A stretch of 61,285 bases of DNA from positions 1 to 61,285 of the forward strand of contig JAYZQJ010000254.1 of assembly GCA_036149055.1 (NCBI GenBank). The letters are read 5' to 3'. The notes under the pieces were generated by a model. The model made no database searches. It had not been told where the DNA came from and saw only the letters and a list, made by a program, of their open reading frames with translations. Shown piece after piece: positions 1 to 61,285 of this stretch (within the stretch, counting starts at the first letter, position 1; every line of letters starts with the position of its first letter). A program made the position numbers and the translations under genes. The DNA is from Myxococcota bacterium. GTDB lineage: Bacteria > Myxococcota_A > Polyangia > Polyangiales > Sandaracinaceae.

Positions 1-13
1 CGGCGCAGCGGGG

Positions 14-39
14 GGGCGGGGGCGGACCCGCCCCTGCCC
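14..39 (-). terminator. GC-rich hairpin downstream of small lipoprotein gene
   Basis: GGGCGGGGGCGG (14-25) / CCGCCCCTGCCC (28-39) inverted repeat, one mismatch, just past the stop at 47; no U-tract. Confidence 0.3.
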
Positions 40-46
40 AGAAAGC

Positions 47-289
47 TCAGTACTCGTCGACCGGATCGTCGTCGGACTCGCCCTCTTCGCCCATGTCGTC
101 GGGATCGTCGTCGTCCCCGACGTCGACGTCGATCGCGGCCTCACCCTCGGTGATGTCGCCGCCGGCCGAGGCCTCGACGTCGCCGTCCTCGGTGCCCGGG
201 TCGTCGTCGACGCTCGCGCCCGCGCTCCCGCACGCGCTCAGGACCGCCATCAGGCCGAGGGCCTGCAGAATCATCAGAAAACGCTTCAT
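47..289 (-). CDS. Small acidic lipoprotein
   Basis: MKRFLMILQALGLMAVLSAC signal peptide with lipobox, then Asp/Glu-rich tail; ATG at 289 preferred over the ORF-track start. Confidence 0.7.
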   Translation of the reverse strand: MKRFLMILQALGLMAVLSACGSAGASVDDDPGTEDGDVEASAGGDITEGEAAIDVDVGDDDDPDDMGEEGESDDDPVDEY

Positions 290-387
290 GTTCGTTCCTT
301 TCGGCAATCCGGGCTTCCGCCCGTGCCGCCGGGCAGCTAGATCCCCGCGCGCTCGATGAAAACCCCCGAACGTGCGACGGTCCCCGC

Positions 388-1194
388 ATGATCCGTGGCC
401 TCATCGGTGTGGTGCACCTCGCCCCGCTCCCCGGCGATCCCGCCCGGGGCGCGTCCTTCCAGGAGACCCTCGACGCGGCGGCGCGGGACGCCGACGCGCT
501 CGCCGAGGGAGGCGCGGCCGCCATCGTGGTCGAGAACTTCGGGAGCGCGCCGTTCCCCAAGGGGACGGCCGAGCAGCCCACGCCGCCGCATCAGATCGCG
601 GCGCTCACCCTGGCCGCGGCCCGGTGCGTGGAGCTCGGCGTGCCCGTCGGCGTGAACGTGCTGCGCAACGACGCGCGCGCGGCCCTCGGCGTCGCCGCGG
701 CGGTGGGCGCCGCCTTCGTGCGGGTCAACGTGCACGTGGGCGCCTACGTGACGGACCAGGGGCTCATCGAGGGGCGCGCCTTCGAGACCCTCCGCTACCG
801 CGCGGCGATCGGCGCCGACGACGTCGCGATCGTGGCCGACGTCCGGGTCAAGCACGCCGCGCCGCTCGCCGCCGTGCCCGTGCCCACCGAGGTCGAGGAC
901 GCGCTGAAGCGCGGCAAGGCCGACGGCGTGATCGTCACCGGCGCCGGCACCGGCAAGGGCGTGGACGCGGCGCTGCTCGCCGAGGTCCGGGGCGCCGCCG
1001 GGGACGCGCCGGTCTGGATCGGCAGCGGGCTCACCCCCGACACCGCGCCCCGGCTGGCTCCGCTCGCCGACGCCGCGATCGTCGGCACCTGGCTCAAGCG
1101 AGGCGGCGACGTGAAGAACCCGGTCGACGCCGACCGGGTCCGCCAGATGGCCGACGCGCTCGCCGCGCACCTGCGGCCCGCGCCGGCGCTATAG
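388..1194 (+). CDS. btpA: BtpA/SgcQ family TIM-barrel protein
   Basis: IGVVHLAPLPGDP, VENFGSAPF, GVNVLRND, ADVRVKHA and VTGAGTG motifs. Confidence 0.9.
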   Translation: MIRGLIGVVHLAPLPGDPARGASFQETLDAAARDADALAEGGAAAIVVENFGSAPFPKGTAEQPTPPHQIAALTLAAARCVELGVPVGVNVLRNDARAALGVAAAVGAAFVRVNVHVGAYVTDQGLIEGRAFETLRYRAAIGADDVAIVADVRVKHAAPLAAVPVPTEVEDALKRGKADGVIVTGAGTGKGVDAALLAEVRGAAGDAPVWIGSGLTPDTAPRLAPLADAAIVGTWLKRGGDVKNPVDADRVRQMADALAAHLRPAPAL

Positions 1195-1206
1195 TGGTGC
1201 GCGCGC

Positions 1207-2148
1207 ATGGCCTCGCCGCGGAGACACCTCCCCTCGCTCTCGACGCCGATCATCCTGGCGTCGATCGCCGTCCCGATCGCGATCGCGCTCCTCACCGGGT
1301 GGACGCTGATCTTCGCCCAGAACCTCGCCGAGGGCGACGACGTCGCGGCGAACGTCTGGCTCCTCGTGCTCGGCGTGATCGCGTTCGTCACCCTGATGAG
1401 CGTGATGATCATGTTCGCCGTCTTCCTCGGCCGCGAGATCCTCGAGGTGCGCCGCCAGGACAGCTTCATCGACTCGGTCACGCACGAGCTGCGGAGCCCG
1501 CTCGCGTCGCTCAAGCTCGGCCTCCAGACCCTCGGGCGCGCGGGGCTGCCCGAGGAGAAGCGGGAGATGATGCGCGAGATGATGCTCGACGACGTCGACC
1601 GGCTCAGCGCCTTCGTCGACGACATCCTGCAGGCCAGCCGGCTGGCGCACGACCGGGACAAGATCGGCATGGACCTCGGCGACGTGCCGCTGCGGGAGCT
1701 CGTCGAGGACTGCGCCGACAGCGTGAGCCAGCGGCATCACCTCGCCGAGGACGCGATCGAGGTCATCGTGCCCCCCGAGCTGACGGTGATCAGCGACCGC
1801 GTGGCCTTGACGGTGGTGATCCGGAACCTGATCGACAACGCGGTGAAGTACTCCGACGAGCCGGTGAAGGTGGTGGTGAGCGCGGTGAAGGATCGCGACG
1901 TCGTGCGCATCGACGTGACGGACCGCGGCATCGGGATCCCCGAGCGCGACCTCAAGCGCGTGTTCCACCGCTTCTATCGGGTCTCGAGCGAGGGCGTGCG
2001 TCAGCGCCGCGGCACCGGGCTCGGCCTCTTCGTCGTCTCGGCCCTGGTGCGCAACCTGGGCGGTCGGGTGGAGGCGGCGTCCGAGGGGCCCGGCACGGGG
2101 ACCACGATGCGGGTCTCGCTCCCCCAGGCTCGACCGGAGGCGGCGTGA
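1207..2148 (+). CDS. Membrane sensor histidine kinase
   Basis: Two TM helices, H-box VTHELRSPL, N-box NLIDNAVKY, DRGIG, GTGLGL. Confidence 0.93.
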   Translation: MASPRRHLPSLSTPIILASIAVPIAIALLTGWTLIFAQNLAEGDDVAANVWLLVLGVIAFVTLMSVMIMFAVFLGREILEVRRQDSFIDSVTHELRSPLASLKLGLQTLGRAGLPEEKREMMREMMLDDVDRLSAFVDDILQASRLAHDRDKIGMDLGDVPLRELVEDCADSVSQRHHLAEDAIEVIVPPELTVISDRVALTVVIRNLIDNAVKYSDEPVKVVVSAVKDRDVVRIDVTDRGIGIPERDLKRVFHRFYRVSSEGVRQRRGTGLGLFVVSALVRNLGGRVEAASEGPGTGTTMRVSLPQARPEAA

Positions 2149-2150
2149 CG

Positions 2151-2861
2151 ATGGACGAGCTCAAGCTCCTGGTGGTCGAGGACGAGGAGCACCTGGCCGC
2201 GGGCCTCAAGCTCAACCTGGAGCTCGAGGGCTACGAGGTGGACCTGGCGGGCACCGCGCGGGAGGCGGGGGAGCGGCTGCTGAAGCCCGACGGCTACGAC
2301 GCGATCGTGCTCGACGTGATGCTCCCCGACATCGACGGCTTCGAGCTGTGCAAGAAGCTCCGGCGCAGCGGGAACTACACGCCGGTCATCATGTTGACGG
2401 CGCGCAGCTCGGCCGAGGACCGGGTGAAGGGCCTCGAGTGCGGGGCCGACGACTACCTGGTCAAGCCGTTCGAGCTCGACGAGCTGCTCGCGCGGGTGCG
2501 CTCGATGGTCCGGCGCCGCGCCTGGGAGCGCAGCTCGGAGGAGAGCCTCCCGAACGCCAGCCGCGCCCAGTTCGGCGAGGTCCAGGTGGACTTCGAGTCC
2601 CACGAGGCCACCGTGCGCGGCCAGCGGGTGGAGCTCACCCGGCTCGAGCTCGACCTCCTCCGCTACTTCGTCGAGAACCCCGGCCGGGTGCTCAGCCGGG
2701 ACGAGCTGCTCGAGCAGGTCTGGAAGCTCCGGAACTACTCGTCGGCGCGCACCGTGGACAACTTCATCTCGCGGCTCCGCAAGCACTTCGAGCCCGACCC
2801 GTCGAACCCCCGCCACTTCCTCAGCGTGCGGGGCGCCGGGTACAAATTCGTGGCCGGCTGA
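2151..2861 (+). CDS. OmpR/PhoB-family response regulator
   Basis: LLVVEDE, LDVMLPDIDG, ADDYLVKPF, winged-helix RTVDNFISRLRK and VRGAGYKF; it is the C-terminal part of ORF 372..2861, ATG at 2151. Confidence 0.93.
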   Translation: MDELKLLVVEDEEHLAAGLKLNLELEGYEVDLAGTAREAGERLLKPDGYDAIVLDVMLPDIDGFELCKKLRRSGNYTPVIMLTARSSAEDRVKGLECGADDYLVKPFELDELLARVRSMVRRRAWERSSEESLPNASRAQFGEVQVDFESHEATVRGQRVELTRLELDLLRYFVENPGRVLSRDELLEQVWKLRNYSSARTVDNFISRLRKHFEPDPSNPRHFLSVRGAGYKFVAG

Positions 2862-2880
2862 GACGCCCAGCGTCTCGGAA

Positions 2881-2957
2881 TGACACACGAAAGTCACCAA
2901 TTACCGAACGGTGACATTCGCTGACCGAACCGTGACGCGGCGCGACCGAACGATGAC
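2881..2957 (+). promoter_or_regulatory. Phased direct repeats, probable response-regulator binding array
   Basis: ACCGAACnRTGAC at 2903, 2924 and 2945, exact 21-bp period, upstream of the desaturase. Confidence 0.6.
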
Positions 2958-2980
2958 CGACGGCGGGGACGCCGGATCCT

Positions 2981-3913
2981 ATGGTCCGGAGCATGAGCTC
3001 CTTCCCCAGCCGGACCCCCATCCTCGCGTCCTCCGAGGCGGAGGCGGAGGCCGCCCCCACGCGGAAGCACCGCTACGAGTGGGGCGCCATGATCCCGTGG
3101 TTCCTGACCCACCTCGCCGTCCTGGGCGCCGTGTGGTCGGGCGTGACCTGGCAGGCGGTCGCGGTGCTCTTCGGGCTCTTCTTCTTCCGCATCTTCAGCG
3201 TCACCGCCTTCCATCACCGGTACTTCTCCCACCGCACGTACTCGACGAGCCGGTGGTTCCAGTTCCTGATGGCGTGGTCGGCGCAGACCAGCACCCAGCG
3301 CGGCGTGCTCTGGTGGGCGGCCCATCACCGGGCGCACCACCTCTACAGCGACACCGAGCGGGACATCCACTCGGCCAAGCAGGACGGCTTCTGGCATTCG
3401 CACGCCGGCTGGATCTTCTCGGACAACAGCGAGACCGACTGGAAGCGCATCAAGGATTTCGCGAAGTACCCCGAGCTGCGCTGGCTGAACACCTGGTGGC
3501 TCGTGCCGACGGTGGTGACCGGCGTCGCGGTGTTCCTCCTCTTCGGCTGGTCGGGGCTCTTCCTCGGCTTCTTCGGGAGCCAGATCCTCGCGTGGCACTC
3601 GACCTACGTCATCAACTCCCTCTGCCACGTCTGGGGCAACCGCCGCTGGGACACCAAGGACACCAGCCGGAACAACCTGTGGCTCGCGCTCCTCACCTGG
3701 GGCGAGGGCTGGCACAACAACCACCACCACTACATGAACAGCTGCCGCCAGGGCTTCTACTGGTGGGAGATCGACCCGACCTACTACGTCATCAAGATGC
3801 TCAGCTGGGTCGGGCTGGTGTGGGACATCAAGGAGCCGCCGGCCAAGGTCCTCGAAGACGGGCGTCGGCGGGACGCCGAGCGACGGCAGAACCGACGCGC
3901 CGCCTCCGCCTGA
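2981..3913 (+). CDS. Acyl-CoA/acyl-lipid (delta-9-like) fatty acid desaturase
   Basis: His boxes HHRYFSH, HHRAHH, HNNHHH; GEGWHNNHH and WWEIDPT motifs. Confidence 0.92.
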   Translation: MVRSMSSFPSRTPILASSEAEAEAAPTRKHRYEWGAMIPWFLTHLAVLGAVWSGVTWQAVAVLFGLFFFRIFSVTAFHHRYFSHRTYSTSRWFQFLMAWSAQTSTQRGVLWWAAHHRAHHLYSDTERDIHSAKQDGFWHSHAGWIFSDNSETDWKRIKDFAKYPELRWLNTWWLVPTVVTGVAVFLLFGWSGLFLGFFGSQILAWHSTYVINSLCHVWGNRRWDTKDTSRNNLWLALLTWGEGWHNNHHHYMNSCRQGFYWWEIDPTYYVIKMLSWVGLVWDIKEPPAKVLEDGRRRDAERRQNRRAASA

Positions 3914-3970
3914 GCGTCGAGTCTTTGACGATCCGCCGGCCGCTGTCGGCGGATCGTTCCGTTCAGGGTG

Positions 3971-3985
3971 TGGCACGCCGGTTGC
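3971..3985 (+). promoter_or_regulatory. Sigma54 -24/-12 promoter
   Basis: TGGCAC-GCCGG-TTGC, exact consensus, upstream of the GGDEF gene. Confidence 0.75.
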
Positions 3986-3998
3986 CAAGGGATCGGGC

Positions 3999-4649
3999 AT
4001 GCCGCTCGTCGCCGAAGCCCTGACCGCGCTCGCCAGCGCCGAAGATCCGACCCTCGCCCGCGAGGCGCTGAGACAGGCCCGCCAGGCGCTGGGCGAGGAC
4101 GCGGCCCGCTACGAGCCGCTGATGGAGCTGCTCTGCCGCCGGGCGACCGAGCTGGCGCGCCTGCGCCGCCTGGCCGGGAGCGACGAGCTGACCGGGCTGG
4201 CCAACCGCCGCGCGTTCAACCTGGCGCTCGATCGGGAGCGCGCCCGCTTCGAGCGCGGGAGCGCCGGCCCCGCGGTGGTGCTGATCGACCTCGACGGCAT
4301 GAAGGCGATCAACGACGAGCTCGGCCACGCGGCCGGCGACGAGGCCCTCCAGCACACCGCCGAGGCGCTGCTCGAGGCCGTGCGCGCGAGCGACCTGGTG
4401 GCTCGCCTCGGCGGCGACGAGCTCGCCTTGCTCCTCCCCGAGACCACCGCCCAGGGCGCCCGCGCCGTCGCCGAGCGCGCCCGCCGCTTCATCGAGCAGC
4501 GCTCCGTCCGCGGCCGCCCGCTCCGCGCGAGCGTCGGCTGGGCCGTCACCTCCCGCCGCGACCCGGAGGCCCTGCTCGCCACCGCCGACGCCCGCCTCTA
4601 CGCCGACAAGCGCCGCCGCCGCGCGCGAGCGTCCTCCGCCGCGGCGTGA
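3999..4649 (+). CDS. Diguanylate cyclase (GGDEF)
   Basis: DELTGLANRR, DLDGMKAINDELGHAAGD, RxxD I-site (RASD), GGDEL. Confidence 0.9.
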   Translation: MPLVAEALTALASAEDPTLAREALRQARQALGEDAARYEPLMELLCRRATELARLRRLAGSDELTGLANRRAFNLALDRERARFERGSAGPAVVLIDLDGMKAINDELGHAAGDEALQHTAEALLEAVRASDLVARLGGDELALLLPETTAQGARAVAERARRFIEQRSVRGRPLRASVGWAVTSRRDPEALLATADARLYADKRRRRARASSAAA

Positions 4650-4733
4650 AGACGCGCGAGGGTTGCGACCGCACCTTCGTAACCGGGCTGTCGCTGCCCG
4701 GCGGCCAGCCCCCATCCCGCCGCCACCCAGCTC

Positions 4734-4901
4734 CTTTGCGGCATTGCGTCTTTTCGAGAGCCAATTCCACGCGCAGCAGCCAAGCGCGCACCCGAGTGGC
4801 CGGCGGCCAGGCTCCGTCCCGAGGCCAGGTCTCTGCGCCTCTGCGTCTCTGCGAGAAATTGCCGCTCGGGCACGGGCACGGGCACGGGCAGGGGCACGGG
4901 C
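4734..4901. repeat. Intergenic short-repeat tract between convergent genes
   Basis: CTCTGCGCCTCTGCGTCTCTGCGAGA (4831-4856), a degenerate copy CTTTGCGGCATTGCGTCTTTTCGAGA (~4734-4759), and five GGGCAS hexamers (4868-4897). Confidence 0.7.
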
Positions 4902-4914
4902 GTTCTCGCCCCCG

Positions 4915-6600
4915 CTAGCGCGGGGGGAGAACGTGCTCGATCGCGGAGACCAGCTCCGACGCTCTGCACGGCTTGCTCACTCGCCGGATGTCCGGCTCCT
5001 CCGTGGTCGCGTCGTCGCCGCTCACGAGCACGACGCTCGCGTCGGGGCGGAGGCGGCGGGCGGCGCGGACGAGCTCGACGCCGCTGATCTCCGGCATCTG
5101 CTGGTCGGTCACCAGCACGTCCCAGGCGCCCGCCTCGAGCGCGGTCAGGGCGTCGTCGGGGCCGGTCGCGACGACGTGGTAGCCGGCGTCCTCGAGCAGG
5201 GCCGCGAGCACCCGCCGGACCTCGACGTCGTCGTCGACGAGGAGCACGCGGGCCGCGCTCGGGTCGGCGTCGGGCAGGGCGACCTCGCCGCTGACCGGCT
5301 CGTCCTCGATGAGCGGCATGCGGACCTCGAAGGTCGTGCCCTCGCCGGGGGCGCTCTCGACCGACAGCGTCCAGCCCTGCTGCGCCGCGATGCCGTGCAC
5401 GCTCGCGAGCCCGAGCCCGGTGCCCTTGCCGCGCTCCTTGGTGGTGAAGAACGGCTCGAAGATGCGCGCCCGGGTCTCCTCGTCCATGCCGACGCCCTCG
5501 TCGTGCACCGCGAGGACCACCTCGTCGCCCCGGGGGCGCGCCGTCACCCGCACCGTGCCACCGTCGGGCATCGCGTCGCGCGCGTTGGTCACCAGGTTCA
5601 GGAGCACCTGCTCGATCTGACCGCGGTCGGCGAAGACGGGCAGCTGCCGCTCGGCGCGCAGCTCGAGGGTCACGTGGTCGCCCAGCAGCCGCGGGAGCCA
5701 CTCCCCGAGCTCGTCGAGCACCCGGCTCAGGTCGAGGGCGCGCGGCTGCCAGGCCTGGCGCTGCCCGAACGCGAGGAGCTGACGGGTCAGGTCGGCGCCC
5801 CGGGTCGTCGCGTCGAGGGCGAGCTTCAGGTAGCGGTCCTTGCGATCCGAGGGAGTCTGCTCGCGCTGAGCGACCTCGAGCGCGCCGGCCACCACCTGGA
5901 GCAGGTTGTTGAAGTCGTGCGCGATCCCGCCCGCCAGCCGCCCGAGGGCCTCGAGCCGGTGGCCCTCCGCGAGGGCCCGCTCGAGCGCCGCGGCCTCCTC
6001 GCGGGCGCGCTCGAAGTAGGCCATCAGCACGCCGCTCGGCACGAGCAGGCCGAGGAAGGTGCTGAGCGCGTAGCCCCAGACCTTCGCCTCCTCGACGTCG
6101 CCGAGGAGCGAGTAGGCCAGGCCGTGCAGGGCCCACAGCCCCAGCGCGCCCGCCGCGGCGATGCGCCCCAGGCCGCCCGCGAAGGCGTTCCAGAGCGCCC
6201 ACGCCACCAGGACCCGGATCAGCGCGACCACGATGGTGACCGGCACGTGCCACCAGAAGAACGAGATCTGCTCCTGGTAGATGAAGACGACGACCATCCA
6301 GCCGGCGACGCCGAGGAGCGGCAGGTGCAGCCACGGTCGGGGAGGGCGACCGCCGACCCGGAACGCGCCCTCGAGCAGCAGCCCGAGCGCGGCGACGAAG
6401 GTGAAGCCGCCCCCGAAGAACGTGACCGGGTTCACCTCGGCGAGGGAGAACAGGTGCCGCACGGCTTCCAGTGTCCACGCGAGCGCGAACCAGCTCATGC
6501 CGGGGCTGCGCTCGCGGACGTGGAGCGCACCGAAGACCACCGCGGCCAGCAAGTTCGCCAGCGCGACCGACAGGACGGCCGGGACCGGGTAATCGGTCAC
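4915..6600 (-). CDS. Hybrid sensor histidine kinase (multi-TM, HisKA, HATPase, REC)
   Basis: [36 protein letters not shown]-terminal receiver VLLVDDD...TDQQMP. Confidence 0.92.
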
Positions 6601-6632
6601 CGTTCCGTCCTATCGCGGTTCGGCGCGGAGAG

Positions 6633-8108
6633 CTACCGCGCTCGCGCCACGACCCGCACCCCGTCTCGCGGGCGCAGCGTGACCAGCGGCTGTGGGGTGA
6701 CGGCGTGGCCGGGCACGAGCTCGAGGTGGAAGCGCCGGGCGAGGGTCGCGAGGATCAAGACGCCCTCCATCATCGCGAAGCCGTGCCCGATGCAGAGGCG
6801 CGGGCCGCCGCCGAAGGGGAAGAACGCGAAGCGGTCGATGGCCTTCGGGTCTGCGAAGCGATCCGGGTCGAAGCCCTCCGGGTCGGACCAGATCTCCGGG
6901 TGGCGGTGGGTCACCCAGGGGCTGAGGAACACGCGGGATCCCGCGGGGAGGAGGTAGCCGTCGAGCTCGATGTCCTCGAGGGGCGCGCGGGCGATGATCC
7001 AGGCCGGCGGGTAGAGGCGCATCGACTCCCGGAAGACCTGCTGCGTGTAGGCGAGGCGGCCGTAGTCCGCCGTGGTCGGGTCTCGATCGCCGAGCACCTC
7101 GCGCAGCTCGTCGGCGAGCCGGCGGGCGACGTGGGGGTGGCGACCGAGCAGGTAGAACGTCCAGCTCAGCGCGTTGGCGGTGGTCTCGTGGCCCGCGAGG
7201 AAGATGGTCATCACCTCGTCGCGGAGCTGCTCGTCGTCCATGCTTTCGCCGGTCTCGGCGTCGCGCGCCTCGAGCAGCATCGAGAGCAGGTCCTCGCCTC
7301 CCTCGCCGGCGCGGCGCCGCCGGATGATGTCGAAGACCGCGTCGTCGAGCACCGCCTTCGCGCGCTGGAAGCGGCGGTTGGCGGGGGTCGGCCAGTCGTC
7401 GGGCGGATCGATGACGCGGGTGAAGCGGCGGTTCACCTCGCCGAGCACGTAGGACACGGAGTCGCCGATGCGGTCCCCGTCCCCGGTGGGCTCGGCGCCG
7501 AGCAGGGTCTCCTGCACGACCCGCAGGGTGACGTGCATCATGTCCTTCGAGACGTCGAAGGCCTCCTCGCGCCGCGCGCGCAGCGCCCACTCGTCCGCGA
7601 GCTGGCTGGCCGCGGTCACCATGCGCTCGCCGAAGCCGTCGATGCGTCGCTTGTGGAACGCCGGCTGGGCGATCCGGCGCTGGCGGAGCCAGAACGAGCC
7701 CTCGCTGACGAGCAGCCCGTTGCCGAGCATGCGCGCCATGTTCTGGCGGCCCTGGATCGGCTTGACGAAGTCGCGGTGGCGCTCCTGCAGGACGGCGCGC
7801 ACGAGCCGCGGGTGACAGAGCAGGTGGGCGGTGGTCCCGGCGAGGCGGAGGCGCACCACGTCGCCCACCTCGCCGCGCCAGCGCAGGAACGAGGTCAGCG
7901 GGTCGCCCACCCCCTCGCGCAGGTGGCCGAGGATGCGGTCACCCGGGGTCGGCGAGGGCGCGAGGCGGGTGCCGGGCGGGTGCGCGGGCGCGCCGTGCGT
8001 GAGCTGATAGAGGAACTTCTTCGCGCTCTCCTGCCAGAGCGGGCGCAGGAGGCCTCGCTCTTCGAGATCGATCTTGTCCGGGTGCGCGACCGACGTGGCT
8101 GCGTTCAT
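6633..8108 (-). CDS. Cytochrome P450
   Basis: AGHETT I-helix, ExxR (ESMR), heme motif FPFGGGPRLCIG. Confidence 0.95.
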   Translation of the reverse strand: MNAATSVAHPDKIDLEERGLLRPLWQESAKKFLYQLTHGAPAHPPGTRLAPSPTPGDRILGHLREGVGDPLTSFLRWRGEVGDVVRLRLAGTTAHLLCHPRLVRAVLQERHRDFVKPIQGRQNMARMLGNGLLVSEGSFWLRQRRIAQPAFHKRRIDGFGERMVTAASQLADEWALRARREEAFDVSKDMMHVTLRVVQETLLGAEPTGDGDRIGDSVSYVLGEVNRRFTRVIDPPDDWPTPANRRFQRAKAVLDDAVFDIIRRRRAGEGGEDLLSMLLEARDAETGESMDDEQLRDEVMTIFLAGHETTANALSWTFYLLGRHPHVARRLADELREVLGDRDPTTADYGRLAYTQQVFRESMRLYPPAWIIARAPLEDIELDGYLLPAGSRVFLSPWVTHRHPEIWSDPEGFDPDRFADPKAIDRFAFFPFGGGPRLCIGHGFAMMEGVLILATLARRFHLELVPGHAVTPQPLVTLRPRDGVRVVARAR

Positions 8109-8740
8109 GGCTCCCCCTCTTCGTCATGCGTGGCGCCTCGCCGGATCAGCGAGAGCATCTGGGCGTGGATCCGCTCGCGCGAGACGTCTTCGTCGCCGAT
8201 CAGCAGCGAGCGGGTGCGGACCCCGGTGAAGAACCCGATGATCCCGGCGACGGTGGCGTCGACGTCGAGGTCCTCCCGCAGCACGCCGCGCCTCTGCCCC
8301 TCCCGGACCCAGGCGCAGCCGAGCGTGTGGATGCGGCGGTGGAACTCCTCGAAGTGCGGGCGCAGCTCCGGGCTCGGCCCGATCGCCTCGAACATCAGGA
8401 CCTGGAACAGCCGCCCGGTCTCCGGGTGCTCGTCGGCGAAGCGGCGCTGCGCCTCCATGAACGCCTGGAGATCGTTGGCGCCGAAGTCCCGCTCGGTCGC
8501 GCCGGGCGCGCCGATCACGTGCTCCGAGAACGCCTGGAAGCAGGCCTCGACCACCGCGAGCAGGAGCCCCTCCTTGGAGCCGAAGTGGAACGGGATGACG
8601 CCGTGGCTGATCCCGGCCCGCTCGCCGATCGCCTTGAGCGAGGTCGCCCGGTAGCCGCGCTCCGAGAAGAGCGCGATCGCGGCGTCGATCACCGCGCGCT
8701 TGGTCCGGGCCGACTGCTGGGCTTTCCGCACGCCCTCCAC
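8105..8740 (-). CDS. TetR/AcrR family regulator
   Basis: N-terminal HTH: AIALFSERGYRATSLKAIGERAGISHGVIPFHFGSKEGLL; overlaps the P450 start; true start may be GTG 8731. Confidence 0.9.
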   Translation of the reverse strand: MEGVRKAQQSARTKRAVIDAAIALFSERGYRATSLKAIGERAGISHGVIPFHFGSKEGLLLAVVEACFQAFSEHVIGAPGATERDFGANDLQAFMEAQRRFADEHPETGRLFQVLMFEAIGPSPELRPHFEEFHRRIHTLGCAWVREGQRRGVLREDLDVDATVAGIIGFFTGVRTRSLLIGDEDVSRERIHAQMLSLIRRGATHDEEGEP

Positions 8741-8747
8741 TCTAGGG

Positions 8748-8773
8748 TTCTATTTTGAACGGTCAATATAGAA
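8748..8773. promoter_or_regulatory. Probable TetR operator overlapping a sigma70-type promoter
   Basis: AT-rich near-palindrome TTCTATTTTGAACGGTCAATATAGAA; on the minus strand TTGACC-N16-TAGAGT. Confidence 0.7.
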
Positions 8774-8806
8774 AATGGCGGGCCGTCTTCGGCTACCCTG
8801 GGCTCC

Positions 8807-10411
8807 ATGGTGGGGGGACGCTGGCTGCTGTGCGTGGCGCTCGCGACGAGCGGGTGCGCGCTGGATCGCTCGGGGCAGATGCCGGCCCCGGACGGCTCGA
8901 GACCGACCGAGGACGCGGGGCCCTGCCCGGGCACCATCGAGGTCTGCAACGCGCGCGACGACGACTGCGACGGGCGCGTGGACGAGACCTTCGACCTCCG
9001 CGTCGACGACGCGAACTGCGGCGCCTGCGGCGTGGTCTGCCCGGGCGAGCCGGCGAACGGCGCCTCGGCGTGCGTCGACGGCGGGTGCGCGCTCACCTGC
9101 GACGACGGCTTCGCCGACTGCGACGGGGACGCCGCCAACGGCTGCGAGGCGAGCCTCGACGCGCCGGGCTCCTGCGGCGCCTGCGGCACGACCTGCGCGG
9201 CCCCGACGCCGCTCTGCGGAGGCGACCCGCCGAGCTGCCAGAGCGACTGCCCGCCCGGCACCACGCAGTGCGCGGGCAGCTGCGTCGACACCGACGACGA
9301 CGTCTCGCACTGCGGCGGATGCGGCCTCGCGTGCCCCTCGCCGAGCCGCGCGTCGGCCGCCTGCGTCGGCGGCGCCTGCGCCTTCGCCTGCGACGACGGC
9401 TTCGCGGACTGCAACGGCGACCCGAGCGACGGCTGCGAGGTGGATCTGCGCAGCGACGCGTCTCACTGCGGCGGGTGCGGCGCGACTTGCCCGAGCGGCC
9501 CGAACGCCACCGCCACCTGCGCCGCGCGCGCGTGCGGCATCACCTGCGCGCCCAACTTCGACGACTGCGACGGCAGCGCCGCCAGCGGCTGCGAGGTGGA
9601 CCTGCGCACCGACGTGTCCCACTGCGGCGGCTGCGGGCTCGCCTGCCCGACCGGGGCGAACGCGACCGCGTCGTGCGCCGCGCGCGCTTGCAGCCTCACC
9701 TGCGCCGCCGGCTTCGACGACTGCGACGGCGACGCGAGCAACGGCTGCGAGGCCGACCTCGCCGAGCCGGCGACCTGCGGGAGCTGCGGTAACGCGTGCC
9801 CCGGCGGGCCCGGGGCCGTCGCGACGTGCACCGGCGGCACCTGCGGCCTCGCCTGCGCGGCGGACCGCGGGGACTGCGACGGCCGACCGGGCAACGGGTG
9901 CGAGACCGACCTGCGGACCGAGACCGACTGCGGCGCCTGCGGCAACGAGTGCATCTCGCACGCGCTCTGCCGGAGCGGCGCCTGTCGCACCGGCTGCACG
10001 TCGACCTGCGCCTCCTGCAGCGCCGCGCCGATCTCCTGCTGCGACGGCGGGAGCTGCGCTCCGGGGACGGACTGCAGGTTCGCGAACAGCTCGAGCAGCA
10101 GCTGCCGCCGCACCTACGACTGCCGCGACTCGAACACCTGCGAGGTGTCGTGCGAGAACGGCTCCAACTGCCAGGCGGACTGTCGTCGGGGCGCGAGCTG
10201 CACGATGGAGTGCTCGAGCGGCTCCACCTGCATCTTCGACTGCCGCGGCGCGACCTCGTGCGAGGTGGACTGCAACGGGGGCGGCGGCGGCTGCCTCATC
10301 CTCTGCGGCGGGCCCGGGCGCTGCGAGTTCGGCGAGTGCGGCTCCGGCTCGGGCCGGATGAGCTGCCCCGGCAACATCATCGTGTGCAACCGAGGTTGCC
10401 CGATGCCGTGA
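8807..10411 (+). CDS. Cys-rich repeat lipoprotein (myxobacterial type)
   Basis: Lipobox ATSGC; MopE-like EVCNARDDDCDG; repeated DCDGDxxNGCExDL and SHCGGCGxxC units. Confidence 0.85.
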   Translation: MVGGRWLLCVALATSGCALDRSGQMPAPDGSRPTEDAGPCPGTIEVCNARDDDCDGRVDETFDLRVDDANCGACGVVCPGEPANGASACVDGGCALTCDDGFADCDGDAANGCEASLDAPGSCGACGTTCAAPTPLCGGDPPSCQSDCPPGTTQCAGSCVDTDDDVSHCGGCGLACPSPSRASAACVGGACAFACDDGFADCNGDPSDGCEVDLRSDASHCGGCGATCPSGPNATATCAARACGITCAPNFDDCDGSAASGCEVDLRTDVSHCGGCGLACPTGANATASCAARACSLTCAAGFDDCDGDASNGCEADLAEPATCGSCGNACPGGPGAVATCTGGTCGLACAADRGDCDGRPGNGCETDLRTETDCGACGNECISHALCRSGACRTGCTSTCASCSAAPISCCDGGSCAPGTDCRFANSSSSSCRRTYDCRDSNTCEVSCENGSNCQADCRRGASCTMECSSGSTCIFDCRGATSCEVDCNGGGGGCLILCGGPGRCEFGECGSGSGRMSCPGNIIVCNRGCPMP

Positions 10412-10503
10412 GGGCGACGCGGTCGTGCTAGGGTCCCACCGCCGCTCGCGCTCCATGGTGTGCCACCCGCCGCCTCGCTGGAGCGCGCGGCGCGAGGCCG
10501 TCG

Positions 10504-11049
10504 ATGCGACGCGTAGCCAGCACACTGTCCAAAGCCGTCACGAAGCTCGAGGAGCTCTGCCTCGCGTGGGGCATCCTCGGGATCGCGGCGCTGACGATCG
10601 GCAACGTGATCGCCCGGACCTTCTTCGGGACCAGCCTCGCGTTCGCCGAGGAGATCAGCCAGTTCCTGATCGTCTTCGTGACCTTCCTCGGCATCGGCTA
10701 CGCGGCCGGCAAGGGGCGGCACATCCGCATGACCGCGGTCTACGACCAGCTGGCGGAGCCGCGGCGCAAGGCGCTCACCATCCTCATCAGCGCGACGACC
10801 TCGGCGCTGCTCTTCTACCTGGCGTACCTGGCGACGCGCTACGCGCTCGGCACCATGCGCACCCTCGGCAGCGTCTCGCCGGCGCTGCGGGTGCCGCTCT
10901 GGGTCGTGTATCTGGCCGCGCCCCTCGGCTTCGCGCTCGGCGGCGTGCAGTACGCGCTCGCGCTGGTGAAGAACCTGACCACCGAGGGCGTGTGGCTCTC
11001 CTGGGAGACCGAGGACCGCTACGACGAGCTGCCGCCGGAGGGGATCTGA
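10504..11049 (+). CDS. TRAP transporter small permease (DctQ/TeaB-like)
   Basis: Four TM helices; AEEISQFLIVFVTFLG...GRHIRM. Confidence 0.9.
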   Translation: MRRVASTLSKAVTKLEELCLAWGILGIAALTIGNVIARTFFGTSLAFAEEISQFLIVFVTFLGIGYAAGKGRHIRMTAVYDQLAEPRRKALTILISATTSALLFYLAYLATRYALGTMRTLGSVSPALRVPLWVVYLAAPLGFALGGVQYALALVKNLTTEGVWLSWETEDRYDELPPEGI

Positions 11050-12332
11050 TGGCGTTCGCGATCCTCGGGCTGATGCTGCTGCTGCTCTTCCTCGGCTACC
11101 CGATGAAGGTGCCGCTCACGATCGCGGCGCTCTTCGTCGCGCTCGTCTGGTTCCCCGGCGCCGCGCCCGAGACCCTGGTCCAGCAGATGATCGGCGGCGT
11201 GCAGCCGGCCGCGCTGATCGCGGTGCCGATGTTCATCTTCGCCGCGGAGATCATGACCCGCGGGCAGGCGGCCGATCGCCTCCTCGATCTGGTGATGCGC
11301 TTCGTCGGCCACGTGCGCGGCGGCCTCCCGATCGCGACCGCCGTCAGCTGCACCCTCTTCGGCGCGCTCAGCGGCTCGACCCAGGCCACCGTCGTCGCGA
11401 TCGGCGGGCCGCTCCGGCCGAAGATGCTGAAGGCGGGCTACCCGGAGTCGTTCAGCACCGCGCTGATCATCAACGCCTCCGACATCGCGCTCCTCATCCC
11501 GCCGAGCATCGGCATGATCGTCTACGGCGTCGTCAGCGGGACGTCGATCGGCGAGCTCTTCATCGCCGGCATCGGCCCGGGCGTCCTGCTGCTCGTGCTC
11601 TTCTGCTTCTACTGCTTCGTCGCCTCGGTGCGCATGGAGGTGGAGCCGGAGCCGAAGGCGAGCTGGCCCGAGCGGGGCCTCGCCCTCCGCAAGGCGGCGC
11701 TGCCGCTCGGCTTCCCGGTCATCATCATCGGCGGGATCTACGCGGGCATCTTCAGCCCCACCGAGGCGGCGGCGGTCAGCGTGCTCTACGCGGCCGTCCT
11801 CGAGATCGTGGTCTTCCGCGAGCTGTCGATCCGGGATCTCCCCAAGCTCGCGATGAACACCGGCCTCGTGACCTCGGTGGTCTTCGTGCTGGTCGCGGCC
11901 GGCGCGGCGTTCAGCTGGGTGATCAGCTACGCCCAGCTCCCGAGCGAGATCGTCAGCGGCCTGCTCGGGCCGGGCGCCGGGTACGCGCAGATCATGGCGA
12001 CCATCGCGGTGGCCTTCTTCGTCGGCTGCATGTTCGTCGACCCGATCGTCGTCATCCTCATCCTCACGCCGATCTTCCACCCGGTCGCGGTCGCCGCCGG
12101 CATCGATCCGGTGCTCGTCGGCACCGTCGTCACGCTCCAGGTCGCGATCGGCTCGGCCACGCCGCCCTTCGGCTGCGACATCTTCACCGCCATCGCGATC
12201 TTCAACCGGCCCTACCTCGAGATCATCCGCGGGACGCCGCCGTTCATCGCCATCCTCGTCCTGTGCTCCATCCTGCTCATCGCCTTCCCCGACATCGCGC
12301 TCGTCCTGCGCGACCTGGCCTTCGCGGAGTGA
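11049..12332 (+). CDS. TRAP transporter large permease (DctM/TeaC-like)
   Basis: FGALSGSTQA, LIPPSIGMIVYG, FSPTEAAA, TPPFG; ATG overlaps the upstream stop. Confidence 0.93.
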   Translation: MAFAILGLMLLLLFLGYPMKVPLTIAALFVALVWFPGAAPETLVQQMIGGVQPAALIAVPMFIFAAEIMTRGQAADRLLDLVMRFVGHVRGGLPIATAVSCTLFGALSGSTQATVVAIGGPLRPKMLKAGYPESFSTALIINASDIALLIPPSIGMIVYGVVSGTSIGELFIAGIGPGVLLLVLFCFYCFVASVRMEVEPEPKASWPERGLALRKAALPLGFPVIIIGGIYAGIFSPTEAAAVSVLYAAVLEIVVFRELSIRDLPKLAMNTGLVTSVVFVLVAAGAAFSWVISYAQLPSEIVSGLLGPGAGYAQIMATIAVAFFVGCMFVDPIVVILILTPIFHPVAVAAGIDPVLVGTVVTLQVAIGSATPPFGCDIFTAIAIFNRPYLEIIRGTPPFIAILVLCSILLIAFPDIALVLRDLAFAE

Positions 12333-13369
12333 CCGTGACCCGCCTCCTCTGCCTCGCCCTCCTGCTGCTCGGCTGCGAATCGCGGCCCGAGCGCGAGGTG
12401 TGGCGCTTCGCGATCGAGGAGACCGCCGGCTCGGTGCAGGACCAGTACGCGCAGCGCTTCGCCGAGCTCATCCGAGAGCGCTCGGGCGGCGAGATCGAGG
12501 TGGTCGTCTATCCCTACGGCGCCCTCGGCACGAGCGACCACATCACCGAGCAGCTGCACAACGGCACGCTCGAGCTGGCGATGAGCTCGCCCGGTCACCT
12601 CGGCAAGCTCATCCCCGAGGTGCAGGCGTTCTTGCTCCACTACGTGCTGAGCGACGACCCGGCGGTGAACGCGCGGGCGCTCCGCGATCCGGCGCTGCGC
12701 GCCTTCCTCGACGCGCTCTACGCGGAGAAGGGGCTCTCGTTCCTCACCGCGTTCGGAGAGGGGCGCATGGCGTGGACGACGCGTGAGCCGATCCGGCGCC
12801 CGGAGGACTTCGAGGGGGTGCGGTTCCGGGTCATGACCTCGCCGCTCCTGCTCGCGAGCTACGAGGCCTACGGCGCGAGCCCGACCCCGCTCCCCTACGC
12901 CGAGGTGTACTCGGGGCTGCAGCTCCGCATGATCGACGGGCAGGTGAACCCGGTCTTCGCCATCGAGGAGATGAGCTTCTACGAGGTGACCGAGCACCTC
13001 ATCTTCCCCGGCCACGCCGAGTTCGTCACCACCCTCGCCGCGAACCCGGAGTGGCTCGAGGGGCTGCCCGCCGCGCGCCGCGAGATGGTCGGCGACATCG
13101 TCGAGCAGCTGCAGGGCGAGATCTTCGAGGTGCAGGCGCGCCTCGGTGAGGAGCGGCTCGCCGCGATCCGCGAGCGGAAGCCGGAGATGGAGATCGTCAC
13201 GCTCGACGCCGAGGCGCGCGCGGCGTTCGAGGCGCGCGCCGTCCCGGTGCGGCAGCGCTACCTGGAGCTGGCCGGGCCGCGGGGCGAGCGCCTGCTGGAG
13301 CTGCTCGAGGCGGCGGTGCGCCGGGAGGAAAGTGACGCTTCCGCCCCGGCCGATTCGATCGCAGAATGA
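12329..13369 (+). CDS. TRAP substrate-binding lipoprotein DctP, resembling ectoine-binding TeaA
   Basis: Lipobox LLGC; WRFAIEETAGSVQD, RVMTSPLL, PTPLPYAEVYSGLQ, DGQVNP; GTG start. Confidence 0.85.
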   Translation: MTVTRLLCLALLLLGCESRPEREVWRFAIEETAGSVQDQYAQRFAELIRERSGGEIEVVVYPYGALGTSDHITEQLHNGTLELAMSSPGHLGKLIPEVQAFLLHYVLSDDPAVNARALRDPALRAFLDALYAEKGLSFLTAFGEGRMAWTTREPIRRPEDFEGVRFRVMTSPLLLASYEAYGASPTPLPYAEVYSGLQLRMIDGQVNPVFAIEEMSFYEVTEHLIFPGHAEFVTTLAANPEWLEGLPAARREMVGDIVEQLQGEIFEVQARLGEERLAAIRERKPEMEIVTLDAEARAAFEARAVPVRQRYLELAGPRGERLLELLEAAVRREESDASAPADSIAE

Positions 13370-13375
13370 CCGCCG

Positions 13376-13927
13376 GTGACCGCCCACGAGGTCAAAGGGG
13401 TCTGGTTCATCACCGCGCGCGCGGAGGTGGAGTCGACGTTCGGCAGGGACGCGCTCGAGGTGCTCGTCGAGTCCGTGCCGGCGCCGCATCGCAACGTGAT
13501 CGCGGAGCCGCTGACGAGCGAGTGGTATCCGGAGGAGGCGCTCCAGGCCTGCCTACGGTCGCTGCGCATGGACCTGATGCGGGGCGAGTCGGCGCGCTTC
13601 GGGCGGTTCCTCGAGGGCTGCACCGAGCGCGGCGTGGGCACCTTCTTCTCGGCCCTGCTCCGGATCAGCACCCCGCGCTTCGTGCTCTCCCAGGTGCCGA
13701 CGATGTGGAGGCACATCCGCCGCGGCCCCGGCCACGTGGAGGTCGAGCACGGCGAGCGCGAGACGACGCTGCGCTACCGGGCGTTCCCCTTCTTCGACGA
13801 CCCGATCTACGAGGAGCTCACGGTCGCGAGCGTGGGCGCGGTGGTCCGGGTCTGCACCCGGACGGATCCCGACATCACGGTGGCGCGGGTCACCGACCAC
13901 TCGCTCGACCTGCGCGTGCGCTACTGA
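13376..13927 (+). CDS. Hypothetical protein, myxobacterial DUF2378/4VR-like
   Basis: VKGVWF...SEWYP...PTMWR pattern typical of this myxobacterial family; typical codon usage. Confidence 0.55.
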   Translation: MTAHEVKGVWFITARAEVESTFGRDALEVLVESVPAPHRNVIAEPLTSEWYPEEALQACLRSLRMDLMRGESARFGRFLEGCTERGVGTFFSALLRISTPRFVLSQVPTMWRHIRRGPGHVEVEHGERETTLRYRAFPFFDDPIYEELTVASVGAVVRVCTRTDPDITVARVTDHSLDLRVRY

Positions 13928-14367
13928 AGCGCGGCGCGAAGGAACGCGGCCTCCCTCTCGCGCTCGGCGCGCAGCGCGCGGCGGGCGAGCCGCTCGATCA
14001 TCGGGCCGAGCACCCGGACGCGCACCTCGAGGGTGCCGGTGAGGCGGAGACGCGATCCCGACCCGTCCGGCTCGATCGCGAGCTCGCCCTCCGCGGACGC
14101 GTCCCCGGGGCCCGCCACCCGCTCGAGCGTCCAGCGCGCCCGTCGCGTCGCCACGTCCCAGCGCGTCGTCAGACGGCTCCGCCACGGCTCCCCGAAGCCG
14201 GTGTCGCGCGTCTCCTCGAGCACGAGCGCGTCCTCGCGCCGCGTGCACCGCGCCGCCGCCGTGCCCAGGTGCGCCGAGCGCCGCTCCTGGAAGCGGGGGT
14301 CCATCAGCAGCGCGAGCAGCGCCTCGGGCGGCGCGTCGAACCGCCGGGTGTCCTCGAGCCGGATCAT
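13921..14367 (-). CDS. SRPBCC/DUF2505-like protein
   Basis: RRFDAPPEALLALL start and GPMIERLA C-terminal helix; about 150 aa. Confidence 0.55.
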   Translation of the reverse strand: MIRLEDTRRFDAPPEALLALLMDPRFQERRSAHLGTAAARCTRREDALVLEETRDTGFGEPWRSRLTTRWDVATRRARWTLERVAGPGDASAEGELAIEPDGSGSRLRLTGTLEVRVRVLGPMIERLARRALRAEREREAAFLRAALQ

Positions 14368-14380
14368 CGCGCCCTGGAGG

Positions 14381-16177
14381 TCAGGACGCGGGCATCAGCG
14401 ACTGGCGGGTGGCCAGGAGGCGCGGCGCGACCGCGTCGTCGGGCGAGGCCGGGCCGTTGAGCAGCGCGTCGAGCAGGTCGAGGGCCAGGGTCGGCTCGCC
14501 CGTCTTCGCGAGCAGGCGCAGGACGCGCTCGGCGAGCGCCGCGGTGCGCGCGGGGATCGGCTCGCTCAGATCGGCGAGGATGGCCCACGCGCGGCGCACG
14601 TGATCGGCGACCACGTCACCGTGCGCGCAGCGGGTCGCCTCGAGCTGCGCGAGCCAGAGCTCGGCGTCCGCGGTGACCTTCGGGTTGTCGCTCGCGCTCG
14701 CCCACTCGCTCGCGCGCTCGAGGTGCAGCCGCGCGTCGTCGTGCCGGCCTCGGCCGACCGCGACCGCCCCCGCCATCATCGTCAGCGCGGCCTTCTCCCC
14801 CACCGGCAGCGCGGGGCGCTCGAGCGCCTCTCGCAGCAGCCCCTCGGCGGTGCGGTGGTCGCCCGACTTCAGGAGCAGCTCCGCCGCGTGTCGCGCGAGC
14901 CGGGCGCCCGCGCGGCTGACCGCCTCCTCGCCGTCGAGCGCGGCGGTGCGGATCCGGTCGAGGCCGCGCGTCAACGCCTCGAGCGCGCCGCTCAGCTCCC
15001 TCCGCTCGACGCAGACGCGCGCGAGCATGTCGAGGAGGAGGACCGCGGTGCTCAGATCGCCCGCCCGCGCCGCGTGCTCGGCGCGGAGCTCGAGCGGGGC
15101 CTCCGAGCCCGCGTACCAGGCGAGGGCGCCGTCGTGCAGGGCCTGCCGCTCGGGCGCCGGGATGGCGTCCTCGATGGCGTCGGCCACGTCCGGGTCGGAG
15201 AAGACCAGCTCGTCGCCGACGCGCTCGAGCAGCCCGTGCGCCTCCAGCTCGGTCGGCTCGTCGGCGATCGGGCGCTCCAGCATCGTCTCGATGGCGGCGA
15301 TTCGCGCGCGCCAGCCGAGCACCGCCGCGGCGTGCAGCACCTCGCGCGCGGCCGGGGTGAGCTCGACCTGGGCGCGGCGCCCGGGCGCGCCGGGGTCGGC
15401 CCCGAGGTCGGGGTGCAGCAGCCGGGTCACCGCGCCGGTGAGGTCGCGGGGCTCGGTGGGCGCGCGCAGCACGACCCGCGCGACGCCGAGCTTGGCCAGC
15501 TCGGTCAGCACCGCCTGGCTGCGGCCGCACAGCCGGTGCGCGCGGTCGACCACGATGACGCCGTTGCCCTCGGGGGCCGCGACGAGGAGGGCCTCGGCGA
15601 GCTCGTCCGCGATGTCCGCGAGGCTCGGGTTGGTCTCCGTGTCGAGCCGGGCGAGCCAGGTCTCGGCGAGGTCGCGCGCGTCGGTCTCCGCGAGCTCTCC
15701 GAGGAGCTCCTTCACCGCGTGCCACGGCACCCGCGCGCGCGAGGGATGGCTCGCGATCTCGAAGAGAGGCAGACCCTCGGCGCGGAACGCCACCCGGCAT
15801 CGGTCGAGCAGCTCCCCCGAGCGCTCGAGCAAGACCAGGAGCCGGAGCGTTCGGTCCGCGAGCAGCGCGTCGAGCTCCTCGAGCACCGCGCCGCGCCCGG
15901 TCGAGACGCCCATCAGCGTCGCGCCTCCGGCGGCGGCCCGCGGGGTCTTTCGTCGCCGGGTCGCGCGGCGGCCGCACACCGGGCAGATCACCGCGCGCGC
16001 GTCGAGGGAGGCGCCGCAGCCGCGGCAGCAGGTGCCGCTCGAGCGGCCGTCGAAGGTGTCGGGCACGGGCGCGCCGGGCACGGGCGCCCCGCATCCCTGG
16101 CAGAAGCTTGCGTCGGCGGTGAGCACGACGCCGCACGCCGCGCACTCGCTCTCCTCCCGTGAGATCGCCTCCTGCAC
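14381..16177 (-). CDS. Double zinc-ribbon protein with degenerate AAA/STAND-like domain and TPR-like helices
   Basis: Four CxxC pairs; Walker-B-like VIVVDRAH; REVLHAAAVLG; GTG at 16177 after a purine-rich SD. Confidence 0.6.
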   Translation of the reverse strand: MQEAISREESECAACGVVLTADASFCQGCGAPVPGAPVPDTFDGRSSGTCCRGCGASLDARAVICPVCGRRATRRRKTPRAAAGGATLMGVSTGRGAVLEELDALLADRTLRLLVLLERSGELLDRCRVAFRAEGLPLFEIASHPSRARVPWHAVKELLGELAETDARDLAETWLARLDTETNPSLADIADELAEALLVAAPEGNGVIVVDRAHRLCGRSQAVLTELAKLGVARVVLRAPTEPRDLTGAVTRLLHPDLGADPGAPGRRAQVELTPAAREVLHAAAVLGWRARIAAIETMLERPIADEPTELEAHGLLERVGDELVFSDPDVADAIEDAIPAPERQALHDGALAWYAGSEAPLELRAEHAARAGDLSTAVLLLDMLARVCVERRELSGALEALTRGLDRIRTAALDGEEAVSRAGARLARHAAELLLKSGDHRTAEGLLREALERPALPVGEKAALTMMAGAVAVGRGRHDDARLHLERASEWASASDNPKVTADAELWLAQLEATRCAHGDVVADHVRRAWAILADLSEPIPARTAALAERVLRLLAKTGEPTLALDLLDALLNGPASPDDAVAPRLLATRQSLMPAS

Positions 16178-16313
16178 CGCTCTTCCCCCTCCGCGACCGC
16201 AGCATACTCCCAAAGGCTGCGCATGGAACGTACAGCCGCGGCTTTTGGACCCGCTGCACGAATTCGCGTTCAACGGCCCCGACCGTGTCCCCGTCTCCGG
16301 GTACGCTGGGACC

Positions 16314-16823
16314 ATGACATCCGAGGCCCGCTGCGTCCTCCTCTTTCTCCCGGCGTACCTCGCCGGCTGCGGCGCGGCCACGCCCGGCCCCGCGGACCCC
16401 ACCGTCCGGAGGGACATCGACGCGGTGCTCGACGGCTGGCACGCGGCCGCGGCCGCCTCGGACGAGGAGGCCTACTTCGCGCTGATGACGCCCGACGCGA
16501 TCTTCCTCGGCACCGACGCCACCGAGCGCTGGACGCGCGAGGAGCTGCGCGCCTACGCCCACCCTCACTTCGCCGCCCGGAACGGCTGGGTCATGCGCTC
16601 GGTCCGCCGCGACGTCTACGCGCAGGGCGACGTCGCGTGGTTCGACGAGGACCTCGACACCGAGAACCTCGGCCCCGCCCGCGGCAGCGGCGTGCTCCGC
16701 CGCACCCCCGACGGCTGGCGCATCGCCCACTACAACCTCGCGCTCACCATCCCCAACGACCGCTTCCGCGCCGTCCGCGACGCCCTCCTCACTCCCTCCT
16801 CCTCCGAAGAGCAGGCACCGTGA
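16314..16823 (+). CDS. SnoaL/NTF2-like lipoprotein
   Basis: Lipobox LAGC; FLGTDATERW, AWFDEDL, GWRIAHYNL. Confidence 0.85.
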   Translation: MTSEARCVLLFLPAYLAGCGAATPGPADPTVRRDIDAVLDGWHAAAAASDEEAYFALMTPDAIFLGTDATERWTREELRAYAHPHFAARNGWVMRSVRRDVYAQGDVAWFDEDLDTENLGPARGSGVLRRTPDGWRIAHYNLALTIPNDRFRAVRDALLTPSSSEEQAP

Positions 16824-16828
16824 AAATG

Positions 16829-16944
16829 GGGAGAGGGGAGAGCGGAGGCGAGGAGGAGATGGCGACATCAGTCGCCATGAAGCGTCACCTGGGGAGCGAG
16901 GGCGAGACGGCCTGTTCCTCTTCGCCTCCTTCCTCCCCTCTCCC
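16829..16944. repeat. Long imperfect inverted repeat (REP/MITE-like) between convergent genes
   Basis: Arms GGGAGAGGGGAGAGCGGAGGCGAGGAGGA / TCCTCTTCGCCTCCTTCCTCCCCTCTCCC with inner hairpin ATGGCGAC-ATCA-GTCGCCAT. Confidence 0.75.
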
Positions 16945-16985
16945 TACCGACCCGAAGCCCGAAGTCGACCTGGCGCGATGGGCGG

Positions 16986-22984
<5,999 letters not shown>

Positions 22985-23006
22985 GGAGAGGTCCTCTCGC
23001 GCGGGT

Positions 23007-23516
23007 TCAGCTGGCGCGACGCGAGCGCGTGCGCTTGGGGGTGGGCAAGGACTCGAGCTCGGCCAGCGACACGCGCGAGCGCTCGCTGGCGGTGGAGAGC
23101 ACGACCATGGTCTCGGTGCGGGTCACGCCCTCCACCTCGCGCAGGGCGCTGATCACGCGCTCGAGCGAGGCGGTGTTCCGGGTCTTCACCTTGAGCAGCA
23201 AGGTGTGCCCCCCGGTGACGTGGTGACACTCCTGGACCTCGGGGCGGGCCCCGAGCTCGGCCAGGAAGCGCTCGATGTCCTTGGGGTAGTTGATGGACAC
23301 GCCGATGAAGGCGGTGATGTCGAGGCCCACCTCCTTGGCGTCGACCGCGGCGTGGTAGCCGGTGATCACCCCCGCCGCCTCGAGCTTGCGCACCCGCTCC
23401 ATGACCGCGGGCGCGCTCAGCCCGACCCGGTCGCCGAGCTTGTTGAGGGGCGTCTTGCAGTCGTCCTGGAGCGCGTCGAGCAGCTCGCGGTCGATGGGAT
23501 CGAGGGCGGTCGTCAC
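23007..23516 (-). CDS. Lrp/AsnC family regulator
   Basis: LDPIDRELLDALQ...GLSAPAVMERVRKLEAAGVI; ECHHVTG. Confidence 0.92.
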   Translation of the reverse strand: MTTALDPIDRELLDALQDDCKTPLNKLGDRVGLSAPAVMERVRKLEAAGVITGYHAAVDAKEVGLDITAFIGVSINYPKDIERFLAELGARPEVQECHHVTGGHTLLLKVKTRNTASLERVISALREVEGVTRTETMVVLSTASERSRVSLAELESLPTPKRTRSRRAS

Positions 23517-23814
23517 GGTGGGGAAATCTGACCCCAGTGACGCGGTGTGTCAACAACAATCTTCGGTCGAGACGCGGTTCGGCCTAATGATGTTAGGTGG
23601 TGGGCGTTGGGTCCAGGGGCTGCAGGGGCACGCCTACGCGTTGTGGGGCCGACCCGACATGAGCCCCCTCGCGCGGGTGTCAAACCCTTCCTGGGGAGGT
23701 TGGCACGCGTGTTGATTTACTCGGGGTGCCCGGCCGGGAGCCGCGTGAATGCTCCCCCGACCTGCTCGATCGCGGTTCCTGGCCGGTCGTATCTCCGCTC
23801 CCGAGCGTGGTAGG

Positions 23815-25419
23815 GTGCCGTCCACCGAGGACCCCTTGGCCGACGACGCGCACATCCGCTCTGCGGAGTCGAAGCTCGCTGCGCTCCGGGCCGGATACGC
23901 CGCCGGGCTCCGCGAGAAGCTGCGCGCCATCCAGGAGCGCCTGGACGCGGGCGATCCCGCCGAGGCCAAGGCGCTCGCCCACAAGGTGCGCGGCACCGCC
24001 GGCTCCTACGGCTACGCCCACGTCGGCGAGGCCGCCGGGCGCCTCGAGGACGCGCTCGAGGCAGGCGAGCTGCAGGTGGGCGAGCTGGCGCGCGCGCTGG
24101 CGACTCTGGCCGACGGCCTCGACGTGCCCGAGCCGGACGACGACGAGGAAGAGGGCGGCCCGGTGGTCCTGGTGCTCGAGCCCGACGACCAGGTGCGCCG
24201 GCGCTGCCTGGAGTCCACGCCGCCCGGCCCGCGGGTCCGGTTCGTGTCCGACCCCATGGAGGCGCTCGAGGCGGCGATGGACGAGGAGGTCGTCGGCGCG
24301 GTGCTCCCCGCCGGCGGAGGCGCGCGCGGGGGCTACGCGGTCGCCCGCTCGCTCCGCACCCTCGAGGGGCTCGCGCGGCTGCCCATCGCGTTCACCGGCG
24401 TCGAGGAGTCGGTCGAGGCGCGGGTGAAGGCGGTGCACGCGGGCGGCCGGGTCGTCTTCGCGGAGGGCGTCGGCCCCTCGGTGCTGCGCGCGGTCGGCGA
24501 GGTGTTCTCGGAGCCGGACGGCGACGCGCCGACCGTGCTGCTGGTCGACGACGATCCCGACATGGGCGAGGTGGTGCGGCCGATCGTGGAGCGGCGCGGC
24601 TGGCAGTTCGCGCACCTGCTCGATCCCGGGGACATCTTCAACGCCCTCGCGACCCACCACCCGGACGCGGTGCTGCTCGACGTGCGCATGGGCGCGATCG
24701 GCGGCTTCGACGTCTGCCGGGCGCTGCGGGCGAGCGCGCCGCATCGGGATCTGCCCATCCTGTTCCTCACCGCGAACGCCTCCGAGGAGGTGCGGGTCGC
24801 GTGCTTCGAGGCGGGCGGCGACGACTACCTCCAGAAGCCGGTGCTCCCGACCGAGCTGCTCGCGCGGCTCGAGGTGCGCATCGAGCGGCTCCGGCTGCTG
24901 AGGGATCGCGCCCGGCGCGACAGCCTGACCGGGCTGGCGATGCGCGGCGCGGCCTACGAGCGGATCGAGGCGGCGATGGCCCAGGCGGTGCGGCACGGGC
25001 GGCCCCTCGCCCTCGGCCTGCTGGACCTCGACCGCTTCAAGCAGATCAACGACGAGCTCGGCCACGTGGTCGGCGACCGGGTGCTGTCGGCGGTCGGGGC
25101 GCTGCTGCGCGACGCGCTGCGACCCCACGACGTCGCCGGGCGGTGGGGCGGCGAGGAGATCATCGTCGCCTTGCCCGACACCGGCGCGGGTGAAGGCAAG
25201 CGGGCCTTCGAGCGTCTGCTCGGCGCGGTGCGCGCCCTCGACATCCCCGGAGTCTCCGATCGCGAGGTGACCTTCAGCGGAGGGGTGGCGTACCTTTCGG
25301 TCGATGGAGACGATCTCAGGACGTTGCTGAACCGGGCCGACGCGAGGCTCTACGCCGCGAAGGCGGCGGGGCGCGCGCGGGTGGTCGACGCGGAGGCGGA
25401 CGAGGTGAAGACCCCATGA
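23815..25419 (+). CDS. HPt-REC-REC-GGDEF response regulator/diguanylate cyclase
   Basis: HPt AHKVRGTAGSYGY; degenerate first REC; REC VLLVDDD...LLDVRM; GRWGGEEI; start uncertain (23749 or 23815). Confidence 0.88.
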   Translation: MPSTEDPLADDAHIRSAESKLAALRAGYAAGLREKLRAIQERLDAGDPAEAKALAHKVRGTAGSYGYAHVGEAAGRLEDALEAGELQVGELARALATLADGLDVPEPDDDEEEGGPVVLVLEPDDQVRRRCLESTPPGPRVRFVSDPMEALEAAMDEEVVGAVLPAGGGARGGYAVARSLRTLEGLARLPIAFTGVEESVEARVKAVHAGGRVVFAEGVGPSVLRAVGEVFSEPDGDAPTVLLVDDDPDMGEVVRPIVERRGWQFAHLLDPGDIFNALATHHPDAVLLDVRMGAIGGFDVCRALRASAPHRDLPILFLTANASEEVRVACFEAGGDDYLQKPVLPTELLARLEVRIERLRLLRDRARRDSLTGLAMRGAAYERIEAAMAQAVRHGRPLALGLLDLDRFKQINDELGHVVGDRVLSAVGALLRDALRPHDVAGRWGGEEIIVALPDTGAGEGKRAFERLLGAVRALDIPGVSDREVTFSGGVAYLSVDGDDLRTLLNRADARLYAAKAAGRARVVDAEADEVKTP

Positions 25420-26795
25420 GGCACTGCTCGGACTGTGGCGCCGTGAGCCCGGACTCCGCGACGATCTGCGTCGTCTGCGGCGACGATCTCGCGGCCGGGA
25501 TCGGCAAGGAGCTGGTCGACGGCCGCTTCCTCACCCAGCACGAGGTCGGCCGCGGCGCGATGGGCGTGGTCTGGCAGGCGGAGGACGTCGCGCTCCGGCG
25601 CCCGGTCGCGCTCAAGTTCCTGGCTCCCCGGTACGTGCGGCGTCCCCAGGCGCTCCGGCGCTTCCAGCGGGAGGCGGCCGCGCTCGCCTCGATCCGCTCC
25701 GATCACGTGGCCCAGGTCTACTCGTTCGGCATCGACGGGCAGTCGTTCTTCTTCGCGATGGAGCTCGTGCTCGGTCAGAGCTGCGATCGCATCATCGAGC
25801 AGTACGAGCGCAACCGCGCCCACGTGCCGATCCACCGCGCGCTCGTGATCCTCCGCGAGGTCGCGCTCGGCCTCTCCGCCGTTCACGCGGCCGGGATCGT
25901 GCACCGCGACGTGAAGCCCGACAACGCCGTGGTCGAGCGCGGCAGCGGCCGCACGGTGCTGGTGGACTTCGGCCTCGCCGCCCCCGAGACCGGCTCGCGC
26001 GACAGCGGCACGGTGGGCACGCCCGCCTACATGGCCCCGGAGCAGATCCGCGGCGGCGAGCGCATCAGCCCGCGCACCGACGTCTACGGCCTCGGCTGCA
26101 CGGCCTTCCACCTGCTCACCAACCGGCTGGTGTTCGAGACCGACAAGGTCCCGGAGATGCTGCAGCAGCAGCTCGAGCAGACCCCGCGCGCGCTCTCGAG
26201 CCTCCGCCCGGAGCTGGCCCCCCTCGACGGGGTGGTGCAGCGCGCGCTCTCCAAGGATCCGGCGGATCGCTTCGCGTCGTGCGCGGAGATGGCGAGCGCG
26301 ATCGAGATCGCGGGGGCCCGCTGGCTCGCGCAGCCCGAGCCGCTGGTCGCCGAGCCGACCCAGGAGGACGCGGTGCCGGTCGCGGCGCGCATCCTCGTGG
26401 TGGACGACGACGACGACTTCGCCAAGCTCTCGGTGCGCGCCGCCCAGCTGGCCTTCTTCGGCACCGCGGCCCGGGTGGCGAGGGCCAAGTCGGGCGAGGA
26501 GGCGCTGGCCAACGCGGCCCGCAAGCCGCCGTCGCTGGTGCTCCTCGACTACCAGATGCCGGGCATGGACGGCGTCGAGACCCTCTCGCGCCTCCGGGAG
26601 CTGCGCGGCGCGAGCCGGGCCCGGGTGGTCGTGATCAGCGCGACGGCGGGCGAGGAGGAGCGCTGGCGCTTCGACGCGCTCGGCATCGACGGCTTCCTCC
26701 GCAAGCCGATCGAGCTGCGCGAGCTGGTGGACGTGATCACCGCGATCGGTCGGGCCCGGGGCTGGATCCCGGTCGACGAGGAGCCGGCGCAGTGA
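25416..26795 (+). CDS. Ser/Thr protein kinase with N-terminal zinc ribbon and C-terminal REC
   Basis: CSDC...CVVC; GRGAMG, VALK, HRDVKPDN, DFG, YMAPE; ILVVDDD...LLDYQMP. Confidence 0.93.
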   Translation: MRHCSDCGAVSPDSATICVVCGDDLAAGIGKELVDGRFLTQHEVGRGAMGVVWQAEDVALRRPVALKFLAPRYVRRPQALRRFQREAAALASIRSDHVAQVYSFGIDGQSFFFAMELVLGQSCDRIIEQYERNRAHVPIHRALVILREVALGLSAVHAAGIVHRDVKPDNAVVERGSGRTVLVDFGLAAPETGSRDSGTVGTPAYMAPEQIRGGERISPRTDVYGLGCTAFHLLTNRLVFETDKVPEMLQQQLEQTPRALSSLRPELAPLDGVVQRALSKDPADRFASCAEMASAIEIAGARWLAQPEPLVAEPTQEDAVPVAARILVVDDDDDFAKLSVRAAQLAFFGTAARVARAKSGEEALANAARKPPSLVLLDYQMPGMDGVETLSRLRELRGASRARVVVISATAGEEERWRFDALGIDGFLRKPIELRELVDVITAIGRARGWIPVDEEPAQ

Positions 26796-26808
26796 AGGGG
26801 CGGGGACG

Positions 26809-28341
26809 GTGAAGAGGCCCGACCCGCACCCGCGCGAGGCGGAGCGGCTCGTCGCCCTCGAGTCCTACGACGTCCTCGACACCGACGCCGAGGCCGCCTT
26901 CGACGACATCGCCCAGATCGCCGCGCACGTCTGCGGGACGCCGATCGCGCTCATCTCGCTCGTCGACGAGGGGCGCCAGTGGTTCAAGGCCAAGGTCGGG
27001 CTCGACGCGCCCGAGACGCCGCGGGACGTGGCCTTCTGCGCCCACGCGATCCACCGGCCCGAGGTCATGGTGGTCGAGGACGCGCGCGACGACGAGCGCT
27101 TCCACGACAACCCGCTCGTCACCGGCCCGCCGAACGTCATCTTCTACGCTGGCGCGCCGCTCGTGACCGACGACGGGCTGCCCCTCGGCACGCTCTGCGT
27201 CATCGACGAGAAGCCCCGCGCCCTCGACCCGGCGCAGCGGGAGGCGCTCGAGCGGCTCGGCCGTCAGGTGATGCGCATGCTCGAGCTGCGGGCGCGCAAC
27301 GAGGAGCTCGCCGACGCGCACCGCGCACTCGCCCGGAGCGAGTCCCACTTCCGGGTCCTCGCCGAGGTCGCCGAGGAGGGGGTGGCCGTCAGCCGCGGCG
27401 GCCGGGTCGTCGACTGCAACCAGGCCCTCGAGCGGATCCTCGGCCGGCCCCGCAACGAGGTCATCGGCCTGCGGCCGTCGGAGGTCGTCGTCCCGTCCGA
27501 GATCGAGCGGGTGTCCCGCAAGATCCGCACGGGCGAGGACGGCACCTACGACACCTGGCTCGTGCGGCCGAGCGGCGACCATCTCCCGGTGCGCATCGTC
27601 GCGCGTCAGCTCGACGAGACGACGCGGGTGACGCTCGTGCGCGACCGGACCGAGGAGGAGCAGCTCGACCGGCTCAAGGATCAGCTGATCTCGACGATCA
27701 GCCACGAGCTGAGGACGCCCCTGACCTCGATCCGCGGCGCGCTCGGTCTGGTCGAGGGCGGGGCGGCGGGGGAGCTGCCCGACAAGGCGCGCGAGATGGT
27801 GCGCATCGCCAAGCGCAACGGCGATCGGCTCGCGCGCCTGGTCGACCAGATCCTCGACGCGGAGCGGCTGCGGAGCGGCCACCTCAGCATCGACATGCAG
27901 CCCCACCAGCCCCGCGCGCTGGTCGCGGAGACGCTCGAGGACCTCGCCAAGCCCGATCAGGTCGAGCTCGACGACCGGCTGCCGGCGGGGGTGCAGGTCC
28001 ACGTGGACGGCGACCGCATCGTGCAGGTGATCACGAACCTGATCGCGAACGCGCTCAAGCACGGCCCCGACGACGCCCCGGTGACGGTGCGGCTCGAGCA
28101 GCGCGACGACCGGGTGCGCTTCTCCATCGCGGACCGCGGCCCCGGCATCCCCCTCGAGGATCGCGGCCGGCTCTTCCAGCGCTTCACGCAGCTCGACGCG
28201 ACCGACGCTCGGGCCAAGGGTGGGAGCGGCCTGGGCCTCGCGATCTCCAAGGCGCTCGTCGACGCGCACGACGGCGACGTCGGCGTGGAGTGCCCGCCCG
28301 AGGGCGGCTGCGTGTTCTGGTTCGAGCTACCGTCGGCGTGA
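26809..28341 (+). CDS. GAF-PAS sensor histidine kinase
   Basis: RQWFKA...FYAGAPL GAF; PAS-like segment; SHELRTPL; NALKH; GSGLGL. Confidence 0.93.
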   Translation: MKRPDPHPREAERLVALESYDVLDTDAEAAFDDIAQIAAHVCGTPIALISLVDEGRQWFKAKVGLDAPETPRDVAFCAHAIHRPEVMVVEDARDDERFHDNPLVTGPPNVIFYAGAPLVTDDGLPLGTLCVIDEKPRALDPAQREALERLGRQVMRMLELRARNEELADAHRALARSESHFRVLAEVAEEGVAVSRGGRVVDCNQALERILGRPRNEVIGLRPSEVVVPSEIERVSRKIRTGEDGTYDTWLVRPSGDHLPVRIVARQLDETTRVTLVRDRTEEEQLDRLKDQLISTISHELRTPLTSIRGALGLVEGGAAGELPDKAREMVRIAKRNGDRLARLVDQILDAERLRSGHLSIDMQPHQPRALVAETLEDLAKPDQVELDDRLPAGVQVHVDGDRIVQVITNLIANALKHGPDDAPVTVRLEQRDDRVRFSIADRGPGIPLEDRGRLFQRFTQLDATDARAKGGSGLGLAISKALVDAHDGDVGVECPPEGGCVFWFELPSA

Positions 28342-28410
28342 CCCGACGGGTGTGGGTCCGGCCCCACGGCGCTCCCCGGCGAATGGGTCCCCTCCCGAGG
28401 GCGCGGCGGC

Positions 28411-28426
28411 TGGCACGGTGACTGCT
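28411..28426 (+). promoter_or_regulatory. Sigma54-type promoter pointing antisense into the sigma54 activator gene
   Basis: (C)TGGCAC-GGTGA-CTGCT in a convergent intergenic gap. Confidence 0.45.
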
Positions 28427-28451
28427 CTACCGCAGCGCGATGGCGGCCGGA

Positions 28452-29792
28452 TCAGCGCAGCTTGTGCTTGCGGAGCATGTCCCACAGGTGGGATCGGTCC
28501 ATCGCGCAGTCCCGCGCCGCCTGCGAGACGTTGCCGTCCGCCCGCTCGAGGATGTGCGGCAGGTAGTGGGCCTCGAACTGCTGGAGCACGTTGGCCCGAG
28601 CCTCCTTGTAGGGGAGGTCCAGCACCGCGTTGACCGGGATGCTCGGCCCCGTCGGCGCGCCGCCCGGGTCGCTCGACTCCATCAGATCGGCCTCGAGCTC
28701 GGGCGTCTCGCCCATCGCGACGGTGGCCTCGACGTAGTTGCGGAGCTCGCGCACGTTGCCGGGCCAGTGATGGCGCTGCAGGCCGGCCATCACCGCGGGC
28801 GGGACCACCTCGCCGACCGGCGCGGTCTCGCCGGCCTCGCGCAGGAAGTGCTCGATCAGGATCGGGATGTCCTCGGGCCGCTCGCGGAGGGATGGCACCG
28901 CGAAGCGGACCACCGCGAGGCGGTAGTACAGGTCGAGGCGGAAGGTGCCCGCGTTGACCTCCGCGCGCAGGTCGCGGTTGGTGGCCGAGACGACGCGCAC
29001 GTCGACCTCGATCTCGTCGCGGCCGCCGAGCCGACGGAACCTGCGCCGCTCGAGCACGCCGAGGAGGTTGGGCTGCAGCTGCTCGGGCAGCTCTCCGATC
29101 TCGTCGAGGAAGATCGTGCCCCCGTCCGCGCGCTCGAAGGCGCCCTGATGACGGCGGTCGGCGCCGGTGAAGGCGCCCTTCTCGTGACCGAAGAGCTCGC
29201 TGGCGACCAGGGTCGGCGTGAGCGAGGCGCAGTCGACGACGATGAAGGGGCCGTCGGCGCGCTTGGAGTTCTCGTGCACCGCGCGAGCGAACAGCTCCTT
29301 GCCCGTGCCGGACTCGCCGACGAGCAGGCAGGGCACCTCGCTGGCGGCCGCCTTGCGGACGCGACCGAAGAGCTTGCGCATCGCGGGGTTGCTCCCCTTG
29401 AGCGCGCCGAGCTCCTCGTCGAGCGCGACCTCGACCGACACCCGGTTGCCGTCCTCCACCCGGATCGCGGTGCGCCCGATCCGGATCTCGGTGCCCGCCG
29501 GGACCACCGCGCGCTCGATGCGCGCCTGCCCCAGGAACGTGCCGTTGGTCGAGCCGTGATCCTGGACGAGGATCCCGTCCTCGCGTCGGATCAGCTCGAG
29601 GTGGAACCGGGAGACGGTGGGATCCGACGAGAGCTGCAGATCGTTGCCGTCCGCGCTCCCGATGTGGAGCCCCTCGTCTTCGATCTCGACCGTCTCGCCG
29701 GCCTGGTCCCCGTCCACGACCACGACGCGCAGCGCCTGGAGGGGGCGGATCGATTCCTCGGGGTAGGGGAGAGTCTTTTTTCCTGCGCTCAC
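28452..29792 (-). CDS. FHA-domain sigma54-dependent activator (EBP)
   Basis: FHA VSRFH...[36 protein letters not shown]; Fis-type HTH; start approximate. Confidence 0.93.
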
Positions 29793-29862
29793 GTGGCGTT
29801 TTTCTCCGGGGCGAACGATACGAGGCGCGTGCGCTTTGTTCAATCGACGATACGGAGGCGAC

Positions 29863-31620
29863 ATGGCTGACTCCACGCGCCCCGCTTTTCCGCTGAGACT
29901 GAAGCTCGGCTTGCTCGCCGCGCTCCTCGCGACGACGCCGCTGCCGGTGGTGGGCTTCGTGCTCATCGCCGTCGCGCAGGGCGCGATCGAGCATCAGAGC
30001 CGGGAGCTGCAGCTCGCGGTGGCCGACGACGTGGCCGCGGCCATCGCCGCCCAGCTCGGCGCGGCCGAGGACGGCCTCGACACGGTGGGGCGCCTCCTCA
30101 CCGACGGCGATCTGCCGGACGCCCAGGCGGTGGCCGCGGCGATGCGCACGGTCGAAGGCGAGGCGGCGCTCGATCACGTCGCGATCTACGCGGCGGACGG
30201 CGCGCTCATCGACGTGGTGCGCGAGCGGGGCGCGGCCGAGCTCGACACGCCGGAGCGCATGGACGCGACCCTGCTCGGGCGCGCCACCGAGCGCGGCGTG
30301 GCCCTCGGCGTGGCGACGCCCGGCGAGGTGGCTCCCCGGGTCCCGCTCGCGGTGCCGCTCCGTCCGACGCCGGTGTCGCCGCCCACCGGCTTCGCGGTCT
30401 CGTTCGTCTCTCTCGAGGGGCTGCAGCGCCGCGTCGAGCGCCTCGCCGACCACCGCTTCGGGCAGATCGAGGGCGCGGTCATGGTGGTCGATCCCGACGC
30501 CCGGGTGCTCGCTCACTCCGACGGGCCGGTCGCGCCGGATCACGCGGTCGGCGGCCACCCGCTGCTCTCGACCCTCGAGGGCGCGCGCTTCGACTCGGCG
30601 TTCGCGCACCAGCGGGTCTTCGAGGGCGCGGCCGAGGAGCGGCTCGGCACCCTGGTGAGCGTGCCCGAGCGAGGCTGGGGCGTGATGGTGCAGGTGCCGA
30701 CCCGGGTCGCCTTCGCCTCGATCCACAAGATGCGCTGGGTGGTCGGCGGGGTCTCGGTCGCGGTCGTGCTCGTCGCCCTCCTGATCGGGCTCTGGATCGC
30801 GCGCACCCTCACCGCGCCGATCGCCTCGCTGGTGGAGCTGGCCCACAAGATCGGCCGGCGCGAGCTCGGCGCCACCGCGCGGGTCTGGACCAACGACGAG
30901 CTGCGGGTGCTCGGAGACGCGATGAGCCAGGCGTCCACCGACCTCGCGGCGTCGGAGGCGCGCATCCGGGAGGAGGAGGCCATCCGCACCGACCTCGGCC
31001 GCTACCTGCCGAAGGAGATCGTCGAGCGGGTGGTCGACCGCGAGCAGGACATGCGCCTCGGCGGCGCGCGCCGGGAGGTGACGGTGCTCTTCGCCGACGT
31101 GGTCAGCTTCACGCCGCTCACCGAGAGCCACGCGCCCGAGGACGTCGTCACGATCCTCAACGAGCTGTTCACCATCCTGACCGAGATCGTCTTCCGCCAC
31201 GGCGGCACGGTCGACAAGTTCGTCGGCGACGCGGTGATGGCCATCTGGAACGCGCCGAGCGACCAGCCCGACCACGCCGAGCGGGCGCTGGGCGCGGCCG
31301 AGGACATGCTGCGGTGGCTCGAGACGGGCAACGCGACCTGGCGCGAGCGCTACGGCGTCAGCGTGCAGCTCGCGATCGGCGTGCACACGGGGGAGGCGGT
31401 GGTGGGCAACATCGGGAGCGAGACGCGCATGGCCTACACCGCGATCGGCGACGTGGTGAACGTCGCCGCCCGCCTCGAGGCGATCGCGCGCCCGCAGCAG
31501 ATCCTGGTCTCGGCCGCGACGAAGGAGGCGGCCGGCGACCTCTTCGAGTACATCGACGCCGGAGAGCGCGAGCTCTCGGGTCGCAAGGACACGGTCCACC
31601 TGTACGAGGTGCACGCATGA
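29863..31620 (+). CDS. Membrane adenylate cyclase (class III) with periplasmic sensor and HAMP
   Basis: FADVVSFT, VDKFVGDAVM, YTAIGDVVNVAARLE; two TM helices; SD GGAGG. Confidence 0.92.
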   Translation: MADSTRPAFPLRLKLGLLAALLATTPLPVVGFVLIAVAQGAIEHQSRELQLAVADDVAAAIAAQLGAAEDGLDTVGRLLTDGDLPDAQAVAAAMRTVEGEAALDHVAIYAADGALIDVVRERGAAELDTPERMDATLLGRATERGVALGVATPGEVAPRVPLAVPLRPTPVSPPTGFAVSFVSLEGLQRRVERLADHRFGQIEGAVMVVDPDARVLAHSDGPVAPDHAVGGHPLLSTLEGARFDSAFAHQRVFEGAAEERLGTLVSVPERGWGVMVQVPTRVAFASIHKMRWVVGGVSVAVVLVALLIGLWIARTLTAPIASLVELAHKIGRRELGATARVWTNDELRVLGDAMSQASTDLAASEARIREEEAIRTDLGRYLPKEIVERVVDREQDMRLGGARREVTVLFADVVSFTPLTESHAPEDVVTILNELFTILTEIVFRHGGTVDKFVGDAVMAIWNAPSDQPDHAERALGAAEDMLRWLETGNATWRERYGVSVQLAIGVHTGEAVVGNIGSETRMAYTAIGDVVNVAARLEAIARPQQILVSAATKEAAGDLFEYIDAGERELSGRKDTVHLYEVHA

Positions 31621-32945
31621 GCCCCTTCCCCACCTGGAAGCCCGGAGACCGCATCGCGGATCGCTTCTCGCTCGTCGAGGAGCTCGGCGTCGGCGGCATG
31701 GGCGCGGTGTGGCGCGCCACGCAGCTCAACCTGGGCCGCGACCTGGCGCTCAAGCTCCTGCTCCCCGAGTACGCGGCGTCGCCGGGGGCCCGCGCGCGCT
31801 TCGAGCGAGAGGCGCGGGTGGCCTCGGCGCTCAAGCACCCGAACGCCGTGCAGATCTACGACTTCGGCGAGGACGACGGCCAGCTCTTCATCGCGATGGA
31901 GCTGCTCGAGGGGGTGACCCTCCGATCGATCGTCGACGAGCACCTCCCGCCGCAGCCGCTCGAGCGCACGCTCCGGATCCTCTCGCAGATCGCCGAGGTG
32001 CTCTTGGTCGCGCACGAGATGCACCTCGTGCACCGCGATCTGAAGCCCGAGAACGTCTTCCTCGAGCGCACGCCGCAGGGCCAGGAGCGGGTGGTGGTCG
32101 TCGACTTCGGCCTGGCGTTCATCCGGGGGCGCAAGGACAGCGGGCGGCTCACCCGCGAGGGCGTCGCCATGGGCACGCCGGACTACATGTCGCCCGAGCA
32201 GGCGGCGGGCGACGACGACGTGGGCTCGCCCGCCGACGTCTACTCGCTCGGCTGCATCCTGTACGAGATGCTGACGACCCAGGTGCCCTTCCGAGGCAAC
32301 TCGGTGCAGGTCATCACCCAGCAGCTCTTCAGCGCGCCCACCCCGCCGAGCGAGGCGCGCAAGGATCTCCGCATCCCGCGCGAGCTCGAGGAGCTCTGCC
32401 TGCGCATGCTGTCGAAGCGCGCGGCCGAGCGCCCGGCGATGGACGTCGTGCACGGCCTGCTGAGCCACCTCGATCCGTCGGCCGAGAAGCGCGAGCGCGG
32501 TCGCGACGGCGTGTTCCTCGAGGGGCGGGCGGCGCGCATGATCTCGACGGTCCGGCCGGCGAAGAACGCGCGCACGCTCTCGGACCCCTACGCCACGCCG
32601 GACGGGGTGGAGCCGGTGCAGCTCGCGGTGGTCGGGGAGCTGGCCGGGGAGCTGGGGCTCGGGCTCGGCGCGAACGGGCTGATCGCGTTCATCGTGTCGC
32701 CCGATCAGCCGATCGACGGCGCCGACGCGATCTTCGCCCCCGGCGCGGGGAAGGAGGCGCTCGAGGCGCTCGCGGCGCACGGCGTGCCGCTGGTGACCGA
32801 CGCCGAGACGGGGGACATGGGCCGGGTGACGGAGCTGCTCCGCGCCGGCGTCGACGAGGTGGTGCACCGGCCGATCCGCGCCGAGGACCTCTCGAAGAAG
32901 GTGTGGCGCGCGATCCGCCGTCACCGCAGGAGGAAGACCGGATGA
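31617..32945 (+). CDS. Ser/Thr protein kinase
   Basis: GVGGMG, ALK, HRDLKPEN, DFG, YMSPE; degenerate REC-like C-terminus. Confidence 0.93.
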   Translation: MSPFPTWKPGDRIADRFSLVEELGVGGMGAVWRATQLNLGRDLALKLLLPEYAASPGARARFEREARVASALKHPNAVQIYDFGEDDGQLFIAMELLEGVTLRSIVDEHLPPQPLERTLRILSQIAEVLLVAHEMHLVHRDLKPENVFLERTPQGQERVVVVDFGLAFIRGRKDSGRLTREGVAMGTPDYMSPEQAAGDDDVGSPADVYSLGCILYEMLTTQVPFRGNSVQVITQQLFSAPTPPSEARKDLRIPRELEELCLRMLSKRAAERPAMDVVHGLLSHLDPSAEKRERGRDGVFLEGRAARMISTVRPAKNARTLSDPYATPDGVEPVQLAVVGELAGELGLGLGANGLIAFIVSPDQPIDGADAIFAPGAGKEALEALAAHGVPLVTDAETGDMGRVTELLRAGVDEVVHRPIRAEDLSKKVWRAIRRHRRRKTG

Positions 32946-35410
32946 CCCGCTCGCTCACCCTGGCCTCGATTGCACCGGCCGCGACGTGGATGGCGGCGCT
33001 GTGGATGGCCGCCAGCCCGGCCGACGCCCAGTTCGCCGGCCGAGATCCCGCCGACTGCGCCGCGATGAGCAGCGGCGAGGTCGAGGTGATCCCCTACGAG
33101 ATCCAGCGCGGGGACAGCTGCGCGCGGGTGGCCCGCCGCATGTTCGGCGACCGCAGCCGCTACGACCTGATCCACGCCTACAACCCGGGCATGGGCCCGC
33201 CCCCGCACCGGCTGACCGCGGGGACGTATCTCTGCCTGCCTCGCACCGCGCCGCCCCGGGGGAGCGGCCCCGCGGCCCGGATCACCGCCATCCGTCAGCG
33301 GGTGCGCGCCCGGCCGCCCGAGGACGCCGACTGGATCCCGGCGCGCCTGGGGCAGGGCGTCGATCGCGGCTCGCGGGTCAACACGCTCACCGCCGCGTTC
33401 GCCGAGCTGACCTTCCAGGACACCTCGGTCGTCACCCTGCGCGGCGACACCCTCGTGGTCGTCTACGGCGCGACCGAGGGCGCGGTGCGACGCGGCGGCA
33501 CCGAGGCGGTGCTCGAGCGCGGCGCCCTGCGCAGCCGGCTCGGAGAGCTGCGCGGCGCCAACGATCTCGAGGTCCGCACGCCGACCTCGCGGGTGGCGCT
33601 CTCGGGGGGCAGCGCGGTGACCACCGTCGACGACGAGGCCACGACGCGCGTCTCGAACCACAGCGGCGGCGCGGCCCGGGTGGCCGGCGCGGACGGGGCC
33701 GGCGCGGTGCGGGTGGCCCCGGGCATGGGCTCGAAGGTCCGCCGCGGCGCGCGCCCGAGCCGCCCGCGACCCCTGCCGGACGCGCCGGACTGGGCGGGCG
33801 GGCAGCCGGCTCGCTTCGTGGGCGTGGCCCAGCTGACCACCGTCGTCGGTGCCTGGCAGCCGGTCGAGGGCGCCCGCGTCTACCGGGTCGAGATCAGCCG
33901 CCACGCCGACGGCCGCGAGCTGGTCGCGCAGGTCGAGGTGCCGAGCGACGTGACCCGCTTCGAGCTGCACCGCCTGCCGCCGGGCACCTACCACGCGCGC
34001 CTCTCGACCATCGACGGCGACTTCTTCGAGAGCCGCCCGTCCGACGCGTGGTCGTTCGAGGTCGAGCTCGGTCGCCTGCTGCAGCCCGGCCAGGCCCCCG
34101 CGGAGGAGGCGGCGTTCGACTTCGGTGACGCGTCCGAGGAGCCGCAGCCCCTGGTGCTCCTGCCGGGCGCCCGGCTCACGGCGCCCGACGGCGTCCAGTG
34201 CGGGGTCGGAGAGGGAGCGCCGGCCGCCGAGCTCGCCTTCGTCGAGAGCGGGGAGGGCGCGGTGCGCTGCGTCGACGCGAGCGGGGCGCCGATCGGCGGC
34301 TTCGCGGTGAGCGTCGCCGAGGTGACCCTGGGCTCGGCCGAGGGTGACGCGGGCGCGCTCCAGGCCACCCGCGGCCGCGAGGTGGTGCTGCCGCTCCGGG
34401 TGCGGAGCGCCGCCGCGCTGCCCGGCGCGCTCGCGGTCCGGGGCGGCGAAGGGGTCGAGGTGCTCGGCACCGAGCGCGAGGGCGACGTGCTGAGCGTGCG
34501 CGTGCGGGTCTCGGCGGACGCGCCGGACGAGGTGCCGCTCACGCTCGCCGCGTCGGAGGACGGGCCGCCGATCGCCGAGACACGGGTGGTGGTCGGCGAT
34601 CCCGCGCCCCTCGCCACGCCCGAGGCCCCTCCGCCGCCCGCCGTCGCCCCCGAGGCGCCGCCGCGCCCGGTCTGGGCCCAGACCTTCGGGACCACCCTCC
34701 TCCCCAGCGTGGTCGGCCTGCGCGACGCCGGCCGCGGCGGGATCGGCGCCTGGATCGCCGCCGGATGGTTCGCCGCGGACGACGCGCTCGAGCCGGACCG
34801 CTTCCGCGGCAGCGCCGGCGCCCGCGCCGCGCTCCTCGGCCGGCAGCTCCACCTCGAGGCCGCCGCGGCGGTGGACTTCGAGGGCGCGCACGAGCGCACC
34901 GCCCAGCGGGGCAGCGGCGACGTGTGGGGCGCCGCCGGGTATCGCCCCGACCTCGGCGACGACGTCGACGTGCTCTTCGAGGCGGGCGCCTTCTTCCCGA
35001 CGCAGCAGGACGCGAGCGGGCTCGGCGTCGTGCGGCTGATGCCGAGCGTGCACCTCTCTCTCCCCTTCGAGGAGCGCTGGCTCTTCCGCACCCGGCAGGG
35101 CGCCGCCGTCGATCTCGACGGCTCCGGCAACGCGCTCTGGGTGTCGGCCTACGGCGTCGACGCGCGGCTGGTCGGCCCGCTGATCGCGGGGGCCGAGCTC
35201 TCTTTCAGCCTCGGCCAGGAGGACGCCGACCTGCTCGTGTTGCCCCTCGCGGGCGCGAGCGTCGGCGTCGCGGCGGGGCCCCTCGTGCTGAGCCTCGGCG
35301 CGCGCTTCGGCCTGACCGAGGAGGCGTGGGAGACGATGGGGCCCTACTCGGTCTTCTTCACCGTGGAGGCCGGCGCCTGGGACCTGGAGCGCATCGGCGC
35401 GTCCCGTTGA
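32942..35410 (+). CDS. Secreted/outer-membrane LysM-FecR protein with C-terminal beta-strand-rich domain
   Basis: Signal peptide; LysM YEIQRGDS...AYNP; FecR AELTFQDTSVVTL...EVRTPTS; FN3-like segment; amphipathic C-terminal strands. Confidence 0.75.
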   Translation: MTRSLTLASIAPAATWMAALWMAASPADAQFAGRDPADCAAMSSGEVEVIPYEIQRGDSCARVARRMFGDRSRYDLIHAYNPGMGPPPHRLTAGTYLCLPRTAPPRGSGPAARITAIRQRVRARPPEDADWIPARLGQGVDRGSRVNTLTAAFAELTFQDTSVVTLRGDTLVVVYGATEGAVRRGGTEAVLERGALRSRLGELRGANDLEVRTPTSRVALSGGSAVTTVDDEATTRVSNHSGGAARVAGADGAGAVRVAPGMGSKVRRGARPSRPRPLPDAPDWAGGQPARFVGVAQLTTVVGAWQPVEGARVYRVEISRHADGRELVAQVEVPSDVTRFELHRLPPGTYHARLSTIDGDFFESRPSDAWSFEVELGRLLQPGQAPAEEAAFDFGDASEEPQPLVLLPGARLTAPDGVQCGVGEGAPAAELAFVESGEGAVRCVDASGAPIGGFAVSVAEVTLGSAEGDAGALQATRGREVVLPLRVRSAAALPGALAVRGGEGVEVLGTEREGDVLSVRVRVSADAPDEVPLTLAASEDGPPIAETRVVVGDPAPLATPEAPPPPAVAPEAPPRPVWAQTFGTTLLPSVVGLRDAGRGGIGAWIAAGWFAADDALEPDRFRGSAGARAALLGRQLHLEAAAAVDFEGAHERTAQRGSGDVWGAAGYRPDLGDDVDVLFEAGAFFPTQQDASGLGVVRLMPSVHLSLPFEERWLFRTRQGAAVDLDGSGNALWVSAYGVDARLVGPLIAGAELSFSLGQEDADLLVLPLAGASVGVAAGPLVLSLGARFGLTEEAWETMGPYSVFFTVEAGAWDLERIGASR

Positions 35411-35426
35411 GGAGGTCGCACCGAGG

Positions 35427-36728
35427 TCAGGCGGTGGCCCTCGCCCGGGCGGCGGCGGGGGCGGCCGCCTCGCCGGGGGCCTCCTCCGCGTGGCCGAAGC
35501 CGCCGAGCTCGCGACCGTAGGCCTCGACGCCGCACTCGGCGAGGTCGAGCCCCTCGACCTCGTGCGCCTCGGACACCCGGACGCCCACCGTCTTCTTCAG
35601 CGCCATCCAGAAGACGTAGCCGGTGCCGAACGCGAAGGCGACGCCCATCGCCGCGCCGATGGCCTGGTCGGCGAGCAGGGTGACGCCGCCGCCGTGGAAG
35701 AGGCCCAGCGTCTCGCCGGAGTTGGCGAAGAGGCCCACCGCGAGCGTGCCGAACACGCCGCAGACGAGGTGTACCGGGATCGCGCCGACGGGGTCGTCGA
35801 GCCGCAGCTTGTCGAGGAGGAACACGCCCTCCACGACCAGCACGCCGCCCAGGAGCCCGACCAGCATCGACTCGAGGGGGCCGATCACGTCGGCGCCGGC
35901 GGTGATCGAGACCAGGCCGGCGAGCGCGCCGTTGAGCGCCATCGACAGGTCGAGCCCGCCGGTGCGGACCCGGGTGTGCACGAGGGCGGCGAGGAAGCCG
36001 GCGGCGGCCGCGAGGTTGGTCACGAGGATGACCGGCGCGATCGCCTCCGGGTCGGCGGCCAGGGTGGAGCCGCCGTTGAAGCCGAACCAGCCGAGCCAGA
36101 GGATCAGCACGCCCAGCGCCGCGAGCGGGAAGCTGTGCGCGGGCATCGGGCGGGGCCGGCCCTCGGCGTCGTAGCGGCCCTTGCGAGCCCCGATGATCAT
36201 CACGCCCGCGAGCGCCATGGCTCCGCCGACCGCGTGCACGACCGTGGAGCCGGCGAAGTCGTGGAAGCCGGTGTTCTCGGCGAGGTAGCCGCCGCCCCAG
36301 ACCCAGTGGCCGACGATGGGGTAGAGCACCGCGCTGGCGATCGAGGTGAAGATCAGGAACGCGGTCAGCGAGACCCGCTCGGCGACCGCGCCGCTGACGA
36401 TGGTGGCCGCGGTGGCCGCGAAGACCAGCTGGAAGAAGAGGAACACGAACAGCGGCATGTTGCCCGGCGCGCCCGCGACCGTGGCGTCTCCGGCCGGCGC
36501 GTAGCCGTTCAGGCCGAGCCAGGGGCTCCCGTCGCCGAACATCAGCCCGAAGCCGACGAAGTAGAAGAGCAGGGACGCCACGGACACCACCGAGACGTTC
36601 TTCAGCAGCACCATCACCACGTTCTTGCGGCGGCAGAAGCCGCTCTCCACCAGGGCGAAGCCCGCGTGCATGAAGAAGACGAGGAAGGCGCTGACGAGCA
36701 CCCAGACGCTGTCGAGCAGGGTTTCCAT
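35427..36728 (-). CDS. amt: Ammonium transporter
   Basis: FAATAATIVSGAVAER, DFAGSTVVH, WFGFNGGS, DDPVGAIPVH. Confidence 0.96.
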   Translation of the reverse strand: METLLDSVWVLVSAFLVFFMHAGFALVESGFCRRKNVVMVLLKNVSVVSVASLLFYFVGFGLMFGDGSPWLGLNGYAPAGDATVAGAPGNMPLFVFLFFQLVFAATAATIVSGAVAERVSLTAFLIFTSIASAVLYPIVGHWVWGGGYLAENTGFHDFAGSTVVHAVGGAMALAGVMIIGARKGRYDAEGRPRPMPAHSFPLAALGVLILWLGWFGFNGGSTLAADPEAIAPVILVTNLAAAAGFLAALVHTRVRTGGLDLSMALNGALAGLVSITAGADVIGPLESMLVGLLGGVLVVEGVFLLDKLRLDDPVGAIPVHLVCGVFGTLAVGLFANSGETLGLFHGGGVTLLADQAIGAAMGVAFAFGTGYVFWMALKKTVGVRVSEAHEVEGLDLAECGVEAYGRELGGFGHAEEAPGEAAAPAAARARATA

Positions 36729-36841
36729 GGCTCGGATTCTTAGGGACCCATTGTTTCCGCCAGATTTCCCAGCTGGAACGAGCGGCGAAAAAAAATGGCG
36801 GCTTGATCCTCGGCCCCGACGCCCCCAAACCACGGGACGAC

Positions 36842-37384
36842 ATGGCCGAAGCAGTAGCCAACCGGACGGGCGGTGACCGCTCCTTCTACCTCTTCAACGC
36901 GGTGCTCTCCGCCGGAGCCCTCGCGTTCCTCTCGTGGCTGTTGCTGCTGAACGAGGGGGGCGGGGTCGACGCCGACCTGTCGTTCCTGCCCGCGGTCAAC
37001 GCCGGGCTGAACAGCACCGCGGCCGCGCTCCTGGTCCTCGGCTGGCTCGCCATCCGGGGCGGCAACCGCAAGGCGCACCAGTACCTGATGGTCTCGGCCT
37101 TCGCCGCCAGCGCCCTCTTCCTGGTCAGCTACGTCATCTACCACTACGCCCACGGCGACACGCGCTACACGGGCGAGGGCGTGATGCGCACGATCTACTT
37201 CGCCGTGCTCATCAGCCACGTGCTCCTGAGCGTGGCCATCGTGCCGATGGCGCTCAGCGCCTTCTACTTCGCCTGGAAGAAGCGCTTCGCCACCCACAAG
37301 AAGGTGACCCGGATCCTGACCCCGATCTGGCTCTACGTCTCGGTCACCGGGGTGGTCATCTACTTCATGCTCCGCGGCGCCTGA
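36842..37384 (+). CDS. DUF420 membrane protein
   Basis: PAVNAGLN, HQYLM, FLVSYVIYH, LISHV, PIWLYVSVTGVVIY. Confidence 0.9.
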   Translation: MAEAVANRTGGDRSFYLFNAVLSAGALAFLSWLLLLNEGGGVDADLSFLPAVNAGLNSTAAALLVLGWLAIRGGNRKAHQYLMVSAFAASALFLVSYVIYHYAHGDTRYTGEGVMRTIYFAVLISHVLLSVAIVPMALSAFYFAWKKRFATHKKVTRILTPIWLYVSVTGVVIYFMLRGA

Positions 37385-37473
37385 CCCCAAGCCTCGGCCC
37401 CCCGGGGGCGTCAGACCGGAGATCGCGCGAGAAACCCTTGCGCCGAGAGCCCGGACACACGAGGTTGGATCGC

Positions 37474-38640
37474 ATGAGCCCCCGTTCGCCCTTCGCCCTG
37501 CTGGCCCTGCTCCTCGCCGTGTGGAGCGTGCCTCCAGAGGCGGCGGCGCAGGACCTCTCCAGCTCGGTCACCCGCCGGGCGGTGCGCGCGGCGGTCAAGA
37601 TCACCAGCGAGGGGCCCAACGGACAGGGGGCCACCGGCTCGGGCAGCATCATCGACCCGCGCGGGTACGTCCTGACCAACTTCCACGTGGTCGGCCACAC
37701 CCACCCCGGGGACGGAGCGCCCGGCAGCCTGTTCAACACGGCCAACGAGGTGCGCATCGCGATGGTGACCAACGCCCGCGAGACCGCCCAGGAGCGCTAC
37801 CTCGGCCGGGTCGTCCGGGCCGACATCCGCCTCGACCTCGCGTTGGTCCGCATCGTCAGCGACAACCAGGGCAACGCGCTGCCCCGGAGCCGCCGCTTCC
37901 CGACGGTCCCGCTCGCCGACACCCGTCGCCTCCGGCCGGGCAGCCGCCTGTTCGCGTTCGGCTTCCCGCTCGGCGTCCGGACCATCAACGTGACGAGCGG
38001 CGAGATGAGCGGCTTCCAGATGAACAGCCGCGACGAGGTCGCCTGGATCCGGACCGACGCCGAGTTCAACCCCGGCAACAGCGGCGGCATGCTGCTCGAC
38101 CGCCAGGGGCGCCTGGTCGCCGTCCCGACCGCGGTGCTCTCGGGGCGCGGCACGCTGGAGCCGATCGAGCTGGCCCGCCCGGTCGAGCGCATCCCGGACG
38201 AGTGGCTCTCCTCCATCCGCCGCGGGCACATCGACGACGTGCTCATCAGCGGCGTGCCGAGCCTGCCCCTCGGCCAGCAGTACGAGGACGAGGCGGTCGG
38301 GGACGGCGGCGCCTTCGACCGGCCCGAGATGCACTACTACGAGCTGCCGGCCGAGCGCCCGCTCCGGGTGGAGGTCTCCTCCGGCCTGTCGGTCGGCCTG
38401 CTGACCAACCGCGGGCGCGTCCTGCGCGAGGGCCGCGGGAGCCTCGAGGTGCTGCCGACCGATCCGCAGGATCTCACGCTCGGCATCCTCATCCCGCCGC
38501 GCGCGGCCACCGGCGGCGGCGCCCTGGCGATCCGCATCACCGCCCGTCGCGGCCGGAGCGGCCCGCCCGGCTGGGGCCTCCCCGCGCCCGGCGCGCCCAT
38601 CCGCCCGACCGGCGGCCCGCCCGCCGCGCCGCGACCCTGA
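37474..38640 (+). CDS. Trypsin-like (HtrA-type, PDZ-less) serine protease
   Basis: Signal peptide; LTNFHVV, DLAL, FNPGNSGG catalytic triad. Confidence 0.9.
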   Translation: MSPRSPFALLALLLAVWSVPPEAAAQDLSSSVTRRAVRAAVKITSEGPNGQGATGSGSIIDPRGYVLTNFHVVGHTHPGDGAPGSLFNTANEVRIAMVTNARETAQERYLGRVVRADIRLDLALVRIVSDNQGNALPRSRRFPTVPLADTRRLRPGSRLFAFGFPLGVRTINVTSGEMSGFQMNSRDEVAWIRTDAEFNPGNSGGMLLDRQGRLVAVPTAVLSGRGTLEPIELARPVERIPDEWLSSIRRGHIDDVLISGVPSLPLGQQYEDEAVGDGGAFDRPEMHYYELPAERPLRVEVSSGLSVGLLTNRGRVLREGRGSLEVLPTDPQDLTLGILIPPRAATGGGALAIRITARRGRSGPPGWGLPAPGAPIRPTGGPPAAPRP

Positions 38641-38691
38641 GGCTTCTCCAGTCTCTTGCGCCCGAGGGGCCTCGCGCCCATTCTCCCGCCG

Positions 38692-39585
38692 ATGGGGTAC
38701 CCGGAGATTGCCTACGGCACGCCGCGCAAGCTGCCGAAGGCGAAGGAGCTGTCGGGCCGGGTCGTCGTGCTCGACATCGCCTTCGCCGCGGAGACCGGAG
38801 GCGCGAGCTTCGAGAAGGTCACCGGCAAGTTCATCGACGGCCTGGGTGACCGGCTGGCGATGTGGATCGATCACCACGACCACGCCCGCCACGTCGAGTA
38901 CGCGGACGACCCGCGGTTCGTGCTGTCGACCAAGGCGGAGCACCCCGCCTGCCCCGAGATGGTCACCGAGGAGCGGGTGCGCGCCGCCGGCCGCGTCGAC
39001 ACCATCTGCTGCCACATCGACTTCGACGGGCTCTGCGCCGCCGCCAAGTGGATCAAGGGCGGGATCGAGCCCTACGAGGGCGCCGACGCCGACGCGCGCG
39101 CCATCGACACGCGCATGGGCGAGCCGAGCCCCCGCGCGGCCACCATCGACCGGGCGCTCCGCGGCAAGCCGCGCGACGACGGGCTGAAGGGCCTGGTGAT
39201 CCGCTACCTGGTCAGCGGCGACGCCGCGCTCTGGGAGCCCATCGCCGACGCCGCCAAGGTGTTCGAGATCTCCGAGCGCGAGGCGCGCCGGCTCGCCGGC
39301 GGCTACGAGGTGGTCGGCGACGTCGCGGTGGTCGACGCGTCGGAGCACCGCGGGCCCTACGACAAGACGCTGCTGCTCCTGATCGGCCAGGAGCGCGCGC
39401 GCATCGCGGTCGTGCACGATCGCTCGACCGTCACCGCGGCGGCGCGCTTCGACAGCGGGGTGAACCTGCTGGAGCTGTTCGGGCTCGAGGGCGGCATGCC
39501 CACCCGGGTGAGCGTGCCGAAGAAGCGGCTGCCGAAGGTGCTCGAGGCGCTCGGCGTCGACCCGCGGGCGCTCTCGGGGGGCTGA
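38692..39585 (+). CDS. DHH-family phosphoesterase-like protein with permuted motif order
   Basis: VVVLDIAF, WIDHHDH, then CHIDFDG; C-terminal GG motif (LEGGM). Confidence 0.65.
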   Translation: MGYPEIAYGTPRKLPKAKELSGRVVVLDIAFAAETGGASFEKVTGKFIDGLGDRLAMWIDHHDHARHVEYADDPRFVLSTKAEHPACPEMVTEERVRAAGRVDTICCHIDFDGLCAAAKWIKGGIEPYEGADADARAIDTRMGEPSPRAATIDRALRGKPRDDGLKGLVIRYLVSGDAALWEPIADAAKVFEISEREARRLAGGYEVVGDVAVVDASEHRGPYDKTLLLLIGQERARIAVVHDRSTVTAAARFDSGVNLLELFGLEGGMPTRVSVPKKRLPKVLEALGVDPRALSGG

Positions 39586-39592
39586 CCGGCGG

Positions 39593-41287
39593 GTGCGCGC
39601 GTACGTCGGCCTCGCCTCCACCGTGCACGACCCCGCGCTGGCCATCGTGGGGGCCGACGGCGAGGTCCGCTTCGCCGAGGCGACCGAGCGGAGCCTCCAG
39701 TACAAGCGCGCCTGGCACTGCCCGCCGGACGAGCCGATGCGCGTCGGGCGCCTGCTGCGCGAGCACGTGAGGCCGGGCGAGGCGCTGGTCGTGGCCCACA
39801 GCTGGGAGCGGCGCCGGCTGCGATCGCCCCTGTTCCGCGCGGGCTTCGCCGCCGTCGAGGCGCGGGTCTCGCCGCTCCTCCGCCCGACGATGCTCGGGCA
39901 GATGAACAGCTTCGACCTCGCCGGGAAGAACCTCGCGCTCCGGCTCTTCGAGCGCGATCCGGCGCACGCCCCGATCGACTGGCGCTGGTTCGACCACCAC
40001 ACGACCCACGCGGCGACCGCCTGCTTCGGGAGCGGCTGGGGCGAGGCGACCTGCGCGATCGTCGACGCGAACGGCGAGCGCTCGAGCATGTCGTTCTTCG
40101 ACTTCGAGGGCGGCGCCCTCCGGCCGCTCGGGCCGAAGGCGCGGCGCTCGTTCGCGCGCCAGGGCAGCCTCGGCGCCTTCTACGCCGCGCTCTGCGTCGC
40201 CTGCGGCTTCGACCCGCTCAAGGGCGAGGAGTGGAAGGTCATGGGGCTCGCGCCCTACGGCTCGCTGGACCCGGCGCTGCACCGCACCCTGAGGGCGATG
40301 CTGCGGGTCGACGGGCTGCAGGTGCGGGGGAACAACTGGAAGAACGTGGCCGCGCTCCACGCGCTGCGCCGGCCGGAGGGCGCGCCGGCGCTGGACTGGG
40401 CCGACGTCGCCCACACCGGCCAGCGCGTGTTCGGCGAGGTGATGAGCGAGCTGCTGACCCAGCTGCACCGCGAGGCGCCGCGAGACCGGCTCGTCCTGAG
40501 CGGGGGCTGCGCGCTCAACTCCGCCTTCAACGGCCAGATCGTCGAGCGCACGCCCTTCCGCGAGGTCTTCGTGCCGAGCGCGCCCGCCGACGACGGCAAC
40601 GCGGTCGGCGCCGCCTGGCTCGCCCTCGCGGCCGACGGAGGCGCGCCCCCTCGCCGCCGCCTCTCGCCGTACCTCGGCAGCGCGCTCGACCCCGAGGCCA
40701 TCGCCCGGGTGGAGGCGCTCGGCGGGCTCCGGGCGCGCGCGACGGACGACGTGGACGACGCGGCGGCGGCGCTCCTCGCGGCGGGAAAGATCGTCGCGGT
40801 GGCCCGGGGCCGCGCGGAGTACGGGCCCCGCGCCCTCGGCAACCGCAGCATCCTCGCCGACCCGCGCGACCCCGACGTCAAGGAGCGCCTCAACGCGCGG
40901 GTGAAGTTCCGGGAGGAGTTCCGCCCCTTCGCCCCGTCCATCCTCGACGCGCACGGCGACGCCTGGTTCGAGGGCTACGCCTTCAGCCCCCACATGGAGC
41001 GCGCCCTCCGCTTCCGCCCCGAGGTGCGCGACCGGGTCCCGGGCGTCGTGCACGTCGACGGCACCGGGCGGCTCCAGAGCGTGCGCGCCGAGGACAACCC
41101 CGCCTACGCGCGGCTCCTCGAGCGCTTCTTCGCCCGCACCGGCGTGCCCCTCGTGCTCAACACCTCGTTCAACGTGATGGGCAAGCCGATCGTGCACGCG
41201 GTGGAGGACGCGATCGCGGTGTTCTTCACCTCGGGCATCGACGCGCTGCTCCTCGAGGACCAGCTCTTCGTCAAAGGCGATGGCTGA
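39593..41287 (+). CDS. O-carbamoyltransferase (NodU/CmcH/TobZ family)
   Basis: HDPA, HHTTHAA, EWKVMGLAPYG, GPRALGNRSILADPR, FRPFAPS, HVDGTGRLQ, LNTSFN. Confidence 0.93.
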   Translation: MRAYVGLASTVHDPALAIVGADGEVRFAEATERSLQYKRAWHCPPDEPMRVGRLLREHVRPGEALVVAHSWERRRLRSPLFRAGFAAVEARVSPLLRPTMLGQMNSFDLAGKNLALRLFERDPAHAPIDWRWFDHHTTHAATACFGSGWGEATCAIVDANGERSSMSFFDFEGGALRPLGPKARRSFARQGSLGAFYAALCVACGFDPLKGEEWKVMGLAPYGSLDPALHRTLRAMLRVDGLQVRGNNWKNVAALHALRRPEGAPALDWADVAHTGQRVFGEVMSELLTQLHREAPRDRLVLSGGCALNSAFNGQIVERTPFREVFVPSAPADDGNAVGAAWLALAADGGAPPRRRLSPYLGSALDPEAIARVEALGGLRARATDDVDDAAAALLAAGKIVAVARGRAEYGPRALGNRSILADPRDPDVKERLNARVKFREEFRPFAPSILDAHGDAWFEGYAFSPHMERALRFRPEVRDRVPGVVHVDGTGRLQSVRAEDNPAYARLLERFFARTGVPLVLNTSFNVMGKPIVHAVEDAIAVFFTSGIDALLLEDQLFVKGDG

Positions 41288-42548
41288 GCTCGACGTCGCC
41301 GCCGCGGTCGCGTGCGCCCGGGCGCGGAACCCCGAGCTGAGCGCGATCTGCACGCCGCGCTACGAGGCCGCGCTCGCCGCGCCCGCCGGACGCGGACCGC
41401 TCGCCGGCGTGCCCTACACGCTCAAGGACACCTGGGACGTGGCCGGCTTGCCCACGAGCCTCGGGCACGCGCCCTGGGCCGCGCGGACGCCGGCGGAGAG
41501 CGGGCCCGTGCACCGCGCGTTCGAGGCGGCGGGCGCGGTCCTGGTCGGTAAGACCAACATGGGCGACCTCGGCATCACGCCGGAGAGCCAGAGCTACGTC
41601 GGCGGCGTCACCCGCAACCCGCTCGATCCGAGCCGCACCGCCGGCGGCTCCTCGGGCGGGGCCGCGGCGGCGGTGGCGGCGGGCATGGCCGCCTTCGACT
41701 GGGGCACCGACTACGGCGGCAGCGTGCGCCTGCCCGCCGCGTGGTGCGGCGTCGTCGGCCTCCGCCTCAGCCGGAGCGCCTGGCCGGTCCCCCGGGAGGG
41801 CTGGCTGCCGCCGCTCCGCCGCGTCGCGTGGCTCTCGGCGATGGGGCCCATCGCGCGCGACCTCGAGACCTGCCGCCGCGTGCTCGACGCGGCCGCCCCG
41901 CTGCGGGCCTCGTCGCCGCCGCAGCCCCCCCTGCGCGGCGCGCTCGTGATCGCGCCCGACCGCTTCTCGGCCGGCGCGTGGCCCGACTTCGACGCCGAGG
42001 CCCGCGCGGCGCTCGACGCGGTCGGCGTCCCCAGCTGGCCGGCGCCCCTGCCCTCGCCGCGCGCCATGGACCGGACCTTCGTGGCCCTCATCGCCAGCCA
42101 CGCGGTCGAGCTCCTCCGGGGGCGGGGCCCTCGGCTCGGCCCGGTCCTGAGCGCGCTCACCGTCGGCCGCCTCGTCGGCGATCGGCGCCTGCATCCCCAG
42201 GCCGCCCGGGTGGTGGCCGAGCTCGCGGCGCTGCGCCTCCTCCGGCACCGGGATCGGGAGGGCGCGATGCGCGACGCCCTCGCCCTGAAGGCGCGGGTCG
42301 AGGCGCTCTGGGCCGCGGGCTTCGTGCTCGTCAGCCCCACCACCGGCCACCCCGCGCCCCGGCACGGCGAGGCGCTCGGCCTGCGGGGCATGGCGAGCTT
42401 CGTGAAGCTCGGGAACGTCGCCGACGCCACCGCGCTCACCGCCCCGTTCGGCCGCTTCCCGGGCGGGCTCCCGCGTGGCCTGCAGTGGCTGGGGCCGCCG
42501 GGGAGCGAGCGTCGTTTGCTGGAGCTGGCGGCCCGGGTGCGCGCTTGA
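41280..42548 (+). CDS. Amidase-signature family protein
   Basis: GPLAGVPYTLKD, GGSSGG, GTDYGGSVRLPA (Lys-Ser-Ser triad). Confidence 0.88.
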   Translation: MAELDVAAAVACARARNPELSAICTPRYEAALAAPAGRGPLAGVPYTLKDTWDVAGLPTSLGHAPWAARTPAESGPVHRAFEAAGAVLVGKTNMGDLGITPESQSYVGGVTRNPLDPSRTAGGSSGGAAAAVAAGMAAFDWGTDYGGSVRLPAAWCGVVGLRLSRSAWPVPREGWLPPLRRVAWLSAMGPIARDLETCRRVLDAAAPLRASSPPQPPLRGALVIAPDRFSAGAWPDFDAEARAALDAVGVPSWPAPLPSPRAMDRTFVALIASHAVELLRGRGPRLGPVLSALTVGRLVGDRRLHPQAARVVAELAALRLLRHRDREGAMRDALALKARVEALWAAGFVLVSPTTGHPAPRHGEALGLRGMASFVKLGNVADATALTAPFGRFPGGLPRGLQWLGPPGSERRLLELAARVRA

Positions 42549-42579
42549 AAGGTCCGGGGTCGGCCACTAACCTCCGTCG

Positions 42580-43695
42580 ATGGCGCTACCCATCAGCTTT
42601 TTCGAGAAGCTCCCGAAGACCGACCTCCACGTCCACCTCGACGGCTCGCTGCGGCTGGCCACCCTGATCGAGCTGGCGGAGGAGCAGGGCGTCGAGCTGC
42701 CGAGCACCGACCCGCTCGAGCTCCGCCGCAAGCTCCACCTGGGAGAGAACACCGGCTCGCTCGTCGAGTACCTCAAGGCGTTCGAGACCACGCTCAAGGT
42801 GCTGCAGACCGAGGACTCGCTCATCCGCGCGGCCCGCGAGCTCGCCGAGGACGCGGCGGCCGAGAACGTCCGCTACATGGAGGTCCGCTACGCCCCGATG
42901 CTGCACACGCGGCAGGGGCTCCGGCTCACGACCGTGGTCGAGGCGGTGCTCGAGGGCCTGTGGCAGGCGAAGGAGAGCCACGGCATCGAGTCCAACGTCA
43001 TCATCTGCGGCATCCGGAACATCTCGCCGGAGAGCTCGCTCGAGATGGCGCAGCTGGCCGTCGCCTACAAGGGCCGCGGCGTCGTCGCGTTCGACCTCGC
43101 GGGCGCCGAGTACGATCACCCGGCCAAGCACCACCTGCCCGCGTTCCAGCTCGTCCGGCAGAACAACATCAACGTCACGATCCACGCCGGCGAGGCCTAC
43201 GGCCCGGAGTCGATCCAGCAGGCGATCCACGACTGCGGCGCCCACCGCATCGGGCACGGCTGCCGCCTCCGCGAGGACGGCGACCTGCTCCACTACGTCA
43301 ACGACCACCGCATCGCGCTGGAGTGCTGCCCGAGCTCGAACGTGCAGACCGGCGCGGTCCGCGACCTGGCGAGCCACCCGATCAAGCTCTACCACGACCT
43401 CGGCCTGCGGGTGACGGTGAACACCGACAACCGCCTGATCACCGACACCACGGTCAGCAACGAGCTCTGGCTCACCCACACCCAGGTCGGCCTGAGCCTC
43501 GACGAGATCAAGCGCATCGTGCTCAACGGCTTCAAGGCCGCGTTCCTGCCCTTCCACGTGAAGCAGGCGTGGCTGCGCCGCGTGTCCAAGGAGCTGTCGC
43601 GCTTCCACGAGGACGGCGCCGTCGACGCGCCCGACACCGACAGCCACGAGCCGCTCCCGCGCGCGCCGGAGCCGGCCGACGAGGCGACCGTCTGA
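42580..43695 (+). CDS. add: Adenosine/adenine deaminase
   Basis: PKTDLHVHLDGS, HAGE, RIGHG, CPSSN, NTDN. Confidence 0.93.
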   Translation: MALPISFFEKLPKTDLHVHLDGSLRLATLIELAEEQGVELPSTDPLELRRKLHLGENTGSLVEYLKAFETTLKVLQTEDSLIRAARELAEDAAAENVRYMEVRYAPMLHTRQGLRLTTVVEAVLEGLWQAKESHGIESNVIICGIRNISPESSLEMAQLAVAYKGRGVVAFDLAGAEYDHPAKHHLPAFQLVRQNNINVTIHAGEAYGPESIQQAIHDCGAHRIGHGCRLREDGDLLHYVNDHRIALECCPSSNVQTGAVRDLASHPIKLYHDLGLRVTVNTDNRLITDTTVSNELWLTHTQVGLSLDEIKRIVLNGFKAAFLPFHVKQAWLRRVSKELSRFHEDGAVDAPDTDSHEPLPRAPEPADEATV

Positions 43696-44408
43696 CGCGG
43701 CTGTTCGACACCCACTGTCACCTCGACTTCGACGCCCTGCGCGAGGACCTCGACGGCGTCGCCCGCCGCGCGCGGGAGGCGGGCGTCGAGCGCGTCCTCG
43801 TCCCGGGCGTGCGCGGCGCCCCCGAGGCGCCCTCGCTCCCCGGCCTCCAGGTCAGCCGCGCCGCGGGCGTGCATCCGATGGCCGCCCACGAGCCCCTCGA
43901 CCTCGACGCCCTCGCGTCGTCGCTCGAGGGCGCGGTCGCGGTGGGCGAGCTCGGCTGGGACGCGCACGTCGAGGCGTCCACCGAGACGCAGGACCGGGTC
44001 GCCGACGCCCAGCTCGCGCTGGCCGCCGAGCGCGGCCTGCCGGTCATCCTCCACGTGGTCGGCCTCCACGGCCACGCGCTCGAGCGCCTCGCCCGCCACC
44101 GCCCAATGCGCGGCGTCGTCCACGCCTACAGCGGCTCGGCGGAGCTCGTGCAGCGCTACGTCTCGCTCGGCCTGCACGTCTCCATCGGCCCGAGCGTGCT
44201 CCGCGAGGGCGCGCGCAAGCCCCTCGAGGCCGCGCGCGCGGTCCCCGCCGACCGCCTCCTGCTCGAGACCGACGCCCCCGATCAGATCGCCGAGCCCGCC
44301 GACGTCCTCCGCGTGGCCGAGGCGGTCGCCGACGCCCGCGGCGAGCCCCTGGAGGTGGTCGCCGAGAGGGCGCTGGAGGCCGGTCTGTCCGTGTTCGGAC
44401 TACGCTGA
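43692..44408 (+). CDS. tatD: TatD family DNase
   Basis: FDTHCHLD, GVHP, VGELGWD, VILH, VVHAYSG, LLETDAPD; apparent CTG start overlapping the add stop. Confidence 0.88.
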   Translation: MTRLFDTHCHLDFDALREDLDGVARRAREAGVERVLVPGVRGAPEAPSLPGLQVSRAAGVHPMAAHEPLDLDALASSLEGAVAVGELGWDAHVEASTETQDRVADAQLALAAERGLPVILHVVGLHGHALERLARHRPMRGVVHAYSGSAELVQRYVSLGLHVSIGPSVLREGARKPLEAARAVPADRLLLETDAPDQIAEPADVLRVAEAVADARGEPLEVVAERALEAGLSVFGLR

Positions 44409-44525
44409 GGGTTGGAAGCGCCCCGCGATGGCGGTACCCTCTCCGTGGTCGCGGAGGTGGGTTCGCCTGCCGATGAGGGAGTCGGACGACGGCTCTCCAG
44501 CGGGGGATGAGGGGTCGCGACCGCC

Positions 44526-45572
44526 ATGACCGACTCCGCTGGAACGTTGTCCGCGCGATACGACGCGAAGATGTACGAGGTGAGGGCGCTGCGATTCGCG
44601 CGCCGGCGTCTCGGGCGGCCGCTCGAGGTCAACGTCCGACTCCCGGTGCACGGCGTGCCGTATGCGCAGCGGCCGGAGCTGGATGGCGCGTTCAGCGAGG
44701 GCGCTCGGCGCTACCTCGTGGAGGTGAAGGCGCACGCGCTCGATGGCGACGCGGTCGCCAGACAGGAGACGCGGGCTCGGGACCTGGGGTTCGACGCGCT
44801 CGTGCTGATCGCGCCCGGCTTTCGACAGCCCGCGCGAGCGTCGTCCACGACCGCGCTCTGGGCCTTCGAGCCCGACCTCGAGCCCCTCGAGCGGGCCTAC
44901 GCGCGGCCGCTCTCGATCCCGAGCGCGGTGGTGCGGTGGTGGCGCCCGGGAGGGGTCCACTTCCGGTTCACGCTCGCCCGCCGCGGCGGCGCCACGTCCG
45001 CGCGCCGGACGCTGAACCAGGTCGACAAGGGGATCCGGACACGCGAGGCGTTGCGCCGGGAGATCGCGAGGCTGGCCCCGCGCCACGTGCCCGCCTTCGT
45101 GATGTGGTCGCCGACGCGGCTGCTGTTCCCGAAGGACGCCTTCGATCGGCGGAGGCCCAAGCACGTGCGGGAGCGTCCCCTGGTCTTCGACGTGGACGGG
45201 CACGCCATCCATCGCGCCTTCTTCCCGTGCGTCCTCGGAGACGACGGCCTCTGCGCGGACTGCATCGGCTTCGCCCGGGTGCACGCGCGGCGGATCGTCG
45301 CCTGTCTCAGCGCCCACGGGCTCTCGCCCGAGGTGTTCTTCAGCGGGCGGAGCGGCTTCCACGTCTACGCCTTCGCCCGGATCGAGGACGAACGGCGCGC
45401 CGCGATCCTGCGCGACCTGACGCTCGCGCGCGTGATCCACGATGGCGTGATCGCCCACACCCGGGTCCCCATCATCAACCTGCCCGGCTCCCGTCACGGC
45501 GGCACGGGGCTCGAGCTGGCGCGCGTCGAATCGCTCGAGCGCTTCCGGCCCTCCCCGGCGGAGACCGCGTGA
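44526..45572 (+). CDS. PD-(D/E)xK nuclease-like domain fused to archaeo-eukaryotic primase (PriS-like)
   Basis: N-terminal ELDG...LVEVK; C-terminal LVFDVD, C-x7-CxxC zinc segment, FSGRSGFHVY, HDGV...IINLPGSRH. Confidence 0.75.
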   Translation: MTDSAGTLSARYDAKMYEVRALRFARRRLGRPLEVNVRLPVHGVPYAQRPELDGAFSEGARRYLVEVKAHALDGDAVARQETRARDLGFDALVLIAPGFRQPARASSTTALWAFEPDLEPLERAYARPLSIPSAVVRWWRPGGVHFRFTLARRGGATSARRTLNQVDKGIRTREALRREIARLAPRHVPAFVMWSPTRLLFPKDAFDRRRPKHVRERPLVFDVDGHAIHRAFFPCVLGDDGLCADCIGFARVHARRIVACLSAHGLSPEVFFSGRSGFHVYAFARIEDERRAAILRDLTLARVIHDGVIAHTRVPIINLPGSRHGGTGLELARVESLERFRPSPAETA

Positions 45573-46462
45573 GGGATCGGCTGCGACGCAGGATCCTGCG
45601 GGCCGCTTCGACGCCCCGCTCGCTCCGCCAGATCGCGACCGCCGAGCTGCTCCGGCTCGACCACGCCGAGGTCCTGGTGCGTGAGCTGCTCGCGGAGGGC
45701 AGCCTCGTCGAGCGCGCGGACGGCTTCGCGGCCGCGCAGCCTGGGCCTACCCGCCCCGATCGCGCGGCGCTCGAGGAGCGCGCGAGGCACGTCATCGGTC
45801 GCCGCCCCGCTCCGGACCCCGCGCTGGACCAGGTCCACCTCGAGGCGCCGTCCCTCGTGCGCCGGGCCGAGTGGCTGCTGCACACCGAGGACGCGCCCGA
45901 GCGCGACGTGCTCTTCCTCGGTGACGACGACTTCACCTCGCTCCTGGTGGCGGGCTGGGGGCCGGGCCGGGTGGTCGTGGCGGACATCGACCGGCGCGTG
46001 CTCGACGAGGTCGGCGCGCTCGCCGAGGAGCTCGGCGTCGAGGTGGAGCGCGTCCAGCTCGACCTGCGCGAGGCCCGCGGCGGCCTCCCTCCCGAGATCG
46101 CGCGGGTGATGGACCTCGTGGTGACCGATCCGCCGTACACCGAGGCGGGGGCGCTCTGGTTCACCGCGTGCGCGTCCGCCGCGCTGCGTCCGCGGCTCGA
46201 GAGCACCCTGGCCATCGCAGTCCCCTGGCTCGTCCGGGAGCACTGGTCCGACGAGCTGCTCGCGGCCGTGCAGGCTTGGTTGCTGCGGCGAGGCTTCGTG
46301 CTCACGGACGTGCTGAGGAGCTTCGGGCGGTACCACTCCGACGACGCGATCCAGTCCTCGCTCGTGGTGGCTCGTCAGGCCGCGCTCGACGCGACGTCCG
46401 ATCCCTTCGAGGGGCTGGACCCCGCGCGGCTCTACACCCGCGCGGCGAGGGGGACGCCGTGA
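45569..46462 (+). CDS. BpsA/DUF43-like aminopropyltransferase (branched-chain polyamine synthase family)
   Basis: RRPAPDPALDQ, FLGDDDFTS, ADIDRR, DLR, TDPPYT; N-terminal wHTH-like segment; GTGA overlap. Confidence 0.8.
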   Translation: MRDRLRRRILRAASTPRSLRQIATAELLRLDHAEVLVRELLAEGSLVERADGFAAAQPGPTRPDRAALEERARHVIGRRPAPDPALDQVHLEAPSLVRRAEWLLHTEDAPERDVLFLGDDDFTSLLVAGWGPGRVVVADIDRRVLDEVGALAEELGVEVERVQLDLREARGGLPPEIARVMDLVVTDPPYTEAGALWFTACASAALRPRLESTLAIAVPWLVREHWSDELLAAVQAWLLRRGFVLTDVLRSFGRYHSDDAIQSSLVVARQAALDATSDPFEGLDPARLYTRAARGTP

Positions 46463-47034
46463 GCGCCGTCGAAGCGCTGCTGGGCCTCGCGCTGGAGGAG
46501 CGCGCCCTCGCGCGGGGGACCCAGGAGGTGATGCGAGCCCTCGAACGCGGCCGTGCGACGATCGTGGTCCACGCGTCCGACGCTCCGTCCGATCTGGTCG
46601 ACCTGATCACGCGCGAGGCGCTGCAGCGGGAGGTCCCGCTCGTGCGGGGGCCCGACCGCGAACGGCTCGGCGCCCTCGCGGGGATCCAGCGGCCCGCGAC
46701 CGTCGTGTCCGTCGGCCGGTTGAAGCAGCGTCGCCGGCTCGCCGAGCTGCTCGGGGCGGCGGAGCCGGACGCGCTGCGGACCCTCGCGGGCCTCCAGCGG
46801 CACCTCCCGCTCGGTGAGGCGAGTCGCGACACCCGGCTCGCCAGAATGAAGAAACACCACGCCGCTCTGGTGGACGGTGAAGACGCCGCCGCGGCGCTTG
46901 GCGCGCTCCTCCAGGAGACGATCGCGCTCGCCAACGCTCACGGTGTCGACCTCCAGGCGGCGCTCGACCGAAGATGGCTCTCGGTGCGGTTCGTGCACGG
47001 CGACAACGGTGATGACCCCGAGGACGAGCGCTGA
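46459..47034 (+). CDS. L7Ae/L30e RNA-binding domain fused to degenerate MazG-like helical domain
   Basis: RGTQEVMRALERGRATIVVHASD...LGALAGI; C-terminal IALANAHGVDLQAAL; GTGA overlap. Confidence 0.7.
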   Translation: MSAVEALLGLALEERALARGTQEVMRALERGRATIVVHASDAPSDLVDLITREALQREVPLVRGPDRERLGALAGIQRPATVVSVGRLKQRRRLAELLGAAEPDALRTLAGLQRHLPLGEASRDTRLARMKKHHAALVDGEDAAAALGALLQETIALANAHGVDLQAALDRRWLSVRFVHGDNGDDPEDER

Positions 47035-48388
47035 GCTGGGGCGCGATCCTCACGCCGCCTCCTGGGCTCGCGTGGTCGCAGCGTACGGGCGGGCGGCCTC
47101 CTACTGGGCGCCCCAGATCCTCCTCCATCATCGGCTCCCGCGGGCCGTGGTGAAGCGCCTCGCCTGGGCGCGGCTGGTGCGGGCGATCCATCACGCGCGG
47201 CGCGCGGTCCCGTTCTATCGCGCGCGATATGACGGGCTCGCCACGCCTCGCGACCGAGCCGACCTCGCGGCGTATCCCCTCCTCTCCAAGGCCGATCTGC
47301 GGGAGGCGGGCGACTCCCTGCTGCGCGACGGGGCCCCGTCCCGCGACCGGCTGTCCGAGCGCAGCAGCAGCGGCTCCAGCGGGAGACCGGTCCGCGTCCT
47401 GTTCGACCCGCTGGCCGAGCTGCCCCGCCGTCTGCAGGAGCTGCGCCTCCTGAGCGCGCACGGCTTCCGTTTGACCGATCGGCAGGTGATCTTCGACGCG
47501 CCGTCGCACATGCCGCCTCGCCCGTTTCTGTTGCAGCGGCTCGGGCTCTGGAGACGCGACCCCTTTCCCTGGGAGAGGCCTCTGGCGGAGAGCCTGCGCT
47601 GGCTCGAGGGGGAGAGGGTCGAGGTGCTGCATGGTGTGTTGTCGAGCATCCGCATGCTGGCGCTCAGCGTGCGCAAGCGAGGCGGGCTCGCCTACCGGCC
47701 CAAGCTGGTCGTGACGAAGGGCGAGCTCCTCGACCCGGGGACGCGACGACTCGTGGAGGACACGTTCGGCTGTCCGCTGGTCGACTACTACGCGACCGAG
47801 GAGGTCGGGATCATCGCCTGGCAGGAGCCGGGCGCGCAGTCCTACCTCGTCGACGAGGATCTGGTCTTCGTCGAGATCGTCGACGAGCGCGGCCAGCCCG
47901 TACCGGACGGCCAGGTGGGCGAGATCGTGGTCTCGAACCTCTATCAGAGGACCATGCCCATCCTGCGCTACCGCACCGGGGATCTCGGGCGCCTCTCGCC
48001 GGAGCGCACGCCCTGGGGGCTCCCCCGGCTGGAGGAGCTGCGTGGGCGGCGCATCGACTGTCTCGTCACGCCGGACGGGCGCGTACGGCACCCGTTCACG
48101 CTGATGGCGGCGCTGGAGGACGTGCCCGAGATCGAGGCGTTCCGGTTGGAGCAGACCGCCGTCGACGAGCTCACGGCGTGGGTTCGCTGGGAGCCCGCCG
48201 GTCGAGAGCCTCCGGCGGCGCGCGTCGTGGAGCGCCTGAGCGCGGTGCTCGGGGACGGGATGCAGGTCCGCGTGCGCTCGATGCCGGAGGACGAACGGTT
48301 CGAGCCGGGGAAGAGCCACCTCGTGAAGGTCTTGCCCGAGCGATCGGTGGACGCGCTTCGGCTGGGAGACCTCGAGATCGAGCTCTGA
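47012..48388 (+). CDS. Adenylate-forming ligase, PaaK/CapK/F390-synthetase family
   Basis: VPFYR, SSSGSSG P-loop, YYATEEVG, MPILRYRTGDLG, LRGRR. Confidence 0.85.
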   Translation: MTPRTSAELGRDPHAASWARVVAAYGRAASYWAPQILLHHRLPRAVVKRLAWARLVRAIHHARRAVPFYRARYDGLATPRDRADLAAYPLLSKADLREAGDSLLRDGAPSRDRLSERSSSGSSGRPVRVLFDPLAELPRRLQELRLLSAHGFRLTDRQVIFDAPSHMPPRPFLLQRLGLWRRDPFPWERPLAESLRWLEGERVEVLHGVLSSIRMLALSVRKRGGLAYRPKLVVTKGELLDPGTRRLVEDTFGCPLVDYYATEEVGIIAWQEPGAQSYLVDEDLVFVEIVDERGQPVPDGQVGEIVVSNLYQRTMPILRYRTGDLGRLSPERTPWGLPRLEELRGRRIDCLVTPDGRVRHPFTLMAALEDVPEIEAFRLEQTAVDELTAWVRWEPAGREPPAARVVERLSAVLGDGMQVRVRSMPEDERFEPGKSHLVKVLPERSVDALRLGDLEIEL

Positions 48389-48408
48389 GCAGCGCGCGCG
48401 ACGCAGCC

Positions 48409-49467
48409 TCAGAGATCGGCCTCGTGGGCCTTGTGGTCTGCGCCGAGGCCGAGGCGCCTGGCGATCCGCTGTCGGACGCGCCAGTAGGCGCGGAACGCGG
48501 GGGACGCGCCGGGGAGCCAGACCTCGGTCATGCGCTCGCGCAGGAAGGCGTCGGCGCGAACGGGGCGGAGCCGAGGGCGCCCTCGGACGAGAGCGGCGGG
48601 CGGCGCGAGGAGCACGTCGGGGCGGGCGTTGGCGAAGAAGACCACGGCGTAGCGATCCGCGCGCTTCGCCTCGTCCGGCGTGGCCACCCGGTGCAGGCTC
48701 CCGGGGATCGCGAGGTCCGTGAGGCGCTCCATCATGTCGGCGACCGTGACCACCATGGCCTCGTCGAAGCCGCGCAGCGCCTGCCACTGTCCGTCGCGGG
48801 TGCAGACCTCGAGGCCCGGCGCGGTCGCGGGAGGGAGCACGCCGAAGAGCCCCGCGCCGGTGTGCTCGACGGCCCGCGCCTGCCCCGCGTCGATCGGGCC
48901 GGACAGCGCCGGGTAGCGAATCAGCCGGAGCGTGTGCGCGCCGCCGCGCGCGAGGTCCGCGAACGTGCCAGCCGGCAGCTCCAGCGTCTCCGCGAGGATC
49001 TGGGCGATCGTGTCGGCGCAGCGCTCGAAGCGCCGAAAGGCGGCCTCGAGGACCGCGCGGTGGGGATCGAACCCGGGCGGCCACGGGTTGTCGGGCTCGT
49101 AGAACGACCGCAGCGCGCGGGGGGTGTCGGCGGGGGCGGAGCGCCCGAGATGCCAGAGCTCCTTCAGGTCCGGACGTCGCCCGCGCAGCGCGCGCTCGAT
49201 GCCGTAGGGCATGTGACCGCGAGGGCCCGCGGCGCACGCGCGCTTCTGCTCGGCGGGGAGGGCGAAGAGGGCGCGACTCGCCTCGTCGATGCGGGCGCGC
49301 GTCGCCGCGTTCAGGCCGTCGTCGTCGACGGCGAGGAAGTTGAACCGCTCCAGGCTTCGCTTCGCCGTCGCCACCACGGCCCTGCGCGCGCGGCTGTTGC
49401 CGGAGCGGTACGCGTCGAGGTCGAGGCGGGGCACGTCGCCCTGCGACACGATCCTGAGGCTCCCCAT
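48409..49467 (-). CDS. IPNS-family Fe(II)/2-oxoglutarate oxygenase with H-x-G motif (candidate halogenase)
   Basis: DIOX_N (LFALPAEQK, DLKE, PDNPWP), LRLIRYP, EHTGAG, GLEV, HRV, RYAVVFF. Confidence 0.85.
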   Translation of the reverse strand: MGSLRIVSQGDVPRLDLDAYRSGNSRARRAVVATAKRSLERFNFLAVDDDGLNAATRARIDEASRALFALPAEQKRACAAGPRGHMPYGIERALRGRRPDLKELWHLGRSAPADTPRALRSFYEPDNPWPPGFDPHRAVLEAAFRRFERCADTIAQILAETLELPAGTFADLARGGAHTLRLIRYPALSGPIDAGQARAVEHTGAGLFGVLPPATAPGLEVCTRDGQWQALRGFDEAMVVTVADMMERLTDLAIPGSLHRVATPDEAKRADRYAVVFFANARPDVLLAPPAALVRGRPRLRPVRADAFLRERMTEVWLPGASPAFRAYWRVRQRIARRLGLGADHKAHEADL

Positions 49468-49516
49468 GCCGAAGCATGTCTCGCCTTCGCGGCGCGATCA
49501 CCTGTAGAGTCGAGTC

Positions 49517-50233
49517 GTGGAGCGCGCTGGCTCGGTCCTGGCCTTCGACGCCGACGACACCCTCTGGCACGACCTGCCGCGCTACCTCGGACTCGAGGCG
49601 CGCTTCGCCGAGCTCCTCGCCGAGCACGGTGAGCCCGACGCGCTGCGCGCCCGGCTGGACGAGATCGAGATCCGGAACCTCGAGCGGTACGGGTACGGCC
49701 CGAAGGGGTTCCTGCTCTCGATGATCGAGACCGCCATCGAGGTCAGCGACGGTGCGATCGACGGGCACGCGATCCGTCGGATCCTCGAGTGGGCCGAGGT
49801 GCTGACCGAGCAGCCGGTCGAGCTCCTGCCGGGGGTCGCGGAGACGCTCTCGGCGCTGTCGGAGCGCCATCGACTGTGGCTCGTCACCAAAGGCGACCTC
49901 TTCGACCAGGAGGCGAAGATCGCCTCGAGCGGGCTCGCGGATCTCTTCGAGCACATCGAGATCGTCAGCCAGAAGGACGTCGACGTGTACCGAACGATCC
50001 TCACCCGGCGCGGCGTGGCGGTCGAGGACTGGGTGATGATCGGCAACTCGATCCGCTCGGACGTGCTCCCCGCTCTGGCGCTGGGCGCCCGCGCCGTGCA
50101 CGTGCCGCATGACGAGAGCTGGCATCACGAGGAGGCGTCCATCGACGCGGCGTCGTCGGAGCGCCTGCTCCGCGTCGGTGACGTGAAAGATCTGTTGTCC
50201 GCGGAGGTTGGCCGTTGGTTGAGCGAGAAGTGA
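49517..50233 (+). CDS. HAD-superfamily hydrolase (nucleotidase-like)
   Basis: FDADDTLW, VTKGD, MIGNSIRSDV. Confidence 0.9.
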   Translation: MERAGSVLAFDADDTLWHDLPRYLGLEARFAELLAEHGEPDALRARLDEIEIRNLERYGYGPKGFLLSMIETAIEVSDGAIDGHAIRRILEWAEVLTEQPVELLPGVAETLSALSERHRLWLVTKGDLFDQEAKIASSGLADLFEHIEIVSQKDVDVYRTILTRRGVAVEDWVMIGNSIRSDVLPALALGARAVHVPHDESWHHEEASIDAASSERLLRVGDVKDLLSAEVGRWLSEK

Positions 50234-50970
50234 GCGTCGTCCTGTCGGGGTCCTTTCGGAAGCACCTCGCCGAGATTCACCGGTGCATCCGTGCGTTCGA
50301 CGAGCTGGGGGTGCGCGTCGTCGCGCCTCGGCTCGCCACCGCGAAGAACCCCGGCGAGGAGTTCGTGATCCTCGACGGAGACGAGACGGACGATCCGCGC
50401 ACGCTCGAGCAGGCGCACCTGGACGCGATCTCCGAGGCGGACGCGCTCTTCCTGGTCAGCGTGGACGGCTACGTCGGCGCGTCCGCGTCGCTCGAGGTCG
50501 GCTGGGCGCTCTCGCGAGGAAAGAGGGTGTTCGCGCTCGAGGCGCCGAAGGACGTCACGCTGCGCGCCTTCGTGGAGGCGGTGGGCGAGCCGGCCGAGAT
50601 CGCCCTGGCCCTCCGCGCCGCCACCGAGCCTGCCCTCGACGCGTTGGGCCCCGGCGCCTCGCTCGCGCAGGTGCAGGCGACGTCACACGCGCTCGTGGTG
50701 AAGCGCGGCTTCGACGACGAGACCCCGATGGAGATCGTGCTCCTCATGGTCGAGGAGGTCGGCGAGCTGGCCAAGGCGGTGCGCAAGGAGGTGGGGCTGA
50801 AGGTGGACGCCGCCAAGCTCGACGAGATCCCTCGGATCCGCACCGAGCTCGCCGACGTGTTCATCTACCTCCTCCACCTCGCCGACCGATGTCACGTGGA
50901 TCTGTTCGAGGCCTGGATCGAGAAGGAGCGGCTCAACGAGACGCGGTTCTTCGAGCGCGCCGGCTCATGA
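50230..50970 (+). CDS. Nucleoside 2-deoxyribosyltransferase-like domain fused to MazG (RS21-C6/dCTPase-like) pyrophosphatase
   Basis: LSGSFR...ISEADAL...GYVGASASLEVGWA; EEVGELAKAVRK...ELADVFIYL; GTGA overlap. Confidence 0.8.
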   Translation: MSVVLSGSFRKHLAEIHRCIRAFDELGVRVVAPRLATAKNPGEEFVILDGDETDDPRTLEQAHLDAISEADALFLVSVDGYVGASASLEVGWALSRGKRVFALEAPKDVTLRAFVEAVGEPAEIALALRAATEPALDALGPGASLAQVQATSHALVVKRGFDDETPMEIVLLMVEEVGELAKAVRKEVGLKVDAAKLDEIPRIRTELADVFIYLLHLADRCHVDLFEAWIEKERLNETRFFERAGS

Positions 50971-51741
50971 GTCGGCGCACCACCGGCGCAGCGTCCGGAG
51001 GTTGTGCGAGGCCCGGGCGAGCACGTCGGAGGCGAGCGGGAGCGCCGGGTCGAAGCGGGTGACGGGAGGCTCGAGGTCCTGCGCGTCGTCGTACACGACG
51101 CCCTCGATCGCGTGGTTGACGGCGATGGTGCTGTCGACGCTGCGGACCTGGGGGCCCAGCCGGCGTGCGAGGAAGACCTCGCGCGGATGCGTGAGCCCGA
51201 GCAGGTGCAGCGGCTTGTCCGTGCGACGCGTCAGGCGCTCCAGGACGACCAGCCGCGCCAGCGCGGGGTCCCGGACGCCGAGCTCGGCGCAGAACGCGCG
51301 CGGCACGATCCCCTTGGCGATCCCGATCACCGCGACCGACGGGTGACTCGCGAGCCCATCGAAGCAAGTGAGGAAGTCTCCCGGGGTCGCCCCCTCCGAG
51401 ACCGCGTGCCACCGGACGCCCTCGGCTCCGGGCCGGGCGAGCCACTCCCTCGCCAGCGCCAGCGTCGCCTCACCATCACCGTCGACCTCCGGGAGCTGGA
51501 CCTCCGTCGCGCCCACCCGGGCCGCCAGCTCGAGCGTCTCGACGAAGCCGAGGAGCTCGCGCCCGGCGAGGTGCGCTTCGTAGGCGCCGTTGTTGAGCAC
51601 GACGTGGGTGCCGCTCTCCGAGAGCTCGCGAAAGGCCCCGGCGTACTCGTCGTCGCGCGCGAGGTGGGCGAGCGCCATCGCCATCGCTCCGCGCGAGAGC
51701 TCGCGGGTGTGCGGGATGGGCGCGGTCGCGCAGAGCCTCAT
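50965..51741 (-). CDS. Phage-type TGT/DpdA-like TIM-barrel protein
   Basis: ALAHL, VLNNGAYE, LPEV, AVSEG, IGI, HLLG, RSVDST in the TGT-family motif order. Confidence 0.6.
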   Translation of the reverse strand: MRLCATAPIPHTRELSRGAMAMALAHLARDDEYAGAFRELSESGTHVVLNNGAYEAHLAGRELLGFVETLELAARVGATEVQLPEVDGDGEATLALAREWLARPGAEGVRWHAVSEGATPGDFLTCFDGLASHPSVAVIGIAKGIVPRAFCAELGVRDPALARLVVLERLTRRTDKPLHLLGLTHPREVFLARRLGPQVRSVDSTIAVNHAIEGVVYDDAQDLEPPVTRFDPALPLASDVLARASHNLRTLRRWCADS

Positions 51742-52484
51742 CTTCCGGCCCCCGACGCGCTCAGCCCCGCGCGCGCGACCTCGGCGACCCGAGCGCGGAG
51801 CGCCTCCCGCGTGGTCGCCCCGGCGCGCGCGATGCGCTCGTGGTCGAGCTCGACCTCGTCCGCGGCGTCGGTCACCAAGCAGATGGCCGCGTAGCGGAGC
51901 CCCAGCTCGTTGGCGAGCGCCGCCTCGCGCGCGATCGTCATCCCCACGACGTCACCGAGGGTTGCGTGGAATCGAAGCTCCGCGCGCGTCGGGTAGCGCG
52001 GGCCTTCCACGCTCACGTAGACCCCGCCCTCGTGCACCGTCGACGCGTCGAGCCCGACGAGGAGCTCACGGGCGAGCGGCGCATCGAACGGCGCGTGCAT
52101 CGAGGTGTGCACGACGCGGTCCGAGTGGAACGTGAGGCTGGGGCCGAGCTCCACGAAGTCGTCGAGGATCACCAGGTCCCCGACCGCGAGGCCCTCGCGG
52201 AGCGCGCCCGCGGACGCGAGCGCCACCACCGCGTCGACGCCCTCCTCGCGCATCGCGTGGAGCAGGGCGCGGGGGTCCAGCCGATGCGGAGGCATGCCGT
52301 GCCCCCTCCCGTGCCGCGCGGCCACGAGCGCCCCGGGGGCGGCCGCGAGCTGGTCCCCTCCCACGTCGCCCCAGGGCGTCCGCCGCGGGAGCGGGTCGCC
52401 CTCGTCGCAGTCGAAGCCCGTCCCGAGAATCAGCCCGATCACTCCTCCATGCGACCACATCGGCTCGAGGTCGCCAAGGCTCAT
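51738..52484 (-). CDS. 5'-methylthioadenosine/purine nucleoside phosphorylase (MTAP family)
   Basis: IGLILGTG, TPWG, RHG..H..PPH, EGPRYPTRAE, VVGMT, ELGLRYAAICLVTD. Confidence 0.88.
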   Translation of the reverse strand: MSLGDLEPMWSHGGVIGLILGTGFDCDEGDPLPRRTPWGDVGGDQLAAAPGALVAARHGRGHGMPPHRLDPRALLHAMREEGVDAVVALASAGALREGLAVGDLVILDDFVELGPSLTFHSDRVVHTSMHAPFDAPLARELLVGLDASTVHEGGVYVSVEGPRYPTRAELRFHATLGDVVGMTIAREAALANELGLRYAAICLVTDAADEVELDHERIARAGATTREALRARVAEVARAGLSASGAGR

Positions 52485-55162
52485 CGCGGCTCGGCGAACG
52501 TCCAGTCGGCGGCCTCACCGCATCGGTGCAGCCTCGGGCGCAAGAAGAGCGCGTCGCCCTCGGGCGGACCCTCGGCCCACTGGATCGGCCACGCCGACAT
52601 CACGAGCGCGACCTCCTGGCCGACCCACCGCTCGAGCGACAGATCGCGCAGGTCGCGCGGCCCCTCCCCGGGCTCGAGGATCTCGCGCCGGAGGCGCCAC
52701 ATCACGCCGCCGCGCTCCACTCCGACCAGGGCGCCCATGGCGCGACCGGCGTGGCGCGTGTCCAGGCTGATGGCGAGGCAGCTCGCGTCGGCGGGCACCC
52801 TGAAGCTCAGCTTCACCTGGGCTGGCGTCTGCTCGGGCGGAAGCGAGGTGAGCGCGAGCTCGTCGCCGCTCACCCGGGCGGCGCCTCGGACGACCTCGTG
52901 ATCGCCATCCTGGAAGGCGTGGATCAGGCTCACGGGCGCGCTGCACGGCTCGATCCGCGGTCGGTGGAGGAACGGGCGCAGGGGCCCCTCCTCGACCTCG
53001 AAGTGGAGCCCGAGCATCACGAAGCGGAGCGCCCACGGATCCAGCGGGATCTCGATCGGCTGGCGCCACTCGCCTCCTCGCAGGGGACGGTCGACGATGT
53101 CGGTCCGCTGCGCCGCGTCCCAGACCTCCGCGCGCACCCGGCCCCGCCCCTCACCCTCGGCGCCGATCTCCGCGACCAGGCAGGCGCCGCGGCACGGCCG
53201 GAGCGTGAAGTACGCGCCGCGGTTCGGAGCGGCCGGGCCCCCGGGGGGGTGTGGGGTGAGCCAGAGCCGGGCGCCGTCCCGCTCGCCGCCGACGTGATGC
53301 AGCAGCGCGTCCGACAGGGTGATCGGCGTGCTGGGCGTGCACTCGAAGGGCGGCGGGGGGCTCACCGCGCCGCCCGGTCGGAGCTCCGTGATCCGCCGGA
53401 CGCGCACGCGGGCTCGCGTCGGACCCCCCTCGGACGGGGCGAGCTGAAGGACGAACCGCTCGGCGTCGTGGTACCGCCCGGCCGGCATCCCGGTGATCCA
53501 CCGTTGCTCCGCGCGCACCGGGTGGACCGGCACCAGGAGCGTCATGGCGCCTCCCCAGCGGGGCACGGCGACCTCGAAGCGCGGCGTCACGACGCGCGCG
53601 TGGCTTCGCATCTCCACGAACACCCGCGGCGCGAGCGGCCTCAGCGCGTCCCAGCCCACCGGCTCCAGGTCGAGCTCGACGGCCAGGACGCTGTCGCCGA
53701 GGACGGGGCGGTCGAGCTGCACTCGGACCTCACCGGGCACGTCGACGAGCTCGTCCGGCGCGGTCCGGATCGGGACTCGATGCGCCGTGGGCGGCGCGTC
53801 GGCGATCCGGCGACGCGTGATCCAGAGATCGGGGCCGAGCCGGGCGACGGGCTCGTACCGCTCGGCGCGCAGCAGGAGGTCGGGGCCGAAGTGCAGCGCT
53901 CCCCAGCCCTCCGTCGAGGACGCGCGCCAGCGCTGCAGCGCCCACGGGCAGTCGGCCTCCTCGAGCCGTCGAGCGAGTCGCGCTCCACCGTCTCGGTCGC
54001 GGAAGGGATCGAGCGGCCCGGGGCGCTTCAACGCCGCGCGCAGCGAGGGCTCGCCGGAGGGCGCGACGACGCACGTGTCCTCGGGGATGTGCCGGCTCGC
54101 CCACGCCGCCGCTCTCGCCTCGTCGGTGTACGGCGGCAAGCCGGCCCCCGCCTCGAGCGGGGCGCGGGCGGTCAGCCGCGGGAGCGCGACCGGCCACCCG
54201 AACATCAGGAGCAGCAGCGCGCTGGCGAGCAACGCCGACACTCCGCGGTGACGGGAGAACGTGCGCGCGGCCGTCACGGCGAGGGCGGCGGCGGCCACCG
54301 ACACGGCGGCCAGCTGATGAGTCGCCCGAGCGTCGAGCAGCGCGGTCGCGCCCACCGCGACCGCGACCGCGAGCCACGTGCGCTCGGACGGATGCAGGAG
54401 CCCTCGGCGGTGCAGGGCGAGGCCGGCCGCCGCCACCAGCCCGATCCACGTGGCGATGCCCGCGACCCGGCCGCTCTCCAGCGGGGGGAGGGCGATCCAG
54501 TCGTGGTCCCAGCGGAGCGCCAGCCCGAGGAGCCACCAGCCGCCCACCACCGCCGTGGCCGCTCCCGCCGTCAGGGCGGCGGCGGCGTCGCGTCGCCCGG
54601 GGCGCGTGAAGAAGATCGCCGCGCACCCTCCAGCGACACCGAGCCATGCGCTCGGCGTCCACGAGACGGCCAGGCCCGCGAGGAGGCTCCCGAGGACCGC
54701 GCGCCGTCGATCCGGGCGCTCGGACGACAGGGCGCCGAGCGATCCCGCGGTGAGCAGCCAGCCGGGGGCGATGGCCTCCTCCGTGAGCGCGAGGGCGGCG
54801 AGCGCGGGGAAGATGGCGGAGCGCTCCTCTCGGGTCCTGGCGAGCGGGAGCGATCGCGCCAGGGCGGCGGCGAGCGCGATGCAGCCCCACGAGAAGAGCA
54901 ACGACTGTTGCGAGGCGTCGGCGCCGCTCCAGACGGCGACGGCCGCCCACGTCTGACGCAGCGCGCCCTCGCCCGACGCCGGCGCGACGAGGTCGCCGCG
55001 CAGCGTCGCTTCGCCGAGCTCGAGCAGCCGACGCCTCCCGGCGTCTCGCAGCGGCTCCGCGAACACGGGGCCGGTGAGGTGAGCGAGCCAGCGCCCGACG
55101 AGCGTGAGCGCGACGAGCACCCAGCCGACCAGCTCCCACGCCAGCGCGCCGCGACGGCTCAC
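52481..55162 (-). CDS. Large multi-TM protein with C-terminal beta-sandwich domains (GT-C-like architecture), paralogue 2
   Basis: About ten hydrophobic segments, then a soluble region with LxxWxGxxVxL repeats; GTGA overlap at 55159-55162. Confidence 0.6.
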   Translation of the reverse strand: MSRRGALAWELVGWVLVALTLVGRWLAHLTGPVFAEPLRDAGRRRLLELGEATLRGDLVAPASGEGALRQTWAAVAVWSGADASQQSLLFSWGCIALAAALARSLPLARTREERSAIFPALAALALTEEAIAPGWLLTAGSLGALSSERPDRRRAVLGSLLAGLAVSWTPSAWLGVAGGCAAIFFTRPGRRDAAAALTAGAATAVVGGWWLLGLALRWDHDWIALPPLESGRVAGIATWIGLVAAAGLALHRRGLLHPSERTWLAVAVAVGATALLDARATHQLAAVSVAAAALAVTAARTFSRHRGVSALLASALLLLMFGWPVALPRLTARAPLEAGAGLPPYTDEARAAAWASRHIPEDTCVVAPSGEPSLRAALKRPGPLDPFRDRDGGARLARRLEEADCPWALQRWRASSTEGWGALHFGPDLLLRAERYEPVARLGPDLWITRRRIADAPPTAHRVPIRTAPDELVDVPGEVRVQLDRPVLGDSVLAVELDLEPVGWDALRPLAPRVFVEMRSHARVVTPRFEVAVPRWGGAMTLLVPVHPVRAEQRWITGMPAGRYHDAERFVLQLAPSEGGPTRARVRVRRITELRPGGAVSPPPPFECTPSTPITLSDALLHHVGGERDGARLWLTPHPPGGPAAPNRGAYFTLRPCRGACLVAEIGAEGEGRGRVRAEVWDAAQRTDIVDRPLRGGEWRQPIEIPLDPWALRFVMLGLHFEVEEGPLRPFLHRPRIEPCSAPVSLIHAFQDGDHEVVRGAARVSGDELALTSLPPEQTPAQVKLSFRVPADASCLAISLDTRHAGRAMGALVGVERGGVMWRLRREILEPGEGPRDLRDLSLERWVGQEVALVMSAWPIQWAEGPPEGDALFLRPRLHRCGEAADWTFAEPR

Positions 55163-57981
55163 GGCGCCGCCCCGCACTCGTGAAGCGCGAGCGTGAGCAC
55201 CTCGGCGGGCTCTCCGCTCGTCGCGGCGGCGGGCAGGTCGACGACGAGCTCCACCCGTCGCCCGGTCCAGTCGTGGAGTCCCAGCTCGGAGCGCCACGTG
55301 TCCCCGCCGGCGATCTCGCCTTCGTGGAGCACCTGCTCCTGCCCTCCCTCCGCGACGCGGACCATGACCACGCGCGGGCTCGAGCGCGGGGCCCGGGCTC
55401 CGAGGGTCGCGCAGGTGTTCGGCGCGACGTGAAACGCGCGCCGCAGCGTCCCACCTCGCCAGCCGACCTCGATCGTCTCGGACGAGGCGCGCGCCGCGCC
55501 GCTCAGGGTGACTCGACCGGACGCGATCCCCTCCGGAAGCGAGCGCCGCGCGGTGCACCGCTCCAGCCTCGGCTCGATGAGCAGCACCTCGCGAGCGGGG
55601 TCGACGCCGGCGCTCCCCAGCACACCCACCCGCAAGAGGATGGGTCGCCCGCGCCACCGCTCGAGAGAGAGCTCCAGCGCGGAGCGCGAGCCGTCGCGGG
55701 GGACGGTGGTCAGGCCGAGTCGAGCCCGGGCCGCGCCCTCGATGGCGTGTACCTCGACGTCCATCGTCGGCGCGGCCGCGTCGCCGGGGGGCGCCCCCTC
55801 CTCGAACTCGGCCATGAAGCAAGTGCCGCTGCATGGGCGCAGCGGAAAGAGCAGCTCGCCCAGCGGCTGTCCGGGGGGCCTGGGCCGGAGGTGCAGCTGG
55901 CTGTCGTCCGCGTCCGGGCTCAGCTGTCGAGGCCAGGCGGCCGAGGAGCGCAGCTGGTCCACCAGCCTCCGATAGGCGTGGCACGGCTCATCGTCATCGC
56001 GCGGCGCCGCGGGTGGCGAGAGTCGCTCGAGCGACCGAACCTCGAGCGACACCGCGTCGGGCGCGAAGACCCCGGGCCCGGTCACCCGGAGCCGCAGCGA
56101 AGACGCGCGACGCGGCTCTCCCGCCCTGGGGATCCCAGCGATCCACCGCAGCTCGGCGGTGTCGGGATCCGGGCTCAGGAAGACGACGCTCGGGCGCCCG
56201 ACCTCCATGTGGTGCATCTGCTTCCAGCCGGTGACCGGAGCGCCGCCGGTCTCGAAGCGGTAGTCGATGCGCGGCTGCCCTCCGGCGAACGTCCGCCAGC
56301 GCGGGAAGTCGAGCACGTACGCGAGCCTCACCAGCTCTTCGCCGCTCACCGGAGGAGAGAGAGGCAGGACGAGGTCTGCCGGCAGCGTCAGCTCGGTCGC
56401 CTGCGGCTCGGGGACGTCGATGGGCGCGCGCCGCGCCTGCTCGCGGCTCCCTCGTCGCTCGAGCTCGAAGAGCGCGAAGCCGAGCCGGCGTCGCGCCCGA
56501 TGCTGCTCCGCGAGGGCGACGAAGTCCTCGCCGAAGAACCAGCTCTCGCCGGGCTCGTCGATCGTGCCGGCGTAGTAGAGGAACCGCTCGCAGTCCCAGC
56601 GCTCCACGTCGCGGGCGAGCTCGGCTTGCATGTCGGGGGTCCACCGCATCGCGAGCTCGGTCGGCCCTCGGAGGCCGGAGAGCGCGTGCGCGACGGTCAG
56701 GTGCGGAGACATCCCCACGCAGCGAGCGCCCCGTCGTCGCTCTCCCCACGCCCACCGCGCCGCCACCCGGTGGTCGGTGGAGAAGCCGCGGTCGGCCCGC
56801 TTCAGGCCGGTCGCCACGCGGAAGGCGTCGGCGAACACCGTGGGGCTCTGGCTGAACGCGGCCGGGTAGGTGCCGAACCACCCCAGCATCGCGGCGGCCG
56901 CGACCACCCCCGCGCCGAGCCGCGTCCAGGAGCGGCCCTGCCCGGCGCCGGCCGCGACGAGGACCAGCACGCCCAGGGCGGGGAGGATGGCCATGAACAC
57001 GTGCCCGGCGTCGCTCCGGATGAGCCCGAACGCCGCCGCGGGGAGCGCGCCCCCCAACCAGACCGCGGCGCTCCGGTCCGCGGATCCAGCGCGCGTGATC
57101 GAGGGCGCGATCAGCGCGCCTCCGGCGACCACGAGGGCGATCACGTTCGACGGCGGGACGTCGACCTCCCAGCTGCTCACCATGTTGGCGGCGTAGGCGC
57201 TCGCCAACCGCCGCTGCCCCTCGAGGTAGTCGAGCGGGTGGAACCCGAGCCACGCGCCCACGGCGATCACCAGGGCGGCGCCCACCGCCAGACAGACGAC
57301 GAAGCGCGCAGGGCGACGGACCGCCTCGAGCGGCTCGTCGCGGTGGCGCGCTCGGACGATGACCTCGACCACGAACACCCCGGCGAAGGAGAGCGCCGCG
57401 ACGCTCGCCCGGTCGAACGAGAGCAAGAGCGCCCCCAGGGTGGCGGCCGCGGCGACGCCAGCGAACACCCATCGCCGTCGAGGGGCGTCGCGCACCGCGC
57501 TCTCGGGCGGGGCGTACGCGAGGACGATCCCGAGGGACAGCACCGCGCGAAAAGTGGCGGGCCCCGAGCCGTTCGTGAGCGTCGCCAGCGCCGCGAGCGC
57601 GCCCACTCGCGCCCACCCCGACGGCACGAAGCGGAGGGTCGCCGTCGCGGCGATCGCGAGGCTGGCCGCGTGGAACAGCAGGTAGATCCAGGCGAGGGTC
57701 CCCGCGGCCCAGCCCGACGACAGGAGGGACGCGAGGTACGCCACCCCCTGCCAGAGCGGACCGCGCGGATAGTCGAAGTCGCGCCCCGACCACTCGCCGT
57801 GCGACGCTCGAAGCGCGAGCTCGAGGCGCCACGCCTGGTCGTAGAGATCCTCCTGCAGCGCCTCGAAGTCCCAGAGGGCGGCCTGGGTGTAGGCGGTCGC
57901 GACGGTCTGGGCGACCAGGTACGCGCCTACGAGCCAGAGGGCCCGACGCGCCAGGGTGCTCTCGGACGACGGGACGCCCAC
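55159..57981 (-). CDS. Large multi-TM protein with C-terminal beta-sandwich domains (GT-C-like architecture), paralogue 1
   Basis: First loop EDLYD...GRDFDYPRGPLW, many TM helices, C-terminus similar to the neighbour; GTG start approximate. Confidence 0.65.
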   Translation of the reverse strand: MGVPSSESTLARRALWLVGAYLVAQTVATAYTQAALWDFEALQEDLYDQAWRLELALRASHGEWSGRDFDYPRGPLWQGVAYLASLLSSGWAAGTLAWIYLLFHAASLAIAATATLRFVPSGWARVGALAALATLTNGSGPATFRAVLSLGIVLAYAPPESAVRDAPRRRWVFAGVAAAATLGALLLSFDRASVAALSFAGVFVVEVIVRARHRDEPLEAVRRPARFVVCLAVGAALVIAVGAWLGFHPLDYLEGQRRLASAYAANMVSSWEVDVPPSNVIALVVAGGALIAPSITRAGSADRSAAVWLGGALPAAAFGLIRSDAGHVFMAILPALGVLVLVAAGAGQGRSWTRLGAGVVAAAAMLGWFGTYPAAFSQSPTVFADAFRVATGLKRADRGFSTDHRVAARWAWGERRRGARCVGMSPHLTVAHALSGLRGPTELAMRWTPDMQAELARDVERWDCERFLYYAGTIDEPGESWFFGEDFVALAEQHRARRRLGFALFELERRGSREQARRAPIDVPEPQATELTLPADLVLPLSPPVSGEELVRLAYVLDFPRWRTFAGGQPRIDYRFETGGAPVTGWKQMHHMEVGRPSVVFLSPDPDTAELRWIAGIPRAGEPRRASSLRLRVTGPGVFAPDAVSLEVRSLERLSPPAAPRDDDEPCHAYRRLVDQLRSSAAWPRQLSPDADDSQLHLRPRPPGQPLGELLFPLRPCSGTCFMAEFEEGAPPGDAAAPTMDVEVHAIEGAARARLGLTTVPRDGSRSALELSLERWRGRPILLRVGVLGSAGVDPAREVLLIEPRLERCTARRSLPEGIASGRVTLSGAARASSETIEVGWRGGTLRRAFHVAPNTCATLGARAPRSSPRVVMVRVAEGGQEQVLHEGEIAGGDTWRSELGLHDWTGRRVELVVDLPAAATSGEPAEVLTLALHECGAAP

Positions 57982-58016
57982 GTAGTCATTCGTACCACGT
58001 GGCGTCTCTGGATGAG

Positions 58017-58619
58017 CTACGCAGTCGGCCGCTCGAAGGCCGCGCGCTCGCGTTCGACCTCGGCGCGCGTCGGGCAGCGCTCGACGTGGTCGTTCACCAG
58101 GCCCATCGCCTGCATGAAGGCGTAGGCGGTGGTGGGGCCGACGAAGCGGAAGCCGCGCGCCTTCAGCGCCTTGGCGAGCCGCTTCGACGCGGCGGTCGTC
58201 GGGTTCTCGGCGAGCACGCTCCGCGTCACGCGCGTCGGCCGCTCCTCGGGCGGCGGCTCGAAGCCCCAGATCCACGCGGCCAGGGAGCCGCGCTCGCGCC
58301 GCACCTCGAGGACGCGGGAGGCGTTGTGAATGGCCGCCTCGATCTTGCCGCGGTGACGCACGATCGCGGCGTCCTCGAGCAGGCGCGCGACGTCCCGATC
58401 GCCGAAGCGGGCGACGCGCTCCGGATCGAAGCCGGCGAAGGCCCGACGGAACGCCTCGCGCTTGCGCAGGATCGTCAGCCAGCTGAGCCCGCTCTGGAAG
58501 CCTTCGAGGCAGAGCTTCTCGTAGAGCCGCACGTCGTCCGCCACCGGGCGGCCCCACTCGTCGTCGTGGTAGGCCCGGTACTGCGGATCGTCGCCCGCCC
58601 ACCAGCAGCGCTCGCTCAT
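58017..58619 (-). CDS. tag: DNA-3-methyladenine glycosylase I
   Basis: RCWW, YHDDEWG, LEGFQSGLSWLTILRKRE, FVGPTTAYAFMQAMGLVNDH. Confidence 0.96.
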   Translation of the reverse strand: MSERCWWAGDDPQYRAYHDDEWGRPVADDVRLYEKLCLEGFQSGLSWLTILRKREAFRRAFAGFDPERVARFGDRDVARLLEDAAIVRHRGKIEAAIHNASRVLEVRRERGSLAAWIWGFEPPPEERPTRVTRSVLAENPTTAASKRLAKALKARGFRFVGPTTAYAFMQAMGLVNDHVERCPTRAEVERERAAFERPTA

Positions 58620-58689
58620 CGGCGCACCTTAGCAGCGCAGCATTCTCGCCGCGGCGACATCGCTGCGCCCGGAGGCGCTGGAGGGAGGG

Positions 58690-58800
58690 TCAGGCGAAGG
58701 TGGCCGCCCAGTAGGCGACGGTCAAAGCTCCCGGAATCACGAAGAAAGCGAGCTCGGTCACGGTGAGGTCTCGGCGCTCGGCGCCACGATTCGAGGTCAT
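58690..58800 (-). CDS. Unannotated 36-aa single-TM small protein
   Basis: MTSNRGAERRDLTVTELAFFVIPGALTVAYWAATFA*, directly behind a sigma54 motif. Confidence 0.5.
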   Translation of the reverse strand: MTSNRGAERRDLTVTELAFFVIPGALTVAYWAATFA

Positions 58801-58812
58801 GCCTTCCCGCTT

Positions 58813-58828
58813 AGCAGCGCGCGTGCCA
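58813..58828 (-). promoter_or_regulatory. Sigma54 -24/-12 promoter
   Basis: Minus strand TGGCAC-GCGCG-CTGCT. Confidence 0.6.
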
Positions 58829-58841
58829 CCCTCGCGCCGCC

Positions 58842-59654
58842 GTGGGCTACCTCGACCCCTCGCCGATCGCCTTCGCCCACCGCGGAGGCGCCCTGCTCTG
58901 GCCGGAGAACACGCTCACCTCGTTCCGCGGCGCCGTCGCGCTGGGGTTCCGGTACATCGAGACCGATCTCCACCTCACCCGCGACGGCCACGTCGTCTGC
59001 TTCCACGATCCGACGCTGGAGCGCACCACCAACGGCCGTGGGCTCGTCCGGGAGCTCACCCTCGCCGAGCTCAAGGCGCTCGACGCCGGGCACCGCTTCA
59101 CCCTCGACGGACGGACCTTCCCCTTCCGGGGGGCGCCCGGCTGCGAGGTGCCGACCCTGGAGGAGGCGCTCGCGCTCCACCCGGAGCTGCGGCTCAACGT
59201 GGAGATCAAGCAGCGCACGCCGGCGATGGAGGGCGCGCTCTGGCGCGAGCTCGAGCGGCTCGACGCGCTCGACCGGGTGCTGGTCGCGGCCGCGCACGAT
59301 CCGCTGGTGCACCGCTTCCGGCGGCTGCGCGCGCGGCGCCTCCCGACCTCGCCCGGCGTCCGGGGTGTGCTGCGCTTCTGGCTCGGCGTGCGCACCGGGC
59401 TGGGCCGCTTCGATCGCTACCCCTTCGACGCGCTCCAGGTGCCGCCCTCCGAGGCGGGTCTGACGGTGGTCGACCGCGCGTTCGTCGACGCGGCCCACGC
59501 GCACGGCCTCCACGTGCACGTCTGGACCATCGACGAGCCGGCCGAGATGCACCGCCTGCTCGACCTCGGGGTGGACGGCGTGATGACCGACCGGCCGGAC
59601 CTCCTCCGCGACGTGTGGCGGGCCCGCGGGCTCCCCTGGCCGACCTCGGCTTGA
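58842..59654 (+). CDS. Glycerophosphodiester phosphodiesterase
   Basis: AHRGG...PENTL, IETDLHLTRDG, NVEIK, VWTID, GVDGVMTDRP. Confidence 0.93.
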   Translation: MGYLDPSPIAFAHRGGALLWPENTLTSFRGAVALGFRYIETDLHLTRDGHVVCFHDPTLERTTNGRGLVRELTLAELKALDAGHRFTLDGRTFPFRGAPGCEVPTLEEALALHPELRLNVEIKQRTPAMEGALWRELERLDALDRVLVAAAHDPLVHRFRRLRARRLPTSPGVRGVLRFWLGVRTGLGRFDRYPFDALQVPPSEAGLTVVDRAFVDAAHAHGLHVHVWTIDEPAEMHRLLDLGVDGVMTDRPDLLRDVWRARGLPWPTSA

Positions 59655-59688
59655 GCGCGCGCCGCGGACCGGTGCTATCCCCCTCGCC

Positions 59689-60552
59689 ATGCCCTTGCCG
59701 ATGATCGCCGAGGGCGCGGCCGCGGTGGACGAAGCGCCCCAGGTCAGCGCCCGCTACCGCACCCACCGCCGCTTCGACCGGGCGGCGCGCCTCTTCACCG
59801 AGCCCGGTCTCCATCGCCTGATGTCGGCGCGCGTGCTCGTGGTCGGCGTCGGGGGCGTGGGCTCCTTCGCCGCCGAGTCGCTCGCGCGGTCCGCGGTCGG
59901 CGAGCTGGTCCTGATCGACTTCGACGACGTCTGCGTCACCAACGCCAACCGGCAGCTGCACGCGCTGCGCGGCAACATCGGCAAGTCGAAGGTCGAGGTG
60001 ATGGCCGAGCGGCTGCGCCTGGTGAACCCGAGCGCGACGGTCACCGCGGTGCCCCGGTTCTACGAGGCGAGCGCGAGCGAGACCCTGCTCGACGGTCAGG
60101 TCGACTTCGTGGTCGACGCGATCGACAACCTCACCGCCAAGGCGCACCTCGTGGCCACGTGCCTGCGGCGTGGCATCCCGCTCGTCTCGAGCATGGGCGC
60201 GGCGGCCCGCATGGACCCGACGCTCATCCGGGTGGCCGATCTCGCCGACACCCAGCGCGACCCGTTCGCGCGCGCGCTGCGCAAGATCCTCCGGCGCGAG
60301 CACGGGCTCGACGTGCAGCCCGGTCAGCCGGTCGGCGTGCCCGCGGTCTTCAGCACCGAGACCCCGCGCGAGCCGGCGCCCGTGTCCTACGACGAGGGCA
60401 AGGGCTTCGTCTGCGTGTGCCCGAACAAGGACAACGGCCTGCACACCTGCGAGAAGCGGGCGCGCATCGACGGCTCGGCCTCCTTCGTCACCGGCGCGTT
60501 CGGCCTCGCGGCCGCCAGCGTCGTCGTCCGGACGCTGACCGAAGAGGCGTGA
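59689..60552 (+). CDS. tcdA: tRNA threonylcarbamoyladenosine dehydratase (ThiF family)
   Basis: GVGGVGS, DFDDVCVTNANRQ, VDAIDN, SSMGAA..DPT, VFSTE, FVTGAFG. Confidence 0.9.
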   Translation: MPLPMIAEGAAAVDEAPQVSARYRTHRRFDRAARLFTEPGLHRLMSARVLVVGVGGVGSFAAESLARSAVGELVLIDFDDVCVTNANRQLHALRGNIGKSKVEVMAERLRLVNPSATVTAVPRFYEASASETLLDGQVDFVVDAIDNLTAKAHLVATCLRRGIPLVSSMGAAARMDPTLIRVADLADTQRDPFARALRKILRREHGLDVQPGQPVGVPAVFSTETPREPAPVSYDEGKGFVCVCPNKDNGLHTCEKRARIDGSASFVTGAFGLAAASVVVRTLTEEA

Positions 60553-60614
60553 TCCGCGGGGCGGATCGAACGCGCGACCTTTTTCCGTCCCGGAACACGT
60601 GCCACGCTTGGACC

Positions 60615-61181
60615 GTGGACGCGACGGTGAGAGCGGCTCACGGCGGAGACGCCGACGCGCTGGCGAGGGTGCACCTCGAGAGCTGGCGCTGGGCCTACAC
60701 CGGGCTGCTCCCCGACACGTATCTGTCGCGGCTGCGGGAGGACGAGCTGGCCGCGCGCTGGTGGCGGCGCCTCGCGGCCGGAGAGATGGACGAGTCGATC
60801 CGCGTGCTCGAGCACGGCGGTCGCGTCCGCGGCTTCGTCACCTTCGGCCCGCTCAAGGACGACCCGAGCTGGCTGGGCTACGCGGGCGAGGTCTACATGC
60901 TCTACCTCGCGCCGGAGCTCGTCGGGCAGGGCCACGGCGGCGAGCTGCTGAGCAGCGCGTTCGAGGAGCTGGCCCGGCACCGCTGTCACTGGAGCGTGGT
61001 CTGGGTGCTCGCGCGCAACGAGCGGGCGCGGCGGTTCTACGAGCGCGCCGGCATGCGCCTCGACGGCGCCCGCCGCTGGGATCCCTTCGGCGAGCGAGCG
61101 GTCCCCGTGGTGCGCTACGCGAAGGCGCTCAACCCGGTCTTCGACTGGGGCGCGGTCCGCACCCGCTCCCGCATCGGCTGA
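60615..61181 (+). CDS. GNAT acetyltransferase
   Basis: VHLESWRWAYTGLLP, LYLAP...GQGHG, WVLARNERARRFYE. Confidence 0.9.
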   Translation: MDATVRAAHGGDADALARVHLESWRWAYTGLLPDTYLSRLREDELAARWWRRLAAGEMDESIRVLEHGGRVRGFVTFGPLKDDPSWLGYAGEVYMLYLAPELVGQGHGGELLSSAFEELARHRCHWSVVWVLARNERARRFYERAGMRLDGARRWDPFGERAVPVVRYAKALNPVFDWGAVRTRSRIG

Positions 61182-61193
61182 GCTGGGCTTGTT

Positions 61194-61216
61194 GGAGGGT
61201 TTGGTGCAAACCCTCC
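61194..61216 (+). terminator. Perfect hairpin downstream of GNAT gene
   Basis: GGAGGGTTTG-GTG-CAAACCCTCC; no U-tract, so could be a REP element. Confidence 0.45.
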
Positions 61217-61285
61217 CCCCAATGGGCCAACCCCCCCAGGGGCCCCCCCCCCCCCACCCGCGGCGCCTCGCCCGGCGCGCCCGCG

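Follow-up and report, generated by a model that had tools for sequence, protein, structure and literature searches.

In a 61,285-nucleotide stretch of DNA from a high-GC marine member of the Myxococcota (the window), we identified a rare inserted island of eleven genes, assigned its genes to families and found that it is a mosaic of sub-modules, each of which recurs elsewhere (Table 1). We tentatively propose, as a possible reading that falls short of probable, that the island encodes a pathway from a nucleotide to a modified base, with base exchange on nucleic acid as its last step. The original prediction had drawn the unit as nine genes, but the insertion reaches position ~57956 and takes in two GT-C-like proteins.

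Table 1 Features of the island (window coordinates)
Feature	Coordinates	Strand	Description
inserted island	44354..57956	.	~13.6 kb, eleven genes, between TatD and Tag; boundaries approximate
g1	44526..45572	+	restriction-endonuclease-like N-terminal domain fused to archaeo-eukaryotic primase (PriS-like) domain
g2	45569..46462	+	BpsA_C-like SAM/dcSAM-dependent N-alkyl(aminopropyl)transferase-like protein; motifs GDDD, TDPPYT
g3	46459..47034	+	L7Ae-fold domain (residues 1-109); C-terminal half without assignment
g4	47012..48388	+	PaaK-like adenylate-forming ligase; start uncertain, 47012 or 47072
g5	48409..49467	-	Fe(II)/2OG oxygenase; H-T-G replaces H-x-D metal triad (halogenase-type motif)
g6	49517..50233	+	HAD phosphatase; weak likeness to YjjG-type nucleotidases
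g7	50215..50970	+	NDT-like N-glycosidase/transferase domain fused to DCTPP1-like MazG pyrophosphatase; start 50215 or 50230
g8	50965..51741	-	small TGT-fold barrel, phage DpdA-type family; Asn at near-invariant Asp
g9	51738..52484	-	divergent MTAP/PNP-family nucleoside phosphorylase paralogue
big1	52481..55177	-	GT-C-like polytopic membrane protein with large C-terminal domain, big2 paralogue; stop overlaps g9 start
big2	55159..57981	-	GT-C-like (PMT_2/GT39/GT87-like) membrane protein

In a genome of the same genus (G001), positions 4111-7179 of C16 correspond to 41303-44353 of the window at 84% identity; immediately after them come Tag (window 58026-58615) and then GDPD, TcdA and GNAT, a TatD-Tag junction without the island. 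By tblastn, the order CarbT-amidase-ADA-TatD-Tag-GDPD-TcdA-GNAT is uninterrupted in this genome, and G008 has the same TatD-Tag adjacency with no island between. A 30-nt remnant at ~57957-57986 of the window resembles the old 3' end of TatD. The island contains no integrase, transposase or clear flanking repeat, its distribution is sporadic and its codon usage is host-like across all eleven genes (GC3 0.89-0.93). Near-identical DNA came mostly from marine-labelled sequencing runs, and RNA-library contigs from two studies span most of the genes, a weak hint that the island is expressed.

GC3 frame analysis confirmed that the nine predicted genes are real, with coding frames at 44526-52484 and a third-position GC of 0.89-0.93. 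The overlapping stop and start codons could likewise be read in the sequence, as GTGA at g1/g2 and g2/g3 and as ATGA at g9/g8 and big1/g9; the g6 and g7 frames also overlap, as do g3 and g4, by 23 nt, provided that g4 starts at 47012. Genes g1-g9 are divided between the two strands and make up four or more transcription units. Translation is coupled within the island operons, linking big1, g9 and g8 through their overlapping stop/starts, and big1 and big2 are co-transcribed with MTAP-like g9 and TGT-like g8. Profiles, motifs and AF2/Foldseek comparisons upheld eight of the nine predicted domain calls, the exception being the MazG half of g3; enzymes of nucleotide and nucleic-acid chemistry are indeed encoded here.

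The g5 protein carries DIOX_N and 2OG-FeII_Oxy domains, and the HGD of its relative 3oox is HTG in g5. This HxG change, to which the original prediction had pointed, is conserved in a small clade whose members always lie beside an NDT gene (three of the three HTG-type enzymes seen). All of the best 29 Myxococcota homologues of g5 have HED, and no island gene lies within 1.5 kb of any of them. In the available text of PMC11186838 and PMC12766721, AdaV is an HxG Fe/2OG halogenase acting on dAMP; g5 shares with AdaV and AdeV the Fe/2OG fold, a glycine in place of the carboxylate ligand and a nucleotide-metabolism gene context, and its halogenase activity is putative. The resemblance of g5 to AdaV is remote (phmmer 3.8e-6); its closer relatives are the 3oox protein, which is uncharacterised (1e-36), and thymine dioxygenase (2.8e-15). 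The g7 gene fuses two families in one 250-residue protein: its C-terminal half matches Pfam MazG (3e-5, above the cut-off) and, among the DCTPP1/RS21-C6 house-cleaning pyrophosphatases, is closest to DCTPP1, and its N-terminal half, in which the GSFR and E-x-G motifs are invariant, resembles the DNPH1/NDT-family N-glycosidases through an NDT match at 0.0024, under the Pfam cut-off. The g7 family is widespread (561 matches at E<=0.001 in a word-seeded search, with ~50% identity in Patescibacteria and Haliangium), and we found no characterised member. In 13 of 14 full-length loci of other phyla the NDT-MazG gene stands without partners, which argues against the proposed pathway.

Consistent with the TGT-like call made for it, g8 is a member of the phage DpdA family, whose enzymes exchange bases in DNA. 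It matches no Pfam model, including that for TGT, and its AF2 model (pLDDT 95.5) has TGT/ArcTGT as all 50 of the Foldseek PDB matches listed (E ~1e-7). The same barrel is found in the phage DNA-guanine transglycosylases of 7-deazaguanine DNA modification, as these appear in the available portions of PMC6884629 and PMC10516641. The g8 family is mainly viral and present at 70 IMG/VR loci; the flanks of 36 of these contain GTP cyclohydrolase I (12/36), FolE2 (1/36), QueC (2/36) and family A DNA polymerase (13/36). In Bacillus phage BSP7, QueC, QueD, QueE and FolE precede the g8-family gene. In phages the family adjoins FolE, QueC, QueD, QueE and DNA polymerase, as phage DpdA does. Unlike phage DpdA, g8 is chromosomal, in a Myxococcota-like genome, and its family is absent from the 400 other genomes sampled. 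The RSxDS motif of g8 keeps its invariant Asp, whereas the Asp found in the LDNGAxE motif of 44 of 46 family members is Asn in g8 and its nearest relative, a substitution that could cripple base exchange. The island has no 7-deazaguanine synthesis genes, which argues against the proposed pathway, and QueC was not found in the genome (96% complete), which has a TGT but only two partial PP-loop matches to QueC. No DpdA with MTAP-like, GT-C-like, NDT-MazG or HxG-2OG partners is described in the available parts of the literature found. Like the bacterial Dpd restriction-modification cluster (DpdA, DpdB, DpdC and DpdD-K), as outlined in the available text of PMC10164549, the island carries a TGT-like enzyme and may modify DNA by base exchange; it differs in that g8 is a small, phage-type enzyme without a Pfam TGT match and in that we recognised neither DpdB-like or DpdC-like genes nor helicase/nuclease restriction genes in the island, nor any helicase, ATPase or other restriction-type partner.

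Genes g1-g4 form an operon for a nuclease-primase (g1), a BpsA-like N-alkyltransferase (g2), an L7Ae RNA-binding protein (g3) and a ligase (g4). For g1, the NCBIfam PriS match (3e-6) is below the cut-off; the motifs FDVD, SGRSGFHVY and PGSRHG are present, the AF2 model (pLDDT 66.7) matches PriS at 1.2e-5 and, in its N-terminal part, NucS/AF1548-like nucleases, and the L120 homologue scores 34.5 bits against Pfam DNA_primase_S, above the cut-off of 26.8. Homologues are rare, with only two clusters found among 5.8 billion proteins and g1 present, among 401 genomes of the order, in G000 alone. The g2 protein matches BpsA_C (1.6e-25), and its catalytic domain, with GDDD, DID and TDPP, aligns with that of the branched-chain polyamine synthase BpsA (PDB 5xnc, 6j27). 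It differs from BpsA in its shorter N-terminal domain, is only 25-41% identical to any relative and falls in a separate clade (support 100/99) with primase-linked relatives and with relatives linked to ligase and GT-C genes. In g3, residues 3-85 match L7Ae (7.8e-15); the proposed fusion to a C-terminal MazG domain found no support, with an hhalign probability of 1.5% and an atlas alignment spanning residues 1-109 only. The g9 protein, predicted to be MTAP, does belong to the phosphorylase family (PNP_UDP_1, 6e-31) but is an additional, divergent paralogue rather than the housekeeping enzyme (MTAP model, 155 bits, below the 275-bit cut-off).

In the pathway that we propose, the MazG half of g7 would remove pyrophosphate from a (deoxy)nucleoside triphosphate, and g5 would oxidise or halogenate the monophosphate or base. 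Either the NDT-like domain of g7 or the g6 phosphatase and g9 phosphorylase in succession might free the modified base, which g8 would then swap into DNA, or possibly RNA. The g1-g4 operon may act on the same nucleic acid and could attach an aminopropyl or acyl group. All substrates, the sequence of steps and the choice of nucleic acid as target are inferred. This pathway gives the GT-C-like proteins no role and leaves big1 and big2 over.

Co-occurrence of the genes elsewhere held for sub-modules but not for the complete nine-gene set, which we found in no other genome; nor did the full island recur, and the literature searched holds no description of this enzyme combination. Three modules recur: HxG-2OG with NDT(-MazG) and HAD, BpsA-like protein with ligase and GT-C proteins, and primase with BpsA-like protein. 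In the Haliangium MAG L014, a methyltransferase, NDT-MazG, HTG-2OG and HAD form a single overlapping operon, the HAD of which is not orthologous to that of the window (24% identity, E 0.23), and in G002 the HTG-2OG and NDT genes overlap. The g1-g2 pair reappears with a 4-nt overlap in a metagenome contig of 31.7% GC, and two contig sizes, 21673 and 23011, are common to the g1 and g7 homologue clusters. BpsA-like/ligase genes are linked to GT-C proteins in four other genomes, G002, G310, G335 and partly G004; in the first three, g4 homologues (47-49% identity) adjoin BpsA_C and GT-C-like genes, and big2 paralogues adjoin BpsA_C and ligase genes. The nucleic-acid theme of the original prediction does not extend to these four, in which the neighbours of the g2/g4 relatives are GT-C-like proteins, methyltransferases, radical-SAM enzymes and sulfotransferases, with no nucleic-acid enzymes and no match to the g1- and g8-family HMMs. 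In G002 the 2OG-NDT and BpsA-ligase-GT-C modules are adjacent at only 40-49% identity, so their linkage has been kept.

The foremost alternative, which we regard as rather unlikely, is that the island is a cluster for the biosynthesis of a small molecule, a modified nucleoside that would be halogenated or hydroxylated and might also bear aminopropyl and acyl groups. Here g5 would tailor a nucleotide, g6 dephosphorylate it, g7, g8 and g9 swap or release the base, and g2 and g4 decorate the product, with the membrane proteins serving export or self-protection. PaaK-like ligases are typical of such pathways, and the L014 operon contains no nucleic-acid enzyme. On a Streptomyces plasmid, a g8 relative lies with QueD, QueE, FolE, NUDIX, HAD and an MFS transporter, a context that also fits a nucleoside small molecule and presumably resembles deazapurine nucleoside antibiotic clusters. 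Adechlorin biosynthesis, in which AdaV/AdeV chlorinates dAMP according to the available text of PMC12766721, offers an HxG Fe/2OG precedent, and halide is plentiful in marine settings, the label of most runs with near-identical DNA. A small-molecule product leaves over the primase-nuclease, the L7Ae domain and g8, whose family otherwise modifies phage DNA; moreover, the island showed no recognisable regulator, resistance gene or dedicated transporter, and GT-C-like proteins are not known exporters.

It is also possible, though unlikely, that the island is a chance mosaic of three neighbours without a shared product: an envelope module (g2, g4, big1 and big2), nucleotide house-cleaning (g5-g7 and g9) and phage or mobile-element remnants (g1, g3 and g8). 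The full set is found in no other place and each sub-module is seen alone elsewhere, the genes are split between the strands into four or more transcription units, most of the g8 family is viral and g1 resembles mobile-element replication proteins. Against chance stand the location of all eleven genes within one insertion of host-like codon usage, the linkage kept in G002, the translational coupling of g8 to g9 and big1, and the lack of mobility genes and repeats.

Only an envelope-glycan modification pathway, which we consider quite unlikely, employs big1 and big2, coupled as they are to g9 and g8. The NDT half of g7, g9 and perhaps g8 would free a pentose phosphate, either from nucleotides or from the methylthioadenosine that g2 would produce, g5 would tailor the pentose, and big1/big2 would move it via a lipid carrier onto a surface glycan. 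Mycobacterial lipoarabinomannan carries a methylthio-pentose, the presumed source of which is methylthioadenosine and the presumed transferase a GT-C enzyme. The BpsA-ligase-GT-C linkage in the four genomes favours this route, as does its junction in G002 with HTG-2OG and NDT genes. However, the GT-C call comes, with no Pfam match, from one atlas look-up, a lead only, that gave big2 a feature score of 0.97 against a cluster with 65% PMT_2 (structural TM 0.42-0.60). No polyprenyl-phosphate sugar synthase was seen in the island, the related G310 and G335 clusters lack any nucleoside-cleaving enzyme, and the primase-nuclease, the L7Ae domain and the DpdA-type membership of g8 are left over. A further point for this route is that AdaV acts at C2' of the nucleotide sugar, according to the available text of PMC11186838.

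Least probable is anti-phage defence, with nucleotide depletion or sanitation by g6, g7 and g9, the nuclease-primase as effector and g8 removing or exchanging modified guanines of invading DNA: the sporadic accessory island, the nuclease fusion, the MazG and NDT domains and the DpdA-family enzyme would suit it, as would the shielding of phage DNA from restriction by DpdA-inserted bases (in the available text of PMC6884629), but no PADLOC defence model matches g1-g9, the only row being a weak mad2 one for g2 (8e-4), as expected of a system that had been predicted to be unnamed, a typical sensor, ATPase, abortive effector and neighbouring defence genes are absent, and the conserved partners are biosynthetic enzymes.

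The eleven-gene block is most likely a horizontally acquired accessory island, and its best-supported core is a nucleotide-tailoring route.

Because the window has a GC content of 73%, raw ORF lists were mostly noise; gene frames were taken from third-position GC analysis together with a gene caller that uses a simple likelihood. These placed nine coding frames exactly where the original prediction had put them, and overlaps of stop and start codons were read directly in the sequence: GTGA at g1/g2 and g2/g3, and ATGA at g9/g8 and big1/g9. Rather than a single transcription unit, the nine genes make up four or more, and the overlaps show translational coupling of two further genes, big1 and big2, with g9 and g8.

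Positions in the window and strands of the nine predicted genes
Gene	Position	Strand
g1	44526-45572	+
g2	45569-46462	+
g3	46459-47034	+
g4	47012-48388	+
g5	48409-49467	-
g6	49517-50233	+
g7	50215-50970	+
g8	50965-51741	-
g9	51738-52484	-

The borders of the island were drawn by comparing window positions 41300-61285 with five relatives for synteny. In G001, a relative of the same genus, Tag and the GDPD-TcdA-GNAT genes come directly after an amidase-ADA-TatD stretch that is 84% identical to window 41303-44353, a gene order borne out by tblastn. The genome of another relative, G008, has the same adjacency of TatD and Tag. Thus, window positions ~44354-57956 constitute an insertion of ~13.6 kb. 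The insertion took the place of the last ~55 bases of TatD, and the junction alignment revealed, at its right border, a remnant of 30 bases similar to the former end of TatD. The nine genes proposed as a unit all lie within this island, but the island is larger, adding the paralogous big1 and big2 of ~900 codons each. No integrase or transposase was recognised in it, and a search for flanking repeats gave nothing beyond the imperfect matches that DNA of 73% GC is expected to contain. The genes for ADA, TatD, the amidase and the carbamoyltransferase were rejected as island members, because they belong to the flank, where relatives conserve them in synteny. The run at window 38656-44408, immediately left of the insertion, encodes an unknown 309-residue protein, a NodU/TobZ-like carbamoyltransferase, an amidase, an adenosine deaminase and a TatD-like hydrolase. 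From the carbamoyltransferase onward, relatives keep this run in conserved synteny, and it looks like a separate nucleoside-related operon. Beyond the right border, an intergenic sequence of ~85 nt after the GNAT gene (window 61188-61274) is 74-86% identical to many contigs of G001 and of G004, another relative, and looks like a dispersed repeat.

The domains predicted for g2, g4, g5 and g6 were backed by Pfam, NCBIfam and PDB sequence searches. In g5, domain search identified DIOX_N and 2OG-FeII_Oxy, and its H-T-G aligned to the H-G-D of 3oox, giving the HxG triad of halogenase-type 2OG enzymes; the distal H259 and R272, the latter at the place of the 2OG-binding Arg, were invariant in a three-sequence alignment of the HTG clade. 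HTG is found in all three members of this clade, each of them NDT-linked, whereas HED is found in all 29 of the best other Myxococcota loci; the change from Asp to Gly therefore marks a small clade that is linked to NDT genes. Of 401 Myxococcota genomes, 139 carry g5 homologues (30-39% identity), and no island gene was found inside the 1.5-kb flanks of the best 29 HED loci. The HxG-2OG clade is a candidate for a new halogenase acting on nucleotides or nucleobases, an HxG motif being necessary, not sufficient, for halide-dependent halogenation. Precedent for the g5 step comes from AdaV and AdeV, described in two papers as Fe/2OG enzymes acting on dAMP (PMC11186838, PMC12766721), to which g5 is only distantly related (3.8e-6).

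Domain search assigned g6 to the HAD family, and g7 contains MazG, nearest to DCTPP1, together with an NDT match below threshold. This NDT-MazG fusion is shared, at ~45-53% identity, among this genome, Haliangium and many Patescibacteria, including Nealsonbacteria, Wolfebacteria and Saccharibacteria (561 hits at E<=0.001). The assignment of g9 as MTAP held for the family, MTAP/PNP phosphorylases, but not for the housekeeping identity: g9 scored 155 bits against NCBIfam TIGR01694, the cut-off of which is 274.85, and is a second, divergent paralogue, the true MTAP lying elsewhere in the genome of the same organism, G000 (G000:C125, 318.7 bits). In the route that we propose, the MazG domain of g7 would convert an NTP to an NMP, the HxG Fe/2OG enzyme g5 would oxidise or halogenate this NMP, and either the NDT-like domain, or the HAD protein followed by the phosphorylase, would then free the base or sugar. 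This nucleotide-tailoring route is the best-supported part of the mechanism.

No Pfam or PDB sequence match was found for g8. An AF2 model built on an alignment of 46 rows, selected from 764 representative relatives, had a pLDDT of 95.5 and formed an eight-stranded (beta/alpha)8 barrel with the TGT fold. All 50 of the PDB matches listed by Foldseek were tRNA-guanine or archaeosine transglycosylases (TGT/ArcTGT), with E values of 1.6e-7 to 3e-6 and TM by query of 0.53-0.67 among the matches listed. TGT enzymes use two catalytic aspartates, one as nucleophile and one as general acid/base. From the likeness of the motifs, we take these to be the Asp of RSxDS and the Asp of LDNGAxE in the g8 family. 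The RSxDS Asp is present in 46 of 46 family members, g8 included, and the LDNGAxE Asp in 44 of 46, g8 and its closest relative P0160 (41% identity) having Asn at this position.

Scanning viral contigs with a six-row alignment located the g8 family at 70 loci, and its neighbourhood was described from 76 neighbouring ORFs at 36 of them. Among these 36 loci, the flanking genes encoded GTP cyclohydrolase I (12), FolE2 (1), QueC (2), a radical-SAM enzyme (2), MazG (2) and a family A DNA polymerase (13, of which 12 UDG-fused); by tblastn, MazG-like matches lay near the g8 family at 5 of the 70. In the phage contigs concerned (12 contigs, viral loci L126-L165), the polymerase that follows the DpdA-like gene has an N-terminal domain of the uracil-DNA-glycosylase superfamily. 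Bacillus phage BSP7 carries a family member, annotated as hypothetical, after QueC, QueD, QueE and FolE and before the polymerase. This setting of FolE/Que genes and polymerase is that of phage DpdA, which, according to two papers, puts 7-deazaguanines into DNA (PMC6884629, PMC10516641). Its sequence relatives and modelled fold suggest that g8 belongs to the phage DpdA-type family, with a putative role in base exchange on DNA. Unlike its phage counterparts, however, g8 lies in an island without deazaguanine genes (FolE, QueD, QueE, QueC), and it lacks the near-invariant Asp of LDNGAxE. No true QueC was found in the G000 genome (96% complete), only two partial PP-loop matches, and a canonical TGT is present at C137, which suggests salvage of a queuosine precursor, not synthesis. 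On a Streptomyces chartreusis plasmid (L225; NZ_CP108842.1, 529227-549907), genes for QueD, QueE, FolE, a g8-family hypothetical protein and NUDIX stand side by side. Genes for an MFS transporter and a HAD hydrolase are close by, an integrase and transposases lie at the flanks, and no QueC is annotated in these 20 kb.

In g1, the motifs FDVD, SGRSGFHVY and PGSRHG of an AEP core are invariant across a six-sequence alignment. The match of g1 to NCBIfam PriS (3e-6) falls below the cut-off, and a g1 homologue on the metagenome contig L120 passes Pfam DNA_primase_S. In a structural model of modest confidence (pLDDT 66.7), the best Foldseek matches were PriS chains (1.2e-5), and the N-terminal part matched NucS/AF1548-type nucleases. 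Homologues of g1 formed only two clusters in a set of 5.8 billion proteins; none were found in the viral contig or plasmid collections, and a metagenome scan yielded just three loci: L119, which is the same organism (99% identity), L120, and the fragment L121. The product of g2 matched BpsA_C in Pfam (1.6e-25; 90.2 bits against a cut-off of 27) and PDB entry 5xnc (6.9e-15), which supports the domain and suggests a BpsA-like putative aminopropyltransferase. A complex prediction for g1 and g2 scored 0.02, which we count neither for nor against an interaction. Domain search identified L7Ae at residues 3-85 of g3. The MazG domain once assigned to its C-terminal half was rejected, being detectable by neither Pfam nor hhalign: residues 96-191 gave no Pfam match except a stray RsmI_C at 0.022, and comparison with the g7 family gave an hhalign probability of 1.5% over 18 residues. 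The remaining gene of this group, g4, encodes a PaaK-like ligase. The proteins encoded by big1 and big2 are polytopic membrane proteins with no Pfam match at 1e-3. In the protein atlas, they had a feature score of 0.97 to clusters in which 65% of members carry PMT_2, and their structural TM by query was 0.38-0.60. As a lead that falls short of a test, this places them near PMT_2/GT39/GT87/YfhO-type GT-C glycosyltransferases, and we refer to them as GT-C-like.

The reading of these genes as one cluster is borne out in part by their co-occurrence elsewhere: sub-modules recur, but 13 of 14 full-length g7 loci, in other phyla, share no other island gene. A g7-anchored survey of 80 genome contig loci found another island gene only at L014 (2OG), from a Haliangium MAG, and at L091, where a HAD gene lies beside a MazG-only gene. 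At L014, methyltransferase, NDT-MazG, 2OG and HAD genes have overlapping ends; the HADs of the island operon and of this operon are not orthologues. Neither the g1-family HMM nor that of the g8 family matched anything in related myxobacterial loci or L014. In the relative G002, the 2OG gene overlaps an NDT-only gene. In G002, G310 and G335, the last two from another family, a BpsA_C gene adjoins a ligase gene (47-49% identity to g4) and one or two big2-like genes, and G004 has a BpsA_C gene and ligase fragments. Other neighbours in these BpsA-ligase-GT-C clusters encode methyltransferases and radical-SAM/SPASM proteins, with sulfotransferases and APS kinase in some, and in G002 the BpsA-ligase-GT-C module abuts the HxG-2OG/NDT module. 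The G002 cluster also has genes for a TauD-family dioxygenase and an N-formylglutamate-amidohydrolase-like protein just upstream of the HTG-2OG/NDT pair (L093; G002:C85 7145-9318), and a Rieske oxygenase between the NDT and ligase genes; these extra genes may therefore add further tailoring steps. The G310 genome has a second big2-like pair ~13 kb downstream of its first cluster and, after this pair, a more divergent PaaK-like ligase gene of 30% identity (L114; G310:C3 428379-435277). On a 2.8-kb metagenome contig of 31.7% GC, a g1-like gene, one that passes Pfam DNA_primase_S, overlaps a BpsA_C gene (1.6e-42) by four bases, and a P-loop kinase-like gene comes next. In a tree, g2 and its primase-linked and GT-C-linked relatives form one clade (support 100/99), separate from the other BpsA_C homologues sampled. 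Another g2-like protein, P0122, has 42% identity. Clusters of g1-like (45% identity) and g7-like (52%) proteins have the contig sizes 21673 and 23011 in common, from two independent sources; the two genes probably occur together in another organism.

Full-length g7 was not found in the 40 relatives searched, 12 of which matched the MazG part only. Among 401 genomes of the order for g1, and 401 of the phylum for g8, the only holder was G000 itself. Near-identical island DNA was found in 16 runs with half or more of the sampled words, and all holders of such DNA came from 12 studies, most labelled seawater, marine, estuary or cold seep. RNA-library contigs from two studies cover pieces of g1, g2/g3, g6, g7/g8, g9, big1 and big2, a hint of possible island expression, with DNA carry-over still possible and the uncovered parts uninformative. 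One RNA-library contig (run X17) has three extra bases, TGT, directly behind the g1/g2 overlap at window 45569, which is probably strain variation at the junction.

Beyond the tailoring route, g8 may exchange the product base into nucleic acid, with the g1-g4 operon acting on the same polymer; this extension, although favoured over its rivals, is tentative, and big1 and big2 are left unexplained by it. More specifically, and as a long shot, the base produced by the island would be other than a 7-deazaguanine (such as a halogenated or otherwise oxidised purine from the tailored nucleotide), the Asp-to-Asn DpdA-type enzyme would exchange it into the DNA of the organism itself, and the primase-linked BpsA-like enzyme and the ligase would add an aminopropyl-acyl group. 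It is also conceivable, if unlikely, that the island is a pathway to a nucleoside natural product, which the Streptomyces plasmid setting of L225 would suit as well. A single conserved system is argued against by the full-length g7 loci that lack other island genes (13 of 14) and by the missing g1 and g8 HMM matches in related clusters; a chance mosaic we judge rather unlikely. The sole reading that makes use of big1 and big2 is one in which the GT-C-like proteins would attach a pentose derived from a nucleoside to an envelope glycan; it leans on a presumed mycobacterial parallel and seems distinctly improbable. A defence system is very improbable, as PADLOC gave no significant match: consistent with the expectation that the cluster is unnamed in defence catalogues, PADLOC-DB 2.0 had no match for g1 or g3-g9, g2 had a weak mad2 row (8e-4), and the matches to ADA, TatD and TcdA fall in the conserved flanks, not the island.

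The literature that we searched on halogenase, NDT/MazG, DpdA and primase/L7Ae/TGT described neither this gene combination nor any of the three gene pairs that recur; the supplementary DpdA lists of PMC6884629 and PMC10516641 may hold g8-family members already. All of the component families are already known. Among base-exchange and nucleotide-tailoring systems, the island offers a small chance of truly new DNA chemistry. DpdA-type enzymes have so far been tied to 7-deazaguanines, and one found without deazaguanine genes, near a halogenase-type nucleotide oxygenase and three other base-cutting or base-swapping enzymes, would widen the base-exchange chemistry available to DNA. The HxG-2OG with NDT(-MazG), the primase with the BpsA-like transferase, and the BpsA-like protein and ligase with paired GT-C-like proteins each recur and pose a tractable biochemical question, and the candidate halogenase clade would be of biocatalytic interest. 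If the non-7-deazaguanine reading is true, the island would represent a new kind of DNA hypermodification, would give the TGT/DpdA superfamily a new class of substrate, and might be the first case of a DNA base halogenated by an enzyme.

What the first reader, a model, noticed from the sequence alone, without database searches (positions are those of the whole stretch)
48409..49467. Fe(II)/2OG enzyme with H-T-G instead of H-x-D: candidate (nucleotide) halogenase
Seen: the metal-binding motif reads EHTGAG (His-Thr-Gly at 48864-48856), with the distal His (HRV) and 2OG-binding Arg (RYA) retained. Established: replacing the facial-triad Asp/Glu by Gly/Ala opens a halide site in SyrB2, WelO5, BesD, plant DAH and the nucleotide halogenase AdeV/AdaV, which chlorinates 2'-dAMP. 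Inference: flanked by a HAD phosphatase, NDT-MazG and an adenylating ligase, it may halogenate a nucleotide or small acid. Caveat: GGC differs from GAC by a single base.
Basis: partly seen in the sequence, partly recalled or inferred. Interest (0 to 1): 0.8.

Follow-up and report, generated by a model that had tools for sequence, protein, structure and literature searches.

The report
AdaV-related candidate halogenase, myxobacterial island
A marine myxobacterium carries an iron enzyme whose usual iron-binding aspartate is a glycine throughout its whole family, the hallmark of enzymes that put chlorine on carbon, inside an uncharacterised gene island of nucleotide-handling and membrane sugar-transfer genes, so it probably makes an unknown chlorinated nucleotide-derived compound.

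Summary
The 352-aa IPNS-like Fe/2OG protein has H202-T-G204, H259 and R272. H-T-G-A-G is invariant in 15 of 15 orthologs at 30-76% identity. They are sister to an H-T-G-I-Q/N clade whose motif matches that of the dAMP chlorinase AdaV (H-S-G-I-Q-M-L-G-L-Q); its member Hoch_1673 lies in AdaV's cluster in a published halogenase atlas. The window enzyme keeps AdaV's Gly201 and, by register, Val269, but lacks both Gln residues and scores weakly against AdaV (E 4e-6), so it is not an AdaV-family member. It sits in a 13.6-kb island absent at this site in a same-genus genome. The neighbouring NDT-MazG occurs in 3 of 401 class genomes, always beside an HTG enzyme; a PaaK-like ligase co-occurs in the same 3 of 32 family genomes. 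BpsA-like, GT-C-fold and, elsewhere, Rieske and methyltransferase genes complete the cluster. Best reading: a radical chlorinase (about 0.7), most likely acting on a nucleotide (joint about 0.45), feeding an unknown, possibly cell-surface, product. No activity is shown.

The parts
48409..49467 (-). Fe(II)/2OG enzyme, IPNS-like DSBH fold, H202-T203-G204...H259, R272; candidate radical halogenase (HTGAG subclade)
48856..48864 (-). His-Thr-Gly codons CAC ACC GGC
   Evidence: Gly codon GGC in 7 related loci, GGA in L065
49517..50233 (+). HAD phosphatase, divergent from the HxG gene; below-cut-off hits to YjjG/pyrimidine 5'-nucleotidase models
   Evidence: a HAD gene (not shown orthologous) directly follows the HTGI gene in L065
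50215..50970 (+). NDT-like N-glycosidase domain fused to MazG pyrophosphohydrolase; single copy in the genome
   Evidence: 48-53% identical to genes abutting HTGI enzymes in G559 and G695
47012..48388 (+). PaaK-like adenylate-forming ligase, convergent with the HxG gene (start 47012 chosen)
   Evidence: 46-49% identical orthologs beside the HxG gene in all HTGAG loci; 3 of 32 family genomes
45569..46462 (+). BpsA_C-domain SAM/dcSAM-dependent N-alkyltransferase (GDDD and DPPY motifs)
   Evidence: Pfam PF01861 E 1.6e-25; relatives in L023, L024, L030, L031
46459..47034 (+). L7Ae-like domain with a short helical C-terminal tail (MazG-like by eye only)
   Evidence: PF01248 E 7.8e-15; not found in the other loci
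44526..45572 (+). Protein with a PriS/AEP-primase-like C-terminal part; N-terminus resembles a PD-(D/E)XK nuclease by eye only
   Evidence: NCBIfam PriS models E 3e-6, below cut-off; not found in the other loci
50965..51741 (-). TGT/DpdA-like TIM-barrel (base-exchange fold); nearest clusters are phage proteins
   Evidence: ESM Atlas features 0.96-0.97, TM 0.76-0.91; not found in 5 of 5 related genomes searched
51738..52484 (-). MTAP-like nucleoside phosphorylase
   Evidence: PF01048 E 6e-31; TIGR01694 E 1e-45, below cut-off
52481..55162 (-). 893-aa membrane protein, paralog of the next gene
   Evidence: no Pfam hit
55159..57981 (-). About 940-aa membrane protein: GT-C-like N-terminal half, CBM-like jelly-roll C-terminal domains
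   Evidence: model pLDDT 74.5; ArnT Z 14.6 (rmsd 6.5, 368 aligned), AftA Z 13.8 (rmsd 5.7, 408), STT3 Z 12.9; PMT_2 lead for an ortholog
44410..58010 (.). About 13.6-kb island between tatD and tag; ends approximate
   Evidence: In same-genus G001 the tatD match (to about window 44353) and the tag match (from 58026) are about 120 bases apart

Best explanation
The gene encodes an active Fe(II)/2-oxoglutarate radical halogenase of the lineage that also gave AdaV. Fe is held by His202 and His259; Gly204 leaves the third site open for chloride; Tyr185 and Arg272 bind 2OG. A chloro-ferryl species abstracts H from an unactivated C-H and Cl rebounds (established mechanism of the class, inferred for this protein). 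The substrate is most likely a nucleoside monophosphate or nucleotide-linked sugar. Proposed flow, all inferred: MazG makes (d)NMP from (d)NTP or removes chlorinated triphosphate; the HxG enzyme chlorinates the sugar; NDT, HAD and phosphorylase remove base or phosphate; the PaaK-like ligase and BpsA-like alkyltransferase tailor the product, which is exported or passed to GT-C-fold transferases. Shown: sequence, conservation, fold, phylogeny, gene linkage. Not shown: metal or halide binding, substrate, product. Halogenase alone about 0.7; with a nucleotide-type substrate about 0.45.
For: HTGAG with H259, R272, Y185, R181, D100, K102, F278 invariant in 15 of 15 orthologs; codon differences between two orthologs are 122 synonymous against 75 non-synonymous. 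All HTG proteins form one clade even with motif columns removed (SH-aLRT 90; subclades 98 and 98). AdaV reads HSGIQMLGLQ, the HTGI sister clade HTGIQLLGLQ; Gln at H+4, Gly at H+7 and Gln at H+9 occur in 0 of 227 HxD relatives. AdaV scores 103 bits with the HTG profile but is outside the best 60 (under 78.6 bits) with an equal-size HxD profile that scores the other leading structures higher. Hoch_1673 (P0161/P0271) is in AdaV's cluster 17 of the Kipouros and Chang atlas. That paper states that 2His-1Gly/Ala is the motif of all reported Fe/2OG halogenases and confirmed two predictions made from it. NDT-MazG: 3 of 401 class genomes, each time adjacent to an HTG gene. Holders are marine samples, so chloride is plentiful.
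Against: No biochemistry. The HTGAG subclade lacks AdaV Gln198 (Gly) and Gln203 (Leu/Ile/Met/Thr); a reviewer quoted in PMC11186838's files says AdaV Q203A/V269A gains hydroxylation. Direct similarity to AdaV is weak (E 4e-6 to 1e-4) against 1e-36 to the HxD protein 3OOX; with the HTGAG-only profile AdaV scores 51 bits; no AdaV chain is among the 50 listed fold matches. The nucleotide-binding residues kept (Asp-x-Lys, Arg181) are also in 94-97% of HxD relatives, so are not diagnostic. R-x-S is R-x-A. The tightest partner is the PaaK-like ligase, and Rieske genes accompany 3 of 5 loci, which point to small acids. NDT scores of the fused form are below Pfam's cut-off. The window's HAD and NDT-MazG are transcribed divergently from the enzyme. 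AdaV could not be put in the tree.
Confidence: 0.45

Rival explanations
1. It is a radical halogenase, but the HTGAG subclade has moved to a non-nucleotide substrate: a small carboxylic acid, its adenylate or thioester made by the PaaK-like ligase, or an aminopropylated amine made by the BpsA-like enzyme.
For: PaaK-like ligase adjacent in 5 of 5 HTGAG loci and in the same 3 of 32 family genomes, but not seen beside the 2 HTGI genes. Both AdaV-type Gln residues are lost and the loop after Gly204 is Ala-Gly. BpsA_C in 4 of 5 loci, AdoMet decarboxylase directly downstream in the fifth, MTAP-like gene in the window. AspX and BtnX show that 2His-1Gly enzymes act on free acids.
Against: An NDT-domain gene is retained in 4 of 5 HTGAG loci, in two different forms, and directly abuts the enzyme in L023 and L024; the window island holds further nucleotide enzymes (MazG, HAD, TGT-like, MTAP-like).
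Confidence: 0.27
2. It is an active 2OG oxygenase that does not halogenate: the open site is filled by water or by a substrate phosphate or carboxylate, and it hydroxylates, desaturates or cyclises.
For: Loss of the Gln203 equivalent tied to chemoselectivity in AdaV; fold nearest to thymine 7-hydroxylase, TraH and 3OOX (Z about 32); AdaV and CtNTH also hydroxylate as a side reaction. An earlier scan note raised a rebuilt iron site for another HxG enzyme.
Against: No new invariant Asp/Glu/His/Gln appears on the strands around the site in the HTGAG alignment; Gly is fixed over deep divergence; all reported HxG/A Fe/2OG enzymes cited in PMC13489965 are halogenases. I found no text confirming a non-halogenating HxG enzyme.
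Confidence: 0.2
3. It is a catalytically dead, substrate-binding pseudoenzyme, or a decayed copy.
For: Two canonical residues (Asp and the R-x-S Ser) are both replaced; the genome keeps an ordinary HED paralog; the published atlas also lists JMJD7 isoforms, which look like false positives (my reading).
Against: Both His ligands, Tyr185 and Arg272 are invariant; frames intact in all full-length loci; mostly synonymous change; the same Gly and Ala changes are shared with the AdaV-like sister clade.
Confidence: 0.06
4. Gly204 is a sequencing error or private mutation of an HxD enzyme.
For: GGC and GAC differ by one base.
Against: Gly in all 4 cluster members and in L033, in 22 stored HTGAG and 28 HTGI proteins, and encoded GGA in L065.
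Confidence: 0.01

Closest known systems
AdaV/AdeV family of nucleotide halogenases (AdaV on dAMP; CtNTH and VaNTH on dGMP; PMC11186838, PMC12766721)
   Same: IPNS-like fold; H-x-G; Gly at H+7 (AdaV G201 = G209); Arg177 = R181; by register Arg265 = R272, Val269 = V276, Phe271 = F278. The sister HTGI clade shares the full motif.
   Different: No Gln198 or Gln203 equivalent; weak overall similarity (E 4e-6); myxobacterial rather than actinobacterial; no hisG- or priA-like adechlorin genes among the island's Pfam/NCBIfam hits; partners are NDT(-MazG), PaaK-like, BpsA-like and GT-C-fold genes.
Hoch_1673 (D0LWX6) of Haliangium ochraceum, predicted halogenase in cluster 17 of the Kipouros and Chang atlas (PMC13489965)
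   Same: Sister clade; H-T-G, Gly at H+7, R-x-A, Val at the Val269 position; its close relatives in G559 and G695 share the window's NDT-MazG neighbour.
   Different: Hoch_1673 is HTGIQ, 27% identical to the window enzyme, uncharacterised; the two HTGI loci seen lack the PaaK, BpsA and GT-C genes.
3OOX-like (Caulobacter CC_0200) HxD 2OG oxygenases; thymine 7-hydroxylase
   Same: Closest solved sequence (E 1e-36) and folds (Z about 32); DLKE, LRxxxYP, HRV and R motifs.
   Different: They keep Asp, Thr at H+7 (99%), R-x-S (94%) and Pro at the V276 position (81%).
DAH / AerH-like PF14226 halogenase cluster 6 of the atlas
   Same: Same two Pfam domains and a Gly/Ala site.
   Different: Plant, fungal and cyanobacterial; a separate atlas cluster from AdaV and Hoch_1673; not compared by tree here.

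Membership tests
Fe(II)/2OG radical halogenases (2His-1Gly/Ala) | DSBH/cupin Fe/2OG fold | tested here: met
   Pfam PF14226 + PF03171; model pLDDT 82.8; Z 32.4, rmsd 2.5, 291 aligned to 5C3P
Fe(II)/2OG radical halogenases (2His-1Gly/Ala) | Two His ligands kept, facial-triad Asp/Glu replaced by Gly/Ala | tested here: met
   H202, G204, H259 in 15 of 15 orthologs; aligns with H-x-D of 3OOX
Fe(II)/2OG radical halogenases (2His-1Gly/Ala) | No other residue fills the vacated metal site | tested here: inconclusive
Fe(II)/2OG radical halogenases (2His-1Gly/Ala) | 2OG-binding Tyr and R-x-S/T | tested here: inconclusive
   Y185 and R272 invariant, but Ser is Ala in 15 of 15
Fe(II)/2OG radical halogenases (2His-1Gly/Ala) | Halide binding and C-Cl bond formation | not testable with these tools
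   Needs an enzyme assay
AdaV/AdeV nucleotide halogenases | Iron-site signature H-S/T-G-I-Q-x-x-G-x-Q (Gln198, Gly201, Gln203) | tested here: not met
   Window HTGAGLFGVL keeps Gly204 and Gly209 but neither Gln; met by the HTGI sister clade
AdaV/AdeV nucleotide halogenases | At least 30% identity to AdaV (cut-off used in PMC11186838) | tested here: inconclusive
   Identity not printed; phmmer 29.9 bits, E 3.8e-6, which makes 30% unlikely
AdaV/AdeV nucleotide halogenases | Nucleotide-binding Arg177/178, Asp106-x-Lys108, Phe271/272 | tested here: inconclusive
   R181 aligned; D100-x-K102 and F278 match by motif or register, but all are also in 94-97% of HxD relatives
AdaV/AdeV nucleotide halogenases | Adechlorin/pentostatin-type cluster (hisG- and priA-like genes) | tested here: not met
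   No such family among the island's ORF scans; gene types from PMC13055916 passages
AdaV/AdeV nucleotide halogenases | Monophyly with AdaV | not testable with these tools
   No full AdaV sequence was held for the tree; indirect support
IPNS-like / 3OOX-like HxD dioxygenases | [quoted passage not shown] | tested here: not met
   Gly204
GT-C glycosyltransferases (for 55159-57981) | Multi-pass membrane fold of ArnT/AftA/STT3 | tested here: inconclusive
   Z 14.6 to ArnT with rmsd 6.5 over 368 residues in a helical domain; no Pfam hit

The most novel reading that the evidence does not exclude
The island makes a chlorinated pentose for the cell surface: the HxG enzyme chlorinates the sugar of a (d)NMP, the NDT N-glycosidase releases the base to give a chloro-deoxypentose phosphate, and after tailoring by the ligase and alkyltransferase the unit is put on a surface glycan or lipid by the GT-C-fold proteins (AftA/ArnT-like; a flippase-like gene follows the enzyme in L030/L031). 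This would be a halogenated surface glycoconjugate built through nucleotide chlorination, and would place the origin of AdaV-type chemistry in a broader, non-antibiotic lineage.
Probability: 0.12. Interest if true: 0.88.

Novelty: new variant of a known kind. Interest (0 to 1): 0.62.

Why it matters
Only a handful of Fe/2OG halogenase families are characterised, and AdaV-type enzymes are the only ones known to chlorinate nucleotide sugars, a reaction of use for nucleoside drugs. This work defines about 15 HTGAG and 28 HTGI sequences bridging AdaV to ordinary HxD oxygenases, with natural swaps at the second-sphere positions (Gln198, Gln203, Val269, R-x-S) linked to chlorination versus hydroxylation, so the question of what decides halide rebound becomes testable in a natural series. 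The conserved cluster predicts an undescribed chlorinated metabolite or surface structure in marine and other myxobacteria.

Tried and rejected
Sequencing error: rejected. Independent origin of HxG unrelated to AdaV, my first reading: weakened. Housekeeping role: rejected; HTGAG is in 3 of 32 family genomes and no further one among 400 class genomes (best 6 other hits were all HxD). Adenosine deaminase and tatD (42580-44408) as cluster members, tempting because pentostatin inhibits deaminase (recalled): rejected, they lie outside the island and are syntenic in relatives lacking it. Phage or plasmid carriage: no HTGAG relative in viral contigs; 2 viral hits to the HTGI profile were HED; no plasmid hit for an HTGI protein or NDT-MazG. 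Anti-phage system: PADLOC gave only a weak mad2 methyltransferase hit for the BpsA-like proteins. A phylum-wide search with the HTGI profile gave 62 of 401 genomes, and the 15 best loci fetched were HED. Seeing AdaV's C-terminal half aligned failed, so Val269/Arg265 equivalence rests on register and on a recalled His252. A recalled non-halogenating enzyme lacking the carboxylate was not confirmed in two reviews and is not used. Expression: an RNA run has contigs on parts of the island but is not shown to be transcript, and none of its listed long pieces covers the HxG gene. No sigma-70-like promoter found. Foldseek hits of the membrane-protein model to Cry/Vip proteins have TM 0.1 and reflect jelly-roll domains only. 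No complex prediction was run.

Full report
Observation. The ORF at 48409-49467 (-) is intact, 352 aa, with Pfam DIOX_N and 2OG-FeII_Oxy above cut-off. 48864-48856 reads CAC ACC GGC, His202-Thr203-Gly204; His259 and Arg272 are in place. Gly204 aligns with the Asp of the facial triad in 3OOX, TraH and an ancestral EFE. An AlphaFold2 model (pLDDT 82.8) matches thymine 7-hydroxylase, TraH and 3OOX at Z about 32.

It is not an error. The other 3 members of its 90% cluster, seen on 19, 3 and 1 contigs, differ only at residues 13, 53 or 347; metagenome locus L033 differs at one codon. Seventeen of 24 listed runs hold at least half of the stretch's words; those with a habitat label are seawater, estuary, cold-seep, marine or invertebrate-gut metagenomes (one may be the source). 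One contig of run X2 spans 44-59 kb; the table of differences was cut, so 48857 was not reported on its own.

A conserved clade. Of 154 proteins aligned after the searches, 21 had HxG, 130 HxD, 2 HxN, 1 a gap. Further searches brought the stored totals to 22 HTGAG proteins, several near-duplicates, and 28 HTGI(Q/N) proteins. In 15 non-redundant HTGAG sequences (30-76% pairwise identity) D100, K102, R181, Y185, H202-T-G-A-G206, G209, H259, R272, A274 and F278 are invariant and V276 is in 14. Between the L030 and L031 genes 122 codons differ silently and 75 do not. In a 152-row FastTree all 22 HTG rows form one clade (98). In a 65-row subset chosen by hand (13 HTGAG, 16 HTGI, 36 HxD) with the motif columns dropped, IQ-TREE LG+G4 still gives HTG 90, HTGAG 98, HTGI 98, sister to 3OOX-like HED enzymes (quick search, no bootstrap). 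The change to Gly comes with others: Thr at H+7 to Gly, R-x-S to R-x-A, Pro to Val at 276. Titled records with HTGAG are Myxococcota MAGs, so the host is probably a Polyangiales myxobacterium (inference).

Link to AdaV. AdaV chains 7V56, 7V57 and 7W5S read HSGIQMLGLQ where the HTGI clade reads HTGIQLLGLQ; counting from Arg177 (named in PMC11186838) this gives H194, G196, Q198, G201, Q203. Gln at H+4, Gly at H+7 and Gln at H+9 occur in 0 of 227 HxD relatives; Val at 276 in 22. A profile of 36 HTG proteins (26 HTGI, 10 HTGAG) scores AdaV at 103 bits; a profile of 36 HxD relatives, which scores 3OOX, T7H and IPNS higher, does not list AdaV in its best 60 (under 78.6 bits). P0161/P0271 is Hoch_1673, which is a one-edge member of AdaV's six-row cluster 17 in the atlas of PMC13489965. 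So the window enzyme's sister clade looks AdaV-like at the active site. The window subclade keeps Gly204, Gly209 and, by register from the printed Arg265 segment and Phe271, Val276 = Val269, but has Gly and Leu where AdaV has Gln198 and Gln203. The distal His number 252 is recalled. Overall similarity to AdaV is low (E 3.8e-6; 51 bits with the HTGAG profile). It therefore works like AdaV by inference but fails the family signature. Shared ancestry is the simpler account; convergence is not excluded without AdaV in the tree.

Context. In same-genus G001 tatD and tag are about 120 bases apart; in the window 13.6 kb lie between them. The island holds an AEP-like protein, BpsA_C enzyme, L7Ae-domain protein, PaaK-like ligase, the HxG enzyme, HAD, NDT-MazG, a TGT/DpdA-like barrel, an MTAP-like phosphorylase and two membrane proteins. 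I count five independent HTGAG loci: the window, L023 (G002), L024+L025 (G014, gene at two contig ends), L030/L031 (near-identical, counted once) and L034 (cut by a contig end). PaaK-like ligase 5 of 5; BpsA_C 4 of 5 (L034 has AdoMet decarboxylase directly downstream); NDT domain 4 of 5; large membrane proteins 4 of 5; class I methyltransferase 4 of 5 (not the window); Rieske oxygenase 3 of 5 (not the window). In the family, HTGAG and the ligase occur in the same 3 of 32 genomes. In a 401-genome class sample, HTGI genes were found in 2 and the window's NDT-MazG in 3: the window's genome and those same 2, at 48-53% identity and abutting the HTGI gene, with a methyltransferase beside it in both and a HAD gene after it in one. 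Kin are not independent and genomes are incomplete, but this partner is shared across the two subclades. The membrane protein models as a GT-C-like helical half (ArnT Z 14.6, AftA 13.8, high rmsd) with CBM-like domains; paralogs exist elsewhere in the genome, so it is not exclusive to the island, and no polyprenyl-phosphate sugar transferase was seen in it.

Mechanism. Established for the class: Gly/Ala in place of the carboxylate leaves a site for chloride, and Cl rebounds to the substrate radical (PMC13489965, PMC12766721). Inferred here: the enzyme does this (about 0.7). The NDT(-MazG) link across both subclades, the AdaV kinship and the window's further nucleotide enzymes favour a (d)NMP or nucleotide sugar (joint 0.45). 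The ligase link and loss of both Gln residues favour a small acid or amine (0.27). A non-halogenating oxygenase (0.2) is the main risk, since AdaV Q203A/V269A is said to hydroxylate (reviewer text in PMC11186838's files; the primary paper was not seen). Pseudoenzyme 0.06; artefact 0.01.

Novelty. Searches of the paper library for Hoch_1673, D0LWX6 and myxobacterial nucleotide halogenase phrases found 0 papers; halogenase with NDT, MazG and 2OG gave 4 cyanophage papers, judged unrelated from their abstracts. In the atlas source table (no sequences) I saw 29 of 39 PF14226 rows and 13 of 19 Myxococcota places; by row order Hoch_1673 is the only myxobacterial PF14226 entry, and 'Sandaracin' occurs 0 times. 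The paper's large supplementary PDF and zip files could not be read and may bear on this. Most subscription journals are not in the library. Verdict: a new variant of a known kind; the clade and its cluster appear undescribed.

What I read. PMC11186838: parts 1-3 of 7 and supplement passages. PMC13489965: parts 1-4 of 7, table rows of file 8. PMC12766721: part 1 of 9. PMC12871659, PMC13055916, PMC10764440, PMC12006828: passages. Earlier scan notes: none by sequence or place; one on a cyanophage Gly-Gln enzyme was used only as a rival to test.

Noticed in passing
window 50965-51741 (-): TGT/DpdA-like TIM-barrel protein whose nearest clusters are phage proteins, in a bacterial island between NDT-MazG and an MTAP-like gene; not found in 5 related genomes.
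   Followed up: partly
window 44526-47034 (+): AEP/PriS-like protein, BpsA_C enzyme and L7Ae-domain protein in one apparent operon, found only in this locus; might be a separate nucleic-acid-acting module.
   Followed up: partly
L030 8952-12231 versus L031: Rieske, HxG and flippase-like genes are 75-85% identical between the two loci while flanking genes are 94-97% identical, suggesting module exchange.
   Followed up: no
L065 8372-11873 (+); L066 9461-12678 (-): Compact methyltransferase, NDT-MazG, HTGIQ enzyme (plus HAD) operon; its enzyme carries the full AdaV motif and is a stronger nucleotide-halogenase candidate than the window's.
   Followed up: partly
P0156, P0172: HTGI proteins occur outside Myxococcota (source names Ktedonobacteraceae and Winogradskyella); contexts not seen.
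   Followed up: no
G000:C10, C137, C229: Further paralogs of the 900-aa GT-C-like membrane proteins elsewhere in the genome; a family without a Pfam model.
   Followed up: no
G014:C176 and C56 (L024, L025): The HTGAG gene lies across two contig ends; P0281 appears to be the full-length form.
   Followed up: partly
window 45569 and about 48394: Other strains carry a 3-base insertion at the AEP/BpsA junction and a 19-base insertion between the ligase and the HxG gene.
   Followed up: no
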